From Stegostoma tigrinum (Eukaryota), in contig NC_081387.1 of the NCBI RefSeq assembly GCF_030684315.1, positions 16,337,409-16,401,408 of the forward strand: 64,000 nt of DNA. Reading direction: 5' to 3'. Of the stretch, positions 1-64,000 are shown piece by piece; the first letter of the stretch is position 1; every line of letters starts with the position of its first letter. The position numbers and the translations under genes were made by a program. Below the pieces are notes generated by a model. That model searched no databases and was not told the origin of the DNA. It worked only from the letters and a program-made list of their open reading frames with translations.

Positions 1-489
1 TTAGAATATACCCTTTTTAAAGGGGTATGCATATTGTATCACAACTGTAATTGTATTTCAAAACAAGTAGCACATTTTTAGCTATAAACATCTTTGAGCA
101 TGTCCTGTGACTTTTCTTTTAAACTGGGAACAGTTTCAGGCTTGGTCTGAGCCTTGCTAACATTGCCTCAAACTTGTATGAAAACAGTGCAACTTTGGTG
201 TAGTGCTTAAGGGCTTCTGGCCTCTTCCAACTTGAAGAGATGAGAAATTTTGGGGAAAGAAACACAGAATTCTGAAAAAAACTCACTTCCTCTGAAGTGT
301 CCTACCCATTTTGAAACCTTCATTCTATTTTTCTCCACAGCTGTTGCAAGACTTGCTGAATTTCTCCAGCATTCTTTGTTTGTATCATATTTCTAAAACC
401 TGAAATATTTGCTTTTATCCAAGAAATTTGGAAGCTTTTGGTTTTGTAGAGCATAACGTTGTCATTTTTGTGATGATACTCCATTCCAG

Positions 490-605
490 GTGTAAACAGG
501 AGCATGTCAAACCAGTAGACGGACCCGTTGAGTTGCGTACCAACTCTATCATCACACCTTTCCGCTACGTTAAAATCTGGGATAAACTTAAAGCATTAAT
601 ACCAG
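490..605 (+). CDS. Penultimate exon of a TRIM/B30.2 gene (linker before PRY-SPRY)
   Basis: Acceptor cattccag|g at 489/490 and donor ccag|gtatgt at 605/606. 116 nt encoding CKQEHVKPVDGPVELRTNSIITPFRYVKIWDKLKALIP, resembling the 'GPxQYxxWKxM' linker of TRIMs. It ends in phase 1 and joins the B30.2 exon in frame. Confidence 0.8.
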
Positions 606-1062
606 GTATGTGATCAACCAGTCTCTTGCATGCAGAGACAGTGTTGTAAATAAATTTGTTACACAGTAGTTATAGCAGCCTATGACTCAGTTCGTCTCAG
701 TATCAGAAACTTGCAGGATCATCCCTTTAATTAACCCAAAAATCTACCCACTAAAAAAGCTAAATCTAATTCTCACTAATGTACACTAACATTTAGATAG
801 AAAGTGGAATGTTTTCAACAGGTTATTTGATTAGTGTAAAAAAATATTTAGTTATACTCCGCCCTTAAACAGCCAGTCATTTACTGGCTTGGCTCCAATG
901 CCACTCTCAGATTTCACGCTCCCTCTCACCAGAAACTATGCAACCCTTATGGTTCCTGAGTCTCTGTCCTGTGACTGGTTCTGAGACAAGTCCTTGTAGT
1001 AATAGCTGAATGTACGAATGTGTCCAATCAGTGTCTCTGTTAATGAGATGTGTATCTTGCAG

Positions 1063-1607
1063 CCAGAGAATTTCTGAAACTGGATCCTAAGACAGCACAT
1101 CCACGACTTATTCTGTCCGAGGACCTCATCAGTGTGATCGATGGTGAGAAACGTCGGGACTCTGCATTCATGCCCCATCGTTTTAACCACTGGCTCTGTG
1201 TTCTAGCCAACACTGGCTTCCTGTCAGGGCAACATTACTGGGATGTAATGCTGGGCAACAATACCGCTTGTGTCATTGGGGTTGTCAGCGAATCTGCTGA
1301 TCGGTCAATAACTAAACAGCTGACACCACAAGATGGCTACTGGGTGATTGAAATGGTCAATGGGAGCCTGGTCAATGCCATTGGCCCTGGTGCCAAGATC
1401 CTCCCTCTACGACGCAAGCCCCGTATCATCCGTGTCTACCTGAATTATGAGGAGGGGCAGCTGTCTTTCTATGATGCTGAAGACCTCTGTCCTATCTACA
1501 CCGTACGGGACAAGTTCACAGCAAAACTCTATCCCCTCTTCAACCCTCACCACCGTAAGGAAGGGAATTTGGAGTCACTGAGTATATGTAATGAGACGGA
1601 GTGCTAA
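1063..1607 (+). CDS. Terminal B30.2 (PRY-SPRY) exon of a TRIM-family E3 ligase-like gene
   Basis: Acceptor tcttgcag|cc at 1062/1063. Motifs LDPKTAHPRLILSED, RFNHWLCVLA..GF.SGQHYWDV, GYWVI, IRVYLNYEEGQLSFYDA and LYPLFNP. Stop TAA at 1605-1607. Upstream RING/B-box exons would lie outside the window. Confidence 0.95.
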
Positions 1608-4600
1608 GATTCATTTGTTCCCAGCAGGGTGGGATTTTGACATTGTGACAGCCTTTCTTGAAGGGAAGTCTGTTGATGTTTAGAACGGCTGTAAGGCAAA
1701 TAAATGAACTCCTCTTGGCATTTTTCGTCTTGTCGTTGTTGCCAGCCATTAAGTGTTAAAGTTGCTGGTTGGAATTAAACGGATCCTGACAAACTGGCTG
1801 GGAATTTTCACACTGGTGCTCCAGATTCCTAGGAGGAACTTATATTTGTCAAATCTGCATTTTCCATCTGTTACCTTTCCATGGTTGACTTTAAATGTTA
1901 CAATATTGCTGGTTGAGGCAGAAGGAAGAGGGACTGCTGAATTCTACATGGGAACCAGTAGCACAAGCAAGAAATCCCAATCATCATGAAACACGGCAGA
2001 TAAACAGAATAAATTCCCCTTGCATAGCAATTCGGTGGATCCATAAATCACACCAGCTCTGGAGTCCAGTCTACATGTGGAATCCAGCATTGGTGCCACT
2101 TTACTGTCATTGGCACTTGTTTCTATAGCAAACACACCAGTACAAGGGTTATCCCTCCCAATTTATCCTCCCTGCAATTCCATGTGTGGATTATATCAAT
2201 TGGAAACTGGAATAGGCCTTTTGGACGTACGGGCATGGTCTGCCATTCAATAAGGTCAGTTATTGGTTCCTGAGTCTCTGTCCTGTGACTGTTCCTGGTT
2301 CTGAGGCAAGTCCTTGTAATAATAGGACTTTATTACAAGCAGGTCAGGTTATGGCCTCAATTTCACAGTGAATATTGACAGTTGTTTATGAAAATAATTA
2401 TTGTAGTACTGGATATAAAAAGGCACAAGGCATCATATCATGAAAGGATGAAATGGCCAAACTTCTCTTACCAGTGTTTTATCAATGTAAAATAGTTCAA
2501 TGGCCACACCACGTTGATGCTGGAAGGAACAAACTGAGGCAACATATTGAAGATTGTGACGTAAGGAAAAACTTCAAATGCATTATGAGTAAAGGCACAA
2601 TTCAACCTGGAGTTTAATAAATGCATTCTAAATGTTTCATTATTGTACCTGGAATTTTATCATTGTTAGTGAAGTCTTTTTCAATTGAATACACTGTAAT
2701 GTTCCCATTACGGATACCTCTGCAACCCTATGCTTTCACAGCCTTTTCAGTTCATGAACAATACCCAGCATTGGAGAATATGTCAGCATACTAACACTGA
2801 CAGAAACGTGGATTATGGCGATCCTAAGAATCGATTTGATGGCATGTACCAAGAGGAACTATTTCTGTTGGCAGGTGTGTTGGTAACCAGAGGCTATCCT
2901 CAGAGCATATTCATGGCACACCTGACATTGAGGCATTCATTGGCAGGCATCAGCATAAAATGCTTTGGGAATATGTTGCTGTGGCAACTTTACCATGAAT
3001 ACCACCCCCCCCCCCAAAAAAAAACTCCGCTTGGGCAAAAGATTTCTAAAATTAACATTATTAATATTGGGGTGAGGGGAAGGGTGCATAATTCAGAGTG
3101 GCAAACTTACAAGAACAAATAATACTATTAAGTCACAAATGGAGGAGTTGTCCACAATAGTGTTCGTCACATCATACCGCATGTTGTTAGGGTAATAAAT
3201 GATTCGGAAATCTGAAACAGGAACAGAAAATTCTCAGTGGCAAGTGTATGATGCACACCATTATTAATGTTGCATTCATTCTGCATTTGGAATGAACATT
3301 ACATAAATTGTAAATTCCTTCATGTTCATTGATGATTTAACCTTGTGAAAACAAACCCCTTGAAGTCTTCATGAAATTTGCACTTGCTGATTTGCAAACT
3401 AGTCATTGTACTCATCACTGCAGTTTGAAACCAGTGATCAAAAGTAAGTAGCTTTTTAATCACCATGATACGTGTCCATCAGTATCTACCAGTAAAACTT
3501 CTAGTTAAGCGTTTAGATGCCCTTCCCTTCAGGTTGTGAATTGGTAATACGGACTTGCAAAGCTGCAAGTGATATTATCATGTATTGAGAACGGAGTACT
3601 TAACAGTCAGGGTAAACGTACGAGTTTGAGGTTGGCAAACTATTACTGGAGTGCCACAGTGATCACGCTGAAGCAGAATGTTGTCCACATGAAAAGAGAA
3701 TTGCAGATTACTACGACATACAAAGAGATTTAAAGGATAGAAGATGCCAACTTCTGCAATGCAGCTAACCAGATCGGTAACGCAGAGTGGAAGCTCACTA
3801 TCCACACCCTTATTCCATAGCAGTGAAAGGTGGGGCACCAAGAATCATGACAGGAACATTGAAATCGGGGCAAACCCCACCAATTTACTGAATGGTGAGT
3901 TTACAACGATACTAAAAATCCACGTTAAACTGGTGTTCCTTCATTCTTGCTGGTTTAAAATCCTTGAACTGCCTTTCAAAAGTCACACCAAATCAACTGC
4001 AGTAGTACAAGGAAGCAAGTACCTGCGTTACCCAGCCTGTTTTGGCACCTTATGCCATACCGCTGGAGCAAGTATTTGATCTGTCTTCTCCAAAAATCAA
4101 AAATGTGTTCTCTTCCCTCACCCGGGCCAAAAACAAAGAGTGTGAGTCTACCTACAGAACGTAGAACTTCAAGAAGTCAGCTCACTACAAACTTCAAGGC
4201 GAACTAGGGGAGGGCATTAAATACTGACCCAGCTGGCCACACAAACATGGCCCAAGACCGAATTTTTTAAAAATGTAGTACCCCTAGCCCTGGACCAGGA
4301 GACCCTAGTCAAGTCCCATCTGCTGCAGAGGTGATAACATCTCTCAACAGATTGATTAGAAAAATAGGATTTTTTTTAAGAAAAAGTTAGGAGTGTTTGA
4401 CCGCTAACTTTAAAAAGCAATAAACCCAATAACGAGATGAGACCTGGCTTCACTTGTAGCCATCGACCAAGTCATTCAAGGGTTATGGGGATACAGCAGG
4501 AACAGGATACTGACTGTGGATGATCAGCCATGATTATAATGAATGGTGGTACTGGCTGGAAGGGCCGAATGGCCTGTTCCTGCACCTATTGTCTATTGTA

Positions 4601-6079
4601 TCTCTCCCTCTCTTCCCCCACCACCCAACAGATGCTGCCAGACCTGCTAAGTTCTTCGAGCAGTTTCTGACCTACAGTATCGGCTGCTCTTTGATTCATT
4701 TTAGTGCAGGTGCTTATCAAGTGACCTCTTCCAGACCAACAGCCATCCTCCTTCCATCCCTCTGTCCGTCATTTCCAGAAACTCCGAGAGATCTCAAGAG
4801 GCTCCACCTGGTTCAGAGACCAGGCTGCTCTCAGAATTGGTATACCGTTATTCAAGCCATGCAGACACTTTAGTCATCTTTGCAAGTGCTGGTTTCCCTC
4901 ATTTGAGCAGCACTTTTTGATTACTTGCTAAAATGTAGACAATAAAACGAGAGAGAGATTAGTCTTTTAGACCGAGACCACACCACCCCTCCAAATAGCA
5001 TCCCACCCAAACATGCGCCACTACCCTATCCCCGTAACCCTGCTTTCCCACGGCTAATTCACCTAACCTGCACATCTCTGGACACTGCGGGACAAATCAG
5101 TGTATGATAGAATACCACTCACCCACCCCAATTTACCTGCATGTGTGCAGCTCCAAAAACACTCAGTAAGGTCAATACCATCCAGAAGAAAACAGGCCAC
5201 TTGCCTGGCACCACATCTACAAATACCACTCCCTCCTCCACCAATGCTCAGGCGCAACAGGTTGTCCCCTTGTACAAGGTGCCCTGCAGAAATTCACCAA
5301 TGCTCGTGAGACAGTTGTATTCATGACTTAAATCCATGACCACATCCATCCAGGAGGAAAGGGAAGCAGAAACAGAGGAAACCCACCTCCGTCAAGTTCC
5401 CCTCCAAGCCACTCATCGTCCTGACTTGGAAATGTTTCAGACTCATTCACCATTGCTCGTTCAAACCCCTCCCTAACAACACTTTGGTTCTACTACGTTA
5501 CATACACAGCAGTATTTCAAAGAGGCAGCTCACCACCGTCACTACAAGGACAGCTAGGGGCGGGCAATAAATTCTGACTCAGACATCCACGCCCAGTGAA
5601 TTGAAAAGTTTAGTGAGGAGTGTTGAACCATCAAGAAAGCTTCAAAAAGCAATAATCCCCATTAACTGCAACTCACAACTGTTGATGCGAGAAGCACAAA
5701 ACGTGATGCCACCGCCCTCGTTATATTTTACCACTGTCCTTAGAGTCACAGAAATGTACAGCACAGATAGACCCTTCGGCCCAACTCGTCCATGCTGACC
5801 AGATACCCCAAATTACTCCAGTCCCATATTTAACCCATACCCCTCTAAAACCTTTCTATCCACATACCCATCCGTGTTCCTTTTCAGTAATGTATTTGTG
5901 CCTCCATTGCTTCCTCCAGCAGCTCAGTCCGTACACCAACGCCGCCCTCTGTAGGTGGGAAAAGTTACCCCTTTGGTACAAATTATCAACGGATAAAAAC
6001 AGGAATTACTGCAGTATGTCAGCAGTGACACTCACGAGAGTGGAAACATTGACGCTGTTTTTCCTCTCTCTCTCCGTCC

Positions 6080-6340
6080 TGAGAAACAATCCCCACAGTG
6101 TGGGGACAGGCCATTTGACCCAATAAGCCCATAACCACCGTATGAAGAGCATCCCACTCGGACTCATTCCCGTTACCCTGCATTCCCACAGACACGAAAC
6201 CAATCCAGTTCACTTGCATACCTTTGGATGTGTGGGAGAAAGAGAAACCCGGAGGAAACCCGCACAGACAGATGCCAGAGGCTGGAATTGAACCCCGTGT
6301 CCCTGACACCGTGAGACTGTGGCACTAACCCCTGCCGCGC
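6080..6340 (-). mobile_element. tRNA-derived SINE (shark HE1/SacSINE-like)
   Basis: The reverse strand reads ggttagtgcc..gtctcac..gggacacggggttcaattccagc (A/B-box-like head), then gggtttcctccggg and a CR1-like tail. Related copies at 17850, 25610, 39735 and 49420. Confidence 0.7.
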
Positions 6341-6564
6341 AGCTTCAGGTCCCCGCGAGTTGAATGCGCCTTGTTCCTTGAGCAGTGCTGTTTTCCCTTG
6401 TTCCTGACCCGCAGTATCGGCAGATTGAGTGACCTTTTCCAAACCAACAGCCACCCTGCCTTCCCATCCCTCTGACCCTGTCCCGTTTGCAGAAATCCCG
6501 CAAGATCTCCGCGGGCTCCTCCTCTTTCGCTTCTCGTTCCATCCCCTGCGGAGCTCTGAAACAG

Positions 6565-6622
6565 ATGGAGGGTTTCGGCTTTTCTCTTCGCCTTTTGCAG
6601 TTTCTCGCCTGCTCGGCTTCAG
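6565..6622 (+). CDS. Leader (signal peptide) exon of the CD2/SLAM/HEPACAM-like Ig gene
   Basis: ATG at 6565, MEGFGFSLRLLQFLACSAS, phase-1 donor cag|gtaaaa. Lies in a locally CpG-rich region and joins the V exon at 9453 in frame. Confidence 0.65.
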
Positions 6623-8049
6623 GTAAAACCATCTCTAACAGCCTCTTTAAACCGACAGCTGGCTGCTTCTATCCGAATCAAACTGAAACAATGACCAAAA
6701 CAAAAGCAAAGTCCTCGGGGAGAACAAAAACTCTGGGTTTTGGCGACGCGACGTGTTTATAAAAGTCGATGTTTTTGTCTTGAAGAAGCCTGGGTTGTAG
6801 CGGCTGAGTATGAGGGAATGGGAACCGGGAATGTTCACGGAGTTGGGATTGGGTTTGTCCAGGGTGACATTTCCACCCAGTTTCAGATTCCGTTCGAGGT
6901 CCGTGACTTGTTCCGACGCTCATGCCGCTGTCTTTACACAACCTCCCGCCGTGACTGACACCGTCTTATTGCGAGGGTCCCTCAGTTTCCCCGTGTTTAC
7001 AGCTGGGACCCAGACTCTGCCTGGGACCAGGAATGGATCTGGGTGTGGTCCCTGTTAAAGCGGAGAACAAGACTCGTTTCAAACAGAGAAAATAAGCACC
7101 GAGCCGTTTTGTTTCAGATTGTGTAAAGTGTTTACATTCTGCTTTCAAAGTAAAGTTTTGTCGAACAGACAGGGAGCTCGGAGGCGAGAAGGATAAAGGG
7201 GGTACTTTCGGTGATTGCTGTTCGCTGTCGGGATGTATCAGTCGCTGGTGACACCAGCTTCGGGTCCCCGCCCTTGTGAGCCAGAGAGTGGAATTCTCTG
7301 TCATTGAAATCAGTTCAGGGGAAGCATCGAATGTTTTCGGCAAGGAGTTAGAGATAGTTCCCTTGGGGCTAAAGGGATCAAAGGGTGTGGAGAGAAAGTA
7401 GGGACAGGGCGACTGAGTTGGACGATCAGCTGTAAGCATGTGGAATGGTGAAGCAGGCTGAATGGCCTGGCCCAGGTCCGATTCCCTGTGTTTCCTGTTG
7501 TTCTTGAGGCTGCAGTGGCGAGTTGTTTGCTGTTCCTGCATTTGGGCAGAGACACCCAGAGTGCTGTTTGTGAGGGGGTTCCAGGATTTTAACCCAGTGA
7601 CGGTGAAGGAACAGTTATCAGGGTGGATTTTGAATCGTTTGTAAGCTCACCATAGTCATTTAAAGTTGGTGGGCAGAACCCAGTTCCAATGTCCCTGCCT
7701 TGATTTTTGATGGCTCACTTTTCACTGGCGTACAATCAGGGTGTCGATAGTGAGCTTGCTTCCTGCTTTTCAAATCTAGACAGACGCATTGTAGAGTTTG
7801 GCATATGCTTGCCCTCGCAGCAAATTTTTTTTAGAGTCAGCCCATCTTCTCCATGACATGTGGTTCGTGGGCCTTCAAAGAAGTTCGTCATTTGTATGCT
7901 TTGAAAAGTAATCTGCATAAATGAAGACTGTTACAGTTGGAGGTCAGTTACCTGAGCTCCAGGGCATCTCTGCAAGAGTTCCTCAGGTTCGAATCCTCAG
8001 CCCAGCTGTTTTCAGCTGCTTCATCCATGACCACGCAGATGGCCTGAAA

Positions 8050-9230
8050 GCCCCTCGCTTCTTCCTCTCCCATAGGCTCAACCAGTCCCCTTCCACCAAC
8101 ACCCTCACCCGAACTTGTCCCTACCCTTAACACCTCCTTTAACTCCTCACACTTCCTACAGACTAAGGGGCTGGCCATAGTAACCCACGTGGGCCCAAGC
8201 TATGCCTGCCTCTTTGTAGAACCGTCACCCTTCTGTAGCTACATCATTGACTGTATCGGCGCTGCCTTGTGCTCCCACAAGGAGCTTGAACAATTCAACA
8301 ACTTTACTAACACCTTTCACCCCAACCTCAAGTTCACGCAGACCATCTCTGATACCTCCCTCTCCTTCCTGGAACTCTCTGTCTCCTTCTTGCTGACTGC
8401 CTCAAAACCAAAATCTATTTCAAGCCTGCTGACCCCCACAGCTACCTAGACTACATCTCCTCTCACCCATCTTCCTGCATGAATGTGATCCCCTACTCCC
8501 AATTCCTCTGCCTCTGCCACATCTGCTCCCAAGATGAGGCATTCCACTCCCGAACATCCTCTTAATTTAAGGACTGCAACTTCCCCCAGTTGGTGGTCAA
8601 AAATGCTGTTGACCGCATCTCTTGTGTTTCCCGCACCTCTGCCTTCACATTCCCTGCCCCCAACAAAAATACAGAATCCCATTGTATTCACATATTACTC
8701 CACTATCCTCCGTAAAAACGTATCATTCTCCACCTCTTCGCCACCTGCAATTCAACCCCACAACCAAAGATATATTTCCGTCCTCACCCCTGTCCGCCTT
8801 CTGTAGGGACCGCACTCTCCACAACTCCCTCATCCACTCCACACTCCCCATTGGCCCCACTACCCCCGGCACCGTTCCCTGTAACCACAGGATGTGGTAC
8901 ACCTGCCCCTATACCTCCCCCTCGCCTCCACCCAAGGCACCTAAAAACCTTCCACATCAGGCAGAGGTTCACCTGCACATCTGTCAATGTGGTCTATTGC
9001 ATCTGCTGCTCCCGATGTGGCCTCCTCTACATCAGTGAGACTGAGCAGAGGCTCGGAGACTGCTTTGTGGAACACCTGCACTCTACGCGACAAACAACAA
9101 CACCTTCCAGTCGCGAGCCACTTCAAGTGCCTCTCCAACTCCCTGGATGACATGTCCATCTTGGGCCTCCTCCAGTGTCATAATGATGCCACCTGGAAAC
9201 TGGAGGAGCAGCACCTCATGTTCCGCTTGA
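8050..9230 (+). mobile_element. Degenerate Penelope-like retroelement (RT C-terminus plus GIY-YIG endonuclease)
   Basis: Translations MGPSYACLFV, HPNLKFT..ISDTSLSFL, FHIRQRFTCTSVNVVYCICCSRCGLLYISETEQRLGDCFVEH and LEEQHLMFRL, with multiple frameshifts. Confidence 0.9.
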
Positions 9231-9452
9231 TCAGTCGCAGGCTGCTACAATTCCGAGAAAAATTGGCAACTCCTAAAGAAATGCAAATGCTCAATGTTTA
9301 TCCAGTGAAAGCAAGTGGTGGGGGTGCTGGTGATAAATGTTAGGAATAACCATTCCCAGAAATTGAGATCATTCACAACACCATACTATTTGTGTAATAA
9401 TTCAATCTTTATGATAATTATCTGAGCAGTTCTTATTTACTTTTTGTTTCAG

Positions 9453-9752
9453 CACAGCACGTGAAAGACAGCATCGTGGCTGTTACAGGTTCCTCCGTCC
9501 TACTTCCTGGAACAGATAAAGGATTTGGCAGTCTCCAGTGGGAATTCTCAAAGCCTGGCAAGATCCTTCCCATTTTGAATTACATTGGAACACATCAACA
9601 AACATATGATCAGTATAAGAATAGAGTTGAACTGAACAAATCAGATGGGACATTGTTACTGAAAGATGTGCGTGAGGGAGATACTGGCAGATACAAAATG
9701 ACAGTGGACTTAGACCTGATTAGGACCAGAATTGTCACTCTGATGGTGTTTG
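9453..9752 (+). CDS. Ig V-set exon without cysteines (CD2/SLAM/HEPACAM-type N domain)
   Basis: Acceptor tttgtttcag|c and donor ttg|gtaagt. 300 nt, phase 1-1. Encodes GSSVLLP, LQWEF, YKNRVEL, DGTLLLKDVREGDTGRYKM and IVTLMV. Confidence 0.9.
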
Positions 9753-9900
9753 GTAAGTATTAGGAGGATGCTTCCATTTGCACCAATACAAATGAAACAA
9801 TAGCAGGGTGGACTCAGCAGATGTTCTGATGCACTGTGTTTGAATAAGACATGTGGTAGCATCGCACTTTAGCAGATGTATTAGTTGCCTTGGTGAGTTA

Positions 9901-10775
9901 AGTTATTCCCACCTGCCCGCATTTGGCCCATAACCAACCCCCAAACATTTCTTATGCATGTACTTATCTAAGTGTCATTTAAACACTGCAACTGTACTCA
10001 CATCCACCACTTCCTCTGGAAGTTCATTCAAACAAAAGACCTACTCTCCATAAAATAATTGCCACTCACATTGTTTTAAAATGTTTGTCATCGCACCTTA
10101 AAAACATGCACCCACGTCTTGAAATTATCCACCCCAGGTAAAATATCCCTCATGACTTTATAGACCTCAAGAACATCATCTCTCAATTTCCTATGGTCCA
10201 GCAAAAAATGTCCCAGCCTATCCAGCATGGATGTGAGTTGCTTGCTGAGCTGGATCCAGCTCAGCAAGCAAACTCACATCCAGAACCTCAACCTGAGCTA
10301 CAAATCTTCTCAAAACTCGCTAGCACCTATGGGCGCAATATACTAAAACTGGCCCGAAGATGGGAAACCAATGCCATCTGACAGAGTGCCACCCGCGAAT
10401 CCAGCTCAGCGAGCAAACTCACATCCAGAACCTCAACCTGAGCTACAAATCTTCTCAAAACTCGCTATCCAGCATTTCCATCTAACTCAGACCCTCCAAT
10501 TCCAGCAACATCTTGGTAAATCTCTTCTGAGCTCTCTCTAGCTTAGCAATATCCTTCCTGTAACAGGGAAACCAGAACTATACACAGTACTCCAGAAGAG
10601 GCCTCGCCTATGTCCTGTACAACCTCAACATGAAGCCCCAACCCTTGTACGAAGAAGGTCTGAGCAATGAAGACAAGCATGATAGATGGCACCTTAACTA
10701 TCCCATCGGTGTATGATGCAAACTTCAAAGAGTTATTTACCTGAACCCCTAGGTCTCTCTGTTCTACAGCACTGC
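9901..10775 (-). mobile_element. CR1 LINE 3' fragment interrupted by a short insertion
   Basis: Reverse strand matches the CR1 RT C-terminal sequence (tggagtactgtgtatagttctgg) and the 3' UTR seen in other copies in the window. Confidence 0.8.
10229..10467. repeat. Short insertion with two ~69-bp direct terminal repeats, flanked by a target-site duplication
   Basis: atccagctcagc[a/g]agcaaactcacatccagaacctcaacctgagctacaaatcttctcaaaactcgcta at ~10254-10322 and ~10399-10467. ctatccagcat is present on both sides. Confidence 0.75.
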
Positions 10776-13700
10776 CAAGGGTACACTACTTTTATTTAAA
10801 CAGTGATCCTCAGCTTTTGTTTTTCCCAGAAGAGGAAATGCCTTCTTTACATTCAATGTATCAAGACCTGGCCAGCAGTTATGTCCTTTTGCACTCAATT
10901 AGTGATTGTGTCACTGAGCTGCTCTGTGTGTCTGTTTGCAGTAATTTATTTGAAGAGCCTCTGTACATTTGCATAATTGAAACTCCTGCTAATAATTTTT
11001 GCATCCTTGTTTGAGAATGCTTATTTCTGACAATAAATCAGTTTAACTTTGTTGATGAAAGAAGGCAGTTTTGTTCTTAGCCTTGAACCTTCTGTAGTCA
11101 GGGAACCGTCTAATTGGGTCAATCACCAAAGTGATACATTTTAGGATTAATATTGACGAGTGGAGGAGTAGGTTTCGAAAAGGAAACGGTGCATCCCACA
11201 ACAGCGACTGTAACAATGGCTTGCCCAAAAACAGCATGTTCAGGGGATTGGGTTGTGTTGTCAGGAGATCTATAAGATACGTAAGGATAGTAAATGCAAG
11301 GAAAAGCTTGTGTTTTAGTTCCTATTTCACCAACAGCTTTGGATCATTCATTCTGGTAGCAAAGGATGGTTACCTCAGATCGGAAACTGAGACTTACCCA
11401 TTTTCCACCCCCACCACCACCACCCCCCACAAAAAAAGAGGCAATTGTAATTGGGGCCAGTTTGGGGAAGAAAATGTCTGAAGCTAAGTCTGATGCATTA
11501 GCGTACGATTTACTGTTGACTTTTAGATGAAGCTATGGCGTTGGCCACTGGAAAAGTGAAATGAATACAGGGGTATAGGTTACTTCAAGCAATGGTTATG
11601 TTACTGTCACTTCCTATCAGGCACAAAGTATTTCTGGAACTGAAAGCTCATCCATTGGTCAGTACGTGGCAGGCAAGGATACTCTGTCAAAATTGTAAGA
11701 CTGTAAGAAAAAGACAAGGAAAAAAGGGTGCAGTCATGATAGATGGTGGCAATTGGTACAAATATAATATCTTCAAAAATATAATGATTATTGTTCATCT
11801 GTCACGAGCAAGAGATTTTAACAAAGTAAATGGACGTAATTTTTTTTCTATATTTATGTTTGAATGAGCATCACTGACAAGATCAATATCTGTTGCTCAT
11901 CGCTAATTGCCTTTGATATGCATGGCTTCTTGGTCATTTCAGAGGGCTGATAAGAGTCAGCCACATTGCCGTGGGTCTGGAATCACCTGTAGGCCAGACC
12001 AGGTAAGGATGGGTGATTTCTTTTCTCTTAAGGATATAAGTGAACCCAATGGGTTTTTATGACAATCAATGTTGGTATCATAGTTGACATGACAAAGATG
12101 AGCTTTACATTCCACATTTTCTCCATTTATGTTCTATCAATTGCCACTAATTAGCCTGCTCCTCTGGATTATTCGTCCACTGGCACTATCACGAGCTGAC
12201 CTGTGGGACATAAAGAGAAATGGTTTCATTTTACATTTCATAGGCTAAATCTTGTTGCTTTGTCTCTCTATACTAAACCATGGTAATGTGAAATGAGCCA
12301 TTTTGAATAAACAGATGGGAACATGGACAGAGGCTGGATTGGAGCTCTGGCTAAGTTCTGAACTGGAATTTGGGAGAGAATGTATCCCAGGTGAATTTAG
12401 GAATAAGTGAACAAATGTAAATTTTGTGGTTCTGAGCACAGCAACTAAAAGATTCCCTGGCTGTGTGCTTTATGAAAGACATCCTGCAGTAATTGTTGAG
12501 ATGCTTTGTGAGCTTTCAGCTGATCAACCAGACTGTTAATGGTTCTGAAGAAGAGTCATGCTGGACTCAGAACATTGACTCTGTTTCTCTCTCCACAGAT
12601 GCTGCTAGAGCTGCTGAGTTTCTCCAGTTTCCTCTGTGTTTGTTTTTGAACTAGATTTGCAGAGAATAAGGAGACTACCGAACAAACTAGGGATGTCTCA
12701 AAAAAGCAAAGTTTTTACTGCCAGTGAAGAATGTAGAAAAACAGTGAGAAGAGCTATGAAACAAAAAGAATTTGGTGTGTGTGGTAGACAGGGGAGAACC
12801 TCCCTTATCAGACAGGTTGGTGTGTGCAGTAACATTGCTACTTGCTGAAGGTAAATAAGATGAAAGTGAGACTAATGGCTTGAATTTTAATGAGAGACGT
12901 GATGATCAAGACATTTAAAGGGTCTTCCCACCACAGAAAAGTAACCTTGTAGATTTTTAAACCCTTTGAGCCACATATTCTTGGGGATGTGAGTTGACAG
13001 AAAACTGTATAGCTCACTGACTGAAAGGTTGCCTATAGACCAGAAAGTCACTGCCTCAACCAGGCATTCCCTTCGTAGTATATTTTTTTTCCCCTAGGGG
13101 TGATTAGAACCAGGGGCACATCTTAAAAGTAAAGTATCTGCCATTTAATGTAGAACTGAGGCAATTGCTTTTCTGAACATTGAGAGTCTCTGGAAGTCAC
13201 AACAGAGTGATAAAGATGGTGCTGTTAAATATTTGAAGGCAGATTCTTGACTGGCAAGGGGGTCAAAGTGTATCTGGATAGGTGAGAACATAGAGTTGAG
13301 GCTATCATCAGATCAACACATGTTATCAAATGAAGGAAACAGGCTAGAGGGGCCAAATGACCACCTCCTGCTCCTAAATCATATGTTCACTTGTGTGATC
13401 AGAGAAACAGCAATCAGAGGGCAATGAAACCATTTAAACTAGCAGGTGATATAGAAGGGAAGGCAAGGAGATTGAACCTATCTATTTATGGACTGAATGA
13501 TGCATCAAGATCGTTGTATTTTTCAATTAGATTGGCCTTGTTGAAAGTGCAATGAACAGGTTTCCACCGGTATCAATGAGAAATCAGCCAGCAGCTTTAA
13601 TGATATACATCAATGACTTTGTTTTGGAGGGTTGTGTGGAATTTGAGCAAGGAGCAATAGGTGAAATAAAAGGGATATTTTAGATTGGAAGTCAGGTTTT

Positions 13701-14544
13701 AAGGACTTACAACTTATAACTATGTCAGATTAATCAGAAGAAAATGGTGGCATTCCTACTTCTGGGTCAGAAGATCTGCATTTAAATGCCAGTTAAGGAT
13801 ATATTGATCATGGAGGTGTATCCTCCAAACAGGTTAATTTATGAATAATCATACAATGGACCTGAATGTTGTCTTCAGCAGAGCCTTGCTCGATAAAAGA
13901 CTGAGGTGATGCAAGGACTAGGTGTATGCAGCCGCAGCCCCAGAGGGACTGCTCAATTTGAATGACTTCCCTGTGGGTCCGACCCTGGCCAAGGTGCACA
14001 TTCACAGGGCTAGTCAATAGGTTACAGTGGGGGGTTATTAGACCTGATAGACTGCTCATGGCAGTCCTGTGCAACCAAAGATTGAGTAGGTCTAATCTGA
14101 GGAGGCTGTGTGATGTTTATGCACAGACTGTAGCCCCTCTTTTGTGACTCTGATCTGGGGTAGCAAATAAAGTCTACCTGAGAGTTAAGCTTTCCGATTA
14201 AAAGTTCTGGGTGAATATGATTGGGCATTATTGATTTTCTCCTTATGCTGGGACCAGGGTAGAGGGGGGAGGTGCGTGGTGGGCGAAATTGGTGTTCCCA
14301 AGTCTGTTTCCCACATTCCATGATGAGTGCAAGACAGAACATTTCAACTTAGTCCCTTCTTTTAGCAATATTTCTGTTCTGTCCTATCAAGCAATTACAA
14401 ATGGTTTACAGCAAATTTCCACAATTGGGTGATGGGTCCAGGTTGACCAGAATGTAACGAAACTGCACCTCTCCCACTTTGTTTTACCTTTGGAATGTGA
14501 CATAATAAGAAGCTGCATTTCTCAGTGGATTTAAGTTAAGCCAC

Positions 14545-15025
14545 ATTTGGAATAGTGTGTGCAGTTCTGGTCTCCCTGCTATAGGAAGGGTATTGTGAAA
14601 TTTGAAAGGGTTCAGTAAAAAATTTCCAGGATGTTGTCAGGGTTGGAGCATTTGAGAGTGTTGAATATGCTGGGGCTGTTTTCTCTGGAGCATGAGAGGC
14701 TGAGGGGTGTCCTTCTAGAAGTTTATAAAATCATGAGTCGAAAACTAGAGGGAACAAGTTTAAGGTGAGATGAGTAAAATTTAAAAGGGACCTAAGGGGC
14801 AACTTTTTCTGACAGAGGGTGGTGTGTGTGTGGAATGAGCTGCCAGAGAAAGTGGTAGAGGCTGGTACAATTACAACATTTAAAAGGCATCTGGATGGGT
14901 ATATGAATAAAAGGGTTTAGAGAGATATGGTCCAAATGCTGGCAAATGGAACTAGATTTATTTCAGATATCTGGTCAGCATGGAAGAGTTGGACTGTAGG
15001 GTCTGTTTCCATGCTGTGCATGTCT
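14545..15025 (+). mobile_element. CR1 LINE 3' fragment
   Basis: gtgcagttctggtctccc ... cagagggtggtgtgtgtgtggaatgagctgccaga (FTQRVV..WNELP) plus 3' UTR. Confidence 0.85.
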
Positions 15026-15598
15026 AGGAATCTAGGGAACTCTATGTAATGTAATAATAATAATGAACTGGCTGGGAATGTGCAGAGCATTGAATGTTTA
15101 TTGGAATACTGAAGGTTGACAGGGCTATGGTGAAAAAGCAGGAGATTGTCACAAGGAGTAGAAGTGGTGTAGGCGTGATGGGCCAAATGACCTCCTTCTA
15201 TGATCCTGCCTTACCATAAGGTGTAGGAGCGGAAGCAGGCCATTTGGCCCAATAAGGCTGCTCTGCCATTCAGTGAGATCATGGCTGATCTGCTGTCCTT
15301 GTTAGAAAGAAACATCTTCAATTGTTTCAGATTGCCAGCAAATCTGTGACCATGCTGCTATTATGAAGGCCAGAAAGGACTCCCATATCTCATTCCTGCA
15401 TTTCCAATTGCTCTAAGCATCCGACTTTGCACGTGATACCTTGCTGTGTACGCATTGGCAGTTGATTTTCCTACATGACAGCAGAGGCTGTATTTCTTTG
15501 ATTGTAAAGTGCTTTGTGAATCTCTGGAGTTGAAAGTTACTGTATAAGCGGAAGTGGGTTGATTAAAGAAAAAATCTTGAGTTTTTGTCTTTCTTCAG

Positions 15599-15855
15599 AT
15601 CCTCTCCCCACAACCATCATTTTCAGTAACTGCAGCCTCGAGCACCACACGGTAATGCTGAACTGCGTGGTGCAGAGGGGAAGGGCCCATTCTGTTCAGT
15701 GGACCAGAGCGGGACTGGTACTCCCGGTTGGCTGTCGGAGGACAACAGAACTTTATTCATTTGGAGCGCTCGGAAGTCGGACTCTGGTTATTATACAGGC
15801 GCTGTTGTAAACCCAGTCAGCCAAAACAGCACCACCTACCAACTATCTATTAAGA
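15599..15855 (+). pseudogene. Ig C2-set exon with a frameshift and loss of the F-strand cysteine
   Basis: Acceptor ttcttcag|at and donor aaga|gtaagt. 257 nt, not a multiple of 3. Frame 1 gives DPLPTTIIFSNCSLEHHTVMLNCVVQRGRAHSVQWTRAG. The shifted frame gives WLSEDNRTLFIWSARKSDSGYYTGAVVNPVSQNSTTYQLSIK, with YTG where YxC is expected. Confidence 0.85.
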
Positions 15856-16151
15856 GTAAGTTTGTCAAGCTTACATGAAATTGTGGTGTCTACAACACAT
15901 GAAGTAGCCATTTTTACCTTTACTCCTCATCATTGTATCTTCATGTACAATATCCTAACTCTCAAACATCAGTGTAACTGAGCCACAACTGTGATTGGAG
16001 TCTTTCTGCATGAAGAAAGAGGACACTGCACTTACTTGAAATGGCCACAGAACGTTGCACAAATCTCTATAAATTTGTAACTGATGAAAGGTATTGTTTT
16101 CTGTAAAGATTTAATCAAAAAGACAATCTTTTTCATTTTTTTTCTCGGTAG

Positions 16152-16234
16152 ATTAGGGACCTAATTCCAGAGCTCAATTTGCATCGGTTCCAGCCATTGT
16201 TGTGTTTGGCTATGCTCCGATGCGTAATTGCATG
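16152..16234 (+). pseudogene. Probable decayed transmembrane exon of the + strand Ig gene
   Basis: Long pyrimidine tract then ggtag| acceptor, and catg|gtgagt donor. Hydrophobic pieces FASVPAIVV and LAMLRCVIAW lie in two frames, and there is an in-frame TAG at the second codon. Confidence 0.4.
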
Positions 16235-17849
16235 GTGAGTCCCCCTCTAGTCCACTGAACAGAATGGGCCCTTCCCCTCTGTACCACGCAGTTCATGGTG
16301 AGTATTTGATCATTCAATTAGGATGAAAGGTGGAAATTGTCGGAAATTCAACGCCGAAACATAAGTGTAAGGAAGAAAGATTATCATACAAGAAATAAGT
16401 GAGATAGCAAGAAAAAGAACTTGCACAATATTTTTTAAATGCTAAAAGATTGGGTGGCTTTATACTTGGATTCCAGGAAATTAACGTAAATGCAGAAATA
16501 ATTCAGGAAGACAAATGATATGTTAACCTGGAATACCAAGAGATTCATAGTTATAAAATGATAGTGGCTTCAGTACAGAAAAGTAGTTTATCCCATGTTG
16601 GCTCTCTACAACAGTAATTCAGTTCGTTCCACTTCCTTAAAATCTGGAACATTGATTCATTCATGTGTTTAATTAATCTCCTTTTGAAAACTGATGATTG
16701 GGTACTAATCAACGAACCCTACAGGCAATCCATTCCACATTATAACTGAGAAAAATGCAGTTTGCATGTTGCCATTTCATTTGCTAATTGCCTTAAAGTT
16801 TCTTAAGCCATCCATGAACAGAAATAGTTTCTCCCATTTTGCTCTGTCTAGACCTGCCTTTTAAATACCGCTATCAAATCTCCGCTTTGGTGTAAGAATA
16901 ACTCAATCTCTGCAAATTGTCAGTAAAACCAAAATACTCATTCCTGAAATATTTTCTTCACTAAAGCCTTCTCTACCTTCTTTCTAAAGAAAGGTGCCCG
17001 GAGTTTAGTGCAATGCTCTAGTTAAGCTTAAACATTTCATATAATAAAGTTCCAGCTTGCCTTCCTTTTGTAATTTATGTCTCAACTTATAAAATCTCAC
17101 TTTGACCACTTTCTCAACATTCTTTAATGATCGGTACACATGTACCCCACCCTCCAGGGTCTCATTGATCTTGCAAATCATTAAGAACTCCAGTCTTTGG
17201 TTTATATCTAGTATTTTGCTTAGGGTATATCAAGTTACACTTCTCTGCATGAAATCTTATCCATCACGCATTTGTCTATTCCACCAGTCTTCATTTCTAT
17301 TGCCAACTCTTACTTTCTATAGCTGTAACAATAAGTTTGTATCATCTGCAAATTGTGCCAAATGCCCCTTCAGCCATTATTAATGTCTACCGCTGGAAAA
17401 CCATCGTCTTAAAACCATTTTCAAACAAAAATGTGACGTTGCAACTTTTTAACCCTCTGAAGTTCACAGTATCTCTAAGCACTATTACATAATTATGCAG
17501 CACCCATGCAGTTTCCATTCTTATTCCCTCAGTATCTCATCTAGGTTTGGTGTCATAACAGCGTTTAATATTAGCGGGTTTGTCTAGTACCCCCAATTTG
17601 TCAATTTTTCACGCATTCAGTATTTGTGCTACCTCCTCCCTTACTGGGATAGTTTGTTTTTCACGATACCATCATTAAATGGATTTAAACTATTTTTTTT
17701 AAAGATTTGATGACAGGCGTTAACAATGTAGGAGTTACAATCAGATGATTGTGCTCTTAATCCCCTGATACAGTTCACTAGAAACATGACTTCTGTTCCT
17801 CATAACCAAACACCCCTCACCAGTCCACCCCCCCCGAAGACCAAGCAGC

Positions 17850-18135
17850 AGGGGACGGTCAGATGTTAGTACTGCTGTCTCACAGCACTACGGGCCTAGG
17901 TTCGATTCCTCCCTGGAGTGACTGTGCGGAGCTTGTTCATTCTGACCATGTCTGCGTGCTCTGGTTTGCTCCCATGGTCCAAGGATGTGCGGGTTAGGTG
18001 AATTGGCAATGCTCGAGTGCCTGCAGTAACCAGGGATGTAGAAATTCGGGGTCAATGCGCTGATGGCGGTACGCTGTTCGGAGATTTGGTGCGAGCTCGA
18101 TGGGCTGGATGGCCTGCTTCCGCGCTGTCGCATCT
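17850..18135 (+). mobile_element. tRNA-derived SINE
   Basis: gttagtactgctgtctcacagc..ggttcgattcc head and gatgtgcgggttaggtgaattggc core. Confidence 0.7.
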
Positions 18136-19654
18136 TATGTCACAGAGAGGTCACACCCAGCCACACCCCGGTCTGTTCCCAAGTCTACATAATTGCCATG
18201 TTGGGCCAAAAACACCTTGAGAACTAGGACATAAGCTGTACAACTAAGGAATAACAATTCACAGAACGTGCTCTATTATTACTAACTTTTCTTCCACGAA
18301 CGTTGAGTCGTGGCTGAGGATGGGAAACTGAATCTGCAACCTCTCAATCTCCGTCCTAAACTACTGCTCCATCTGAGCGGAAATTTAACATAATTCCCGA
18401 AGTTTAGCTAACAGATGTTTGCCGCATGGCCGTCACAGGAGCGGAGCCGAATGAGGCCGAACTGCCAATTCTCAAGTTGAAGTGGAAGTTTTTGTTTTGG
18501 GTTTACCGTGGAGGTGACCAGATGAGCTCGGTAGTCTCAGGGACGTTTCAGAATTTTGAAAAAAAATCTGCTGCTTTTACGTTACTATGGAAATGTTGAG
18601 ATCTGTCACTTTCGGGGACAACAAAAAAAGCAGTCCCTCCGTTCCCAAGAACTGCTGCATTTGTGAATGTCATTCAATACCATCTCCTCCAGGGCAATTA
18701 GGGAGGGATGTGTAAGAAATGCTGACCCACACCGTGCAGCCCACCTCCTATAGACAGTTTCAAACAATCTGGTCAGGTGGGTTAAGACACACGGCTGGAG
18801 CAGGTCGCCTTGAGCCCAGGGCTACCCTGATCCCGCGGCTCGTAAACACAAAACGCTGTTCGAAAAGACCCCAGCGCTGCGGTTATCCACATCTCGGACA
18901 CGCACTAGTTCAGACTTTACTCCAAGATTTAACCTCAGGGAGGGTTTCCATGAGAGAATGTTCATTGGGGCCGGGGTAGGGTGAGAGGATTCTCCGGGAA
19001 CACGCTAAACTTGAAGGCAAGATTTCCCCTGTAAATCCCATCCAATGCTACTCGCGAGCCAGTGTGTGAGGTGAGGATCGAGGATAAATTGAAGACGAAA
19101 TATAGTCGATTGCATGGTCTAAATTTATTGCAATATCAGTCTGGCAGTGTCTGAGTATCTTCTGAAGTTGTTCGGTCCCAACAACTCTCGAAATAATTGG
19201 AACTGTACGACCTCCCTGGGACACCAGCGTCTCCAGGTGAAGCTTATGTCATCTTGTCCCAGAGTCTCTGTCCCAGGCAGCAGAGCACACAGGCTCCAGG
19301 CAAACGGATCTCTCTGCTATTCCTCAGCCGCTTAGCGGGTGGGGGCGTGTAACAGGAATGTTCACGGTTCAGAGCGGACTGGCATCATTCCTTACCAATT
19401 CCCTCGGGAACACGCCGCTTGCTTCCCAGACGGCAGCGGAGTGCAGCTCCGTCATGTCTCTCCAGAAGCGAAGAGCAGCCAGGTGACGGCAGATTGTAAA
19501 CTCTTATCTGTCTGGTTGTGGACTGTTAAAGTCACATTCCCCTTTAGTAGCTCTGTCCACAGCGCCTGTATGAACTGCCGTCGATACACACCACTGTCAC
19601 TGGCCTGTAAATCCCGCAGACACAACGATCCAGGTTCTGGATCGAGGTGAGCTC

Positions 19655-20260
19655 GATAAGACCAGGAGCCGAAATTAGGCCAGTCGGCCCATCGAGTCTG
19701 CTCCGCCAATCAATTTTGGCTGATAACTTTCTCAATCCCATTCTCCCGCTTTCTCTCTGTATCTCTTGATTCCCTGCAACAATCAAAAACCTGCCCATCT
19801 CTGTCTTAAATATACTCAATGACCTGGCCTCCACAGCTTTCTGTGATAATGAATCCCATAGATTCACCACTCTCAGGCTGAAGACGTTTGTCCTTGTCTC
19901 CGTTTTAGAGGTTCTTGCCTTTCCTCTAAGGCTGTGTCCTTGAGGCCTAGTCTCTCCTGCTAGTGGAAATATCTTCCAATGTATGTTCTGTCCGGGCTGT
20001 TCAGTATTCTAAGACAATAAAATGTAAGGCTGGGTGAACACAGCAGGCCCAGCAGCATCTCAGGAGCACTGCTGGGCCTGCTGTGTTCATCCAGCCTCAC
20101 AGTTTATTGTCTTGGATTCTCCAGCATCTGCAGTTCCCATTGTCACTGTTCAGTATTCTGTAAGTTTCAATTAGATTCTCCCCTCATTCTTTGCATTCTT
20201 CTCATCCAATATAGACCCAGAGTCCTCAAACATTCCTCATATGTTAAGCTTTTCATTCCT
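19655..20260 (-). mobile_element. CR1-like 3' fragment containing a Penelope-derived inverted insertion (20011-20145)
   Basis: Translates as VVNLWDSLSQKAVEARSLSIFKTE. The inner insertion is flanked by a ctgttcagtattct duplication. Confidence 0.8.
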
Positions 20261-20271
20261 GGCTGTTCTGG

Positions 20272-21060
20272 GCTACAAATGGACATTGATAGGATGCAGA
20301 GCTGGGCTGAGAAGTGGCAGATGGAGTTTAATCCTGAAAAGTGTGAGGTGATTCATTTTGGAAGGACAAACTTGAAAGCAGAATACAAGGTTAACTGAAA
20401 GATTCTTGGCAGTGTGGAGGAGCAGAGGGATATTGGGGTTCATGTCCACAGTTCCCTGAAAGCTGTCACCCAGGTGGATAGAGTTGTAAAGAAGGCATAT
20501 GTTGTGTTTGCTTATATTAATAGAGGGATTGAGTTCAACTGCCGTGAAGTTATGCTCCAGCTGTACAAAACACTGGTTTGGCCACATCAGGAATATTGTG
20601 TCCAGTTCTCATTGCCTCATTGCGGGAAGGATAGGGAAACATTGGAAAAGATGCTGAGGAGATTTACCAGGATGTTGCCTGGAATGGAGAGAAGGTCTTA
20701 CCAGGAAAAATTGAGAGAAACAAGGCTTTTCTCTTTAGAATGACAAAGGATGAAAGGTGTACAAAATAATCAGAGCTATAGATGGAGTGGACAGCCAGAG
20801 ACGTTTTCCTAGGGTGGAGGTAGCTATTATGAGGGAGCATAGTTTTAAAGTGAGTGGAGGTAGATATAGGGGAGACTTCAGAGGTAGGTTCTTTACTCAG
20901 AGAGTGGTAGGGGCGTGGAATACATTGCCAGAGAGGGTAGTGGAATCGCCCTCATTAGGGGCATTTAAACGGCTATTAGATAGGCATATGGACCTTAGGT
21001 TTAGGATATAAGTTCGGCACAACTTTCGTGGGCCGAAGGGCCTGTACAGTGCTGTTCTAT
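20272..21060 (+). mobile_element. CR1 LINE 3' fragment (RT C-terminal region plus UTR)
   Basis: EEQRDIGVHVHSSLK, LYKTLVWPHQEYCVQF and FFTQRVVGAWNTLP. Confidence 0.92.
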
Positions 21061-22214
21061 GGATCCTTAAATTGGAGGAGGGTGTGCGTGTGGAATAGGA
21101 GACAGAGTGATTGACAGACTGGTTAACTGTCCCGTACACTTCTCTCTGAGAGACACTCAGGGAAATAGCATGGCTTCCATAGGGCTGCAATAAGATCAGT
21201 AACAACATCAGTATCGGAAAGGGATTGGGCACTTTAAATATTCCTGATCAAGTTCTCCACACGGGGCGGAGCAGTTGGGGGAATTGTTTGAAATCGCGTA
21301 ACGCTGTGAGCAGCAGTGGGAAGGTTAACATGAACACAACAGCCGGTTAACATCAAATTAGAAAACCGTGCGAAATACAGGGAGGCCGTTCGGCCCCATG
21401 CTGCGAGACGGCGCCATGTGTAGGTGGTCCCCACTAGTCCCGATCTCCCGCTCTGTTTCCTCCTTATGTCATGTTTAATCTTGATTCCCTTCCACTTTGG
21501 AAGTGTCTGCTGGCTTTGCTTCAACAGCGATCCTTTTTAAATTGAATTAGGAACATGGGACACTTTAATAGTTTCATAAATCCTAATTAATCCACCTCCC
21601 CACTCAGCCCCGCCACAAAAACGAAATCTGGGAGAATGGTCAAGGGAAATTCGAGGAAAATAGCATCGGTGCATCTAAGGGGCTAGGTGGGGGTGGGTTT
21701 GGTTGTGACCCCTTATATAAACGATCTTTAGCTAAAGTGAGTGTGTGGCGGGGCCTGAAGTATCGTTTCCGAGGTCATTTCCGAGCCAACCTGTTTTTTT
21801 TTTAAATCCTATTTTCTAGTTACTGTGTTCGGAGATATTATAACACAGCTTGAACCTGAGGTCACCTACTCCAGAGGTGGGGACACCACCACTTAACGGA
21901 GACGGCAAAAGCCCAGGAACAGAAAGAGGAGCTGTATTGTCCGGCACGCGGTTACCCAGAGCCGGAATATGACAGCCAAAGGAACTGGCTCAGATAACAA
22001 TCTCCTTCTGAAATTGGGCAGGATTGAATGTGCATCCGAAGTGAACGGGGCGATGTGGCTAAATTATTTCGCAAACAATTCAACGTTTAGAAATCAATCA
22101 TCTTTAATAAAGGAGTGTGGAAGTCAAGCCAGCCCGAGTGATAAATTTAATCTTCAGCCGACACATTTTGCAGAAAACATGCAAATGGCGATTGTTGAGG
22201 TCTGAGTCAAAGGT

Positions 22215-23545
22215 TGTAGTGTCATGCAGCACAGACTCTTGGTCCAACCAGTCCGTGCCGATCATAAACCCAAACTAAACTAGTCCCGCCTCCTGCATTT
22301 GGCCCACATCCCTCCTAATCTTCCGTCTTCAAGTACTTATCCCAATGTCTTTTCAACTTTGTACCCGCATCCATCACTTCCTCTAAACGTTCATTCCACA
22401 CTCTAGCCACTCTGTGTAAAAGAGTTGTCCTTTATGTTTGTTTTTTAAATCTTTCTCCTCTCACCTTAAAAATGCCCCCTAGTTTTTAAATCCCCCCCCC
22501 CTCAACGAGGGAAAAGACCCCCATCATTCTCCTTAGCTCATGCTTTTACAAACTTCTATAACGCCTATGCCAATCTCCTACACTCCAGTGAGAAAGGTCA
22601 CAGACTATCCAGCCTCTCCTTGTAACTCAAACCCTCCATTCCCGGTAACATTCTGGTAAATCTTTTCTGAAGCCTGTCCAGCTTATTAGCGTACTCCTAT
22701 AACAGGGTGACCAGAACGGGACTCAGTACTCCAGAAGAGTCCTCACCAATATCCTGTAAAAGCTCATCATGAACTCTGATATCAAAGTTGAAGGGAAGCA
22801 TGTTGATCACCTTCTTAACCATCCTGTCTATATGTGACACAAATTTCGAAGAACTATGTACCTGAAGCTTGAGGTGTCTTGTTCTACAACCCCACCCATG
22901 GCCTACCTTAAATATATAAATTCTGTCCTCATTTGTTTCATCAAAATGCAATACCTAGCATTTATCCAAATTAAATTCAATCTGGTACTTCTCAGTCCAT
23001 TGATTCAATTGATCAAGATATCTTTGTAATCTTAGATAACCTTCTTCACTGTACACTATACCACACAAACTTATGAGCCATGTATTTGATATTCTCATCT
23101 AAATTATTTATATATATGACAACAAAAGTGCACTCAACACTGATCCCTAAGGAACAGGACTGTGAGTAAGCCTCCAGACCAGAAAACAATACTCACATCA
23201 TGCTCTATCTCCTGCCACTATGTGAAGTTTGTATCCAATTGGCAAGCTCAACCTGAATCCCATGTACTAATTAGTCCACCATGTTGAATCTTCCCAAAGG
23301 CTTTACTTAATTTCAAGTAAACAATGTCTACTGGTCTGCCATCATCCTTTTTTAGAACATTGAACATTGAACATAACAGCACAGTACAGGCCCTTCGGCC
23401 CTCGATGTTGTGCCGACCTGTCATACCGATCTCAAGCCCACCTAACCTATACTATTCCATGTGCGTCCATATGCTTGTCCAATGACGACTTAAATGTACC
23501 TAAAGTTGGCGAATCTACTACCGTTGTAGGCAAAGCGTTCCATTC
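22215..23545 (-). mobile_element. CR1 LINE fragments (older copy plus a younger 3' end at ~23352-23545)
   Basis: Reverse-strand CR1 RT remnants and a (GAACATT)-type tail followed by cagtacaggcccttcggccc. Confidence 0.8.
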
Positions 23546-23997
23546 CATTCTATATTGCAGTCTTCCCACTGTCACATTTTTATTGAAAACAAATTTCATG
23601 TTTCTCTTCTATTCCCTCACAGCATTCACTTTTGCGTTAGTTTTATTTCTTCTTTGCCTGCAACATACCACTAATGCCTGATCAAAATTAGCAGAAATAC
23701 TGAGTACAATCTATCACTCTCAGGAAGTCAAGGAGTGACAGCCTGATACAGACAAATCTGCCCTTTTCCAAAGGAGTAAGCACAGATAACCCTGATGATT
23801 TCAGACTCATTAAATAACTGTCAGTGATTAGAAAACAAACTTAAATCAACTGTTAAAGATATCTGTATGAGAATAACTCAGTATCAGCGAACAACTTGGG
23901 GGGCAAAAAAAATGGATAGGTCGGACAATCTGGGCTTGTTTCTATTAGAATTTTGAGCAGAGTGACCTGATTAAAGAACTTAAGATTCTGAATAGTC

Positions 23998-25320
23998 TTC
24001 TACTTGGTTACACAATTTCCCTCACACAAAACCATGCTGATTATCCTAATCAGTCCTTGCCTTTCCAAATGCCAATAAATTCTATCTCTCAGAATCACCT
24101 CCAATAACTTACTCACCACTACTGTCAGACTCACAGGTCTGTAGTTGCCAGCCTTCAAATTACATCCCTTCTGAAGGAAGGGCACAGCATTAGACACTCA
24201 CCAATAATCCAGCACCTCGCTTCACAGTTATAGATGGCACAAATATTTCAACAATGGACCCTACAATTTCTTGCCCAAGCTCCCACAATGTTCTGGGATA
24301 CATTAGATCAGGTCCCAGAGATCTGTCTCCCTTTAGTTACATTTAAGTCGTCATTGGATAAGCATATGGACGTACATGGAATAGTGTAGGATAGATGGGC
24401 TTCAGATTGGTATGACAGATCGGCGCAACATTGAGGGCCGAAGGGCCTGTACTGTGCTGTAATGTTCTATGTTCGATGTTTATATTTTCTAAGGCCTCCA
24501 GCAATTCCTCTTCTGTAATGTGAACTGTTTTCAAAACATCAATATTTATTTTCCTGTGTTCTCTGGCCTGTACTTCTTCTTCCACAATAAAAACTGATGT
24601 GAAATTTTCATTACTATCTTTCCTTTTCTGATGTTCAACACAAAGATAGCTTCTTTGATCTTTAAGGGGCCCTATTTCTCTAGTTGCTTTCTTGCTCTTA
24701 ATGTATTTGAAGAATCTCTTTGAATGATCCTTCTCCTTAACTGCCAAAGCTGTCTCATATCTCCTCTTTGGCTTCTGATTTCCCTCTTAAGAATGCCCAT
24801 ACACTCTTTATACTGTTCAAGAGATTCATTTAAACTGCCCATTTCTGAAGGAGGGTCCCGACCGAAACGTCAGCTTTCCTGTTCCTCTGATGCTGCCTGG
24901 CCTGCTTTGTCCCTTCAGCTCCACACTGTGTTACCTCATTTAAACTCAGTTGTCCATATCTATTGTATATATATATTTTTAAAAATTACTGGAACTCTGA
25001 TATCTTCTGAGTCCTTGTTATCACACTTTTGAAAGCCTTCCACTTATCAGAGTCCCTTTACCTGCAAACAGTCTACTCTACTCAACTTCTGAAAGTTCTT
25101 GAAATTTTGGCTTACTCCAATTAAGAACATCGAACTTTTAAGGAAGGCATAGCCTTTCCACAACAATTTTAAAACCAGTAGAATTATGATCACTACACCC
25201 AAAGCACTCGCCTCTTATCACTCCAGTCACTTGCTTGCCTTATTATCCAAGAGATCAAGTTATGTTCCTTCTCTAGTAGGAGTATTAAGTATTGATAAAG
25301 AAAATTTTCTTGAACACATT
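23998..25320 (-). mobile_element. CR1 ORF2 internal fragment with nested short insertions
   Basis: AGNYRPVSLTVVVSKLLEVILRDRIY and KRFFKYIKSKK..IGPLKD. Nested CR1 3' end at 24341-24476 and Penelope end at 24843-24935. Confidence 0.85.
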
Positions 25321-25382
25321 TAATGACTTAACACATTTAACAAAAGGGACAGCGATAAGAACTGAATGTGATGGAGGCTCAC

Positions 25383-25467
25383 GTTTTCCAAATGTCCAAT
25401 CACAAAGCAAGCTCTGCACCCAAATCACAATAACTGTTAGGTTCGATGATCTGTGATCACACAGCAT
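25383..25467 (-). other. Possible leader-like exon
   Basis: MLCDHRSSNLTVIVIWVQSLLCDWTFGK followed by phase-1 donor c|gtgagc, with a TATA-like tttataa ~55 nt upstream. It lies upstream of pseudogene copy A, but the phase does not fit that copy's cag acceptor. Confidence 0.25.
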
Positions 25468-26289
25468 GTCCAAGCAGAGTGGGCAAAGTGAGAGCGGCGT
25501 TGAAACGACACAATCATTGTTATAAAAGTGCAGATCAATATAACGCTTATCTTCTCGCTTTCAAACATCGTCCAAAACAAAAAAAAAACAGACTGAGCTA
25601 CTGCACACTCAGGGTGGGACGGCAGCTCAGTATTCACACTGCTGTCTCACAGCACCAGCGTTCCAGCCTTTGCGTGGCAATTACTCGTTCTCCCCGTTTC
25701 TGCTCTGGCTCTTTCGCGTAGTCCAGATGTGGAAGTTAGGTGGGTTAGCCGTGGGAAATGCTGGGTTACAGGGATATGTCAAGGTGGGATGATTTTCAGA
25801 AGATCAGTACTGACTCGCTGGACCGAACGGCCTTTTCCCAGACTGTAGGGATTCTGTTATTAACGGTTTTGTTGCCTTCCTTTGTTCAGCCACTGAATCA
25901 TCTCTGACTGTTTTTGTACAGACATTAATCCTGCAGTCCCCCCCTGTCACTCAGCCAATGCTCCCCTAATCCCCGCCGAACGGGTTGTATCTGTACTGAG
26001 GTGACAGAAATGGCGCGGAATGATCTCTTGATCCACACACATTGTAGCTCAGTAACTCCGTTCCCAGGCCCTACATTACCGTCTGCGCCTGTATCCCGAA
26101 TTAACCCTGTTCACTCTCAGTAGTGTGTTCACTCCTCCGAGAGAGGATCCCATCTCACTGATTGTAGCTGTACTTACTTTAATGCAGTTGGCAACCGGAT
26201 TCACTCAGTGATGCATTGTTTCCCAAACTATTAGCTGTGGAGCATTCCAAATAGTGCTGGTTTGAGGCTGATGCGCAAGGCTTTACTGT

Positions 26290-26830
26290 ACTTGGGAGCA
26301 ACATGAGAATATAATGCCAGCTGACCCAGTCTCTCTTCACACACCAAGCCTAACATCCCAGGAATCAATTTGGTAAACCTTCGCTCCACTCCCTCCATCG
26401 CCAGAACATCCTTCTTCAGATAAGGAGACCAAAACTGCACATAATACTCCAACACAGTGTAGAGCTGGAAGAGTACAGCAGGCTAGGCAGCATCACAGGA
26501 GCCGGAAAACTGACGTTTTGGGCTGGGACCGTCAGCGTTCCTGCTCCGCTGATGATGCCTGGCCTGCTGTGTTCATCCAGCTCCACACTCACTGTGTTAT
26601 CTCTAACTCTGGCAGCTCTAGTTCTTACTGTCTAATAATACTCCAGGTGTGGTCTCACCAAGGACCTGTACAATTGCAGTAAGACATCCCTGCTCCTGTA
26701 CTCTCGTCCTCTCGCTGTAAAAGCCAACACTTGCCTTCCTCCTCCCCTACCGCTCCTGAACGCTGACTTTTAGCAACTGGTGCACGAGGATACCCAGGTC
26801 TCTTGGCACCTTGCCCTTTTCCAGCTGAGG
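26290..26830 (-). mobile_element. CR1 fragment with nested Penelope-derived insertion (~26452-26635)
   Basis: LEYYVQFWSPYLKKDVLAMEGVERRFTKLIPGM. taatactcca is duplicated around the nested insert. Confidence 0.8.
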
Positions 26831-27026
26831 CCTGACCCGTGACCCCTGGCCATTGGAAATGTACTGGTATGACAGTGTAACCCCAGCATCCCCTTCACGC
26901 CCAGCTGGAGCTTGTCATTAAGCCAGGGGCTTTCACTCACTATGCCTATCTGGAGAGGTGTTCCTGAGGAGAGAGGATTGTCTGATCCGTGAGTATATCT
27001 GTGCGTATCAGCGTGTGCCTCTGTCT

Positions 27027-27049
27027 GTGTGTGTGTGTGTGTGTGTGTG
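27027..27049. repeat. (TG)n microsatellite
   Basis: Direct observation. Confidence 0.9.
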
Positions 27050-27429
27050 TTTGTCAGGGCGCTGTGACCCCATTCTGCGTGACTGACAGAAATCCCTAGT
27101 AAACAACCGCACCCACCATTACGGTTGGGATTCACTGAAAGTTCAATGGGAGGTTTGGGAGAATCCTGTTGGGAACTCTAGTCAACAGCCGTTTTCCTTT
27201 AAAGGTGCGTGCTGACCTGCTGTGCATTCCCAACCTCTTCCATTCATACTCCAGAAGCTGAAACAATTATTAAAAAGAGTGCAGGAAGGGTCAAACAGAA
27301 CATCATGAAGTCCGCAGTCTGGATAGCTGCACAAATGCCCACGGAAAACTAATCCAGCGACTCATCGGTTTGGTCTGAACATTGAGGAGAAATTATTCCG
27401 GTTATATCAGACAAAATATATTTTTGCTG

Positions 27430-27599
27430 TCACTTCTGTCTACATCTCCGGCTCATATACCCGTACAAACAGGCCGCGAGCACACAGACCCCACCAAATC
27501 GGGCCAGAAGGAGAAGGGGAGCAATTTCCTTGTTGAGCTGTCCTCTGCTAGTCCCCGGCTGTTGGCAGCTTCGGGTCGGCGGAGTTGTCATCTCAATAT
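27430..27599 (-). CDS. Stalk, transmembrane (Arg-containing) and short-tail terminal exon of V-domain gene copy B
   Basis: Acceptor ttcttgttgtag|at at 27600/27599, phase 1 matching the V exon donor. Encodes DIEMTTPPTRSCQQPGTSRGQLNKEIAPLLLLARFGGVCVLAACLYGYMSRRCRQK*. Confidence 0.75.
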
Positions 27600-27699
27600 C
27601 TACAACAAGAATTTTGACTCTTAACAACAACCCTATTAGATTAATCATATTAAGTTAATAGTTACTCAGAAGGCTATTGCTGTTAGACAGCTTCCTTTG

Positions 27700-28012
27700 A
27701 AATGACGAGGACAGTGCAGTCATAGGTGACTTTATCACAAATCAAAGTGGCAGAACCAGCCACGAGGAAGAATTTGTAGCGTGCTTTCAGGACAGTTTCC
27801 CAGAACAATTTGTTATGGATGCAACCAGGGGTCAGGCTACTTTTTTTTTACTTCGGGTAATGTATAACGAGGCAGCTTTAATAAATGATCTCAGAGTGAA
27901 ATATCCTTTAGGGAACAATTATCATAACGTGATAGAATGTAGCATTTGGTCTGAGAGTGAGGCAAGTGGCTCAGAAACAACTGTGCTAGAGTGGAACGGA
28001 AAAGGAGTTTAG
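27700..28012 (+). mobile_element. CR1 endonuclease-region fragment inside the intron of copy B
   Basis: VIGDF, EEEFV.CF.DSF.EQFV..TRGQA and LINDLRVKYPLGNNYHNVIE, a decayed SDH motif. Confidence 0.65.
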
Positions 28013-28146
28013 CAAAATAAAAGGTTGATGAACCATAATAACAGATGGGTTGGATAATCTACTGCTTCTTCATTTTATCATCTTAATTAGTTCAAGAACG
28101 GAAAGAACAGCCAAGATTAAAGTGATACAAGATGGAGAGGTCTTAC

Positions 28147-28542
28147 CTGTCACATTACAGACTGTTAAAGTCACATTCTCTTTAACGGCTGTGTCCGCAC
28201 CGTCTGCATAAACTTGTATCACATACACGCCGCTGTCGCTGGGCTGTAAATCCCGCAAACACAACGATCCCGTCTCTGGGTCGACGTCAACTCGGTGTCG
28301 GTGGGAAGGAGCTGACATCTGGTGATCTGAGCAGTTATAACAGCATCTGGCAGCATCTGGAAAGCAGTTTGACCGGATCAGGCTCACAATTGGAGTGTCT
28401 CCGGGCAAAAAATACCACAGGATCCTTAAAGTGGAGGAGGGTGTGAGTGTGGAATAGGAGACGGAGAGACGGACAGACTGGCTCACTGACCCGTTCACTT
28501 CTCTCTGAGAGACACTCAGGGAAATAGCACTGTTTCCAGGGG
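28147..28542 (-). CDS. Ig V-set exon, copy B (HEPACAM/VSTM5/CD2-like N domain lacking the canonical B-F disulfide)
   Basis: Branch-point-like tactgat, acceptor ttgttacag|cc and donor acag|gtaaga. 396 nt, phase 1-1, open. Motifs VNGSVSQSVRLSVSY, ILWYF, RVDV, GSLCLRDLQPSDSGVYVIQV and VTLTV. Confidence 0.9.
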
Positions 28543-29761
28543 CTGTAACAAGATCACACACAACATCAGTATCGGAAAGGAATGGGCAGTTCAAATATTC
28601 CCAACGACGGCGGCAAATTATGAAACGTAAATAAATCATAAAATAAACGGAGCATCAACTGGCACGGAATTATTTTTATTGAGACCGAGAATCCTCGGGG
28701 GATCATCAAAACTTAGTTAGAAAGGCTTACTTCACTGAATGTAAAACAGCTTGAACGAAGGTATTTGACCTGAAACGCTATCTCGGTTTCTCTGTTACAC
28801 AGTGGAGTATTGCTGATTGAAATCAGACCGAGCACAAAGAGGCTGTTGGAGGTCTCTCACATTCAGACCCAACATTTTCTCTCTTCATGTCAGAATTCCA
28901 GCATGTACAGTGTTTTGCTTTTGTTTGCTAAGGACGCGATCGTGCTCAGATATCTTGTTCGAGGAGAGCAGTGAGAAGGAAAGTGGCTTAGCGCGATTGG
29001 AAGCGGACAGTAAACACGGACACAAAAAAACCCCAGAAAATGCTGGAAAATCTCAGCAGGTCTGGCAGCATCTGTGGAAAGAAATCAGAATTAACGCTTC
29101 GGATCCACTGACCCTTCTTCAGAACCCAGTAGTTATCACTGGGTGCTTTTTTTAACTGGAGGAACATGCACTCTCGGATTCCTCTTTCTTTTGTGAAAGT
29201 ATAACGGTGAGCAGAGTGCTGAGATTCTTCAAAATGGCATTCACCGGATGCTAAATCCAGAGACAACTGACGGATGAGTTTGCAGTTTGAATTGATTTGC
29301 CTCAGTCAGAAGAATGAGGAGCCTTACTATAAATTATCGGACGGCCTTGTGCAGGTAGTGGTTCTAGGGATACAGTGGTAGCTTAGCTACCTGCTTGTGT
29401 TGGGTGGATGGGTGGATGGGGAAACTGGTTTGAGTCTCAGTCAAACGAGCGAGCCATTTAACTTCGCAAATGAGGTCAATAAGCTCGGAACATATGCTGA
29501 TACTAAAAAATGTGTTATTTCATCCTACTTGGTGAATAATTAAAGAAGAGTTGAAGTAAAAGATTTTCACCCAGAGGAGCCTGGAACTCTAACACTAATA
29601 AAAAATAAGAACCACAGACGCCGGATATCAGAACCAAAAACAGAAGTTGCTGGAGAAACTCACAAGGTCCAGCAACTTCTGTAGAGAGAGAAAGCAGAAT
29701 TGACGGTTCAGTCTAGTGACCCCTCTTCAGAGCTCTTTAACTCAGTGTCTGGAAAGATGAT

Positions 29762-30427
29762 AATAGACAATAGACAATAGGTGCTGGAGTAGGCTATTCG
29801 GCCCTTCGAGCCAGCACCACCATTCATTATGATCATGGCTGATCATCCACAATCAGGATCCTGTTCCTGCCTTATCCCCATAACCCTTGATTCCACTATC
29901 TTTGAGAGCTCTATCTACCACTTTCTTTAAAGTGTCCAGAGAGTTGGCCTCCACTGCCTTCTGGGGCAGAGCATTCCATATACCCACCACTCTCTGGGTG
30001 AAGAAGTTTTTCCTCAACTCTGTTCTAAATGGCCTACCCCTTATTTTTAAACTGCGTCCTGTGGTTCTGGACTCACCCATCAGCAGAAACATGCTTCCTG
30101 CCTCCAAAGTGTCCAATCCCTTAATAATCTTATATGCCTCAATCAGATCTCCTCTCATCCTTTTAAATTCAAGTGTATACAAGCCCAGTCGCTCCAATCC
30201 TTCAACATATGATAGTCCCGCCATTCTGGGAATTGACCTCGTGAACCTACGCTGCACTCCCTCAATAGCAAGAATGTCCTTCCTCAAATTTGGAGACCAA
30301 AACTGCACACAATACTCCAGGTGCGGTCTCACCAGGGCCCTGTACAGCTGCAGAAGGACCTCTTTGCTCCTATACTCAATTCCTCTTCTTATGAAGGCCA
30401 GCATGCCATTAGCTTTCTTCACTGCCT
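29762..30427 (-). mobile_element. Young CR1 LINE 3' end with an uninterrupted ORF2 tail
   Basis: 193-aa ORF AVKKANGMLAFIRRGIEYRSKEVLLQLYRALVRPHLEYCVQFWSP...FFTQRVVGIWNALP and a (CTATTGT)n tail. Confidence 0.95.
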
Positions 30428-31876
30428 GAGGCATAAAATAATGTAAAATGTTTGAAGTGTTGCAATCTCTGAGGCCCCAGGCAAAACTATATATAGCTCT
30501 TTCTGACCCTCTCAGCCAACGGGCTCAACTGGATTCTTACTCTTAAAATTACTCATACTCTGAGTCTATGATGTGAAAGATGCAAGTCAACACCCAACCA
30601 TAGGATGATGGATTTATCCCAGAAGGGATGAGGGAACATTTTATACCTTAATATTTAAATCCAAATCTCTGAAGACTAGCCTATTCATTAAATCTCCCAG
30701 CTGAATTGGGTTTCAGGCAATCCTTTGTGCCATCTAAAATTCTAAGGCATCAGAACAAGAGTCGGCTGTTTGGCCCCTCAGACTACTCTGTCATTCAATA
30801 GGATCATGGCTCATTTCACATTTCTGCCCTTTCTCAACAACCCTTTGATTCCCCGACTAATCAAGAATCTATCTATCTCAGCCTTAAACATACACAAGGA
30901 CTCTGCCCAAAGGAGTTCCAAAGTCTCACAGCCCTCTGACAGAAGGAATTTCTCCTCATCGCAGTCTTAAATTGGCATCTATTCAGAGACTATGCCCTCT
31001 AGTTCAAAACTCTCCCATGAGGGGAAACATCTTCTCAGAATTTACCCAGTCAAGCCCCTTAAGAAGCCTATATATTTCAGTGAGATCCCACCCCCACCCC
31101 CGCCAGCCTTTGAAACATGGATTGGAGGGATATGTTGTGAGGAGGAAGCAGGACACTGGAGGCCCACTGGATGAGATGGTAAATCTCAATGACTTGTATC
31201 CAGCCATACTAACAGGATGAGAGAGTGGTGAAACTCAGCTCTGAGTGAAAACTGCCAGCCAGTCAGAACAGAGTCAAGGAGCATTTGATGGAGAATTGTT
31301 TTAATGCAAATATCAGTTAAAACACTTGCTGGAGACAGGGATAAAGTAATGGGTGAGAAGCCAGAAGATAGTGACCTAACAGTGATGATTTGTTTGCCGG
31401 CTCATATCTCCAACACCTCAGGAACTGAAGCACAAGCAATGAAATCAAATAAGATGGAGATGTGTTCTGTACTTATAATTGAGTGTGATAGCCTTTGGTG
31501 GTTGACAGTATCAGAAGTGCTAAAGCGATGTGTGTGATAACTTCAGCATTGTATCTAATGGACAATATTTTACTGATGACTGCCATGATTTTCATTTACA
31601 TATTACATACGCTTCGAAAGGACTGAGCAAGGAAAAAACATGTTATGATTAAACGTGTATAATATATATTCTATATATAGGATATGGAGATTAAACTAAT
31701 ACTCACCCCAGGCCCCTTTGTAACAGTACCATCCACTACCCCTCCAGATAGCAACGACAAACCACAGGTGAAGCTGCCAAACTGGACTATTTGACCCTTA
31801 ACTATTTCACAGTTGAAGCAATCCTTTTTTTTTCCCAAATGACCATTACATCTTGTAGTGACACCTAGTAAAGAAC

Positions 31877-32053
31877 CACTGAAGGATTGAAAATTCTCTG
31901 TGGACTTTGTTTCTGTTCTCCAATGGTCACTCAGTAACTTCATCCAACCTCTTATGTACAGACACAATCTGTACATAAGAGGTTGGATGAAGTTACTGAG
32001 TGACCATTGGAGAACAGAAACAAAGTCCACAGAGAATTTTCAATCCTTCAGTG
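31877..32053. repeat. Perfect inverted repeat, 86-bp arms with a 5-nt loop
   Basis: 31877-31962 is the exact reverse complement of 31968-32053. The loop is cacaa. Confidence 0.97.
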
Positions 32054-32069
32054 ATGGTAATCAAGCTCC

Positions 32070-32345
32070 CTCGCACACTCGCTCAGTAACTCTCTCCCCA
32101 GCATCTTGTGGACATATCTGTAAGATGTACATTATATCGGTAATGATTTTAACCACAGTCCCTCGCACACTGACCAGTAACACCCTCCCCAGTCCCTTGT
32201 CTATATAGCTGTAAGTCCATTATATCTATGGTAACATTAATCACACTCACTTAGTAAAGACTTCCCCAGTTCCTTGTGTATATGTCTGTAATGTTTACAT
32301 CACATTTTAATAACATTAATTACATTCACTCAGTAACTTCTTCGC
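32070..32345. repeat. Degenerate tandem repeat, about three units of ~80-90 bp
   Basis: Recurring cac(t)cagtaac..ccccag(t)ccttgt..tat..ctgtaa..cattat..taacattaat. Confidence 0.7.
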
Positions 32346-32529
32346 AAACCGCTTGTCTTGTTGAACACCCTTGTTTTGATCTCAATCCTGCTGCCTCAGA
32401 TTATCAAACAACTGCTCAGAGCAAGAAACATGTGAGAGTGACTGTATCTTAATTTTATTCCATTGTTTTTGATAGCTTAATGCATTTTCTTAGATGGCCA
32501 GATGGTTCAGACATGGCCTGACACATATG

Positions 32530-33300
32530 TGGAGCTCATGGACCTGAGCTCTAGTTACATTGAGGTTGTACAGGACATTGGTGAGGCCTCATCTTGAATA
32601 CAGCGCGCAGTTCTGGTCACCCTGTTATAGGAAGAATATTAGGCTTGAGAGGGTTTAGAAGAGATTTATCAGGATGTTGCCAGGAAGAGGAGGGTTTAAG
32701 TTATGGGGAGAGTCTGGGCAGGCTGGGACTTGTCTCACTGAAGGGGTGACCTTATAGAGATTTATAAAATCCTGCAGGATACAAGTAAGGTGAGTGGTAG
32801 GTGTCTTTTCCTTAGGGTGGGGGATTTCCAGATTTGAGGCTTTTTTTTAAAGTAAGGGTGAAACTTTAAATAAAAAAACATGAAGGGCAATTTTTCTTTT
32901 ACGGTTCCTGTTTGCAATGAGCTTGCAAAGGAAGTGATGGATGCAGATACAGTTAGAATGTTTGAACAACATTCGGATAAGTACAGGAATAGGAAAGGTT
33001 GGGAGGGATATAGGACAAGTGCAAGCAGGTGGGAGTAGTTTAGTGTGGGACGATGGTCGGTATGGACTGGTTGACCGAAGGATCTGCTGTATGACTCTCT
33101 GACTGTATAACTTGGGCCTAGAGGTAAGACCATAAGACCATAAGACATAGGAGTGGAAGTAAGGCCATTCAGCCCATCGAGTCCACTCCGCTATTTAAAT
33201 CATGGTTGATGGACATTTCAACTCCGCTTCCCTGCACTCTCCCCGTAGCCCTTGATTCCTTGTGAGATCAAAAATTTATCGATCTCAGCCTTGATAAGAA
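32530..33300. mobile_element. CR1 3' fragments (+ copy 32530-33105; - copy 33125-33295 with a (TCTTATGG)n tail)
   Basis: gtacaggacattggtgaggcctcatcttgaatacagcgcgcagttctgg, and a taagaccataagaccataagac tail. Confidence 0.8.
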
Positions 33301-33425
33301 CAGGTATGTACAGTTTACCATAGAACCACTGTACTTGTTTACTGACAAGAAATTAATTTGCAGCCAGATGACTGTGGAGCTTCCTTTTAATTAGATGCTG
33401 CCTCCTGAGCTAATTCCAGAGGAAT

Positions 33426-33514
33426 TTACAAACAGATGCTTGATGTTAGGATAATGCACAGGGTGGCACTTGGCTGCAATATATTCCCACTATCGCTCTT
33501 GAGATGAGCTGCTA
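33426..33514 (-). CDS. GPI-anchor-signal-like terminal exon of V-domain gene copy C
   Basis: Acceptor catttccttcag|ta at 33515/33514, phase 1 matching the V exon donor. Encodes VAAHLKSDSGNILQPSATLCIILTSSICL*: small-residue cluster SDSG, spacer, then a hydrophobic C-terminus with no cytoplasmic tail. Confidence 0.6.
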
Positions 33515-34147
33515 CTGAAGGAAATGGTCGCTTTTTAATCAAAGACATTACTGCTTTCACTCACTGGCCAGGCGTGTGGGACAGGAGAGGCAGAGTCACT
33601 TTGACCCTAGACCCACGACAATTCGGGTTTGAGCTTCAGAGCATGGGGTTTACTGGAGGTGCAGAACTAATGACTTTCTGAAGGGGAGTTCTGGCTAGTG
33701 CCCTTCGTTTTCTGATCTTTCAGCCAGAATTCCCCAGGCTAGCAGCTCCAGCAAGATTTGGAGTTTGACCTGAACGTTATTCCAGGCGTAGATTCAACCA
33801 TTCAAACATCCTCTCCGCTCCCCTCATGCCCCTTTACCCGGGATGCCCGTGTTTCTGGGTGAAGCATTTCTTCCTATGTCTCCAGTTCACACGTCAATAC
33901 CAGTAGTCCCCTGGCACTCAGAGCCCGTTAAAGATGTCCTCACAGAACAGGAGAGCGGCTCCCTGCACTCTATCGCTCAGAGCTGGTGGACCAAGAACAG
34001 GAATGTTCCCGCTTCAAAGCGGACTGGCATCTTTCCTTATCAATTCCCTCGGGGAGACAAGGCTTACGTCCCAGCGAGTGGGACATGCAGTCATGCTTCT
34101 CCATCAGCAAACAGCAACCAGCTCTGGGGCAGAATGTAAACTCTTAC

Positions 34148-34568
34148 CTCTCTCATCATAGACTGTTAAAGTCACATTCCCTTTAACGGCTGTGTCCGCA
34201 CCGTCTGCATAAACTTGTATCACATACACGCCGCTGTCGCTGGGCTGTAAATCCCGCAAACACAACGATCCCGTCTCTGGGTCGACGTCAACTCGGTGTC
34301 GGTGGGAAGGAGCTGACACCTGGTGATCTGAGCAGTTATAACGGCATTTGGCAGCATCTGGAGAGCAGTTTGATCGGATCAGGCTCACAATTGGAGTGTC
34401 TCCGGGCAAAAAATACCACAGGATCCTTAAAGTGGAGGAGGGTGTGAGTGTGGAATAGGAGACGGAGAGACGGACAGAATGGCTCACTGTCCCGTTCACT
34501 TCTCTCTGAGGGACACTCAGGGAAATAGCACGGCTTCCATAGGGCTGTAACAAGATCACACACAACAT
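34148..34568 (-). CDS. Ig V-set exon, copy C (near-identical to copy B)
   Basis: Open from ATG 34568 (MLCVILLQPYGSRA-ISLSVPQREVNGTV...) to donor agag|gtaaga at 34148/34147. The 5' boundary is uncertain: either this ATG or the cag acceptor at 34545. Confidence 0.85.
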
Positions 34569-35489
34569 CAGTATCGGAAAGGAACGAACAGTTTATAGTA
34601 ACAGATTTCTATGCGGGAAGTAGATTATTAAACATCTCACTCGTTTAAAAATCAGAAAACTCACACCGCATCATCAAAGAATACTTTTTTGTGCTGGGAC
34701 CGAGAGTGTGCGGTTTATCATTAATTGGAGACTAAAAAAACCCTGCAAATGTTGGAACCTAAGGTAGACAAACATGCCTGAAGAAGGGTAACGCCTGAAA
34801 CGTTCAGTAAACGACTTTCCTCTCGATGCTGCCTGGCCTGCTGTGTTCGCCCAGCCTCCTGTTTGTCTACCTTGGATTCCAGCATCTGCAGGGTTTTTTT
34901 TTGTGTCTTTAATCATTAATTAGAGACACACCGGAGATGAGGAAATACCAACAATTCAATGGATGCCAGGGGATCTGAAACCAAAACAGAAAATACTGGA
35001 GAAACACAGCAGGTCTGGCAGCGTATGTGAAGTGAGAGAAACGGAGTTAACATTTTGTGTCCACTGACCCTTCCTTAGGGAGATGAGAAACTTTGTCATT
35101 ACAGAGCATTACAAGAGAATGTAGAAGTCTCAACTTAGCACAGATAGGAATAAAACAAGTGAGGAAAATACAAGAGATGATAATTGTAAAGAGGCCATTT
35201 ATTTCTGCAACGGTATCTCGAAACGGCATGAAATGGACAACATGCAGAAGCGAACGAGAGCGCGGTGTAACTGATTATGTGTGCGTGTGTGATTCTGTAT
35301 AAAAGTCTGTGGTTATGGAAACTGTAAAACAGCAGAAATACGCCGATGGCAGAAAAAGGCAACATTTCACCCGTACATGCAATGACCGATATTCTATAGC
35401 TGGGCTCCATGATTTGCATCCAAACAATGTGCCTGGATTAAAAAAGATTGAGAGAAGTGAAAAGAAAACGATTGGACGGGGGGGTTACA

Positions 35490-36365
35490 TAATTAAAAAT
35501 ACGGAATTGAGCAGTGCTGTAGGACAGAGAGGTCTAGGGGTTCAGGTACAAAATTCTTTGAAATTTGCATCACATGTAGATGGAGTGGTTAAGAAGACAC
35601 TGAACACATTTGAGGTAACAAGGTGTAGAGCTGGATGAACACAGCAGGCCAAGCAGCATCAGTGGAGCAGCAAAGCTGACGTTTTGGTTTTAGACATTTA
35701 TGAAGAAGGGTCGACGCCGGACATGTCAGCTTTCCTGCTCCTCTGATGCTGCTTGGCCTGCTGTGTTCATCGAGGTCCACACCTTGTTATCTCAGATTCT
35801 GCAGCATCTGCAGTTCCCAAATGCTTGGCACATTTTCATTCATTAGTCGGCTGAACCTTTGAGTTTAGGAGCCGGGATGTCATCGTGGGGTTGTAAAGGA
35901 CATTGGTAAGGCCCCTTTTGGAGGACTGCGTCCAGTTCTGGTTACCCTTATGACAATGATATATTATTAAACTGGAAAGGGATCAGAAAAGACTTACCAG
36001 GGTGTTGCCTGGAATGGAGGGTTTGAGACATCGAAATAAATTGGAAAGAAAGGTGAATAACAAGGTTCTTTTCACTAAAGTGGAGGAGTTCAAAGCTAGG
36101 GGGTATCTTTTGAAAGTGAGAGGCTAAAGGCTTAAACAAGGACATGGGGACAATTTTTTTACACAGAGTGGTTAATGTGCGGAATGAACTGTCCGACAAA
36201 GCGGTGGATGCAGGTACAGTTACAACGTTTAAAAGACGTTTGGAGAAGTACATGAAAAAGAAAGATTCATGGGCCAAACGCTGGCAAGTAGGACTAGTTT
36301 AGTTTGGCAACTAGTTTAGTTGGACCGAAGGGTCAGTTTCCATTCTGTCTGACCCTGTGACTCGA
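35490..36365 (+). mobile_element. CR1 3' fragment with a nested Penelope-derived inverted insertion (~35612-35820)
   Basis: GQRGLGVQVQNSLKFASHVDGVVKK and FTQ.VVNV.NEL. The inner element has inverted gctggatgaacacagcaggccaagcagcatc arms. Confidence 0.8.
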
Positions 36366-36699
36366 TGATACCATCACAGTTATAGATGTGAAAATTAATG
36401 TAAAATCATCGCCCTCACCTGCAAAAAAAAAACAAACAGGTTCATGATGCACTGTTAGGGTGTGAACAAATACCTCGAGCGAATCTTTCATGTATTATTT
36501 GTGACTATTGATTTTATGTCGATCTCAGCATTGTCATAGTGTAGGTTAGATGGGCTTCAGATCGGTATGACAGGTCGGCACAACATTGAGGGCCAAAGGG
36601 CCTGTACTGTGCTGTAATATTCTATGTTCTATGTCATGGTGTTGTCAGTGGCTCTGCCTGCAACATTATTCATACAATGGTGATAAAATATGTTATCTG

Positions 36700-36968
36700 T
36701 TACAGATTTGACTTTTTCTTAATTTCACAAGGAGTTTCCAGGTCATCCATACCGTCCCCATTGTCACTGATAGCAGCACCCTCAAAAAAACCATTTGATT
36801 TGTCACACCCAGCTGAGGAGTTTGTCCTTTTACAGTCAGTGTGAAGTTGTGTTTTCCAAGTGAGGCCATTGGGCGGCTTTGGATTTCTGAAGAGCGTGGG
36901 GTCTGACATCTGGCCTTCTCCACTTCTCACAGTCATCCATTCTCCTTTCTGTTTGCTTTTATTTAAAA
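36700..36968 (-). CDS. Candidate terminal coding exon of an unidentified minus-strand gene
   Basis: Strong acceptor ctttccctttgcttttcag|tt, then a phase-1 frame open for 89 codons to TAA (LNKSKQKGEWMTVRSGEGQMSDPTLF...KKKSNL*). Non-repeat, hydrophilic, no recognisable domain. Confidence 0.35.
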
Positions 36969-37076
36969 CTGAAAAGCAAAGGGAAAGCCAGTTTGCTCAG
37001 GTCAGGTAGGAAGGAAATGAGGGTCAAACATTTGAACCAACATGAAACTAGACTTCAAATTAGACTTCAAAATTTT

Positions 37077-37104
37077 CTGATGAAGGGTCTAGGCCCGAAA
37101 CGTC
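37077..37104 (+). ncRNA. Minimal type-I hammerhead ribozyme motif in a Penelope terminal repeat
   Basis: CTGATGA-a-GGGtctaggCCC-GAAA-CGTC: conserved hammerhead core boxes flanking a GC stem II. Confidence 0.65.
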
Positions 37105-37370
37105 AGCCTTCCTGCTCCTAAGATGCTGCTTGGCCTGCTGTGTTCATTCAGCTCCACACCTTGTTACCAAGGACCCCTGCTCACTTTTCCAATCCCTGTC
37201 CTTATGGAGAAAGTGGAATTTGTAATCAGTATTTTCCCAAATTCTGGGCACTCACAGACAGTCTAGTCTCAGTATTGAACAATATATTTCCTGTGGCTTC
37301 TATCTTTCTTTCCCCTTTCCTAAATTGGTCTGTTCAAAGATGTTACTGTGTACTTCCTGATTTGGTGGGA

Positions 37371-37373
<3 letters not shown>

Positions 37374-37441
<68 letters not shown>
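37374..37441. repeat. (CA)n microsatellite
   Basis: About 34 uninterrupted CA units. Confidence 0.97.
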
Positions 37442-37442
<1 letters not shown>

Positions 37443-37604
37443 TCTCTCCCCCCTTCACATACACATACACGCACATTCCCCCTCCTCCCCCCACCATACA
37501 CACTCTCTCTACTGCGCCCCCCCCCCAAATACACGCATGTAAATCTATAGGTGAATTTGATTTTTCAGATATATTCTACATTTTTCACAAAACACACAAT
37601 TTAT

Positions 37605-37927
37605 AGATAATAAAATGTGAGGCTGGATGAACACAGCAGGCCAAGCAGCATCTCAGGAGCACAAAAGCTGACATTTCGGGCCTAGACCCTTCATCAGAAA
37701 ATTTTGAAGTCTAATTTGAAGTCTAGTTTCATGTTGGTTCAAATGTTTGACCCTCGTTTCCTTCTGAAACTAGACTTCAAATTAGACTTCAAAATTTTCT
37801 GATGAAGGGTCTAGGCCCGAAACGTCAGCTTTTGTGCTCCTGAGATGCTGCTTGGCCTGCTGTGTTCATCCAGCCTCACATTTTATTATCTTGGAATCTC
37901 CAGCATCTGCAGTTCCCATTATCTCTG
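37605..37927. mobile_element. Penelope-derived foldback insertion (127-bp inverted arms) with a target-site duplication
   Basis: Arms 37605-37731 and 37765-37891. acacaatttatagata occurs at 37594-37609 and 37928-37943. Confidence 0.85.
37799..37826 (+). ncRNA. Minimal hammerhead ribozyme motif (antisense twin at 37670-37697)
   Basis: CTGATGAAGGGTCTAGGCCCGAAACGTC. Confidence 0.65.
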
Positions 37928-38409
37928 ACACAATTTATAGATAGTCAGTCTCATAAATTCCTACTTTAGAAATAAAACCAGTCTGACTCCAAATCAAAAC
38001 TCACAACAGATTCTGAACAAGGCCTCACACCTAACATGCATAGTCTGACCTAAAATGTCACCTGGGATAATGGGAACTGCAGATGCTGGAGAATCCGAGA
38101 TAACAAAGTGTGGAGCTGGATGAACGCAGCAGGCCCAGCAGCATCTCAGGAGCACAATGTCACCTCTTCTTTACACTGATAAAACCTTTAGTTCTCACAG
38201 CACAGGGACTTGGAAGGAATTCTGGGATTTACATGTACATAATAATCAATTAAAGCTTTCTAAGTGATGAATGAGTTAACAGCATCTTAGGTTTGTTTAG
38301 TACATCCTCGTTAATGGTGTGACTTTTTGATCTCTTACTTACAAATTCTATGTCTTATGCTACCTCTCTCACTAATAGCTGAAGAGTGGGTAAGGATCCA
38401 AAAGCTTCT

Positions 38410-39385
38410 GAGATAATAGGAACTGCAGATGCTGGAGAATCCGAGATAACACGGATGAACACAACAGCCAAGCAGCATCTTGGGAGCAGGAAACCATTTT
38501 GGGCCCAGACTCTTCATCAGAAATGGGGGAGGGGAAGAGGGTTCTGAAATAGATAGGGAGAAAGGGGGAGGTGGATAGAAGATGGATAGAGGAGAAGATA
38601 GGTAGAGAGGAGACAGACAAGTTAAAGAGGTGGGAATGGAGCCAGTAAAGGTGAGTGTAGGCGGGGAGTTTGGGAGAAGATAGGTCAGTCCAGGGAGGAT
38701 TGACAGGTCAAGGGGGCGGGATGAGGTTAGTGGGTAGGAAATAGGGGTGCAGCTTGAGGTGGGAGGAGGGGATAGGTGAGGGGAAGAACAGATTAGGGAG
38801 GCTGGGATGAGCTGGGCTGGTTTTGGGATGTGGTGGGGGGAGGAGAGATTTTGAAGCTTGTGAAGTCCACATTGATACCATATGGCTGCAGGGTTCCCAA
38901 GCGGAATATGAGTTGCTGTTCCTGCAACCTTCGGGTGGCATCATTGTGACACTGCAGGAGGCCCAGGATGGACATGTCATCTGAGGAATGGGAGGGGGAG
39001 TTGAAATGGTTTGCGACAGGGAGGTGCAGTTGTTCATTGCAAACCAAGCATAGGTGTTCTACAAAGCAGTCCCCAAGCCTCCGCTTGGTTTCCCGATGTA
39101 TAGGAGGCCACAATAGGTACAGCGGATGCAGTATACCACATTAGCACATGTGCAAGTGAACCTCTGCTTAATGTGGAAAGTCTTCTTGGGGCCTGGGATG
39201 GGGGTGAGGGAGGAGGTGCGGGGGCAAGTGTAGCATTTCCTGCGGTTGCAGGGGAAGGTGCCGGGTGTGGTGGGGTTGGAGAAGAGTGTGGAGCGAACAA
39301 GGGAGTCACGGAGAGACTGGTCCCTCCAGAAAGCAGACAAGGGTGGGGTGGGAAAGATGTCTTTGGTGGTGGGGTAGGATTGCAG
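38410..39385 (-). mobile_element. Penelope-like retroelement 3' half (GIY-YIG domain plus terminal repeat)
   Basis: PGTFPCNRRKCYTC, FHIKQRFTCTCANVVYCIRCTYCGLLYIG.TKRRLGDCFVEHL and RLQEQQLIFRLGTLQPYGIN. Confidence 0.92.
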
Positions 39386-39465
39386 TTAGTTTTCGAATAA
39401 ATTTGCTGGGCTTTCACCTGGGGCTGTGTGATTTCTGGCTTACAACGCTAACTTGGTCAAGGATC

Positions 39466-39485
39466 TCCTCCACTAGATGGCGAGC
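39466..39485 (+). promoter_or_regulatory. CTCF-binding consensus site
   Basis: cctCCACTAGATGGCGagc matches the CTCF core CCASYAGRKGGCR and lies in non-repeat sequence. Confidence 0.55.
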
Positions 39486-39734
39486 GAGATCATTTATTGC
39501 GGGTCCTTTGCTTTCAGAGATTTAAAGTGATCGCCAGCAATTTGAAGAGATGAAGTACGGATTGCCTCAATGGGATGGTAGACATTTACTTCTTGTGTTT
39601 AAATGGATTTGGTAGAAAATGCACAAGAAAAACTGGGTTTAACTATGGAACAATGCTTTTAGACAAACAAATGAACAGGCAGGGAATGGCGGGATACAGA
39701 CCATGTGCAGGCAGACGATCGAACCCCTCTACTG

Positions 39735-40018
39735 TGGAAACAGGACTTTCTGCCCAATAAATCCACACTGAACCTCAGAGCATCCCACCCAGACCCATCC
39801 CCCTTTAATCCACCTAATCTACACATCCCTGAATACGACAGCAACGTAGCACAGCCAACCTGCCTCACCTGCACATCGTTTGGACTGTGGGAGGAAACCC
39901 ACGCAGGCACAGGGAGAATGTGCAAACTCCCCAGACAGTCACCCGAGGCTGGAATTGAACCTGGGTCCCTGGTGCTGTGAGGCAGCAGTGCTGACCACTG
40001 AGCCCCCGTGCCGCCCTG
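39735..40018 (-). mobile_element. tRNA-derived SINE (well preserved)
   Basis: Reverse strand ggcggcacgggggctcagtggtcagcactgctgcctcacagcaccagggacccaggttcaattccagc, with A and B boxes. Confidence 0.85.
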
Positions 40019-40038
40019 TGATCAGTTTAGAATGGCAG

Positions 40039-41243
40039 TGATAATGGAAACTGCAGATGCTGGAGAATCCAAGATAACAAAGTGTGAAGCTGGATGAACA
40101 CAGCAGGCCAAGCAGCATCTCAGGAGCACAAAAGCTGACGTTTCTGGCCTAGGCCCTTCATCAGAGAGGGGGATGGGGAGAGGGAACTGGAATAAATAGG
40201 GAGAGAGGGGGAGGCAGACCGAATATGGAGAGAAAAGAAGATAGGTGGAGAGAGTATAGGTGAGGAGGTAGGGAGGAGATAGGTCAGTCCAGGGAAGACG
40301 GACATGTCAAGGAGGCGGGATGAGGTGGTAGGTAGGAAGTGGAGGTGCGGCTTGAGGTGGGAGGAAGGGATGGGTGAGAGGAAGAACAGGTTCAGGAAGC
40401 GGAGACAGGTTGGGATGGTTTTGGGATGTAGTGGGGGAAGGGGAGATTTTGAAGCTTGTGAAGTCCACATTGATACCATTGGGCTGCAGGGTTCCCAAGC
40501 GGAATATGAGTTGCTGTTCCTGCAACCTTTGCGTGCCATCCTTGTGGCACTGCAGGAGGCCCACGATGGACATGTCGTCTGAGGAATTGGAGGGGGAGTT
40601 AAAATGGTTTGCAACTGGGAGGTGCAGTTGTTTGTTGCGAACTGAGCGGAGGTGTTCTGCAAAGCGGTCCTCAAGCCTCCGCTTGGTTTCCCCAACCTGA
40701 AGGTTGCAGGAACAGCAACTCATATTCCGCTTGGGAACCCTGCAGCCCAATGGTATCAATGTGGACTTCACAAACGTCAAAATCTCCCCTTCCCCCACCG
40801 CATCCCAAAACCAGCCCAGTTCGTCCCCTCCCCCCTACTGCATCCCAAAACCAGCCCAGTTCTTCCCCTCCCCCCACTGCATCCCAAAACCAGTCCAACC
40901 TGTCTCTGCCGCCCTAACCTGTTCTTCCTCTCACCCATCCCTTCCTCCCACCTCAAGACGCACCTCCATTTCCTACCTACCACCTCATCCCGCCTCCTTG
41001 ACCTGTCCGTGTTCCCTGGACTGACCTATCCCCTCGCTGCCTCCTCACCTATACTCTCCTCTCTACCTATCTTCTTTTCTCTCCATCTTCGGTCCGGCTC
41101 CCCCTCTCTCCCTATTTATTCCAGTTCCCTCTCCCCAGCCCCCTCTCTGATGAAGGGTCTAGGCCCGAAACATCAGCTTTTGTGCTCCTGAGATGCTGCT
41201 TGGCCTGCTGTGTTCATCCAGCTCCACACTTTGTTATCTTAGC
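40039..41243. mobile_element. Penelope-like insertion with a large inverted duplication of its 3' end
   Basis: GIY-YIG tail on - (40307-40695) and on + (40700-41240). ttagaatggcag is duplicated at 40027-40038 and 41244-41255. Hammerhead cores at 40137-40164 (-) and 41147-41174 (+). Confidence 0.9.
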
Positions 41244-41709
41244 TTAGAATGGCAGCATGATTGCACAGACATGGTGGGCCAAAGGGCCTGTTCCTGTGCC
41301 ACACTGCTCTAATCAGGCAGCCTTTCTGTATTTTTAAGTGAAATGTGGGAATTCCTTGTGTTGATCAGTGAGTGGAGGAAAGGTTACTGAATCTCGGTGT
41401 TGTTCAAAGTGGGCATAATTTCCCAAGTTAATTCAGTGAGAGGATGGAAGCATTTTCTCCTCACCCGGCAGCTCTGAAGTACATTGGGGCCATCATGGTG
41501 TGATGTGTACGTTGAACTGTTGGAGAGTAGGGAGCCTGTAACCACAGGTTGTTGAATCATCCTGTCTGGTCTGTGAATAATGGAGTCACATTGACAGAGA
41601 CAAAGAACAGCTCACTCAGGACTGGAAACCGTTGCAAACTCCTTCGTTGCTCTGGTTATAATTAGCACACACTATCTTGTCTTAATTTGCCTTTGACCAC
41701 AAGTGCATC

Positions 41710-42490
41710 AGGAAGTAGTCAGCGTGTAACATCCTTGAGACTCTGCAGGAAGAGGAGAGGGTGTATCCTGTCTGGTTGTTCCCTGAGCAGATGACCAAAG
41801 TGAATTGGCACCGGCCATCATCAGCAGCACTTTCGAACGAGCACCAAGACATGGCTTGGCTGGCGGTGAGAACAGCACTACCTGTGAGATCCTTCGCTTA
41901 CAACCAGTCGGTCTGCTCCATCATGCACTGCCCTTGAAGCAGGGATTGGGTGTTGAGATTGTCACAACTCTCTGTCTGGAATGTGCCTTTGCAAAGGAAG
42001 TCTGGAGGAAGATTCAGTGGTTTTTGGCGAGGTTCGACCTGAACAGCTCCGTAATCCGTGTCTGTTCCCTGAGACAGACAACGACTGCGCCTGGAGGACC
42101 ATCAGCTCGGTGAAAGTCCCTCTTTGGTCTGCCTGCAACTTGTTGGTCTTCCAGAGCAAGGAGCTGACCCTGACCGAGTGTTGCAGACTGGCACATTCCA
42201 AGGTCCAGGACTAGGTGCTGAGGGACGCACTACAGCTTGGGGCAGCTGCTGCCAAGGGGCAGTGGGGAAAGACCACCATCTGAGGCCTTTCTGCCAAAAT
42301 ACAACGGGGTCCATTCAGTTACCTCCCGGTGCCTGAAATGTATGTGAATGATATCTTTCACAAATAAGAGGTGCCTTCGGGTTGTCAAAACTTTCAGGAA
42401 AGTCAAAATCCAATGTTTGTTTGTTTCTACATATGCAAAGACAGTACAGAACCAAACTGTGAATAAAGTATATTTCTGAAATTATAAAAA
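41710..42490 (+). mobile_element. L1/Tx1-clade LINE 3' fragment (zinc-binding C-terminal region)
   Basis: LCLECAFAKEVWRKIQWFLARF and CAWRTISSVK.PLWSACNLLVFQSKELTLTECCRLAHSKVQDY, followed by aataaa and an A-rich end. Confidence 0.7.
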
Positions 42491-43859
42491 ACCATGAAAC
42501 AATACTGATTATCATATTTGACAATCTATATTAGGCTTCAGTCACATGGGACCCTCGTGGCACAATGGTAGTGCCCCTACGTCGAAGTCAAGTGGGCAGG
42601 CTCAAATCCCAGCTGTGCCAGAGGTGTACAATGAATAGGTTGATTAAAAGGTATGCACTCGTGGGCCTCTGTGCAGCAAGGGTCATGCTCCAATTTTTTT
42701 TTAACAAAGTTGAGCACACTTTTAAAGTGAAAGGCAGGAGATTTGAGGAAAGGCTTTTTCTCCCAGATGGTAGTGGAGGGCAGGAATGCAGTGCCTGAGA
42801 TGGTAGTTGAGTTTTGTAACCTCACAACCTTTGAAAGATGTGTGGATGAGCACTTGAAGTATCATAGCACTGAAAGCTATGGGCCTAGTGAGGCACAGTG
42901 GGACTAGCATAGGCTGCAGTATAGTTTTGGTGATACAGACATGACAAGCAAAGGACCTGTTCTGTACTACTTTACAATTCAATGAACTGTCAAAAATCAT
43001 AGGTTGTTACTTTGAAAGTTCCTTCTTTAAAAATAACTAACCAATACAGATTTTTAATTGGTCTATGCGCGTCGTTACTGACTTGTTTAATCTCTTAACT
43101 GCTCAAATCTTTTTATAGAAAGTACATTATTGCCTGTTTGAACACAGGGAGCTCTCATTGCATTGTGTCACATGTCCCAAAGTCAACTGATTCATGCCCA
43201 GCTTGACACCGAGTCAGGAGAAGTTTTCAGGCATTCGGAATGGCTACCTCAATTGGAGGCTTTGGGCCCTGCAGAAATCAAGTAGAGGCCTAATACATGT
43301 TTTTGGGTCTTCTGGGGACACCGAGGTTCAAAGCCTACTTCTACCAACGGTGCTGTCCCACTGAAAGGTCGGTCTTTCCCCTTTGTGGTATTCTCCACCC
43401 CCCGAGGAGTGGGGAGGGAATGCCTCTGAGACCCCTCTCTCAGGGGCCTCAGTTGTCTCACTCCTTTGCCTCTGATGTGGTCTATCAGCAGACCGTATTT
43501 AAATTCCCTTCATTCGATCTTCCTGTTTCTTCTTAAATTTGTTCAATGAGTGTGAGCATTTTTTTCCAGCAATTAATTTCCATCCCTTCTTGCCCTGGAG
43601 AAGGTGATGGGGAGCTGCCTTATTGAACTGCTGTGGTTGTTGTATAGAGACACCCACAATGCTTTAAGAAGAACATTGGCCAATTAATGCGAAAGAACAG
43701 TGATATGGTTCCAAGTCGGGATGGTGTGTGTTTTGAGAGGCATTTGCTGGTGGTAGTGTTCATTGTACGGATCCTCGGTGACCATGTACCCCTGGTTCTT
43801 TACCTGGAGAAACCTCAGACACTAAGTCCTAGTTTCAACATAGATCCTTTTACACAAAA

Positions 43860-44995
43860 ACATAGGAAAATAGAACATAGAACAATGCAGCACAGTACAG
43901 GCCCTTTGGCCCACGATGTTGTGCCAACCTATTATCCTGCTGAGATCAATCTACCCTGCATACCCTACATTTTACTCTCCTCCATGTGCTTGTCCAAGAG
44001 TCGCTTAAAAGTCTCTAAAGTATCTGACTCCACTACCACTGCCAGCAGCCCATTCCACATGCCCACCACTCTCTGTGTGAAGCACCTACCTCTGACATCT
44101 CCCACATACCTCCCTCCAATCACCTTAAAATTATGTCCCCTCGTAATACTCATTTCCCCCCGGGGAAAAAGTCTCTGACTATCCACTCTATCTATGCCTC
44201 ATCATCTTGTACACCTCTATCAAGTCACCTCTCCATCCTTTTTCCCTCCAATGAAAAAAGGTCCTAGCTCCCTCAAACTTTCCTCATAAGACCTGCCGTC
44301 CAGTTTAGGCAGCATCCTGGTAAATCTCCTATACACCCTCTCTAAAGCTTCCATATCCTTCCTATAATGAGGTGATCAGAACTGAACACATTATTCCACG
44401 TGTGGTCTAACCAGGGTTTTATAGGCATAGGAGTCTGCCATTCGACTCTTTCAGCTACTCCACCAGTCAATACGGTTATGGCTGATCATCAAAATCAACA
44501 GCCTGCTTCTAATTTTCCCCAATGCTCTTTGATCTCTCTACTGCTATATTCAACTCAGTTATGAAATCACTGAATGTTTTGCTCTCAACTGCTTCCTGTG
44601 ATAGCAAATTCCACTGGCTTGTCACTCTCTGAGCGAGTAAATCTCTGCTCATCTCACACCTAAGTGACCTACCTCATATCCTTAAACAGTGGTCACTGTC
44701 TCGGAGTTCCTTCACCACTGGGAACATTCTCCCTGCGTGCATTCCCTGTCTGGCCCTCTTAGAAGTTTGTAGGTTTCTACGCGACACCTCACATTCTTGT
44801 GATTTCCACCATATACATTCTGAAACGATTAAACCTCCCCTCTCTTATCAGTCCTGCCATCCCAAGAATCAGTCCGGTAAATGTTCGCTGAACTCCCTCC
44901 ATAGCCAGGACGTCCTTCTTCAGATGAAGAGAGCAAAACTACACAGTGCTTTCACCATACTCTGTACATTTGCAGCAAGACATCCCTGCTCTTGC
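43860..44995 (-). mobile_element. Two tandem CR1 3' fragments
   Basis: DSQRLFPRGEMSITRGHNFKVIGGRY..FTQRVVGMWNGL and a (TTCTATG)n tail. Confidence 0.85.
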
Positions 44996-45519
44996 TCCAT
45001 GATGATTGAAGTAGCGATGGGGCTTCCAAATGCAACGGCTAACATTTCATCCAGTGAAAACTTTGGGACTGTATACTACATCGACCCATAACTCACATTG
45101 AATGTCAGCAGTTAATGTAAAATACCCTAGTGTCAGTGGCTCAGGCTCTTGGCCTAGCAAAGTAATACACTATGGCAAGCCCCACGTCTCCACTCCCCCA
45201 GCATTGGTAATTTGAAATAACAAGGTGTAGAGCTAGATGAACGCAGCAGGCCAAGCAGCATCAGAGGTGCAGGAAAGCTGACGTTTCGGGCCTAGAAAAT
45301 TTTGAATTCTAATTTGAAGTCTAGTTCCATGCACTTTTGTTGCTGATCAAATGGGTATGTGAGAAAAGGATAATTGAACACCTGAAATTTTGTGAGCCCT
45401 TCCATGGGATTGTAAAAGGGGTGGAATTGCACTGGAAGATCTGATTTCTTGTGAGCTGTTGGTGAGTTGACGTGTCTGAAAGTGAAACTGCTTTCCCCGT
45501 TCAACTGGTCAATGTGCTG

Positions 45520-46375
45520 AGGTCAGATTGGGATATTTTCTAAGATTGCAAAGGGATTTTATCAAATCGGTCAATGGACCAAAAAATTGCAGGAGTTCAA
45601 TCTGGATAAATGCAAGGTAGTGCATTTTGGTACACCTGGGCAGGACTTATACAATTAATGGTAGGATCTTGGGTAGTATTGCAAAGCAGAGAAACCCAGG
45701 GGTGCAGGTACATAATTCTTTGAAGTTTGCATCACATATAGACAGGTGGTTAATAAGGCATTTGACACACTTGCCTTCATTGCTCAGTCCTATGAGTACA
45801 GGAGCTGAGGTTGTACAGGACATTGGTGAGGCCTCTTCTGGAGTATTATATCCAGTTCTGGTTGCCCATTAATGGGAAGGATTTATTAAGCTATAGAAGG
45901 TTCAGAAAAGATTTACCAGCATGTTGCCGGGTAAGGAAGGTTTCAGTTATAAGTAAATGCTGGATAGGCTGGGGCCTTTTTCACTGAAGGATGGGAGTTG
46001 AGATGTGACCCTACAGAGGTTTATAAAATCGTGAGGGGCATAGATAGCATTAATGGTAGGCGTCTTTTCCCTAGGATGGAGAATTTCAAGACCAGAGGGC
46101 ATATTTTTAAGATGACAGGAGAGATATTCAAAAAGGGATTCATGAAGGGCAAATATTTTACACAGAGGGTGGTTAGTGTGTGGAATGAACTTCCTGAGGA
46201 ATTGATAGATGTGGGCATAGCTACATTTAAAGACTCTTAGAAAAATACATGAATGGGAAAGGTTCAGAGGGATATGGGCTAGCACAGGCAGGTTGGGACT
46301 AGCTTAGTTTGCAATAATGGTCAGCGTGGACTGTTTGCACTGAAGGGCCTGTTTCCATGCTGTATGACTCTATGA
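45520..46375 (+). mobile_element. CR1 3' fragment
   Basis: EVYKIVRGIDSINGRRLFPRMENFKTRGHIFK..FTQRVVSVWNELP. Confidence 0.88.
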
Positions 46376-46664
46376 GAGAACAGCTTTCAAGGACATACAT
46401 CCAAGAATTGCTTTTTATCAATGATATGATGTAACTGTGCATGTGATATTTTTAATAGTGATGCCAATCTCACATGTTGGGATCAGACGCTGCCATATGA
46501 TGAAAGGTAGACTTAGAAAGGGACTGCAGGAGCAGATAGATCTGGATGCACACATGCGTAAGCCATTGTAGGCATCAGGACAGGTTGAAACAGCAGTGAA
46601 TAAAGCAGACAGCAAACTGGGTTCTACTGCAGGAGCAAGGAGATCATCTTGCATTCCTTATGAA

Positions 46665-47670
46665 GCCATAGAGTCATGGAAACAGACCATTTTATCCAAC
46701 CAGTCCATGCCGACTGTGCGCCCAAACAAAACTAGTCCCATGTCCCTCCAATTCATGTACTTATCCAAATGTCTTTTAAACATTGTGACTGTAACTGCAT
46801 CTATCACTTCCTCTGGAAGCTCATTTCACACATGAACCGTGCAAAACAGTTGCCCCTCATGTCCCTTTTTTTAAAACGTACCCCTCTCACCTTAAAAATA
46901 TGTTATCTAGTTTTGGAACACCCTGCTTAGGGAAAAGATCCTTGCTATTCACCTTATCTATGCCTCTCATGATTTTATAAATCTCTAAAAGGGCATGCTT
47001 CTGCCTCAAACACTCCAGTTAAGAATAAAGTCCCAGCCTACTGTTGTAACTCCAACCCCTAATTTCCCGCAACAACCTGATAAATCTTTTCTAAACCCTC
47101 CCCAATTTAATAATATCCTTCCAAAAGCACAGCGACCAGAACTGCACACAATACCCAGAGGAGGCCGCACCAATATCCTGTACAAACTCAACATGATGCC
47201 CCAACTCCTAAATTCAAAGTTCTGAGCAATGAAGGCCAGTGTGCTAAATACCTTCTTAATTACCCTGTCTACCTGTGGTGTAAATTTCAAAGAATTATGT
47301 ACCTGAACCCCTAGCTAACTCTGTTCCACTACCCGGAGCCCGACTATTAATTGTATAAGTCCTGCCCGGATTTGTTTTACCAAAATGCAACACACAACAT
47401 TTAACTAAATTAAACTCAATCTGCCACTCCTTAGCCCATTGACCCAATTTATCTAGAACTCTTTGTAATTTTGGATAACCTACTTCACTGTTGACTGTCC
47501 CACCAATTATGGCGTCATCTACAAACTTGCTAACCATGCCTCATCCAAATCATTTATATAAAGAACAACAAAAGTGGACCCAGCACTCATCCTGGTGGGA
47601 AACCACTGGTGACAGGCCTCCAGTCTGACAAAACAATCCTCCACCACCACTCTCTGTCTCCTACAGTCAA
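46665..47670 (-). mobile_element. CR1 3' fragment
   Basis: MVSKFVDDAIIGG (the FADD motif of RT), WQIEFNLVKC.VLHFGK and LSLYRILVRP. Confidence 0.88.
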
Positions 47671-49419
47671 GCCTTGCCTCCACATTTTAGAGATGAAGGC
47701 ATTTGAACAGAGCACAGAGGAGATTTGTGAGTGATAAGAAACTTGAGATATTTGGAGCATTTTCTTCGAAGAAAAGACAAAGATTTAGTAGAGATTTTCA
47801 AAACGATAATTTGGACAGAAGAGAAGGGAGAAATTATTCCCACTCACAAAAGGACTGAGGACAAGATGGCACAAGTTTGAAGTAGTTTGTAAAAGAGGTA
47901 AAAACAGCAGCATGATTTTCACACAGTGAGTGGTTAAAGTCTGCAATGTTGAGCTGGGCGGTGTGGTGGAGAAAGGTTTAACTAAAGCATTCAAAGCGAA
48001 TGAGACTGTCATCTGAAGACGAAGAAGCATGTGGACGGTTGCAAATACTATATTCAAAGATATAAATTCACAACAGATCTGTCAGCTCAACATTATCACC
48101 CATAAGATGCTGTAGCTCAGGGGAAGCTGCAGAATTGTATTCAACTTCAACTTGCAACCTTTGGGCCCGGCTTATATTTTACCACCAGGTAAAGTTAAAA
48201 GGTAAAGTGACTAGAGTTCCAGAGGCTTTCTCATTTCATAGAGACACCCGGTGGTGGCTTAACCTGAGGGTCACCATGCCGCAGGAGTGGGGAGAGGTTG
48301 AGAAGGAGAGTCCTTCAAAGTAACCTCAGTCAAAGTGTGAAACTATCCTGAGAAATGTCGGAGAGCATGCTTGTGGCAGCACCTGATAAAGATGCGGCGT
48401 CTTAGACATCTTTCTTATAGCGGGGAGACCAGAATTGAACGCAATATACCAAAAGTGGACTAACCAATGACCAGCTACAACGCGGCCTCCCAACTCCTAT
48501 ATACTCAATACCTGACGAAGGAAGGCAAGTATACCAAACAGCTTCGACACTATCCTGTCTACCTGTGACTCAACTTTCAAGGAACTCTGAACCTGCAATC
48601 CAAGGTTTCTTTGCTTGGTAAGACTCCCTGGGCCCTACTATTCGCTGTATAATTCCTGCCCTGATTTGCCTCACTAAAATACCACACCTCACGCTTATTG
48701 AAATTAAACTACAGGATGCTCAGCTCGAGACCCAGCACAGACATGATGGGCTGAGTGGCCTCCTTCTACAATGGCAACGCCTCTGTAATTCTGTGTAAGC
48801 TTTTTGAATTGTCATAAAAACCCATCTGGTTCACTAATGTCCTTAAGGGGCGCTCATCCTTACCTCATCGTGTGACTGCAAATCCACACCAATGAGCTTG
48901 CCCTCTGAAAAGGCCTAGCAAATTATTTTGTTGTCTCAAAGCTGCTACAAAATCTAAAGAAAGGTTGTGGGGGTGGGTGGTGGGAAACCCTGCCTTCAAT
49001 TCACGCTCCCAGGGTCCTTACAATCAGCTGCTGTCTGATACCTACTGGTTTTGAAGTAATGAACCCCAGAATGGCTGACCAAATTAACTTTAAACCTCTT
49101 TGGAAAAATAAACCTACACTCACATGCTACTAGCTTGAAATCCAAACTCATAAAATAGCTAGATTAATATAGCAAAGTAACATGCCTTTCTTCTCTCAAG
49201 GGCAGAGGCAGAGTCTGATATCATACAGACAGTAGATGGAGGATGTAAATAGGAGAGAATAACTTTGGGTTTTCTCCCATTCACTCAGGCAATATGGGTT
49301 TTGCTGGCTGCCCAGATATTACGGCCAATCTCTAATGGTCCTCTAGGAGCTCATCGGGAGTAGGATTGTTGAATCGCTGCAGTGCATTTGGTGTTGGCTC
49401 ACCCATAAAATCCTGACAG

Positions 49420-49690
49420 GGTGGAGCTACGCCATTCTGCCCATCAAGTACACAACAGCCCTCTGAAGAACATCACACCCACGAACCACCGTATCCCCAT
49501 AAACCTGCATTTCCCATGGCCAATCCACCTAACCTGCACATCTTTGGATTGGGAGGGGGGAGGAACCCCCCACCCAGATAGAAGGAGAATGTGCAAACTC
49601 CAGAGGACAGCTGCCTGAGGGCAGAATCGAACCTGGATCCCTGGTGCTGTGAGGCAGCAGTGCTAACCATGGACACACCATGCCACCCAT
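49420..49690 (-). mobile_element. tRNA-derived SINE
   Basis: Reverse strand ggttagcactgctgcctcacagcaccagggatccaggttcgattc. Confidence 0.8.
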
Positions 49691-50549
49691 TGTGCTGTAT
49701 TGGACAAGAGTTCCAGGATTTTGACACAACGACAGTGAAACAAGAGTGACGTCTTACCAATTCAGTTTAAGAGCTGTGAAGCCGACTTACTCAGGCAACG
49801 GCGAGTCTAGTCATGTTGATTTCTTGCAATTGCGCCCATGGCTAAAGCTCACCACTGTTCGAAACCTAAGATCGACAGCCTGAAAAGATCTACTGCAACT
49901 AATGTTATTGGCCCAAGCCACTAGTTCCCATTGATAATGGGTAGAAATGCATTTCTGACTTTCTTGAAAAGGACATTGAAGCCACAGAAGTTTTCCTTAT
50001 TCACCGAGACATCCCAAAATGCAGCAGTGAGGTTTTTTGTTTGGGACATGACTTGCATTCATCTCTGTGGTTTATCTGTAGTAATCATTACCACTGATGC
50101 CTCACTGTCACAGCACTTAACCCCCACTGCCCTCATCAGATCACTGAACCATTTACCACTCAGCAGAGCTAGTTAGAGATGCTACACATTTTGGCGATGC
50201 CAATTCCTTCCATGCAGCTCTTGTACTGTTGTTTGTACCTTTCCTTACCTCAAGACCCTAGAATGCATCTCTGCTGTCAGGGAAGGCTGATCTTTCTGAT
50301 TTCTGCTTTCTGCTTTCCTCCTGCCAGATGTTACCATGACCCAGTTGCTGACAGGCTGCCTTTCTGAAAGTGCTGCTTCCCTTTCCCCCTGATCCACAGC
50401 CCTTCCAGGCCCTGACAGTGGCTTTGGGTTGTTGCAGACATGATTCGCAAAGGGAGAAAAGATCTGCACTTCCTAAACATGAGCTTTGCCAGATTGACTT
50501 GCAAGTGAAATTAGCACTCCAGTGTAAAAGAAGGCACAGCTACTAATTT

Positions 50550-50980
50550 AAGATAACAAAGTGTGGAGCCGGATGAACACAGCAGGCCAAGCAGCATCCC
50601 AGGAACACAAAAGCTGATGTTTTGGGCCTAGACCCTTCATCAGAGAGGGGGATGGGGAGAGGGAACTGGAATAAATAGGGAGAGAGGGGGAGCCAGACTG
50701 AAGATGGGTTAGAAAACAAGATAGGTAGAGAGGAGAGTATAGGTGAGGAGGTAGAGAGGGGATAGGTCAGTCCAGGGAAGACGGACAGGTCAAGGAGGCG
50801 GAATGAGGTGGTAGGTAGGAAACGGAGGTGCGGCTTGAGGTGGGGGGAAGGGATGGGTGAGAGGAAGAACAGGTTAGGGAAGCTTTTGTGCTCTTGAGAT
50901 GCTGCTTGGCCTGCTGTGTTCATCCAGCTCCACACTTTGTTATCTTGGATTCTCCAGCATCTGCTGTTCCCATTATCACA
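50550..50980. mobile_element. Penelope terminal fragment with an inverted end and a target-site duplication
   Basis: Same sequence family as 40039-41243. cagct[a/g]ctaattta occurs on both sides. Confidence 0.85.
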
Positions 50981-51339
50981 GCTGCTAATTTAGTCTGCCA
51001 TGTAGATGCTCCTGTCCGCAGTTCATCTACTCATGGAGACTTTTACTATCTTCCTCACTGTTTGCTGCATTTCTAAATTGGGTGCTATTTGCAGATTATG
51101 AAATTATGGTCAGTACACCCAGATCTGTGCCATTAATGCGTAGAAGTGATACTCCTGCCAATTTTTCTGGAACATCACTACATATAGCCTTCCAGCAATA
51201 ATTTGCCCCAGTTCTTGACATATCTTAATCAATTGCATATCCACACTATCACTTTAATGCTGGAAGGCTTAATGCCACTCACAAATCAATTACGTGAAGC
51301 TTCATCAAATAAATTTTGAAACTGTGCACCAGCAGCGAA

Positions 51340-51855
51340 GAATCCTGCAAAGAGTGACTCCCTCCTGACTCCCCAGAGCCTGTTCTTTGTCTACAAGGCA
51401 CATACAGGAGCGTCATGGAGTACTCTTCATTTGCCTGGATGAAAAACGCTCAGGATGCTTGACACCATCCAGGACAAAGCAGCCCGCTTGATTGGCACCA
51501 CATCCACTCCCTCCACCAGCGATGCAGTGTGCACCATCTACAAGATGCACTGCAAAATTCCACCAAGGTTTCTCAGGCACCACCTTCTAAATGTATGACC
51601 AATTCCATCTAGAAGGACAAAGGCGGCACACACATTGGGAACACCGCGCCCCCTCCAAGTTCCTCCAAGCCACTCACCACCCTGCCTCGGAAATATCTTG
51701 CCTTCCGGAAATACGTTGCTGGGTCAAAATCATCACAATATTGTGGGTCTACCTGCAACACATGGTCTGCAGCTGTTCAAAAAGGCAGTTCACCACCAAC
51801 TGCTCAAGGGCAGCTAGGCATGGGCAATAAATGCTGACTCAGTCAGCGATGCCAA
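51340..51855 (+). mobile_element. CR1/L2-superfamily LINE 3' fragment (different family)
   Basis: tacaaggcaca..aggagcgtcatggagtactct..gcctgg (YKA..RSVMEYS..AW) and LDTIQDKAARLIG. The same 3' end (aggcagctcaccacc..gggcaataaatgctg) occurs at ~4165-4230 and ~5395-5580. Confidence 0.65.
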
Positions 51856-51864
51856 TATTGAGAC

Positions 51865-52475
51865 TTAGAGTCATTGTCATAGTCATACAGCATGGCAACA
51901 GGCCCTTTGGTTCAACCAGTCCGTGCCAACCATAATGCCAAACTCAACTAGTCGCACCTGCCTGTGCTTGGTCCATATCCCTCCAAACATTTCTTATTCA
52001 TGTGCTTATTTAAATCTCTTTTAAATGTTGTCATTGTGCCTGGATCCACTACACCCTCTGGAAGTTCATTCCACACATGAACCACTCTCTACGTTAAAAA
52101 ATTGCCCCTCAGGTCTGTTTTAAATCCTTATTGTTTCATTATAAAAACATGTCTCTGGTCTTGAACTCCCGCACCCAAGGAAAGAGATGTCTTATCTATA
52201 CCCCTCATTATTATATAAGTCTCTAGAAGTGCCTGTGAAAAATGCCTCCAGCTTTTTATCCAGCTTCTCCTTATTACTCAAACTCTCCATTCCTAGCAAC
52301 ATCCTTGTAAATCTCTTCTGAACTCTCTCCAACTTAATCATATCCTTTCTACAACAGGGCAACCAGAGCTGCACACAGTACTCCAGAAGAGGTCTCACCG
52401 ATATCCTGTACAACCTCCAAATAATGTCCCAACTCCTGCACACACAGGCCTGCGCAATGAATGTAATGATATCCC
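51865..52475 (-). mobile_element. CR1 3' fragment
   Basis: RLYRISVRPLLEYCVQLWLPCCRKDMIKLERVQKRFTRML. Confidence 0.88.
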
Positions 52476-53244
52476 ACAAGTGAACAAAAAAATTTTAAAA
52501 TATTCTTGAAAGGACCATCACATCACTTGAGTTCAGCACGATTTGTCAGGTTAGTGCATGCTCCAGTCTACGAAGGTGCACTTACAGCCTTAGCATGGAC
52601 TGCAGCAAATAGGCTCTTCTCAATGCACACTTTTGAAAAAGTGTGTTTAAAGTTAGCAAGATTTCGGCTTCAGTTTTCAGTGGTTTACAGCAGTGGAACA
52701 TTCTGCAAGTGACCTTTTGAGTTGAAAGAGGATAGAAGTAGCTCTGAGACTGAAATGCCTGCAGGGAGGCCCAGCGAAAGGTTGTTTCATCTGGGTTTCT
52801 CAGTCGCCTGCTGCAGATACTGAGGCCCATCCACATGGGTTCTCAGTATTCAGAGGCTCTGTGAAGCTCACACGAGCATGTATCAGCAACATTAACGCTT
52901 CCTGTTCTACCTAAGGCCGTGTTTCTAAGTTTACCGAAACCACATTAATAGCATAGTGCCTGCAGGTTACGTAATAACTGAATGGGTAGCTTCAGATCTT
53001 GAGGGGGAAAGGCTGATGGCTTAACTTAACAGAGCAAAGTGTTTATATCTGCATTTCACCTCAGAGCCTGCTATTCTCCTTGGAGCCAGAAAGGCTAAGA
53101 GGGGACATGACAGAAATTTCTATAAAGGATCCAGTTAGAGTTAATAACGAGAAAGCATTTTCAATGGCTAGAAGGCCGTAAGGTGTGGATGCAGAAGTAG
53201 ACCATTCAGCCCATCAAGTTTGCTCTGCCATTCAGCGAGATCAT

Positions 53245-54475
53245 AGAACTTAGAACGTAGAACATAGAACAATACAGCGCAGAACAGGCCCTTCAGCCCT
53301 CGATGTTGTGCCGACCTGGGAACTAATCTAAGCCCCTCCCCCTACACGATCCCAACATTATCCATATGCTTATCCAAGGGCTGTTTAAATGCCCCTAATG
53401 TGGCTGAGCTAACTACATTGGCAGGCAGGGCGTTCCATGCCCTTAACACGCTGAGTAAAAAACCTGCCTCTGATATCTGTCTTAAATCTATCACCCTCAA
53501 TTTGTAGCTGTGCCCCCTTGTACAAGCTGAAGTCATCATCCTCGGAAAAAGACTCTCACTCTCCACCCTATCTCATCCTCTGATCATCTTGTATGTACAG
53601 CTGTTTGGCTGTTGGCCTAATTTTAAGAGGAAAGGAGAAACGTATTAAGGATAACTGTTTTTGCACAGAGAGTGGCTCTTGTGTGCAGTGAACCTCCAGA
53701 GGAAGTGGTGGATGTGGGTACAGTTACAATATTTTAAAAAAACATTTAGATAAGTACATGAATAAGAAATGTTTGGAGGGATATGGGCCAAATGCAGGCA
53801 AGTGGGACTAGGTTAGTTTAAGATTATGGTTGGCAAGAATTGGTTGGACCAAAGGGTCTATTTCTGTGCTGTATGACTCTATGACTTTATAAGTCAATGA
53901 TAATCCTCGAACAAACACAGAGAACTGCGGATGTTGGAAAAAGGAAATCAAAAGGCAGTGCTGAAGAAACAGAGCAGATCTGGCAGCATCTATAGAGAGA
54001 AGGCAGAGTTAGCAAAACTGTTCTGATGAAGGGTTATTAGTCTTGAAACATTAACTCTTTTTTTTTACTGTAAGATTCTGCTGAGTTTCTCCTCAACTGG
54101 ACCTCCATGCTTTTCGCCAAAACCTTTGGTTCCTTTAATAATAAAAAATAAACCTTCTACCTCAGCCTTGAATATACCTAAAAACACCACCATTACAGCT
54201 TGCGATGGCAATGTAGTTTACTACCTTCTGAGAGAAGAAATTTTTTCTCATCTCTGTTTCTTACTTGTAGTTGTCTTGCTACTCTGAGATTATGCTTTCT
54301 AGTCCTAGCGTGTCCCTCAAGAGGAAACAACTTTGCTGCATCCACCCTGTCATTTCCCCAAAGGATTTTGCTTGTTCCAAGAAGATCGTTTCTCATTCTT
54401 CTCAACTCCAATGAGTATAGGCCCAACCAACTCAACCTCTTCTCATAACACAGTGTCTCCAGACCAGATGTCATA
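53245..54475. mobile_element. Cluster of CR1 3' fragments in both orientations plus a Penelope end
   Basis: TRGHSYKLR..AWNALP (-, 53245-53595); a + copy at 53630-53885; RLSWLGLYSLELRRMRNDL (-, 54100-54475). Confidence 0.8.
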
Positions 54476-54669
54476 TCAGAATTAGAATTAGAATTAGCTT
54501 TTTACTGTCGCATGTACACACTCGCATGAGTGCAGTGAAAAATTTACAACCTGCTACTTATGGCATCATCTCAGGTTAAAAAATATACCTCGGCACAGAA
54601 TCTTACTACAAAGTAGAAAAATAAAGAAACCACGTTAAGAAATTAAACATTCTTAATAAAGCGCCCAGA

Positions 54670-57600
54670 CAGTGAGAGAGGGAACAGGCAGGCCAGAAGG
54701 AGGGAGAGCGGGAACAGGCAGCCCCGAGGCAGGGAGAGGGGGAACAGTCAGCCCTGAGGCAGGGAGAGCGGGAACAGTCAGCCCCGGGGCAGGGAGAGCG
54801 GGAACAGGCAGCTCTGAGGCAGGGACAGTGGGAACAGTCAGCCACGAGGCACGAAGAGCGGGAGCAGGCAGCTCCGAGGCATTGAGAATGGGAACAGGCA
54901 GCCATGAGACAGGCAGACCAGGAACAGGCAACCCTAGGACAGGGAGAGCAGGAACAGTCAGCCCCGAGGTAGGGAGAATGGAAACAGGCAGCCCCGAGGC
55001 AGGGAGAGCAGGAACAGTCAGCTCCGAGGCAGGGAGAGTGGGAACACGCAGCCCTGAGGCAGGGAGAGTGGGAACAGGCAGCCCTGAGGCAGGGAGAGCG
55101 GGAATAGTCAGCCCCGAGGCAGGGAGAGTGGGAACAGGCAGCCCTGAGGCAGGGAGAGAGGGAACACTCAGCCCTGAGGCAGGGAGAGTGGGAACAGGCA
55201 GCCCTGAGGCAGGGAGAGTGGGAACAGTCACCCCCGAGGCAGGGAGAATGGAAACAGGCAGCCGTGAGGCAGGGAGAGTGGGAACAGGCAGCCCTGTGGC
55301 AGGGAGAGTGGGAACAGGCAGCCCCAAGGCAGGGAGAGTGGGAACAGTCAGCCCCGAGGCAGGGAGAGCAGGAACAGTCAGCCCTGAGACAGGCAGAGCA
55401 GGAACAGGCAGCCCTGAGGCAGGGAGAGCAGGAACAGGCAGCCCTGAGGCAGCAAGAGTGGGATCAGGCAGCCCTGAGGCAGCGAGAGAGGGAACAGTCA
55501 GCCCGAAGAAAGGCAGAGTGGGAACAGTCAGCCCTAAGAAAGGCAGAGTGGGAACAGTCAGCTCTGAGGCAGGGAGAGCGGGAACAGTCAGCCCCGAGGC
55601 AGGGAGAGTGGGAACAGGCAGCCCTGAGACAGGCAGAGCAGGAACAGGCAGCCCTGAGGCAGGCAGAGCGGGAACAGTCAGCCCCGAGGCAGGGAGAGCG
55701 GGATCAGGCAGCCCTGAGGCAGCGAGAGTGGGAACACTCAGCCCCGAGGCAGGGGGAGTGGGAACAGGCAGCCCTAAGACAGGGAGAGTGGGAACAGTCA
55801 CCCTCGAGGCAGGGAGAATGGAAACAGGGAGCTGTGAGGCAGGGAGAGCGGGAACAGGCAGCCCTGAGGCAGGGAGAGTGGGAACAGTCAGCCCCGAGGC
55901 AGGGAGAGCGGGAACAGTCAGCCCCGAGGCAGGGAGAGCGGGAACGGGCAGCCCTAAGACAGGGGGAGTGGGAACAGGCAGCTCTGAGGCATTGAGAATG
56001 GGAACAGGCAGCCGTGAGACAGGCAGAGCAGGAACAGGCAACTCTGAGGCAGGGAGAGTGGGAACAGTCAGCCCCGAGGTAGGGAGAGCGGGAACAGTCA
56101 GCCCCGAGGCAGGGAGAGTGGGAATAGGCAGCCCTGAGGCAGGGAGAGCAGGAACAGTCAGCCCCGAGGCAGGGAGATCGGGAACAGGCAGCTCTGAGGC
56201 AGGGAGAGTGGGAACAGGCAGCCCTGAGGCAGGGAGAGAGGGAACAGGCAGCCCTAAGACAAGGGGAGTGGGAACAGTCAGCCCCGAGGCAGGGAGATCG
56301 GGAACAGGCAGCTCTGAGGCAGGGAGAATGGAAACAGGCAGCCCTGAGGCAGGGAGAGCAGGAACAGTCAGCCCCGAGACAGGGAGAACGGGAACAGGCC
56401 GCCCTGAGGCAGGGAGAGTGGGAACACTCAGCCCCGAGGCATGGAGAGAGGGAACAGGCAGCCCTAAGACAAGGGGAGTGGGAACAGTCAGCTCCGAGGC
56501 AGGGAGAGCGGGAACAGCCAGCCCCGAGGCAGAGAGAGTGAGAACAGACAGCCCTGAGACAGGGAGAGTGGGAACACTCAGCCCTGAGGCAGGGAGAATG
56601 GAAACAGGCAGCCCTGAGGCAGGGAGAACAGGAACAGTCAGCCCCGAGTCAGGGAGATCGGGAACAGTCAGCCCCGAGCCAGGGAGAGCGGGAACAGGCA
56701 GCCCTGAAGCAGGGAGAGTGGGAACCCTCAGCCCCGAGGCAGCGAGAGTGGGAACAGGCAGCCCTGAGGCAGGGAGAGTGGGAACACGCAACCCCGAGGC
56801 AGAGAGAGAGGGAACAGTCAGCCCTAAGAAAGGCAGAGTGGGAACAGTCAGCTCCGAGGCAGGGAGAGCGGGAACAGGCAGCCCTGAGGCAGGGAGAGAT
56901 GGAACAAGCAGCCCCAAGGCAGGGAGAGTTGGAACAGTCAGCCCCGAGGCAGGGAGAGAGGGAACAGTCAGCCCTGAGGCAGGGAGAGCAGGAACAGGCA
57001 GCCCTGAGGCAGGGAGAGTGGGAACAGGCAGCCCTAAGACAGGGAGAGTGGGAACAGTCAGCCCCGAGGCAGGGAGAATGGAAACAGGCAGCCCTGAGGC
57101 AGGGGGAGTGGGAACCGTCAGCCCCGATGCAGGGAGAATGGAAACAGGCAGCTCTGAGGCAGGGAGAGCAGGAACAGTCAACCCCGAGGCAGGGAGAGTG
57201 GGAACAGGCAGCCCTGAGGCAGGGAGAGCGGGAACACGCAGCCCTGAGGCATTGAGAATGGGCACAGGCAGCCGTGAGACAGGCAGACCAGGAACAGGCA
57301 ACCCTAGGACAGGGAGAGCAGGAACAGTCAGCCCAGAGGCAGGGAGAATGGAAACAGGCAGCCCCGAGGCAGGGAGAGCGGGAACAGTCAGCTCCGAGGC
57401 AGAGAGAGTGGGAACACTCAGCCCTGAGGCAGGGAGAGTGGGAACAGGCAGCCCCAAGGCAGGGAGAGTGGGAACAGTCATCCCCGAGGCACGGAGAGTG
57501 GGAACAGGCAGCCCTGAGGCAGGGAGAGTGGGAACAGGCAGCCCTGAGGCAGGGAGAGCGGGAACAGTCAGCCCCGAGGCAGGGAGAGTGGGAACAGGCA

Positions 57601-60600
57601 GCTCTGAGGCAGCGAGAGTGGGAACAGGCAGCCCCGAGGCAGGGAGAGCAGGAACAGTCAGCCCTGAGACAGGCAGAGCAGGAACAGGCAGCCCTGTGGC
57701 AGGGAGAGCGGGATCAGGCAGCCCTGAGGCAGTGAGAGTGGGAGCAGGCAGCCCTGAGGCAGCGATAGAGGGAACAGTCAGCCCTAAGAAAGGCAGAGTG
57801 GGAACAGTCAGCTCTGAGGCAGGGAGAGCGGGAACAGTCAGCCCCGAGGGAGGGAGAGTGGGAACAGGCAGCCCTGAGACAGGCAGAGCAGGAACAGGCA
57901 GCCCTGAGGCAGGCAGAGCGGTAACAGTCAGCCCCGAGGCAGGGAGAGCGGGATCAGGCAGCCCTGAGGCAGCGAGAGTGGGAACACTCAGCCCCGAGGC
58001 AGGGGGAGTGGGAACAGGCAGCCCTAAGACAGGGAGAGTGGGAACAGTCACCCTCGAGGCAGGGAGAATGGAAACAGGGAGCTGTGAGGCAGGGAGAGCG
58101 GGAACAGGCAGCCCTGAGGCAGGGAGAGTGGGAACAGTCAGCCCCGAGGCAGGGAGAGCGGGAACAGTCAGCCCCGAGGCAGGGAGAGCGGGAACGGGCA
58201 GCCCTAAGACAGGGGGAGTGGGAACAGGCAGCTCTGAGGCATTGAGAATGGGAACAGGCATCCGTGAGACAGGCAGAGCAGGAACAGGCAACTCTGAGGC
58301 AGGGAGAGTGGGAACAGGCAGCCCCGAGGCAGGGAGAGTGGGAATAGGCAGCCCTGAGGCAGGGAGAGCAGGAATAGTCAGCCCCGAGGCAGGGACAGCG
58401 GGAACAGGCAGCCCTGAGATTGGGAGAATGGGAACAGGCAGCTCCGAGGCATTGAGAATGGGAACAGGCAGCCGTGAGACAGGCAGAGCAGGAACAGGCA
58501 ACTCTGAGGCAGGGAGAGTGGGAACAGTCAGCCCCGAGGCAGGGAGAGCGGGAACAGTCAGCCCCGAGGCAGGGAGAGTGGGAATAGGCAGCCCTGAGGC
58601 AGGGAGAGCAGGAACAGTCAGCCCCGAGGCAGGGAGATCGGGAACAGGCAGCTCTGAGGCAGGGAGAGTGGGAACAGGCAGCCCTGACGCAGGGAGAGAG
58701 GGAACAGGCAGCCCTAAGACAAGGGGAGTGGGTACAGTCAGCTCCGAGGCAGGGAGAGCGGGAACAGCCAGCCCCGAGGCAGAGAGAGTGAGAACAGGCA
58801 GCCCTGAGACAGGGAGAGTGGGAACACTCAGCCCTGAGGCAGGGAGAATGGAAACAGGCAGCCCTGAGGCAGGGAGAACAGGAACAGTCAGCCCCGAGTC
58901 AGGGAGATCGGGAACAGGCAGCCCTGAGGCAGGGAGAGTGGGAACACTCAGCCCCGAGGTAGGGAGAGTGGGAACGGGCAGCTCTGAGGCAGGGAGAGTG
59001 GGAACAGGCAGCTCTGAGGCAGGGAGAGCAGGAACCGGCAGCCCTGAGATAGGGAGAACGGGAACAGGCAGCTCCAAGGCATTGAGAATGGGCACAGGCA
59101 GCCGTGAGACAGGCAGAGCAGGAACAGGCAATTCTGAGGCAGGGAAAGTGGGAACAGTCAACCCCGAGGCAGGGAGAGTGGGAATAGGCAGCCCTGAGGC
59201 AGGGAGAGCAGGAACAGTCAGCCCCGAGGCAGGGAGATCGGGAACAGGCAGCTCTGAGGCAGGGAGAGTGGGAACAGGCAGCCCTGAGGCAGGGAGAGAG
59301 GGAACAGGCAGCCCTAAGACAAGGGGAGTGGGAACAGTCAGCCCCGAGGCAGGGAGATCGGGAACAGGCAGCTCTGAGGCAGGGAGAATGGAAACAGGCA
59401 GCCCTGAGGCAGGGAGAGCAGGAACAGTCAGCCCCGAGACAGGGAGAACGGGAACAGGCCGCCCTGAGGCAGGGAGAGTGGGAACACTCAGCCCCGAGGC
59501 ATGGAGAGAGGGAACAGGCAGCCCTAAGACAAGGGGAGTGGGAACAGTCAGCTCCGAGGCAGGGAGAGCGGGAACAGCCAGCCCCGAGGCAGAGAGAGTG
59601 AGAACAGGCAGCCCTGAGACAGGGAGAGTGGGAACACTCAGCCCTGAGGCAGGGAGAATGGAAACAGGCAGCCCTGAGGCAGGGAGAACAGGAACAGTCA
59701 GCCCCGAGTCAGGGAGATCGGGAACAGGCAGCCCTGAGGCAGGGAGAGTGGGAACACTCAGCCCCGAGGTAGGGAGAGTGGGAACAGGCAGCTCTGAGGC
59801 AGGGAGAGTGGGAACAGTCAGCCCCGAGGCAGGGAGAATGGAAACAGGCAGCTCTGAGGCAGGGAGAGCAGGAACAGGCAGCCCTGAGATAGGGAGAATG
59901 GGAACAGGCAGCTCCAAGGCATTGAGAATGGGCACAGGCAGCCGTGAGACGGGCAGAGCAGGAACAGGCAATTCTGAGGCAGGGAAAGTGGGAACAGTCA
60001 ACCCCGAGGCAGGGAGAGTGGGAACAGGCAGCCCTGAGGCAGGGAGAGCGGGAACAGTCAGCCCCGAGCCAGGGAGAGCGGGAACAGGCAGCCCTGAAGC
60101 AGGGAGAGTGGGAACCCTCAGCCCCGAGGCAGCGAGAGTGGGAACAGGCAGCCCTGAGGCAGGGAGAGTGGGAACACGCAACCCCGAGGCAGGGAGAGAG
60201 GGAACAGTCAGCCCTAAGAAAGGCAGAGTGGGAACAGTCAGCTCCGAGGCAGGGAGAGCAGGAACAGGCAGCCCTGAGGCAGGGAGAGTTGGAACAAGCA
60301 GCCCCAAGGCAGGGAGAGTTGGAACAGTCAGCCCCGAGGCAGGGAGAGAGGGAACAGTCAGCCCTGAGGCAGGGAGAGCAGGAACAGTCAGCCCTGAGGC
60401 AGGGAGAGCGGGAACGGGCAGCACTGAGATAGGGAGACTGGGAACAGGCAGCTCCGAGGCATTGAGAATGGGAACAGGCAGCCGTGAGACAGGCAGAGCA
60501 GGAACAGGCAGCCCTGAGGCAGGGAGAGTGGGAACAGGCAGCCCTAAGACAGGGAGAGTGGGAACAGTCAGCCCCGAGGCAGGGAGAATGGAAACAGGCA

Positions 60601-63600
60601 GCCGTGAGGCAGGAGAGTGGGAACAGGCAGTCCTGAGGCAGCGAGAGTGGGAACAGTCAACCCCGAGGCAGGGATAGTGGGAACAGGCAGCCCTGAGGCA
60701 GGGGGAGTGGGAACCGTCAGCCCCGAGGCAGGGAGAATGGAAACAGGCAGCTCTGAGGCAGGGAGAGCAGGAACAGTCAACCCCGAGGCAGGGAGAGTGG
60801 GAACAGGCAGCCCTGAGGCATTGAGAATGGGCACAGGCAGCCGTGAGACAGGCAGAGCAGGAACAGGCAACTCTGAGGCAGGGAGAGTGGGAACAGTCAA
60901 CCCCGAGGCAGGGAGAGTGGGAACAGGCAGCCCCGAGGCAGGGAGAGTGGGAACAGTCAGCCCCGAGGCAGGGAGAGCGGGAACAGGCAGCTCTGCGGCA
61001 GGGAGAGTGGGAACAGGCAGCCCTGAGGCAGCGAGAGCGGAAACAGTCAGCCTCGAGGTAGGGAGAGCGGGAACAGGCCGCCCTGAGGCAGGGAGAGTGG
61101 GAACAGGCCGCCCTGAAGCAGGGAGAGTGGGAACAGGCCGCCCTGAGGCAGGGAGAGCGGAAACAGTCAGCCCCGAGGTAGGGAGAGCGGGAACAGGCCG
61201 CCCTGAGGCAGGGAGAGTGGGAACAGGCCGCTCTGAGGCAGGGAGAGCGGGAACAGGCCGCCCTGAGGCAGGGAGAGTGGGAACAGTCAGCCCTGAGGCA
61301 GGGAGAGAGGGAACAGGCAGCCCCAAGGCAGGGAGAGTGGGAACAGTCAGCTCCGACGCAGGGAGAGCGGGAACAGTCAGGCCCGAGGCAGGGAGAGCGG
61401 GAACGGGCAGCGCTAAGACAGGGGGAGTGGGAACAGTCAGCCCCGAGCCAGGGAGAATGGAAACAGGCAGCTCTGAGGCAGGGAGAGCAGGAACAGTCAG
61501 CCCTGAGGCAGGGAGAGTGGGAATATGCAGCCCTGAGGCAGGGAGAGCGGGAAGAGTCAGCCCCGAGGCAGGAAGAATGGAAACAGGCAGCCCTGAGGCA
61601 AGGAGAGCAGGAACAGTCAGCCCCGAGGCAGGGAGATCGGGAACAGGCAGCTCTGAGGCAGGGAGAGTGGGAACAGGCAGCCCTGAGGCAGGGAGAGTGG
61701 GAACACTCAGCCCCGAGGCAGGGAGAGAGGGAACAGGCAGCCCTAAGACAAGGAGAGTGGGAACAGTCAGCTCCGAGGCAGGGAGAGCGGGAACAGCCAG
61801 GCCTGAGGCAGGGAGAGTGGGAACAGGCAGCCCCGACGCAGGGAGAGCCGGAACAGTCATCCCCGAGGCAGGGAGAGCGGGAACGGGCAGCCCTAAGACA
61901 GTGGGAGTGGGAACAGTCAGCCCCGAGGCAGGGAGTGCGGGAACGGGCAGCCCTAAGACAGGGGGAGTGGGAACAGTCAGCCCCGAGGCAGGGAGAATGG
62001 AAACAGGCAGCTCTGAGGCAGGGAGAGCAGGAACAGTCAGCCCTGAGGCAGGGAGAGCGGGAACAGGCAGCACTGAGATAGGGAGACTGGGAACAGGCAG
62101 CTCCGAGGCATTTAGAATGGGAACAGGCAGCCGTGAGACAGGCAGAGCTGGAACAGGCAGCCCTGAGGCAGGGAGAATGGAAACAGGCAGCCGTGAGGCA
62201 GGAGAGCGGGAACAGACAGCTCTGAGGCAGGGAGAGTGGGAACAGTCAACCCCGAGGCAGGGAGAGCGGGAACAGGCATCCCTGAGGCACGGAGAATGGG
62301 AACAGTCAGCCCCGAGGCAGGGAGAGCGGGTCAGGCAGCCCTGAGGCAGCGAGAGTGGGAACACTCAGCACCGAGGCAGGGGGAGTGGGAACAGGCAGCC
62401 CTAAGACAAGGAGAGTGGGAACAGTCACCCTCAAGGCAGGGAGAATGGAAACAGGGAGCTGTGAGGCAGGGAGAGCGGGAACAGGCAGCCCTGAGGCAGG
62501 GAGAGTGGGAACAGTCAGCCCCAAGGCAGGGAGAGCGGGAACAGTCAGCCCCGAGGCAGGGAGAGCGGGAACGGGCAGCCCTAAGACAGGGGGAGTGGGA
62601 ACAGGCAGCTCTGAGGCATTGAGAATGGGAACAGGCAGCCGTGAGACAGGCAGAGCAGGAACAGGCAACTCTGAGGCAGGGAGAGTGGGAACAGGCAGCC
62701 CCAAGGCAGGGAGAGTGGGAACAGTCAGCCCCGAGGCAGGGAGAGTGGGAATAGGAAGCCCTGAGGCAGGGAGAGCAGGAATAGTCAGCCCCGAGGCAGG
62801 GGCAACGGGAACAGGCAGCCCTGAGATAGGGAGAATGGGAACAGGCAGCTCCGAGGCATTGAGAATGGGAACAGGCAGCCGTGAGACAGGCAGAGCAGGA
62901 ACAGGCAACTCTGAGGCAGGGAGAGTGGGAACAGTCAGCCCCGAGGCAGGGAGAGCGGGAACAGTCAGCCCCGAGGCAGGGAGAGTGGGAATAGGCAGCC
63001 CTGAGGCAGGGAGAGCAGGAACAGTCAGCCCCGAGGCAGGGAGATCGGGAACAGGCAGCTCTGAGGCAGGGAGAGTGGGAACAGGCAGCCCTGACGCAGG
63101 GAGAGAGGGAACAGGCAGCCCTAAGACAAGGGGAGTGGGAACAGTCAGCCCCGAGGCAGGTAGATCGGGAACAGGCAGCTCTGAGGCAGGGAGAATGGAA
63201 ACAGGCAGCCCTGAGGCAGGGAGAGCAGGAACAGTCAACCCCGAGACAGGGAGAACGGGAACAGGCCGCCCTGAGGCAGGGAGAGTTGGAACACTCAGCC
63301 CCGAGGCATGGAGAGAGGGAACAGGCAGCCCTAAGACAAGGGGAGTGGGAACAGTCAGCTCCGAGGCAGGGAGAGCGGGAACAGCCAGCCCCGAGGCAGA
63401 GAGAGTGAGAACAGGCAGCCCTGAGACAGGGAGAGTGGGAACACTCAGCCCTCAGGCAGGGAGAATGGAAACAGGCAGCCCTGAGGCAGGGAGAACAGGA
63501 ACAGTCAGCCCCGAGTCAGGGAGATCGGGAACAGGCAGCCCTGAGGCAGGGAGAGTGGGAACACTCAGCCCCGAGGTAGGAAGAGTGGGAACAGGCAGCT

Positions 63601-64000
63601 CTGAGGCAGGGAGAGTGGGAACAGTCAGCCCCGAGGCAGGGAGAATGGGAACAGGCAGCCCTGAGGCAGGGAGAGCGGGAACAGTCAGCCCCGAGCCAGG
63701 GAGAGCGGGAACAGGCAGCCCTGAAGCAGGGAGAGTGGGAACCCTCAGCCCCGAGGCAGCGAGAGTGGGAACAGGCAGCCCTGAGGCAGGGAGAGTGGGA
63801 ACACGCAACCCCGAGGCAGAGAGAGAGGGAACAGTCAGCCCTAAGAAAGGCAGAGTGGGAACAGTCAGCTCCGAGGCAGGGAGAGCAGGAACAGGCAGCC
63901 CTGAGGCAGGGAGAGTTGGAACAAGCAGCCCCAAGGCAGGGAGAGTTGGAACAGTCAGCCCCGAGGCAGGGAGAGAGGGAACAGTCAGCCCTGAGGCAGG
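54670..64000. repeat. 30-bp G/purine-rich minisatellite, more than 300 units, running off the window end
   Basis: Consensus GGAACAG(G/T)CAGCCC(C/T)GAGGCAGGGAGAG(T/C)G. Variant units recur in long blocks. Only three 1-nt deletions (~60612, ~62201, ~62330). Confidence 0.98.

What the first reader, a model, noticed from the sequence alone, without database searches (positions are those of the whole stretch)
27430..34568. Paired Ig receptors: near-identical V domain attached to an Arg-containing TM anchor in one gene and a GPI-type anchor in its neighbour
Seen: two tandem minus-strand V exons (28147-28542 and 34148-34544) that are ~97% identical, each followed 550-630 bp later by a different phase-matched terminal exon. 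Copy B ends EIAPLLLLARFGGVCVLAACLYGYM-SRRCRQK*, a TM with one Arg and a 7-aa tail without signalling motifs. Copy C ends AHLKSDSGNILQPSATLCIILTSSICL*, which fits an omega site, spacer and hydrophobic end. The ORF track does not link either terminal exon to its V exon, and the copy C exon is absent from the track. Established: a TM Arg with a short tail marks activating receptors that couple to FcR-gamma/CD3-zeta (NKp30, NKp46, LILRA, GPVI), and TM/GPI paralog pairs exist (CD16a/b, CEACAM3 versus CEACAM6). Inference: a lineage-specific activating receptor plus a GPI-anchored decoy or ligand sharing a binding surface, which I do not recognise as a named family.
Basis: partly seen in the sequence, partly recalled or inferred. 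Interest (0 to 1): 0.9.

Follow-up and report, generated by a model that had tools for sequence, protein, structure and literature searches.

The report
Shark paired-receptor cluster, mostly decayed copies
The two near-identical antibody-like exons are real and belong to an unnamed shark and ray family of paired inhibitory/activating surface receptors, but the membrane-spanning copy has a stop codon in its first exon and the proposed lipid-anchored partner has no support beyond a short open reading frame.

Summary
Observation partly confirmed. V exons B (28147-28542) and C (34148-34544), minus strand, are 96.2% identical. Identity is limited to the exon plus about 49 bp upstream and 6 bp downstream.

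B's terminal exon (27599-27430, TM with one Arg, 7-aa tail) is real. It matches the C-terminus of an epaulette-shark protein (E 3.8e-10). That protein's leader also matches an exon 2.8 kb upstream of V-B (31405-31330).

The V domain defines a shark/ray-wide family, all "uncharacterized" at NCBI. It has ITIM-tailed inhibitory members and Arg-TM, short-tailed members. The nearest tetrapod relatives are named CEACAM-like. B's true partner is the inhibitory zebra-shark LOC125446602, whose V is 98% identical. The scan placed a gene of this kind 38 kb beyond the window (s1-881650).

In this genome, B's leader carries an in-frame TAG. DNA contigs from 4 runs (2 samples) agree with it.

Copy C shares a +1 nt shift with the dead copy A. 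That shift breaks the family's phase-1 leader junction. C has no family leader, TM or tail exon. Its "GPI" exon has no homolog, and no RNA data exist.

Verdict: a CEACAM-like paired-receptor cluster with exon-limited gene conversion. B is probably a recently disabled activating gene, and C and A are relics. The TM/GPI pairing is unsupported (about 8%). The scan noted a similar paired design elsewhere in this genome (s1-881482).

The parts
31330..31405 (-). Gene B exon 1 (leader). ATG at 31405, 25 codons plus 1 nt, phase-1 end. The donor is a non-canonical A|GCAAGT (GC donor).
   Evidence: Smith-Waterman score 65 against the leader of Hemiscyllium XP_060706748 (P0151). The next best score anywhere in the six frames of the window was 46, from a sliding window overlapping the same exon; the next best at any other locus was 41. 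Sequence and donor read.
31376..31378 (-). In-frame TAG at codon 10 of B's leader. The Hemiscyllium ortholog has Gln at this position. There is no downstream in-frame ATG in the exon.
   Evidence: Translation. Genomic contigs of 4 runs from 2 samples span 31091-31906, and their only difference from the window is at 31833.
28147..28542 (-). Gene B exon 2: V-set domain lacking the canonical Cys pair. Phase 1 at both ends.
   Evidence: Pfam V-set E 1.4e-10. 98% identical to the V of Stegostoma LOC125446602. AlphaFold2 model pLDDT 90.
27430..27599 (-). Gene B exon 3: stalk, TM with one Arg, 7-aa tail, TGA stop.
   Evidence: tblastn against P0009 residues 141-201, E 3.8e-10, with the same V|D junction. 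Best 21-aa hydrophobic window scores 2.02. The Arg lies 3 positions from the Arg column shared by three other species.
34148..34544 (-). Copy C V exon. The ORF is intact, but the exon starts with one extra nucleotide relative to B, so it sits in phase 0 after the conserved AG.
   Evidence: The same extra base is present in copy A.
34142..34593 (-). Tract of 95.6% identity between C and B (B side 28141-28591). Identity ends about 49 bp upstream and 6 bp downstream of the exon, and the flanks do not align. This is the signature of exon-limited gene conversion.
   Evidence: Within the exon there are 12 non-synonymous and 1 synonymous differences.
34566..34568 (-). ATG inside the conserved intron end. 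It is in frame with V only in copies C and A, and would give a 14-aa marginal signal-like start. Weak Kozak context (C at -3, T at +4).
33426..33514 (-). Candidate terminal ORF of C (28-29 aa, Ser/Asp/Ser then spacer then 13-aa hydrophobic end). ATTAAA lies 35 nt after the stop. Unsupported as an exon.
   Evidence: ORF and acceptor. Single-copy DNA. No homolog.
19509..21184 (-). Copy A: a dead V exon. The 5' part is 21184-21061 and the 3' part is 19667-19509, split by about 1.4 kb of inserted repeat DNA. The donor is mutated to AT. Its downstream intron is homologous to C's.

Best explanation
The region is part of a cluster of a shark- and ray-wide, so far unnamed family of single-V-domain paired immune receptors. 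The V domain is CEACAM/CD2-like and lacks the canonical disulfide.

Family members come in two forms. Inhibitory members have an uncharged TM and a tail with an ITIM (LTYSLLQW type) plus a second Tyr motif. Activating-type members have an Arg in the outer half of the TM and a tail of a few residues, and presumably signal through an acidic-TM ITAM adaptor.

Copy B is a three-exon activating-type gene (leader 31405-31330, V 28542-28147, TM exon 27599-27430). Its V exon is kept about 98% identical to that of the neighbouring inhibitory gene (zebra-shark LOC125446602) by gene conversion limited to the exon. In this genome B is probably a recent null, because its leader exon holds an in-frame TAG and has a GC instead of GT donor.

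Copy C and the TE-disrupted copy A are relics of an older duplicate lineage. They share a +1 nt shift at the start of the V exon that breaks the phase-1 leader junction. C's V looks intact because it was partly overwritten by the same conversion process. The short ORF read as a GPI signal is most likely a chance ORF.

Shown: exon homologies, frames, the TAG, the conversion tract and the family's two forms. Inferred: adaptor coupling, the null status of B, the non-coding status of C, and the CEACAM affiliation.
For: - A family exists. phmmer found 285 proteins at E<=1e-3. The single-V hits whose names were looked up come from 9 shark, skate and ray species, all named 'uncharacterized'.
- Two tail types are seen among these proteins.
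- All three exons of B match the Hemiscyllium LOC132832679 products: leader score 65, V 62%, TM exon E 3.8e-10 with the same junction.
- An Arg-TM is present in four species.
- The inhibitory partner's V is 98% identical to B. A V-exon variant of the partner's type (Ser at position 61) appears in genomic contigs of the same organism.
- Identity is confined to the exon plus splice regions. Xenopus CEACAM paired receptors show the same pattern (PMC5112662).
- The TAG is present in contigs of 4 runs from 2 samples.
- No protein with B's or C's V plus these tails turned up in the word-indexed search of the 5.8-billion-protein database.
- C and A share the extra base. A is clearly dead.
- No second family-type leader lies anywhere in the window. 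No plausible phase-0 leader lies within 11 kb upstream of C. No family TM or tail exon lies downstream of C or A.
- CEACAM link: the nearest tetrapod hits are named CEACAM5-like and CEACAM3-like. The newt protein hits only CEACAM N domains in PDB.
Against: - No RNA data exist for any junction.
- An undetected alternative first exon could rescue B.
- B's V and TM exons have intact ORFs.
- C's V ORF and GT donor are intact.
- C has an in-frame ATG with a minimal hydrophobic start that is also in frame in A.
- C's terminal ORF passes a crude GPI-signal filter that only 0.5% of window ORFs pass, and it is followed by ATTAAA.
- Single-IgV GPI-anchored CEACAMs are predicted in Xenopus.
- The 12:1 non-synonymous to synonymous excess could reflect selection rather than decay, although by my own hand binomial estimate, not a tool result, it is not significant (p about 0.13; counts).
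- The CEACAM affiliation is not decisive. The family profile scores JAML and B7-H3 above CEACAM6, and Foldseek gives only generic V-set neighbours.
Confidence: 0.6

Rival explanations
1. One reading: B is a working activating receptor, and C is a working GPI-anchored decoy or ligand with nearly the same binding surface.
For: - Both terminal ORFs are phase-matched.
- C's tail has small residues, then a spacer, then a 13-aa hydrophobic end, and passes a filter that 0.5% of ORFs pass.
- ATTAAA lies 35 nt after the stop.
- C's V ORF and donor are intact.
- GPI and TM single-IgV members are predicted in Xenopus CEACAM families.
Against: - B's leader has a TAG, confirmed in DNA of 2 samples.
- C is out of phase with the family leader and has no leader exon. 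Its only possible start is a 14-aa marginal signal from an intronic ATG in poor context.
- The GPI ORF has no homolog in the family or beside copy A.
- C shares its frame shift with a dead copy.
- No GPI-type member is seen among the fetched family proteins.
Confidence: 0.08
2. B is functional and C and A are relics. B would be transcribed from an unrecognised alternative first exon, or the TAG is a private or rare allele, so the activating/inhibitory pair is active in zebra sharks.
For: - The V and TM exons are open and splice sites are present.
- The V is kept 98% like the inhibitory V.
- The lesion is a single CAG-to-TAG change.
- The ortholog is intact in Hemiscyllium.
- Activating members of paired families are often polymorphic nulls (general knowledge).
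Against: - The TAG is seen without alternative in contigs of 4 runs from 2 samples.
- Only one family-type leader lies in the window.
- The donor is GC.
- No B-type protein is present in the databases.
- Gene conversion alone can keep a dead V exon similar.
Confidence: 0.2
3. C is expressed in some other form. For example, it could be a secreted single-V protein, an extra V exon of a multi-V transcript, or a silent donor sequence for gene conversion into B and the inhibitory gene.
For: - Multi-V relatives exist in newt and birds.
- V-C's phase-1 donor would join V-B's acceptor in frame, as read directly from the sequence.
- C retains residues shared with Hemiscyllium (Arg 67, Val 75) while its flanks are B-like, so the exon is a mosaic.
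Against: - C's 5' end is phase 0 with no leader.
- B's own leader lies between C and B.
- No elasmobranch relative with a tandem-V architecture was examined closely.
- The donor role is inference only.
Confidence: 0.1

Closest known systems
CEACAM1-related paired receptors (mammals; Xenopus ceacam301/303 and others)
   Same: - The N-terminal IgV lacks the canonical disulfide.
- Inhibitory members carry an ITIM-type tail.
- Paralogs with near-identical N exons are kept alike by gene conversion restricted to the exon and splice sites (PMC5112662).
- The family holds many pseudogenes.
- The nearest tetrapod hits of the shark V are named CEACAM-like, and one of them hits only CEACAM N domains in PDB.
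   Different: - CEACAM activating partners carry ITAM or ITAM-like motifs in their own tails. Here the activating type has a TM Arg and almost no tail.
- There are no IgC exons.
- The V has a Cys-rich C'-C'' hairpin.
- The second Tyr motif (ETIYAFP, VIYTAPRK) does not fit TxYxx[VI].
- Profile and fold searches do not single out CEACAM.
- Synteny was not tested.
Adaptor-coupled paired Ig receptors (KIR2DS/3DS, LILRA, PIR-A, SIRP-beta, NKp46, GPVI)
   Same: An activating form with a basic residue in the TM and a short, motif-free tail. It is paired with an ITIM-bearing form that has a near-identical ectodomain. Activating copies are often null (general knowledge).
   Different: Those ectodomains are C2 or I-set, or V with the canonical disulfide, and are unrelated in sequence. 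The adaptor in sharks is unknown; a 2014 survey found no FcR-gamma homolog in the shark data then available (PMC4016189).
GPI-anchored CEACAMs (primate CEACAM5-8; predicted single-IgV GPI Ceacams in Xenopus)
   Same: This is the architecture proposed for copy C: one CEACAM-like V on a GPI anchor beside TM paralogs.
   Different: In primates the GPI signal derives from the TM exon. C's ORF shows no similarity to any family TM exon, and C lacks a usable leader.
CD2/SLAM family (CD48, CD58, 2B4)
   Same: The V lacks the canonical disulfide, and the family has both GPI and TM members. A separate CD48-like V exon lies in the same window at 9461-9763 on the plus strand.
   Different: CD2/SLAM members have a V plus a C2 domain, and tails with several TxYxx[VI] switch motifs. 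The family here has a single V and an ITIM. CD48 is only a weak hit of the family profile (3.8e-5).

Membership tests
Paired activating/inhibitory Ig-superfamily receptors (functional class) | Paralogs with near-identical ligand-binding domains | tested here: met
   V-B versus V-C is 96.2% at nucleotide level. V-B versus the inhibitory LOC125446602 V is 98% at protein level.
Paired activating/inhibitory Ig-superfamily receptors (functional class) | One partner with a cytoplasmic ITIM | tested here: met
   P0156, P0007, P0011, P0157 and P0158 carry [LI]TYS[LFM]LQW, and the ray proteins carry the variants ETVYSTLQF, ITYTLLQL and ITYCLLQL. The gene lies outside this window, and no such exon is present in the window.
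Paired activating/inhibitory Ig-superfamily receptors (functional class) | The other partner with a basic TM residue and a short tail | tested here: met
   B's terminal exon has one Arg in a 21-aa hydrophobic window and a 7-aa tail. Homologs in three other species have an Arg in one shared column, 3 positions from B's.
Paired activating/inhibitory Ig-superfamily receptors (functional class) | Physical association with an ITAM adaptor; expression of both partners | not testable with these tools
   No RNA runs hold this DNA.
CEACAM family | N-terminal IgV-like domain without the canonical B-F disulfide | tested here: met
   The sequence reads L-S-V on strand B and Y-V-I on strand F, where V-set domains have L-x-C and Y-x-C. 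The fold is V-set, pLDDT 90.
CEACAM family | Closest sequence relationship to CEACAM N domains | tested here: inconclusive
   The nearest tetrapod hits are named CEACAM5-like and CEACAM3-like. The newt relative hits only CEACAMs in PDB. However, the family profile ranks JAML and B7-H3 above CEACAM6 at 1.8e-7, and Foldseek is generic.
CEACAM family | CEACAM1-type tail with an ITIM plus an ITSM (TxYxx[VI]) | tested here: inconclusive
   An ITIM is present. The second motif is ETIYAFP, ETIYALA or VIYTAPR, which does not fit TxYxx[VI].
CEACAM family | Location in the conserved CEACAM gene neighbourhood | not testable with these tools
   The window holds only a PRY/SPRY exon and a CD48-like V exon as neighbours.
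GPI-anchored protein (copy C) | N-terminal ER signal peptide | tested here: inconclusive
   No leader exon was found. The only candidate is a 14-aa start from an intronic ATG, with a 6-residue hydrophobic core and poor Kozak context. SignalP was not available.
GPI-anchored protein (copy C) | C-terminal omega site, spacer and hydrophobic tail | tested here: inconclusive
   The peptide passes a home-made filter that 7 of 1454 ORFs pass, but the thresholds were chosen after seeing it. NetGPI, PredGPI and big-PI were not available.
GPI-anchored protein (copy C) | The exon is actually spliced to the V exon | not testable with these tools
   Only genomic DNA runs exist for this stretch.
CD2/SLAM family | V domain followed by a C2 domain | tested here: not met
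   All single-V family proteins go from V directly to stalk and TM. No Ig exon lies between V-B and its TM exon.

The most novel reading that the evidence does not exclude
Copy C is a working gene that acquired a new start codon from the end of its former intron and a new terminal exon encoding a GPI signal. That would give a lipid-anchored, signalling-dead copy of the binding domain of an inhibitory/activating receptor pair. It would be an early, independent invention in cartilaginous fish of the GPI decoy design known from primate CEACAMs.
Probability: 0.08. Interest if true: 0.65.

Novelty: new member of a known kind. Interest (0 to 1): 0.35.

Why it matters
Paired inhibitory/activating receptors with binding domains kept alike by gene conversion mark host-pathogen arms races. 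They are well described in mammals and frogs.

This cluster shows the same design in sharks and rays, on a CEACAM/CD2-like V domain. I found no paper describing the family, and NCBI lists all its members as uncharacterized.

The activating form uses a TM arginine rather than an ITAM in its own tail. That implies an acidic-TM adaptor in a lineage where FcR-gamma was once reported missing.

For this particular locus the message is more sober. The copies in the window look like a recent null and two relics, and the proposed TM/GPI pairing should not be carried forward without transcript evidence.

Tried and rejected
- The search for homologous proteins with V-B alone found nothing, because of length and word limits. 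The exhaustive HMMER search then found the family.
The loci of LOC125446602 and of the Hemiscyllium ortholog could therefore not be fetched, and synteny and ortholog exon structure remain untested.
- The look-up of sequencing runs gave no RNA run.
- Read laying showed the four listed runs are genomic DNA, with even depth over intergenic sequence. No splice junction, start or end could be tested.
- PDB sequence search with V-B alone gave only generic V-set hits. Foldseek on a pLDDT-90 model and the ESM Atlas likewise named no family.
- Rfam found nothing in 26-36 kb.
- A search for a leader for C found no family-like leader and no phase-0 candidate with a good donor.
- tblastn found no family TM or ITIM exons downstream of C or A.
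- NKp30, NITR and CD2/SLAM memberships were considered and set aside, on the canonical Cys pair or domain count.
- Exons were searched one by one by reference.
- Papers searched gave no description of this family in cartilaginous fish beyond a skate EST called a CEA homolog (PMC4079198).


Full report
**1. What is in the sequence**

The minus strand between 27.4 and 34.6 kb holds two V-set exons, B (28147-28542) and C (34148-34544). Pfam V-set scores are E 1.4e-10 and 7.5e-10. The exons are 96.2% identical over 392 nt and 92% identical as protein.

The similarity is sharply bounded. It runs for 452 bp at 95.6%, from about 49 bp upstream of the acceptor to 6 bp past the donor. The flanking introns cannot be aligned.

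Both donors are GT in phase 1.

Its V exon (21184-21061 plus 19667-19509) is split by about 1.4 kb of inserted repeat DNA, and its donor has become AT. Its downstream intron is homologous to C's as far as 33996, but not beyond.

**2. The family**

A word-based protein search with V-B found nothing. An exhaustive phmmer search of 1.84 billion representatives found 285 proteins at E<=1e-3.

The single-V hits whose names were looked up come from these species:
- Stegostoma tigrinum
- Hemiscyllium ocellatum
- Scyliorhinus canicula
- Mustelus asterias
- Hemitrygon akajei
- Pristis pectinata
- Leucoraja erinacea
- Mobula hypostoma
- Narcine bancroftii

Scyliorhinus torazame was added by a further search. 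All are named "uncharacterized protein".

Their sequences show two forms:
- **Inhibitory form:** V, Ser/Thr-rich stalk, uncharged TM, and a tail with an ITIM ([LI]TYS[LFM]LQW in sharks, with variants such as ETVYSTLQF in rays) and a second Tyr motif about 20-25 residues later (ETIYAFPQKV, VIYTAPRKV).
- **Activating-type form:** V, a short stalk, a TM with one Arg, and a tail of a few residues. Examples are Hemiscyllium LOC132832679, Scyliorhinus LOC119976513 and Leucoraja LOC129716097.

The best hit, Stegostoma LOC125446602 (isoforms X1 and X2), is of the inhibitory form. Its V is 98% identical to V-B.

Genomic contigs of the organism that holds this window include a V-exon variant matching that protein's Ser 61, which is absent from B and C (34361 G>A). 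Depth over V-C is 2-3 times the single-copy level. So a third near-identical V exon exists in the same genome.

This agrees with an earlier scan note of an inhibitory single-IgV gene 38 kb beyond the window (s1-881650) and with another agent's "zebra shark" identification (s1-881482).

**3. Copy B**

All three coding parts of the Hemiscyllium activating-type protein have counterparts here in the right order and strand:
- Its C-terminal 61 residues match 27603-27421 (tblastn E 3.8e-10).
- Its leader matches 31405-31330, 2.8 kb upstream of V-B, with Smith-Waterman score 65. The next best score at any other locus in the window's six frames was 41.

The leader exon ends in phase 1, as V-B requires. 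It has two defects, however:
- Codon 10 is TAG where the ortholog has Gln, and no ATG follows it.
- The donor is A|GCAAGT, a GC donor.

Short-read genomic contigs from four runs (two samples) cover 31091-31906. Their only difference from the window is at 31833, so the TAG is not an assembly error.

No protein carrying B's V with this TM exon turned up in the word-indexed search of the 5.8-billion-protein database, which returned only LOC125446602 for this species.

B's TM window scores 2.02 on the Kyte-Doolittle scale. Its Arg lies three positions from the Arg column shared by the three other species. B's tail also ends five residues earlier than in Hemiscyllium, through a TGA where the ortholog has Cys.

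I conclude that B is a genuine activating-type member that is probably a recent null in this genome. "Null" is an inference, because an unseen alternative first exon cannot be excluded without RNA data.

**4. Copy C**

The start of V-C differs from V-B in a 12-nt patch that contains one extra base. After the shared AG, V-B is in phase 1, like every family protein whose leader junction can be read. V-C is in phase 0.

The dead copy A has the same patch and the same extra base. The shift therefore belongs to the A/C lineage. A phase-1 leader spliced to C would run into a stop after 68 codons.

Further evidence bearing on C:
- No second family-type leader exists anywhere in the window.
- A scan of 11 kb upstream found no phase-0 leader candidate with a good donor.
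- No family TM or tail exon lies downstream of C or A.
- The extra base puts an ATG of the conserved intron end (34568) in frame, in both C and A. This gives a 14-residue start with a six-residue hydrophobic core, in poor Kozak context. That is possible as a signal peptide, but marginal.

The "GPI" ORF (33514-33426) has features on both sides.

Points in its favour:
- It has a fair acceptor.
- It has a Ser-Asp-Ser stretch, a 7-residue spacer and a 13-residue hydrophobic end.
- ATTAAA lies 35 nt after the stop.
- It lies in single-copy DNA.
- It passes a crude GPI filter that only 7 of 1454 window ORFs pass.

Points against:
- The filter was tuned after seeing the peptide. The expectation is roughly 0.07 such ORFs within 1 kb and 0.36 before the next gene.
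- 141 of 406 downstream AGs open phase-1 ORFs of 20 aa or more.
- The ORF has no similarity to any of the 169 fetched proteins, unlike B's exon in the same test.
- The homology between C and A stops before it.

**5. Sequence differences between B and C**

B and C differ by 12 non-synonymous and 1 synonymous changes. By my own hand binomial estimate, which is not a tool result, this ratio is not significantly different from neutral (p about 0.13; counts).

At three of the central differences, C keeps the residues seen in Hemiscyllium (Ser 60, Arg 67, Val 75). At two of these (Cys 67, Met 75), B and the inhibitory gene share derived residues. C is therefore a mosaic of an older copy and converted sequence, not a fresh duplicate.

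I put about 70% on C being a non-coding relic and about 8% on the GPI reading.

**6. Comparison with known families**

The V domain has Val and Ile where V-set domains carry the canonical cysteines, and an invariant Cys in a long C'-C'' hairpin.

Evidence pointing towards CEACAM:
- The nearest non-elasmobranch relatives are bird and newt proteins named CEACAM5-like and CEACAM3-like.
- The newt protein hits only CEACAM N domains in PDB.

Evidence that leaves the affiliation open:
- V-B alone and the family profile give JAML, B7-H3, CEACAM6, CEACAM7 and CD48 in mixed order.
- Foldseek and the Atlas give only generic V-set neighbours.

CEACAM affiliation is therefore likely but not shown.

The literature describes the same exon-limited conversion between inhibitory and activating CEACAM paralogs in Xenopus. 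It also predicts single-IgV TM, GPI and secreted members there (PMC5112662). CEA homologs are reported in cartilaginous fish only as a skate EST (PMC4079198). I found no mention of charged-TM activating CEACAMs and no description of this shark family.

A 2014 survey found no FcR-gamma homolog in the shark data then available (PMC4016189). The adaptor for the Arg-TM form is therefore open.

**7. Verdict**

It is unproven for C's terminal exon.

It is wrong on two points. The partner is an ITIM receptor, not a GPI form. The two copies in the window look disabled or vestigial.

Nothing here is a new kind of system. It is an undescribed member of the paired Ig-receptor kind, with CEACAM-like features and adaptor-type activation, conserved across elasmobranchs.

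All RNA-level claims remain untested.

Noticed in passing
window 9461-9763 (+): A separate V-set exon without the canonical cysteines. Its best PDB match is CD48, over nearly its whole length (E 2.9e-5). This suggests a CD2/SLAM-like gene on the opposite strand of the same cluster.
   Followed up: partly
window 1050-1607 (+): An open exon encoding a PRY/SPRY (B30.2) domain (Pfam SPRY E 7.7e-18, PRY E 5.6e-16), as found at the end of TRIM or butyrophilin-type genes.
   Followed up: partly
window 31877-32053: A perfect 86-nt inverted repeat with a 5-nt loop, inside intron 1 of gene B. It is the same size as a hairpin element the scan noted elsewhere in this genome (s1-881804). No Rfam family reached threshold here.
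   Followed up: partly
window 54670-64000: A satellite with a 30-bp unit and about 311 copies at 81% match. It runs to the end of the window and creates very long artificial ORFs on both strands.
   Followed up: partly
window 19509-21184 (-): Copy A of the V exon is a pseudogene, split by about 1.4 kb of repeat DNA with an AT donor. Its 5' half is about 89% and its 3' half about 77% identical to B and C, which points to older, partial conversion events.
   Followed up: yes
Stegostoma LOC125446602 isoforms (P0003, P0156), outside the window: The last about 35 residues of both annotated isoforms resemble a repeat-derived peptide found at several places in this window (for example 29075-29025 and 4622-4669). 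The annotated last exon may therefore be spurious, and the true second Tyr motif may be missing from the model. Isoform X2 skips the TM exon.
   Followed up: no
V exons B and C, codons 56-75: An invariant Cys (position 59) and a near-invariant Cys in YNCSD sit in a long predicted C'-C'' hairpin. This is a likely replacement disulfide, also seen in the bird relatives (NCS...NCSA).
   Followed up: partly

Follow-up and report, generated by a model that had tools for sequence, protein, structure and literature searches.

A V domain with a predicted cysteine-clamped C'-C'' hairpin in a candidate family of shark paired receptors

Described V-domain receptors and the zebra-shark locus

Paired receptors of the CD300, TREM/NKp44, PILR, NITR and XMIV families consist of one V domain, a stalk and a transmembrane (TM) segment, with either an ITIM in the tail or a charged residue in the TM; most keep the disulfide between the B and F strands, and CD300, TREM and NKp44 have an extra disulfide in the C-C' region. 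In CEACAM1/CEACAM3-type receptors of Xenopus and mammals the N-terminal V domain lacks the B-F disulfide, ITIM-bearing and activating partners are inverted relative to each other and their V exons are converted, as laid out for the inverted Xenopus ceacam pairs in the available part of PMC5112662, which also places the CEACAM locus beside LIPE. A V-converted pattern in opposing receptors is described in the accessible sections of PMC3210942. The VNARs of sharks, according to the portion of PMC8151367 available, retain the canonical cysteine pair and delete CDR2.

The stretch analysed here (the window) comprises 64,000 nucleotides of zebra-shark (Stegostoma tigrinum) DNA on contig C44, at 16.34-16.40 Mb, and holds on its minus strand a V-domain exon (28147..28542, copy B) with two related copies, A and C. 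The domain shares with the single-V paired families the layout of one V, stalk and TM, and is set apart from them, as they are generally known, by a predicted disulfide in C'-C'' rather than in C-C'. CEACAM N domains were among the PDB sequence matches to the domain, and the locus resembles the CEACAM system in the missing B-F pair, the inverted partners and the probable V-exon conversion; it differs in the putative cysteine-clamped C'-C'' hairpin, in its MHC chromosome and in a TM arginine instead of an ITAM of its own, the copy B tail being short and devoid of a tyrosine motif, unlike the ITAM-like tail of the activating CEACAM member. V domains lacking the pair are likewise shared with CD2/SLAM and HEPACAM/VSTM5 (for the latter, presumably, in the N-terminal strand pattern), and the tyrosine motifs resemble ITSMs in part, whereas the shark family has a single V (or tandem V) with no C2, unlike CD2/SLAM, and its C'-C'' region is ~20 residues longer than that of the plain V domain next to it. 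The preliminary description had loosely likened the stapled loop to the extra cysteines of VNARs, also shark V domains with non-canonical cysteines. The changes run in opposite directions: the hairpin domain is one unsplit exon with Val26 and Ile107 at the sites where VNARs retain their cysteines, and its C'-C'' region is lengthened, not deleted; we therefore rule out a VNAR link. We regard the domain as a real feature among paired Ig-like receptors.

On contig C44 the MHC class I genes lie at 1.1-11.1 Mb and a class II alpha gene at 5.1 Mb, which puts the receptor cluster ~5 Mb past the last class I match, and further family members lie at 16.82 and 19.50 Mb. The SLAM region, marked by NCSTN and PEX19 (both on C59), and the CEACAM locus (LIPE family on C53) were ruled out as the site of the cluster, as was an X-type synteny with MED12 and TMLHE, whose markers are on other contigs (MED12 and TauD matches fall on C17, C18 and C20, not C44). 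CD2-like V-C2 genes form a cluster (G000:C44:16.73-16.94 Mb, L046-L065) with a hairpin member in its midst, P0129, which is of Arg type and more distant. The available part of a paper on the MHC of cartilaginous fish (PMC10751288) mentions only VJ-C1-type genes; the presence of such a family on the MHC chromosome of a shark is relevant to the idea of a primordial immune complex. Kittiwake members (P0169/P0171) are annotated as TMLHE gene models (TMLHE isoform) and a frog member (P0055) is fused with a common-gamma-chain (IL2RG-like) piece, merges which hint at a cluster in a region homologous to the mammalian X and at other surroundings of the family in tetrapods. With P0055 and P0171 as queries, the cluster itself was the only match.

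The copy B V exon and its predicted C'-C'' hairpin

The copy B exon (28542-28147, minus strand, phase 1) is open in frame and bounded by a proper AG acceptor and GT donor, it matches Pfam V-set (E 1.4e-10), and both this profile and the V fold of the predicted model fit membership of the Ig V-set. The canonical cysteine positions are occupied by Val26 (VRLSVSY) and Ile107 (DSGVYVIQV), a cysteine stands at either position in 0/46 rows of a hand-picked alignment (A3), and an F-strand cysteine is found in 0/76 full-span family domains among the 150 matches listed in a profile search. The existence of an unusual V domain with neither canonical cysteine, proposed from the letters in the preliminary description, is thus confirmed, and its assignment to the CD2/CEACAM/HEPACAM type is supported. 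An uncharacterized zebra-shark protein shares 98% identity with the domain, and relatives at 53-64% identity occur in bamboo sharks, catsharks and horn, white, basking and smooth-hound sharks.

Six cysteines are present in the domain and only two of them, C58-x10-C69, are conserved. Cys58 (28364..28366, minus strand) and Cys69 (28331..28333, minus strand), the latter within an N68-C-S sequon, are invariant in the shark alignment (15/15 rows); Cys65 and Cys66 (28340..28345, minus strand; copy C has no Cys66), the E-strand Cys93 (28259..28261, minus strand; Trp or Leu elsewhere in sharks) and Cys127 in VCNVT (28157..28159, minus strand; copy B and its ITIM-bearing paralog only) are restricted to the zebra shark in these 15 rows. 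Each of these four occurs in 1/46 rows of A3, and the E-strand cysteine in one of the 76 family domains among the 150 matches listed, this one being the zebra-shark protein. An AlphaFold model (pLDDT 85) predicts an extended C'-C'' beta-hairpin at residues 49-75 (28313..28393, minus strand; pLDDT 81-92 over these blocks), with C' at 49-60, the turn at 61-66 and C'' at 67-75, so that C58 comes to lie opposite C69, and from this we infer a C58-C69 disulfide clamping the long hairpin. A second pair, C53/C73, falls in the same hairpin register, all 8 of the 8 rows with C73 also having C53 (Fisher p 2.5e-5, in the hand-picked 46 rows of A3, which are related to one another), a co-occurrence which would lend independent support to the register.

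The non-canonical stapled C'-C'' loop proposed earlier therefore stands in part: the insertion is kept in orthologues with its two cysteines, but the motif is C-x10-C, and both C-x6-C-x3-C and the E-strand cysteine are ruled out as family features by the A3 and 76-domain counts; GSLCLRDL is present in copy A (19667-19506). The data do not point to the hairpin as the ligand-binding knob that had been proposed; the tip shows average variability across 13 shark rows (0.80 bits vs 1.67 in the FG loop) and a glycosylation sequon at N68 in 12/13, which appears to count against any special role of this kind. The cysteines suggested for covalent dimers are unconserved, C127 occurring in the zebra shark only and the stalk cysteine in 2/3 carpet-shark Arg-type copies, whilst a homodimer prediction (score 0.03) speaks neither for nor against a dimer.

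Among solved structures the best match to the model is the V1 domain of amphioxus VCBP3 (VIA Z 15.6-15.9, rmsd 2.6-2.8, 123-125/130 residues aligned, with 94-114 in the other rows of the best 50), which is also rank 1 in Foldseek at 20% identity; by its entry title VCBP3 is a secreted chitin-binding protein, unlike the predicted membrane receptor. ESM Atlas gave generic V-set clusters and PDB sequence searches generic Ig matches only, with no herpesvirus chain among the matches listed; herpesvirus chains are also absent from the best 50 VIA rows, which excludes nothing.

A likely receptor pair and its broken copies

In copy B the V exon is joined directly to a stalk and TM exon (27430..27599, minus strand) containing the stalk motif RSCQQ, a TM arginine codon (27501-27499) and a tail ~5 residues shorter than those of bamboo sharks. 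With this arginine and a short tail free of tyrosine motifs, copy B is of the Arg type and would be activating. The leader exon (31330..31405, minus strand) is interrupted by an in-frame TAG (31378-31376) and followed by a GC donor in place of GT, so that copy B is probably a pseudogene; DNA contigs from one sample match the leader, and this sample may be the assembly's own. Copy C is an orphan V exon (34148..34544, minus strand) with 95.6% identity to copy B (17 differences in 394) and an insert that reads SNCSPDAAKCRYNCSDH. Copy A is a V exon broken into a 5' fragment (21062..21184, minus strand) and a 3' fragment (19506..19667, minus strand), and its hairpin part was not found, ~1.4 kb lying between the two. 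Both A and C have one extra base after the acceptor, which in C puts the exon out of frame for a phase-1 leader, and neither has a recognisable paralog of the copy B leader or TM exon. The preliminary description was accurate in the motifs it quoted from copy B (SNCFPDAARCCYNCSDH, GSLCLRDL, VCNVT and the stalk RSCQQ) and had missed the leader lesions and the paired-receptor context.

That context is provided by an intact ITIM gene 80 kb away on the opposite strand (exons at window coordinates 101835-121006, plus strand), which combines a neutral TM with the tail motifs LTYSLL and TVYAF. The database model of this gene splices into a repeat-like 3' piece (120860-121006 and 150496-150597), and reading on through the genomic exon yields the second tyrosine motif as in other sharks; in sharks this motif (TIYAF/TVYAF) is ITSM-like only, with TIYxxI in birds and turtles. 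Identity between copy B and the ITIM gene is limited to 433 bp at 98.8%, with nothing alignable outside; the V exons differ by four bases, three of which change residues 38, 59 and 60, and stalk/TM identity is 25%. Activating and inhibitory members within each of four sharks share 98, 93, 98 and 90% identity in the V domain and 25, 24, 21 and 43% in the stalk/TM. V trees group by species in all four (support 98/94, 92/83, 99/98 and 97/93), whilst in TM trees the three carpet sharks cluster according to receptor type (activating, Arg clade 81/88) and the catshark Arg-type TM stays outside the activating clade, unplaced. V-only identity with divergent stalk and TM in four sharks is as expected from gene conversion, and adds these four species to the likely examples of converted V exons in opposing receptors. 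Among the 54 family members that have a TM, automated screening assigned 23 a tyrosine motif alone, 15 a TM arginine and 16 neither feature. Two traits of paired receptors are therefore present: near-identical ectodomains with opposing TM and tail types, and homogenisation confined to the V exon.

We consider it likely that the copy B domain is part of the likely activating, likely broken partner in a single-domain receptor pair, in which C58-x10-C69 would clamp the hairpin and the ITIM partner lies 80 kb away, inverted. The inhibitory receptor would bind its ligand through the GFCC'C'' face, widened by the hairpin, whose disulfide would replace the lost core bond as stabiliser, and would use LTYSLL and TVYAF to recruit SHP phosphatases; the Arg-type partner would pair with an ITAM adaptor, most likely FcR-gamma, following the pairing rule for a TM arginine. 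Gene conversion would keep the activating V domain matched to the inhibitory one, so that agents exploiting the inhibitory receptor, in all likelihood microbial adhesins or mimics of a self ligand that changes fast, would also trigger activation; both receptors would stay directed at one fast-changing ligand, most likely of microbial origin or imitated by microbes. In the zebra shark the activating copy would have decayed, yet retained a recently converted V exon.

An intact, expressed copy B using an unrecognised leader exon is unlikely. Its V and TM exons are in open frame with canonical splice sites, and a scan of 28600-46000 gave one other leader candidate, a weak ATG-hydrophobic-GT at 42910; the orthologous leader has the stop codon and GC donor, the tail is short against bamboo sharks, the adjoining copies A and C are also broken, and conversion from a live gene accounts for the intact V exon. 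It is rather less probable still that the family consists of homophilic adhesion or co-receptor molecules of the HEPACAM/SLAM kind, near-identity reflecting a recent exon duplication and not ligand-driven pairing. The V domain does belong to the Cys-less CD2/HEPACAM type (98.8% in a profile-profile comparison with the neighbouring plain V domain), bird tails with TIYxxI motifs resemble SLAM ITSMs, and CD2-like V-C2 genes flank the cluster. What weighs against adhesion molecules is that V-only homogenisation is seen in four shark species with divergent TM exons, identity ending at the exon edges, and a single recent duplication is disfavoured because introns and TM would have been copied too.

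We regard it as highly improbable that the extra zebra-shark cysteines form further disulfides, in a knob or in covalent dimers, as a new binding surface of this lineage. The new cysteines do come in pairs (C65 with C93 in copies B and C and the ITIM gene; C66 with C127 in B and the ITIM gene), and 2/3 amino-acid differences between B and the ITIM gene fall at the hairpin tip (residues 59 and 60). Each of the four, however, is confined to 1/46 rows of A3, and by V-domain topology the tip and C127 would sit at opposite ends and C93 would point toward the other sheet. The cysteines that first drew attention to the domain are thus mostly a detail of one lineage, within a probable pseudogene.

Family range, likeness to herpesvirus glycoproteins and the rest of the window

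The profile search covered 1.84 billion representatives and listed 150 matches, 76 with a full-span family domain; the other 74, mostly multi-Ig proteins matching the D-F region only, plus three partial members, were left out of the family count. The 76 domains divide into 48 with C-x10-C, 10 with a pair spaced 7-13 and 18 with no pair, and these 18, among the matches listed, count against the clamped-hairpin reading. Thirty matches were named: they come from tinamou, ostrich, razorbill, pintail, gull and woodpecker, from turtles, alligator and gecko, from newts, frogs, a caecilian, lungfish, coelacanth, gar, chimaera, rays and sharks, and from two platypus genes. All 30 are annotated as 'uncharacterized', 'hypothetical' or '-like', 'HEPACAM family member 2' is among the database names of family matches, and members from ducks, ostrich, turtles and platypus currently carry mistaken CEACAM- or HEPACAM-like labels. 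In duck, frog and other members (P0017, P0026, P0030, P0031 and P0018) the hairpin V domain is repeated in tandem, with two to six copies. Therian and teleost members number 0/30 among the named matches (names were looked up for these 30 of the 76), which suggests a possible loss in both groups, and a platypus member used as query matched nothing but itself, which is weak evidence on therian loss. The family is defined by its sequence profile only.

No description of the family was found in the open literature; most subscription immunology journals and supplements were outside the search, so that an earlier family name may exist. The available text of a 2026 preprint on reptile and bird CEACAMs (PMC13278318) has no mention of cysteines, disulfides or sharks, and the accessible part of PMC4079198 contains no description of a hairpin V domain. 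A family of paired on/off receptors running from sharks to birds and platypus is likely undescribed; it would join the short list of paired immune receptors spanning jawed vertebrates, with a V-domain type of its own.

The best viral fold matches (BFVD) to the model are alphaherpesvirus gI, gE, gD and gG, which make up 34 of the top 50 with TM-scores up to 0.76, whilst they account for 0 of 50 with a control, the plain Cys-less V domain encoded elsewhere in the window. According to the accessible part of PMC1450327, the C, C' and C'' strands are extended in the V-like domain of HSV-1 gE, where a Cys314-Cys323 bond replaces the canonical one and the C'-C'' loop contacts Fc; an extended C'-C'' with a local, predicted disulfide is a trait of the shark model as of the herpesvirus domain. 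Sequence identity to the four glycoproteins is 11-20%, and gE has a third sheet which the model lacks. Weak Pfam herpesvirus matches, seen in several of the shark members, begin at the hairpin's first cysteine and extend nearly ungapped to the F strand (E-values 0.0009-0.1; 5, 4 and 2 of 46 members match gE, gI and gD at E<=0.1); control multi-Ig proteins also match (gI 11/46, gE_N 32/46), so the herpesvirus profiles are not specific. The likeness, as far as the model goes, is a structural analogy. The available portion of a herpesvirus survey (PMC11599850) regards the Ig domains of the viruses as having been acquired independently and assigns US8 to MPZL1. We find it very doubtful that this is an ancestral jawed-vertebrate paired-receptor family, MHC-linked in sharks and missing from placental mammals, whose V domain was the source of the captured gD/gG/gI/gE domain; the family is a concrete candidate for a cellular relative of that domain.

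A Pfam scan for flanking genes over 140/1128 candidate ORFs returned V-set, PRY-SPRY and RT only. In the window, positions 1047-1604 (plus strand) hold a PRY-SPRY (B30.2) exon whose gene is TRIM- or butyrophilin-like. A plain Cys-less V exon (9452-9751, plus strand) and a C2-like exon (15630-15875, plus strand), the latter seemingly with no F-strand cysteine, make up a CD2/HEPACAM-like neighbour that is possibly decayed. From 54670 to 64000 and beyond there is a 30-bp tandem array, probably a minisatellite, with 311 copies in the window, and this region holds a 2005-codon open frame (54660-60674, plus strand) together with shifted frames.
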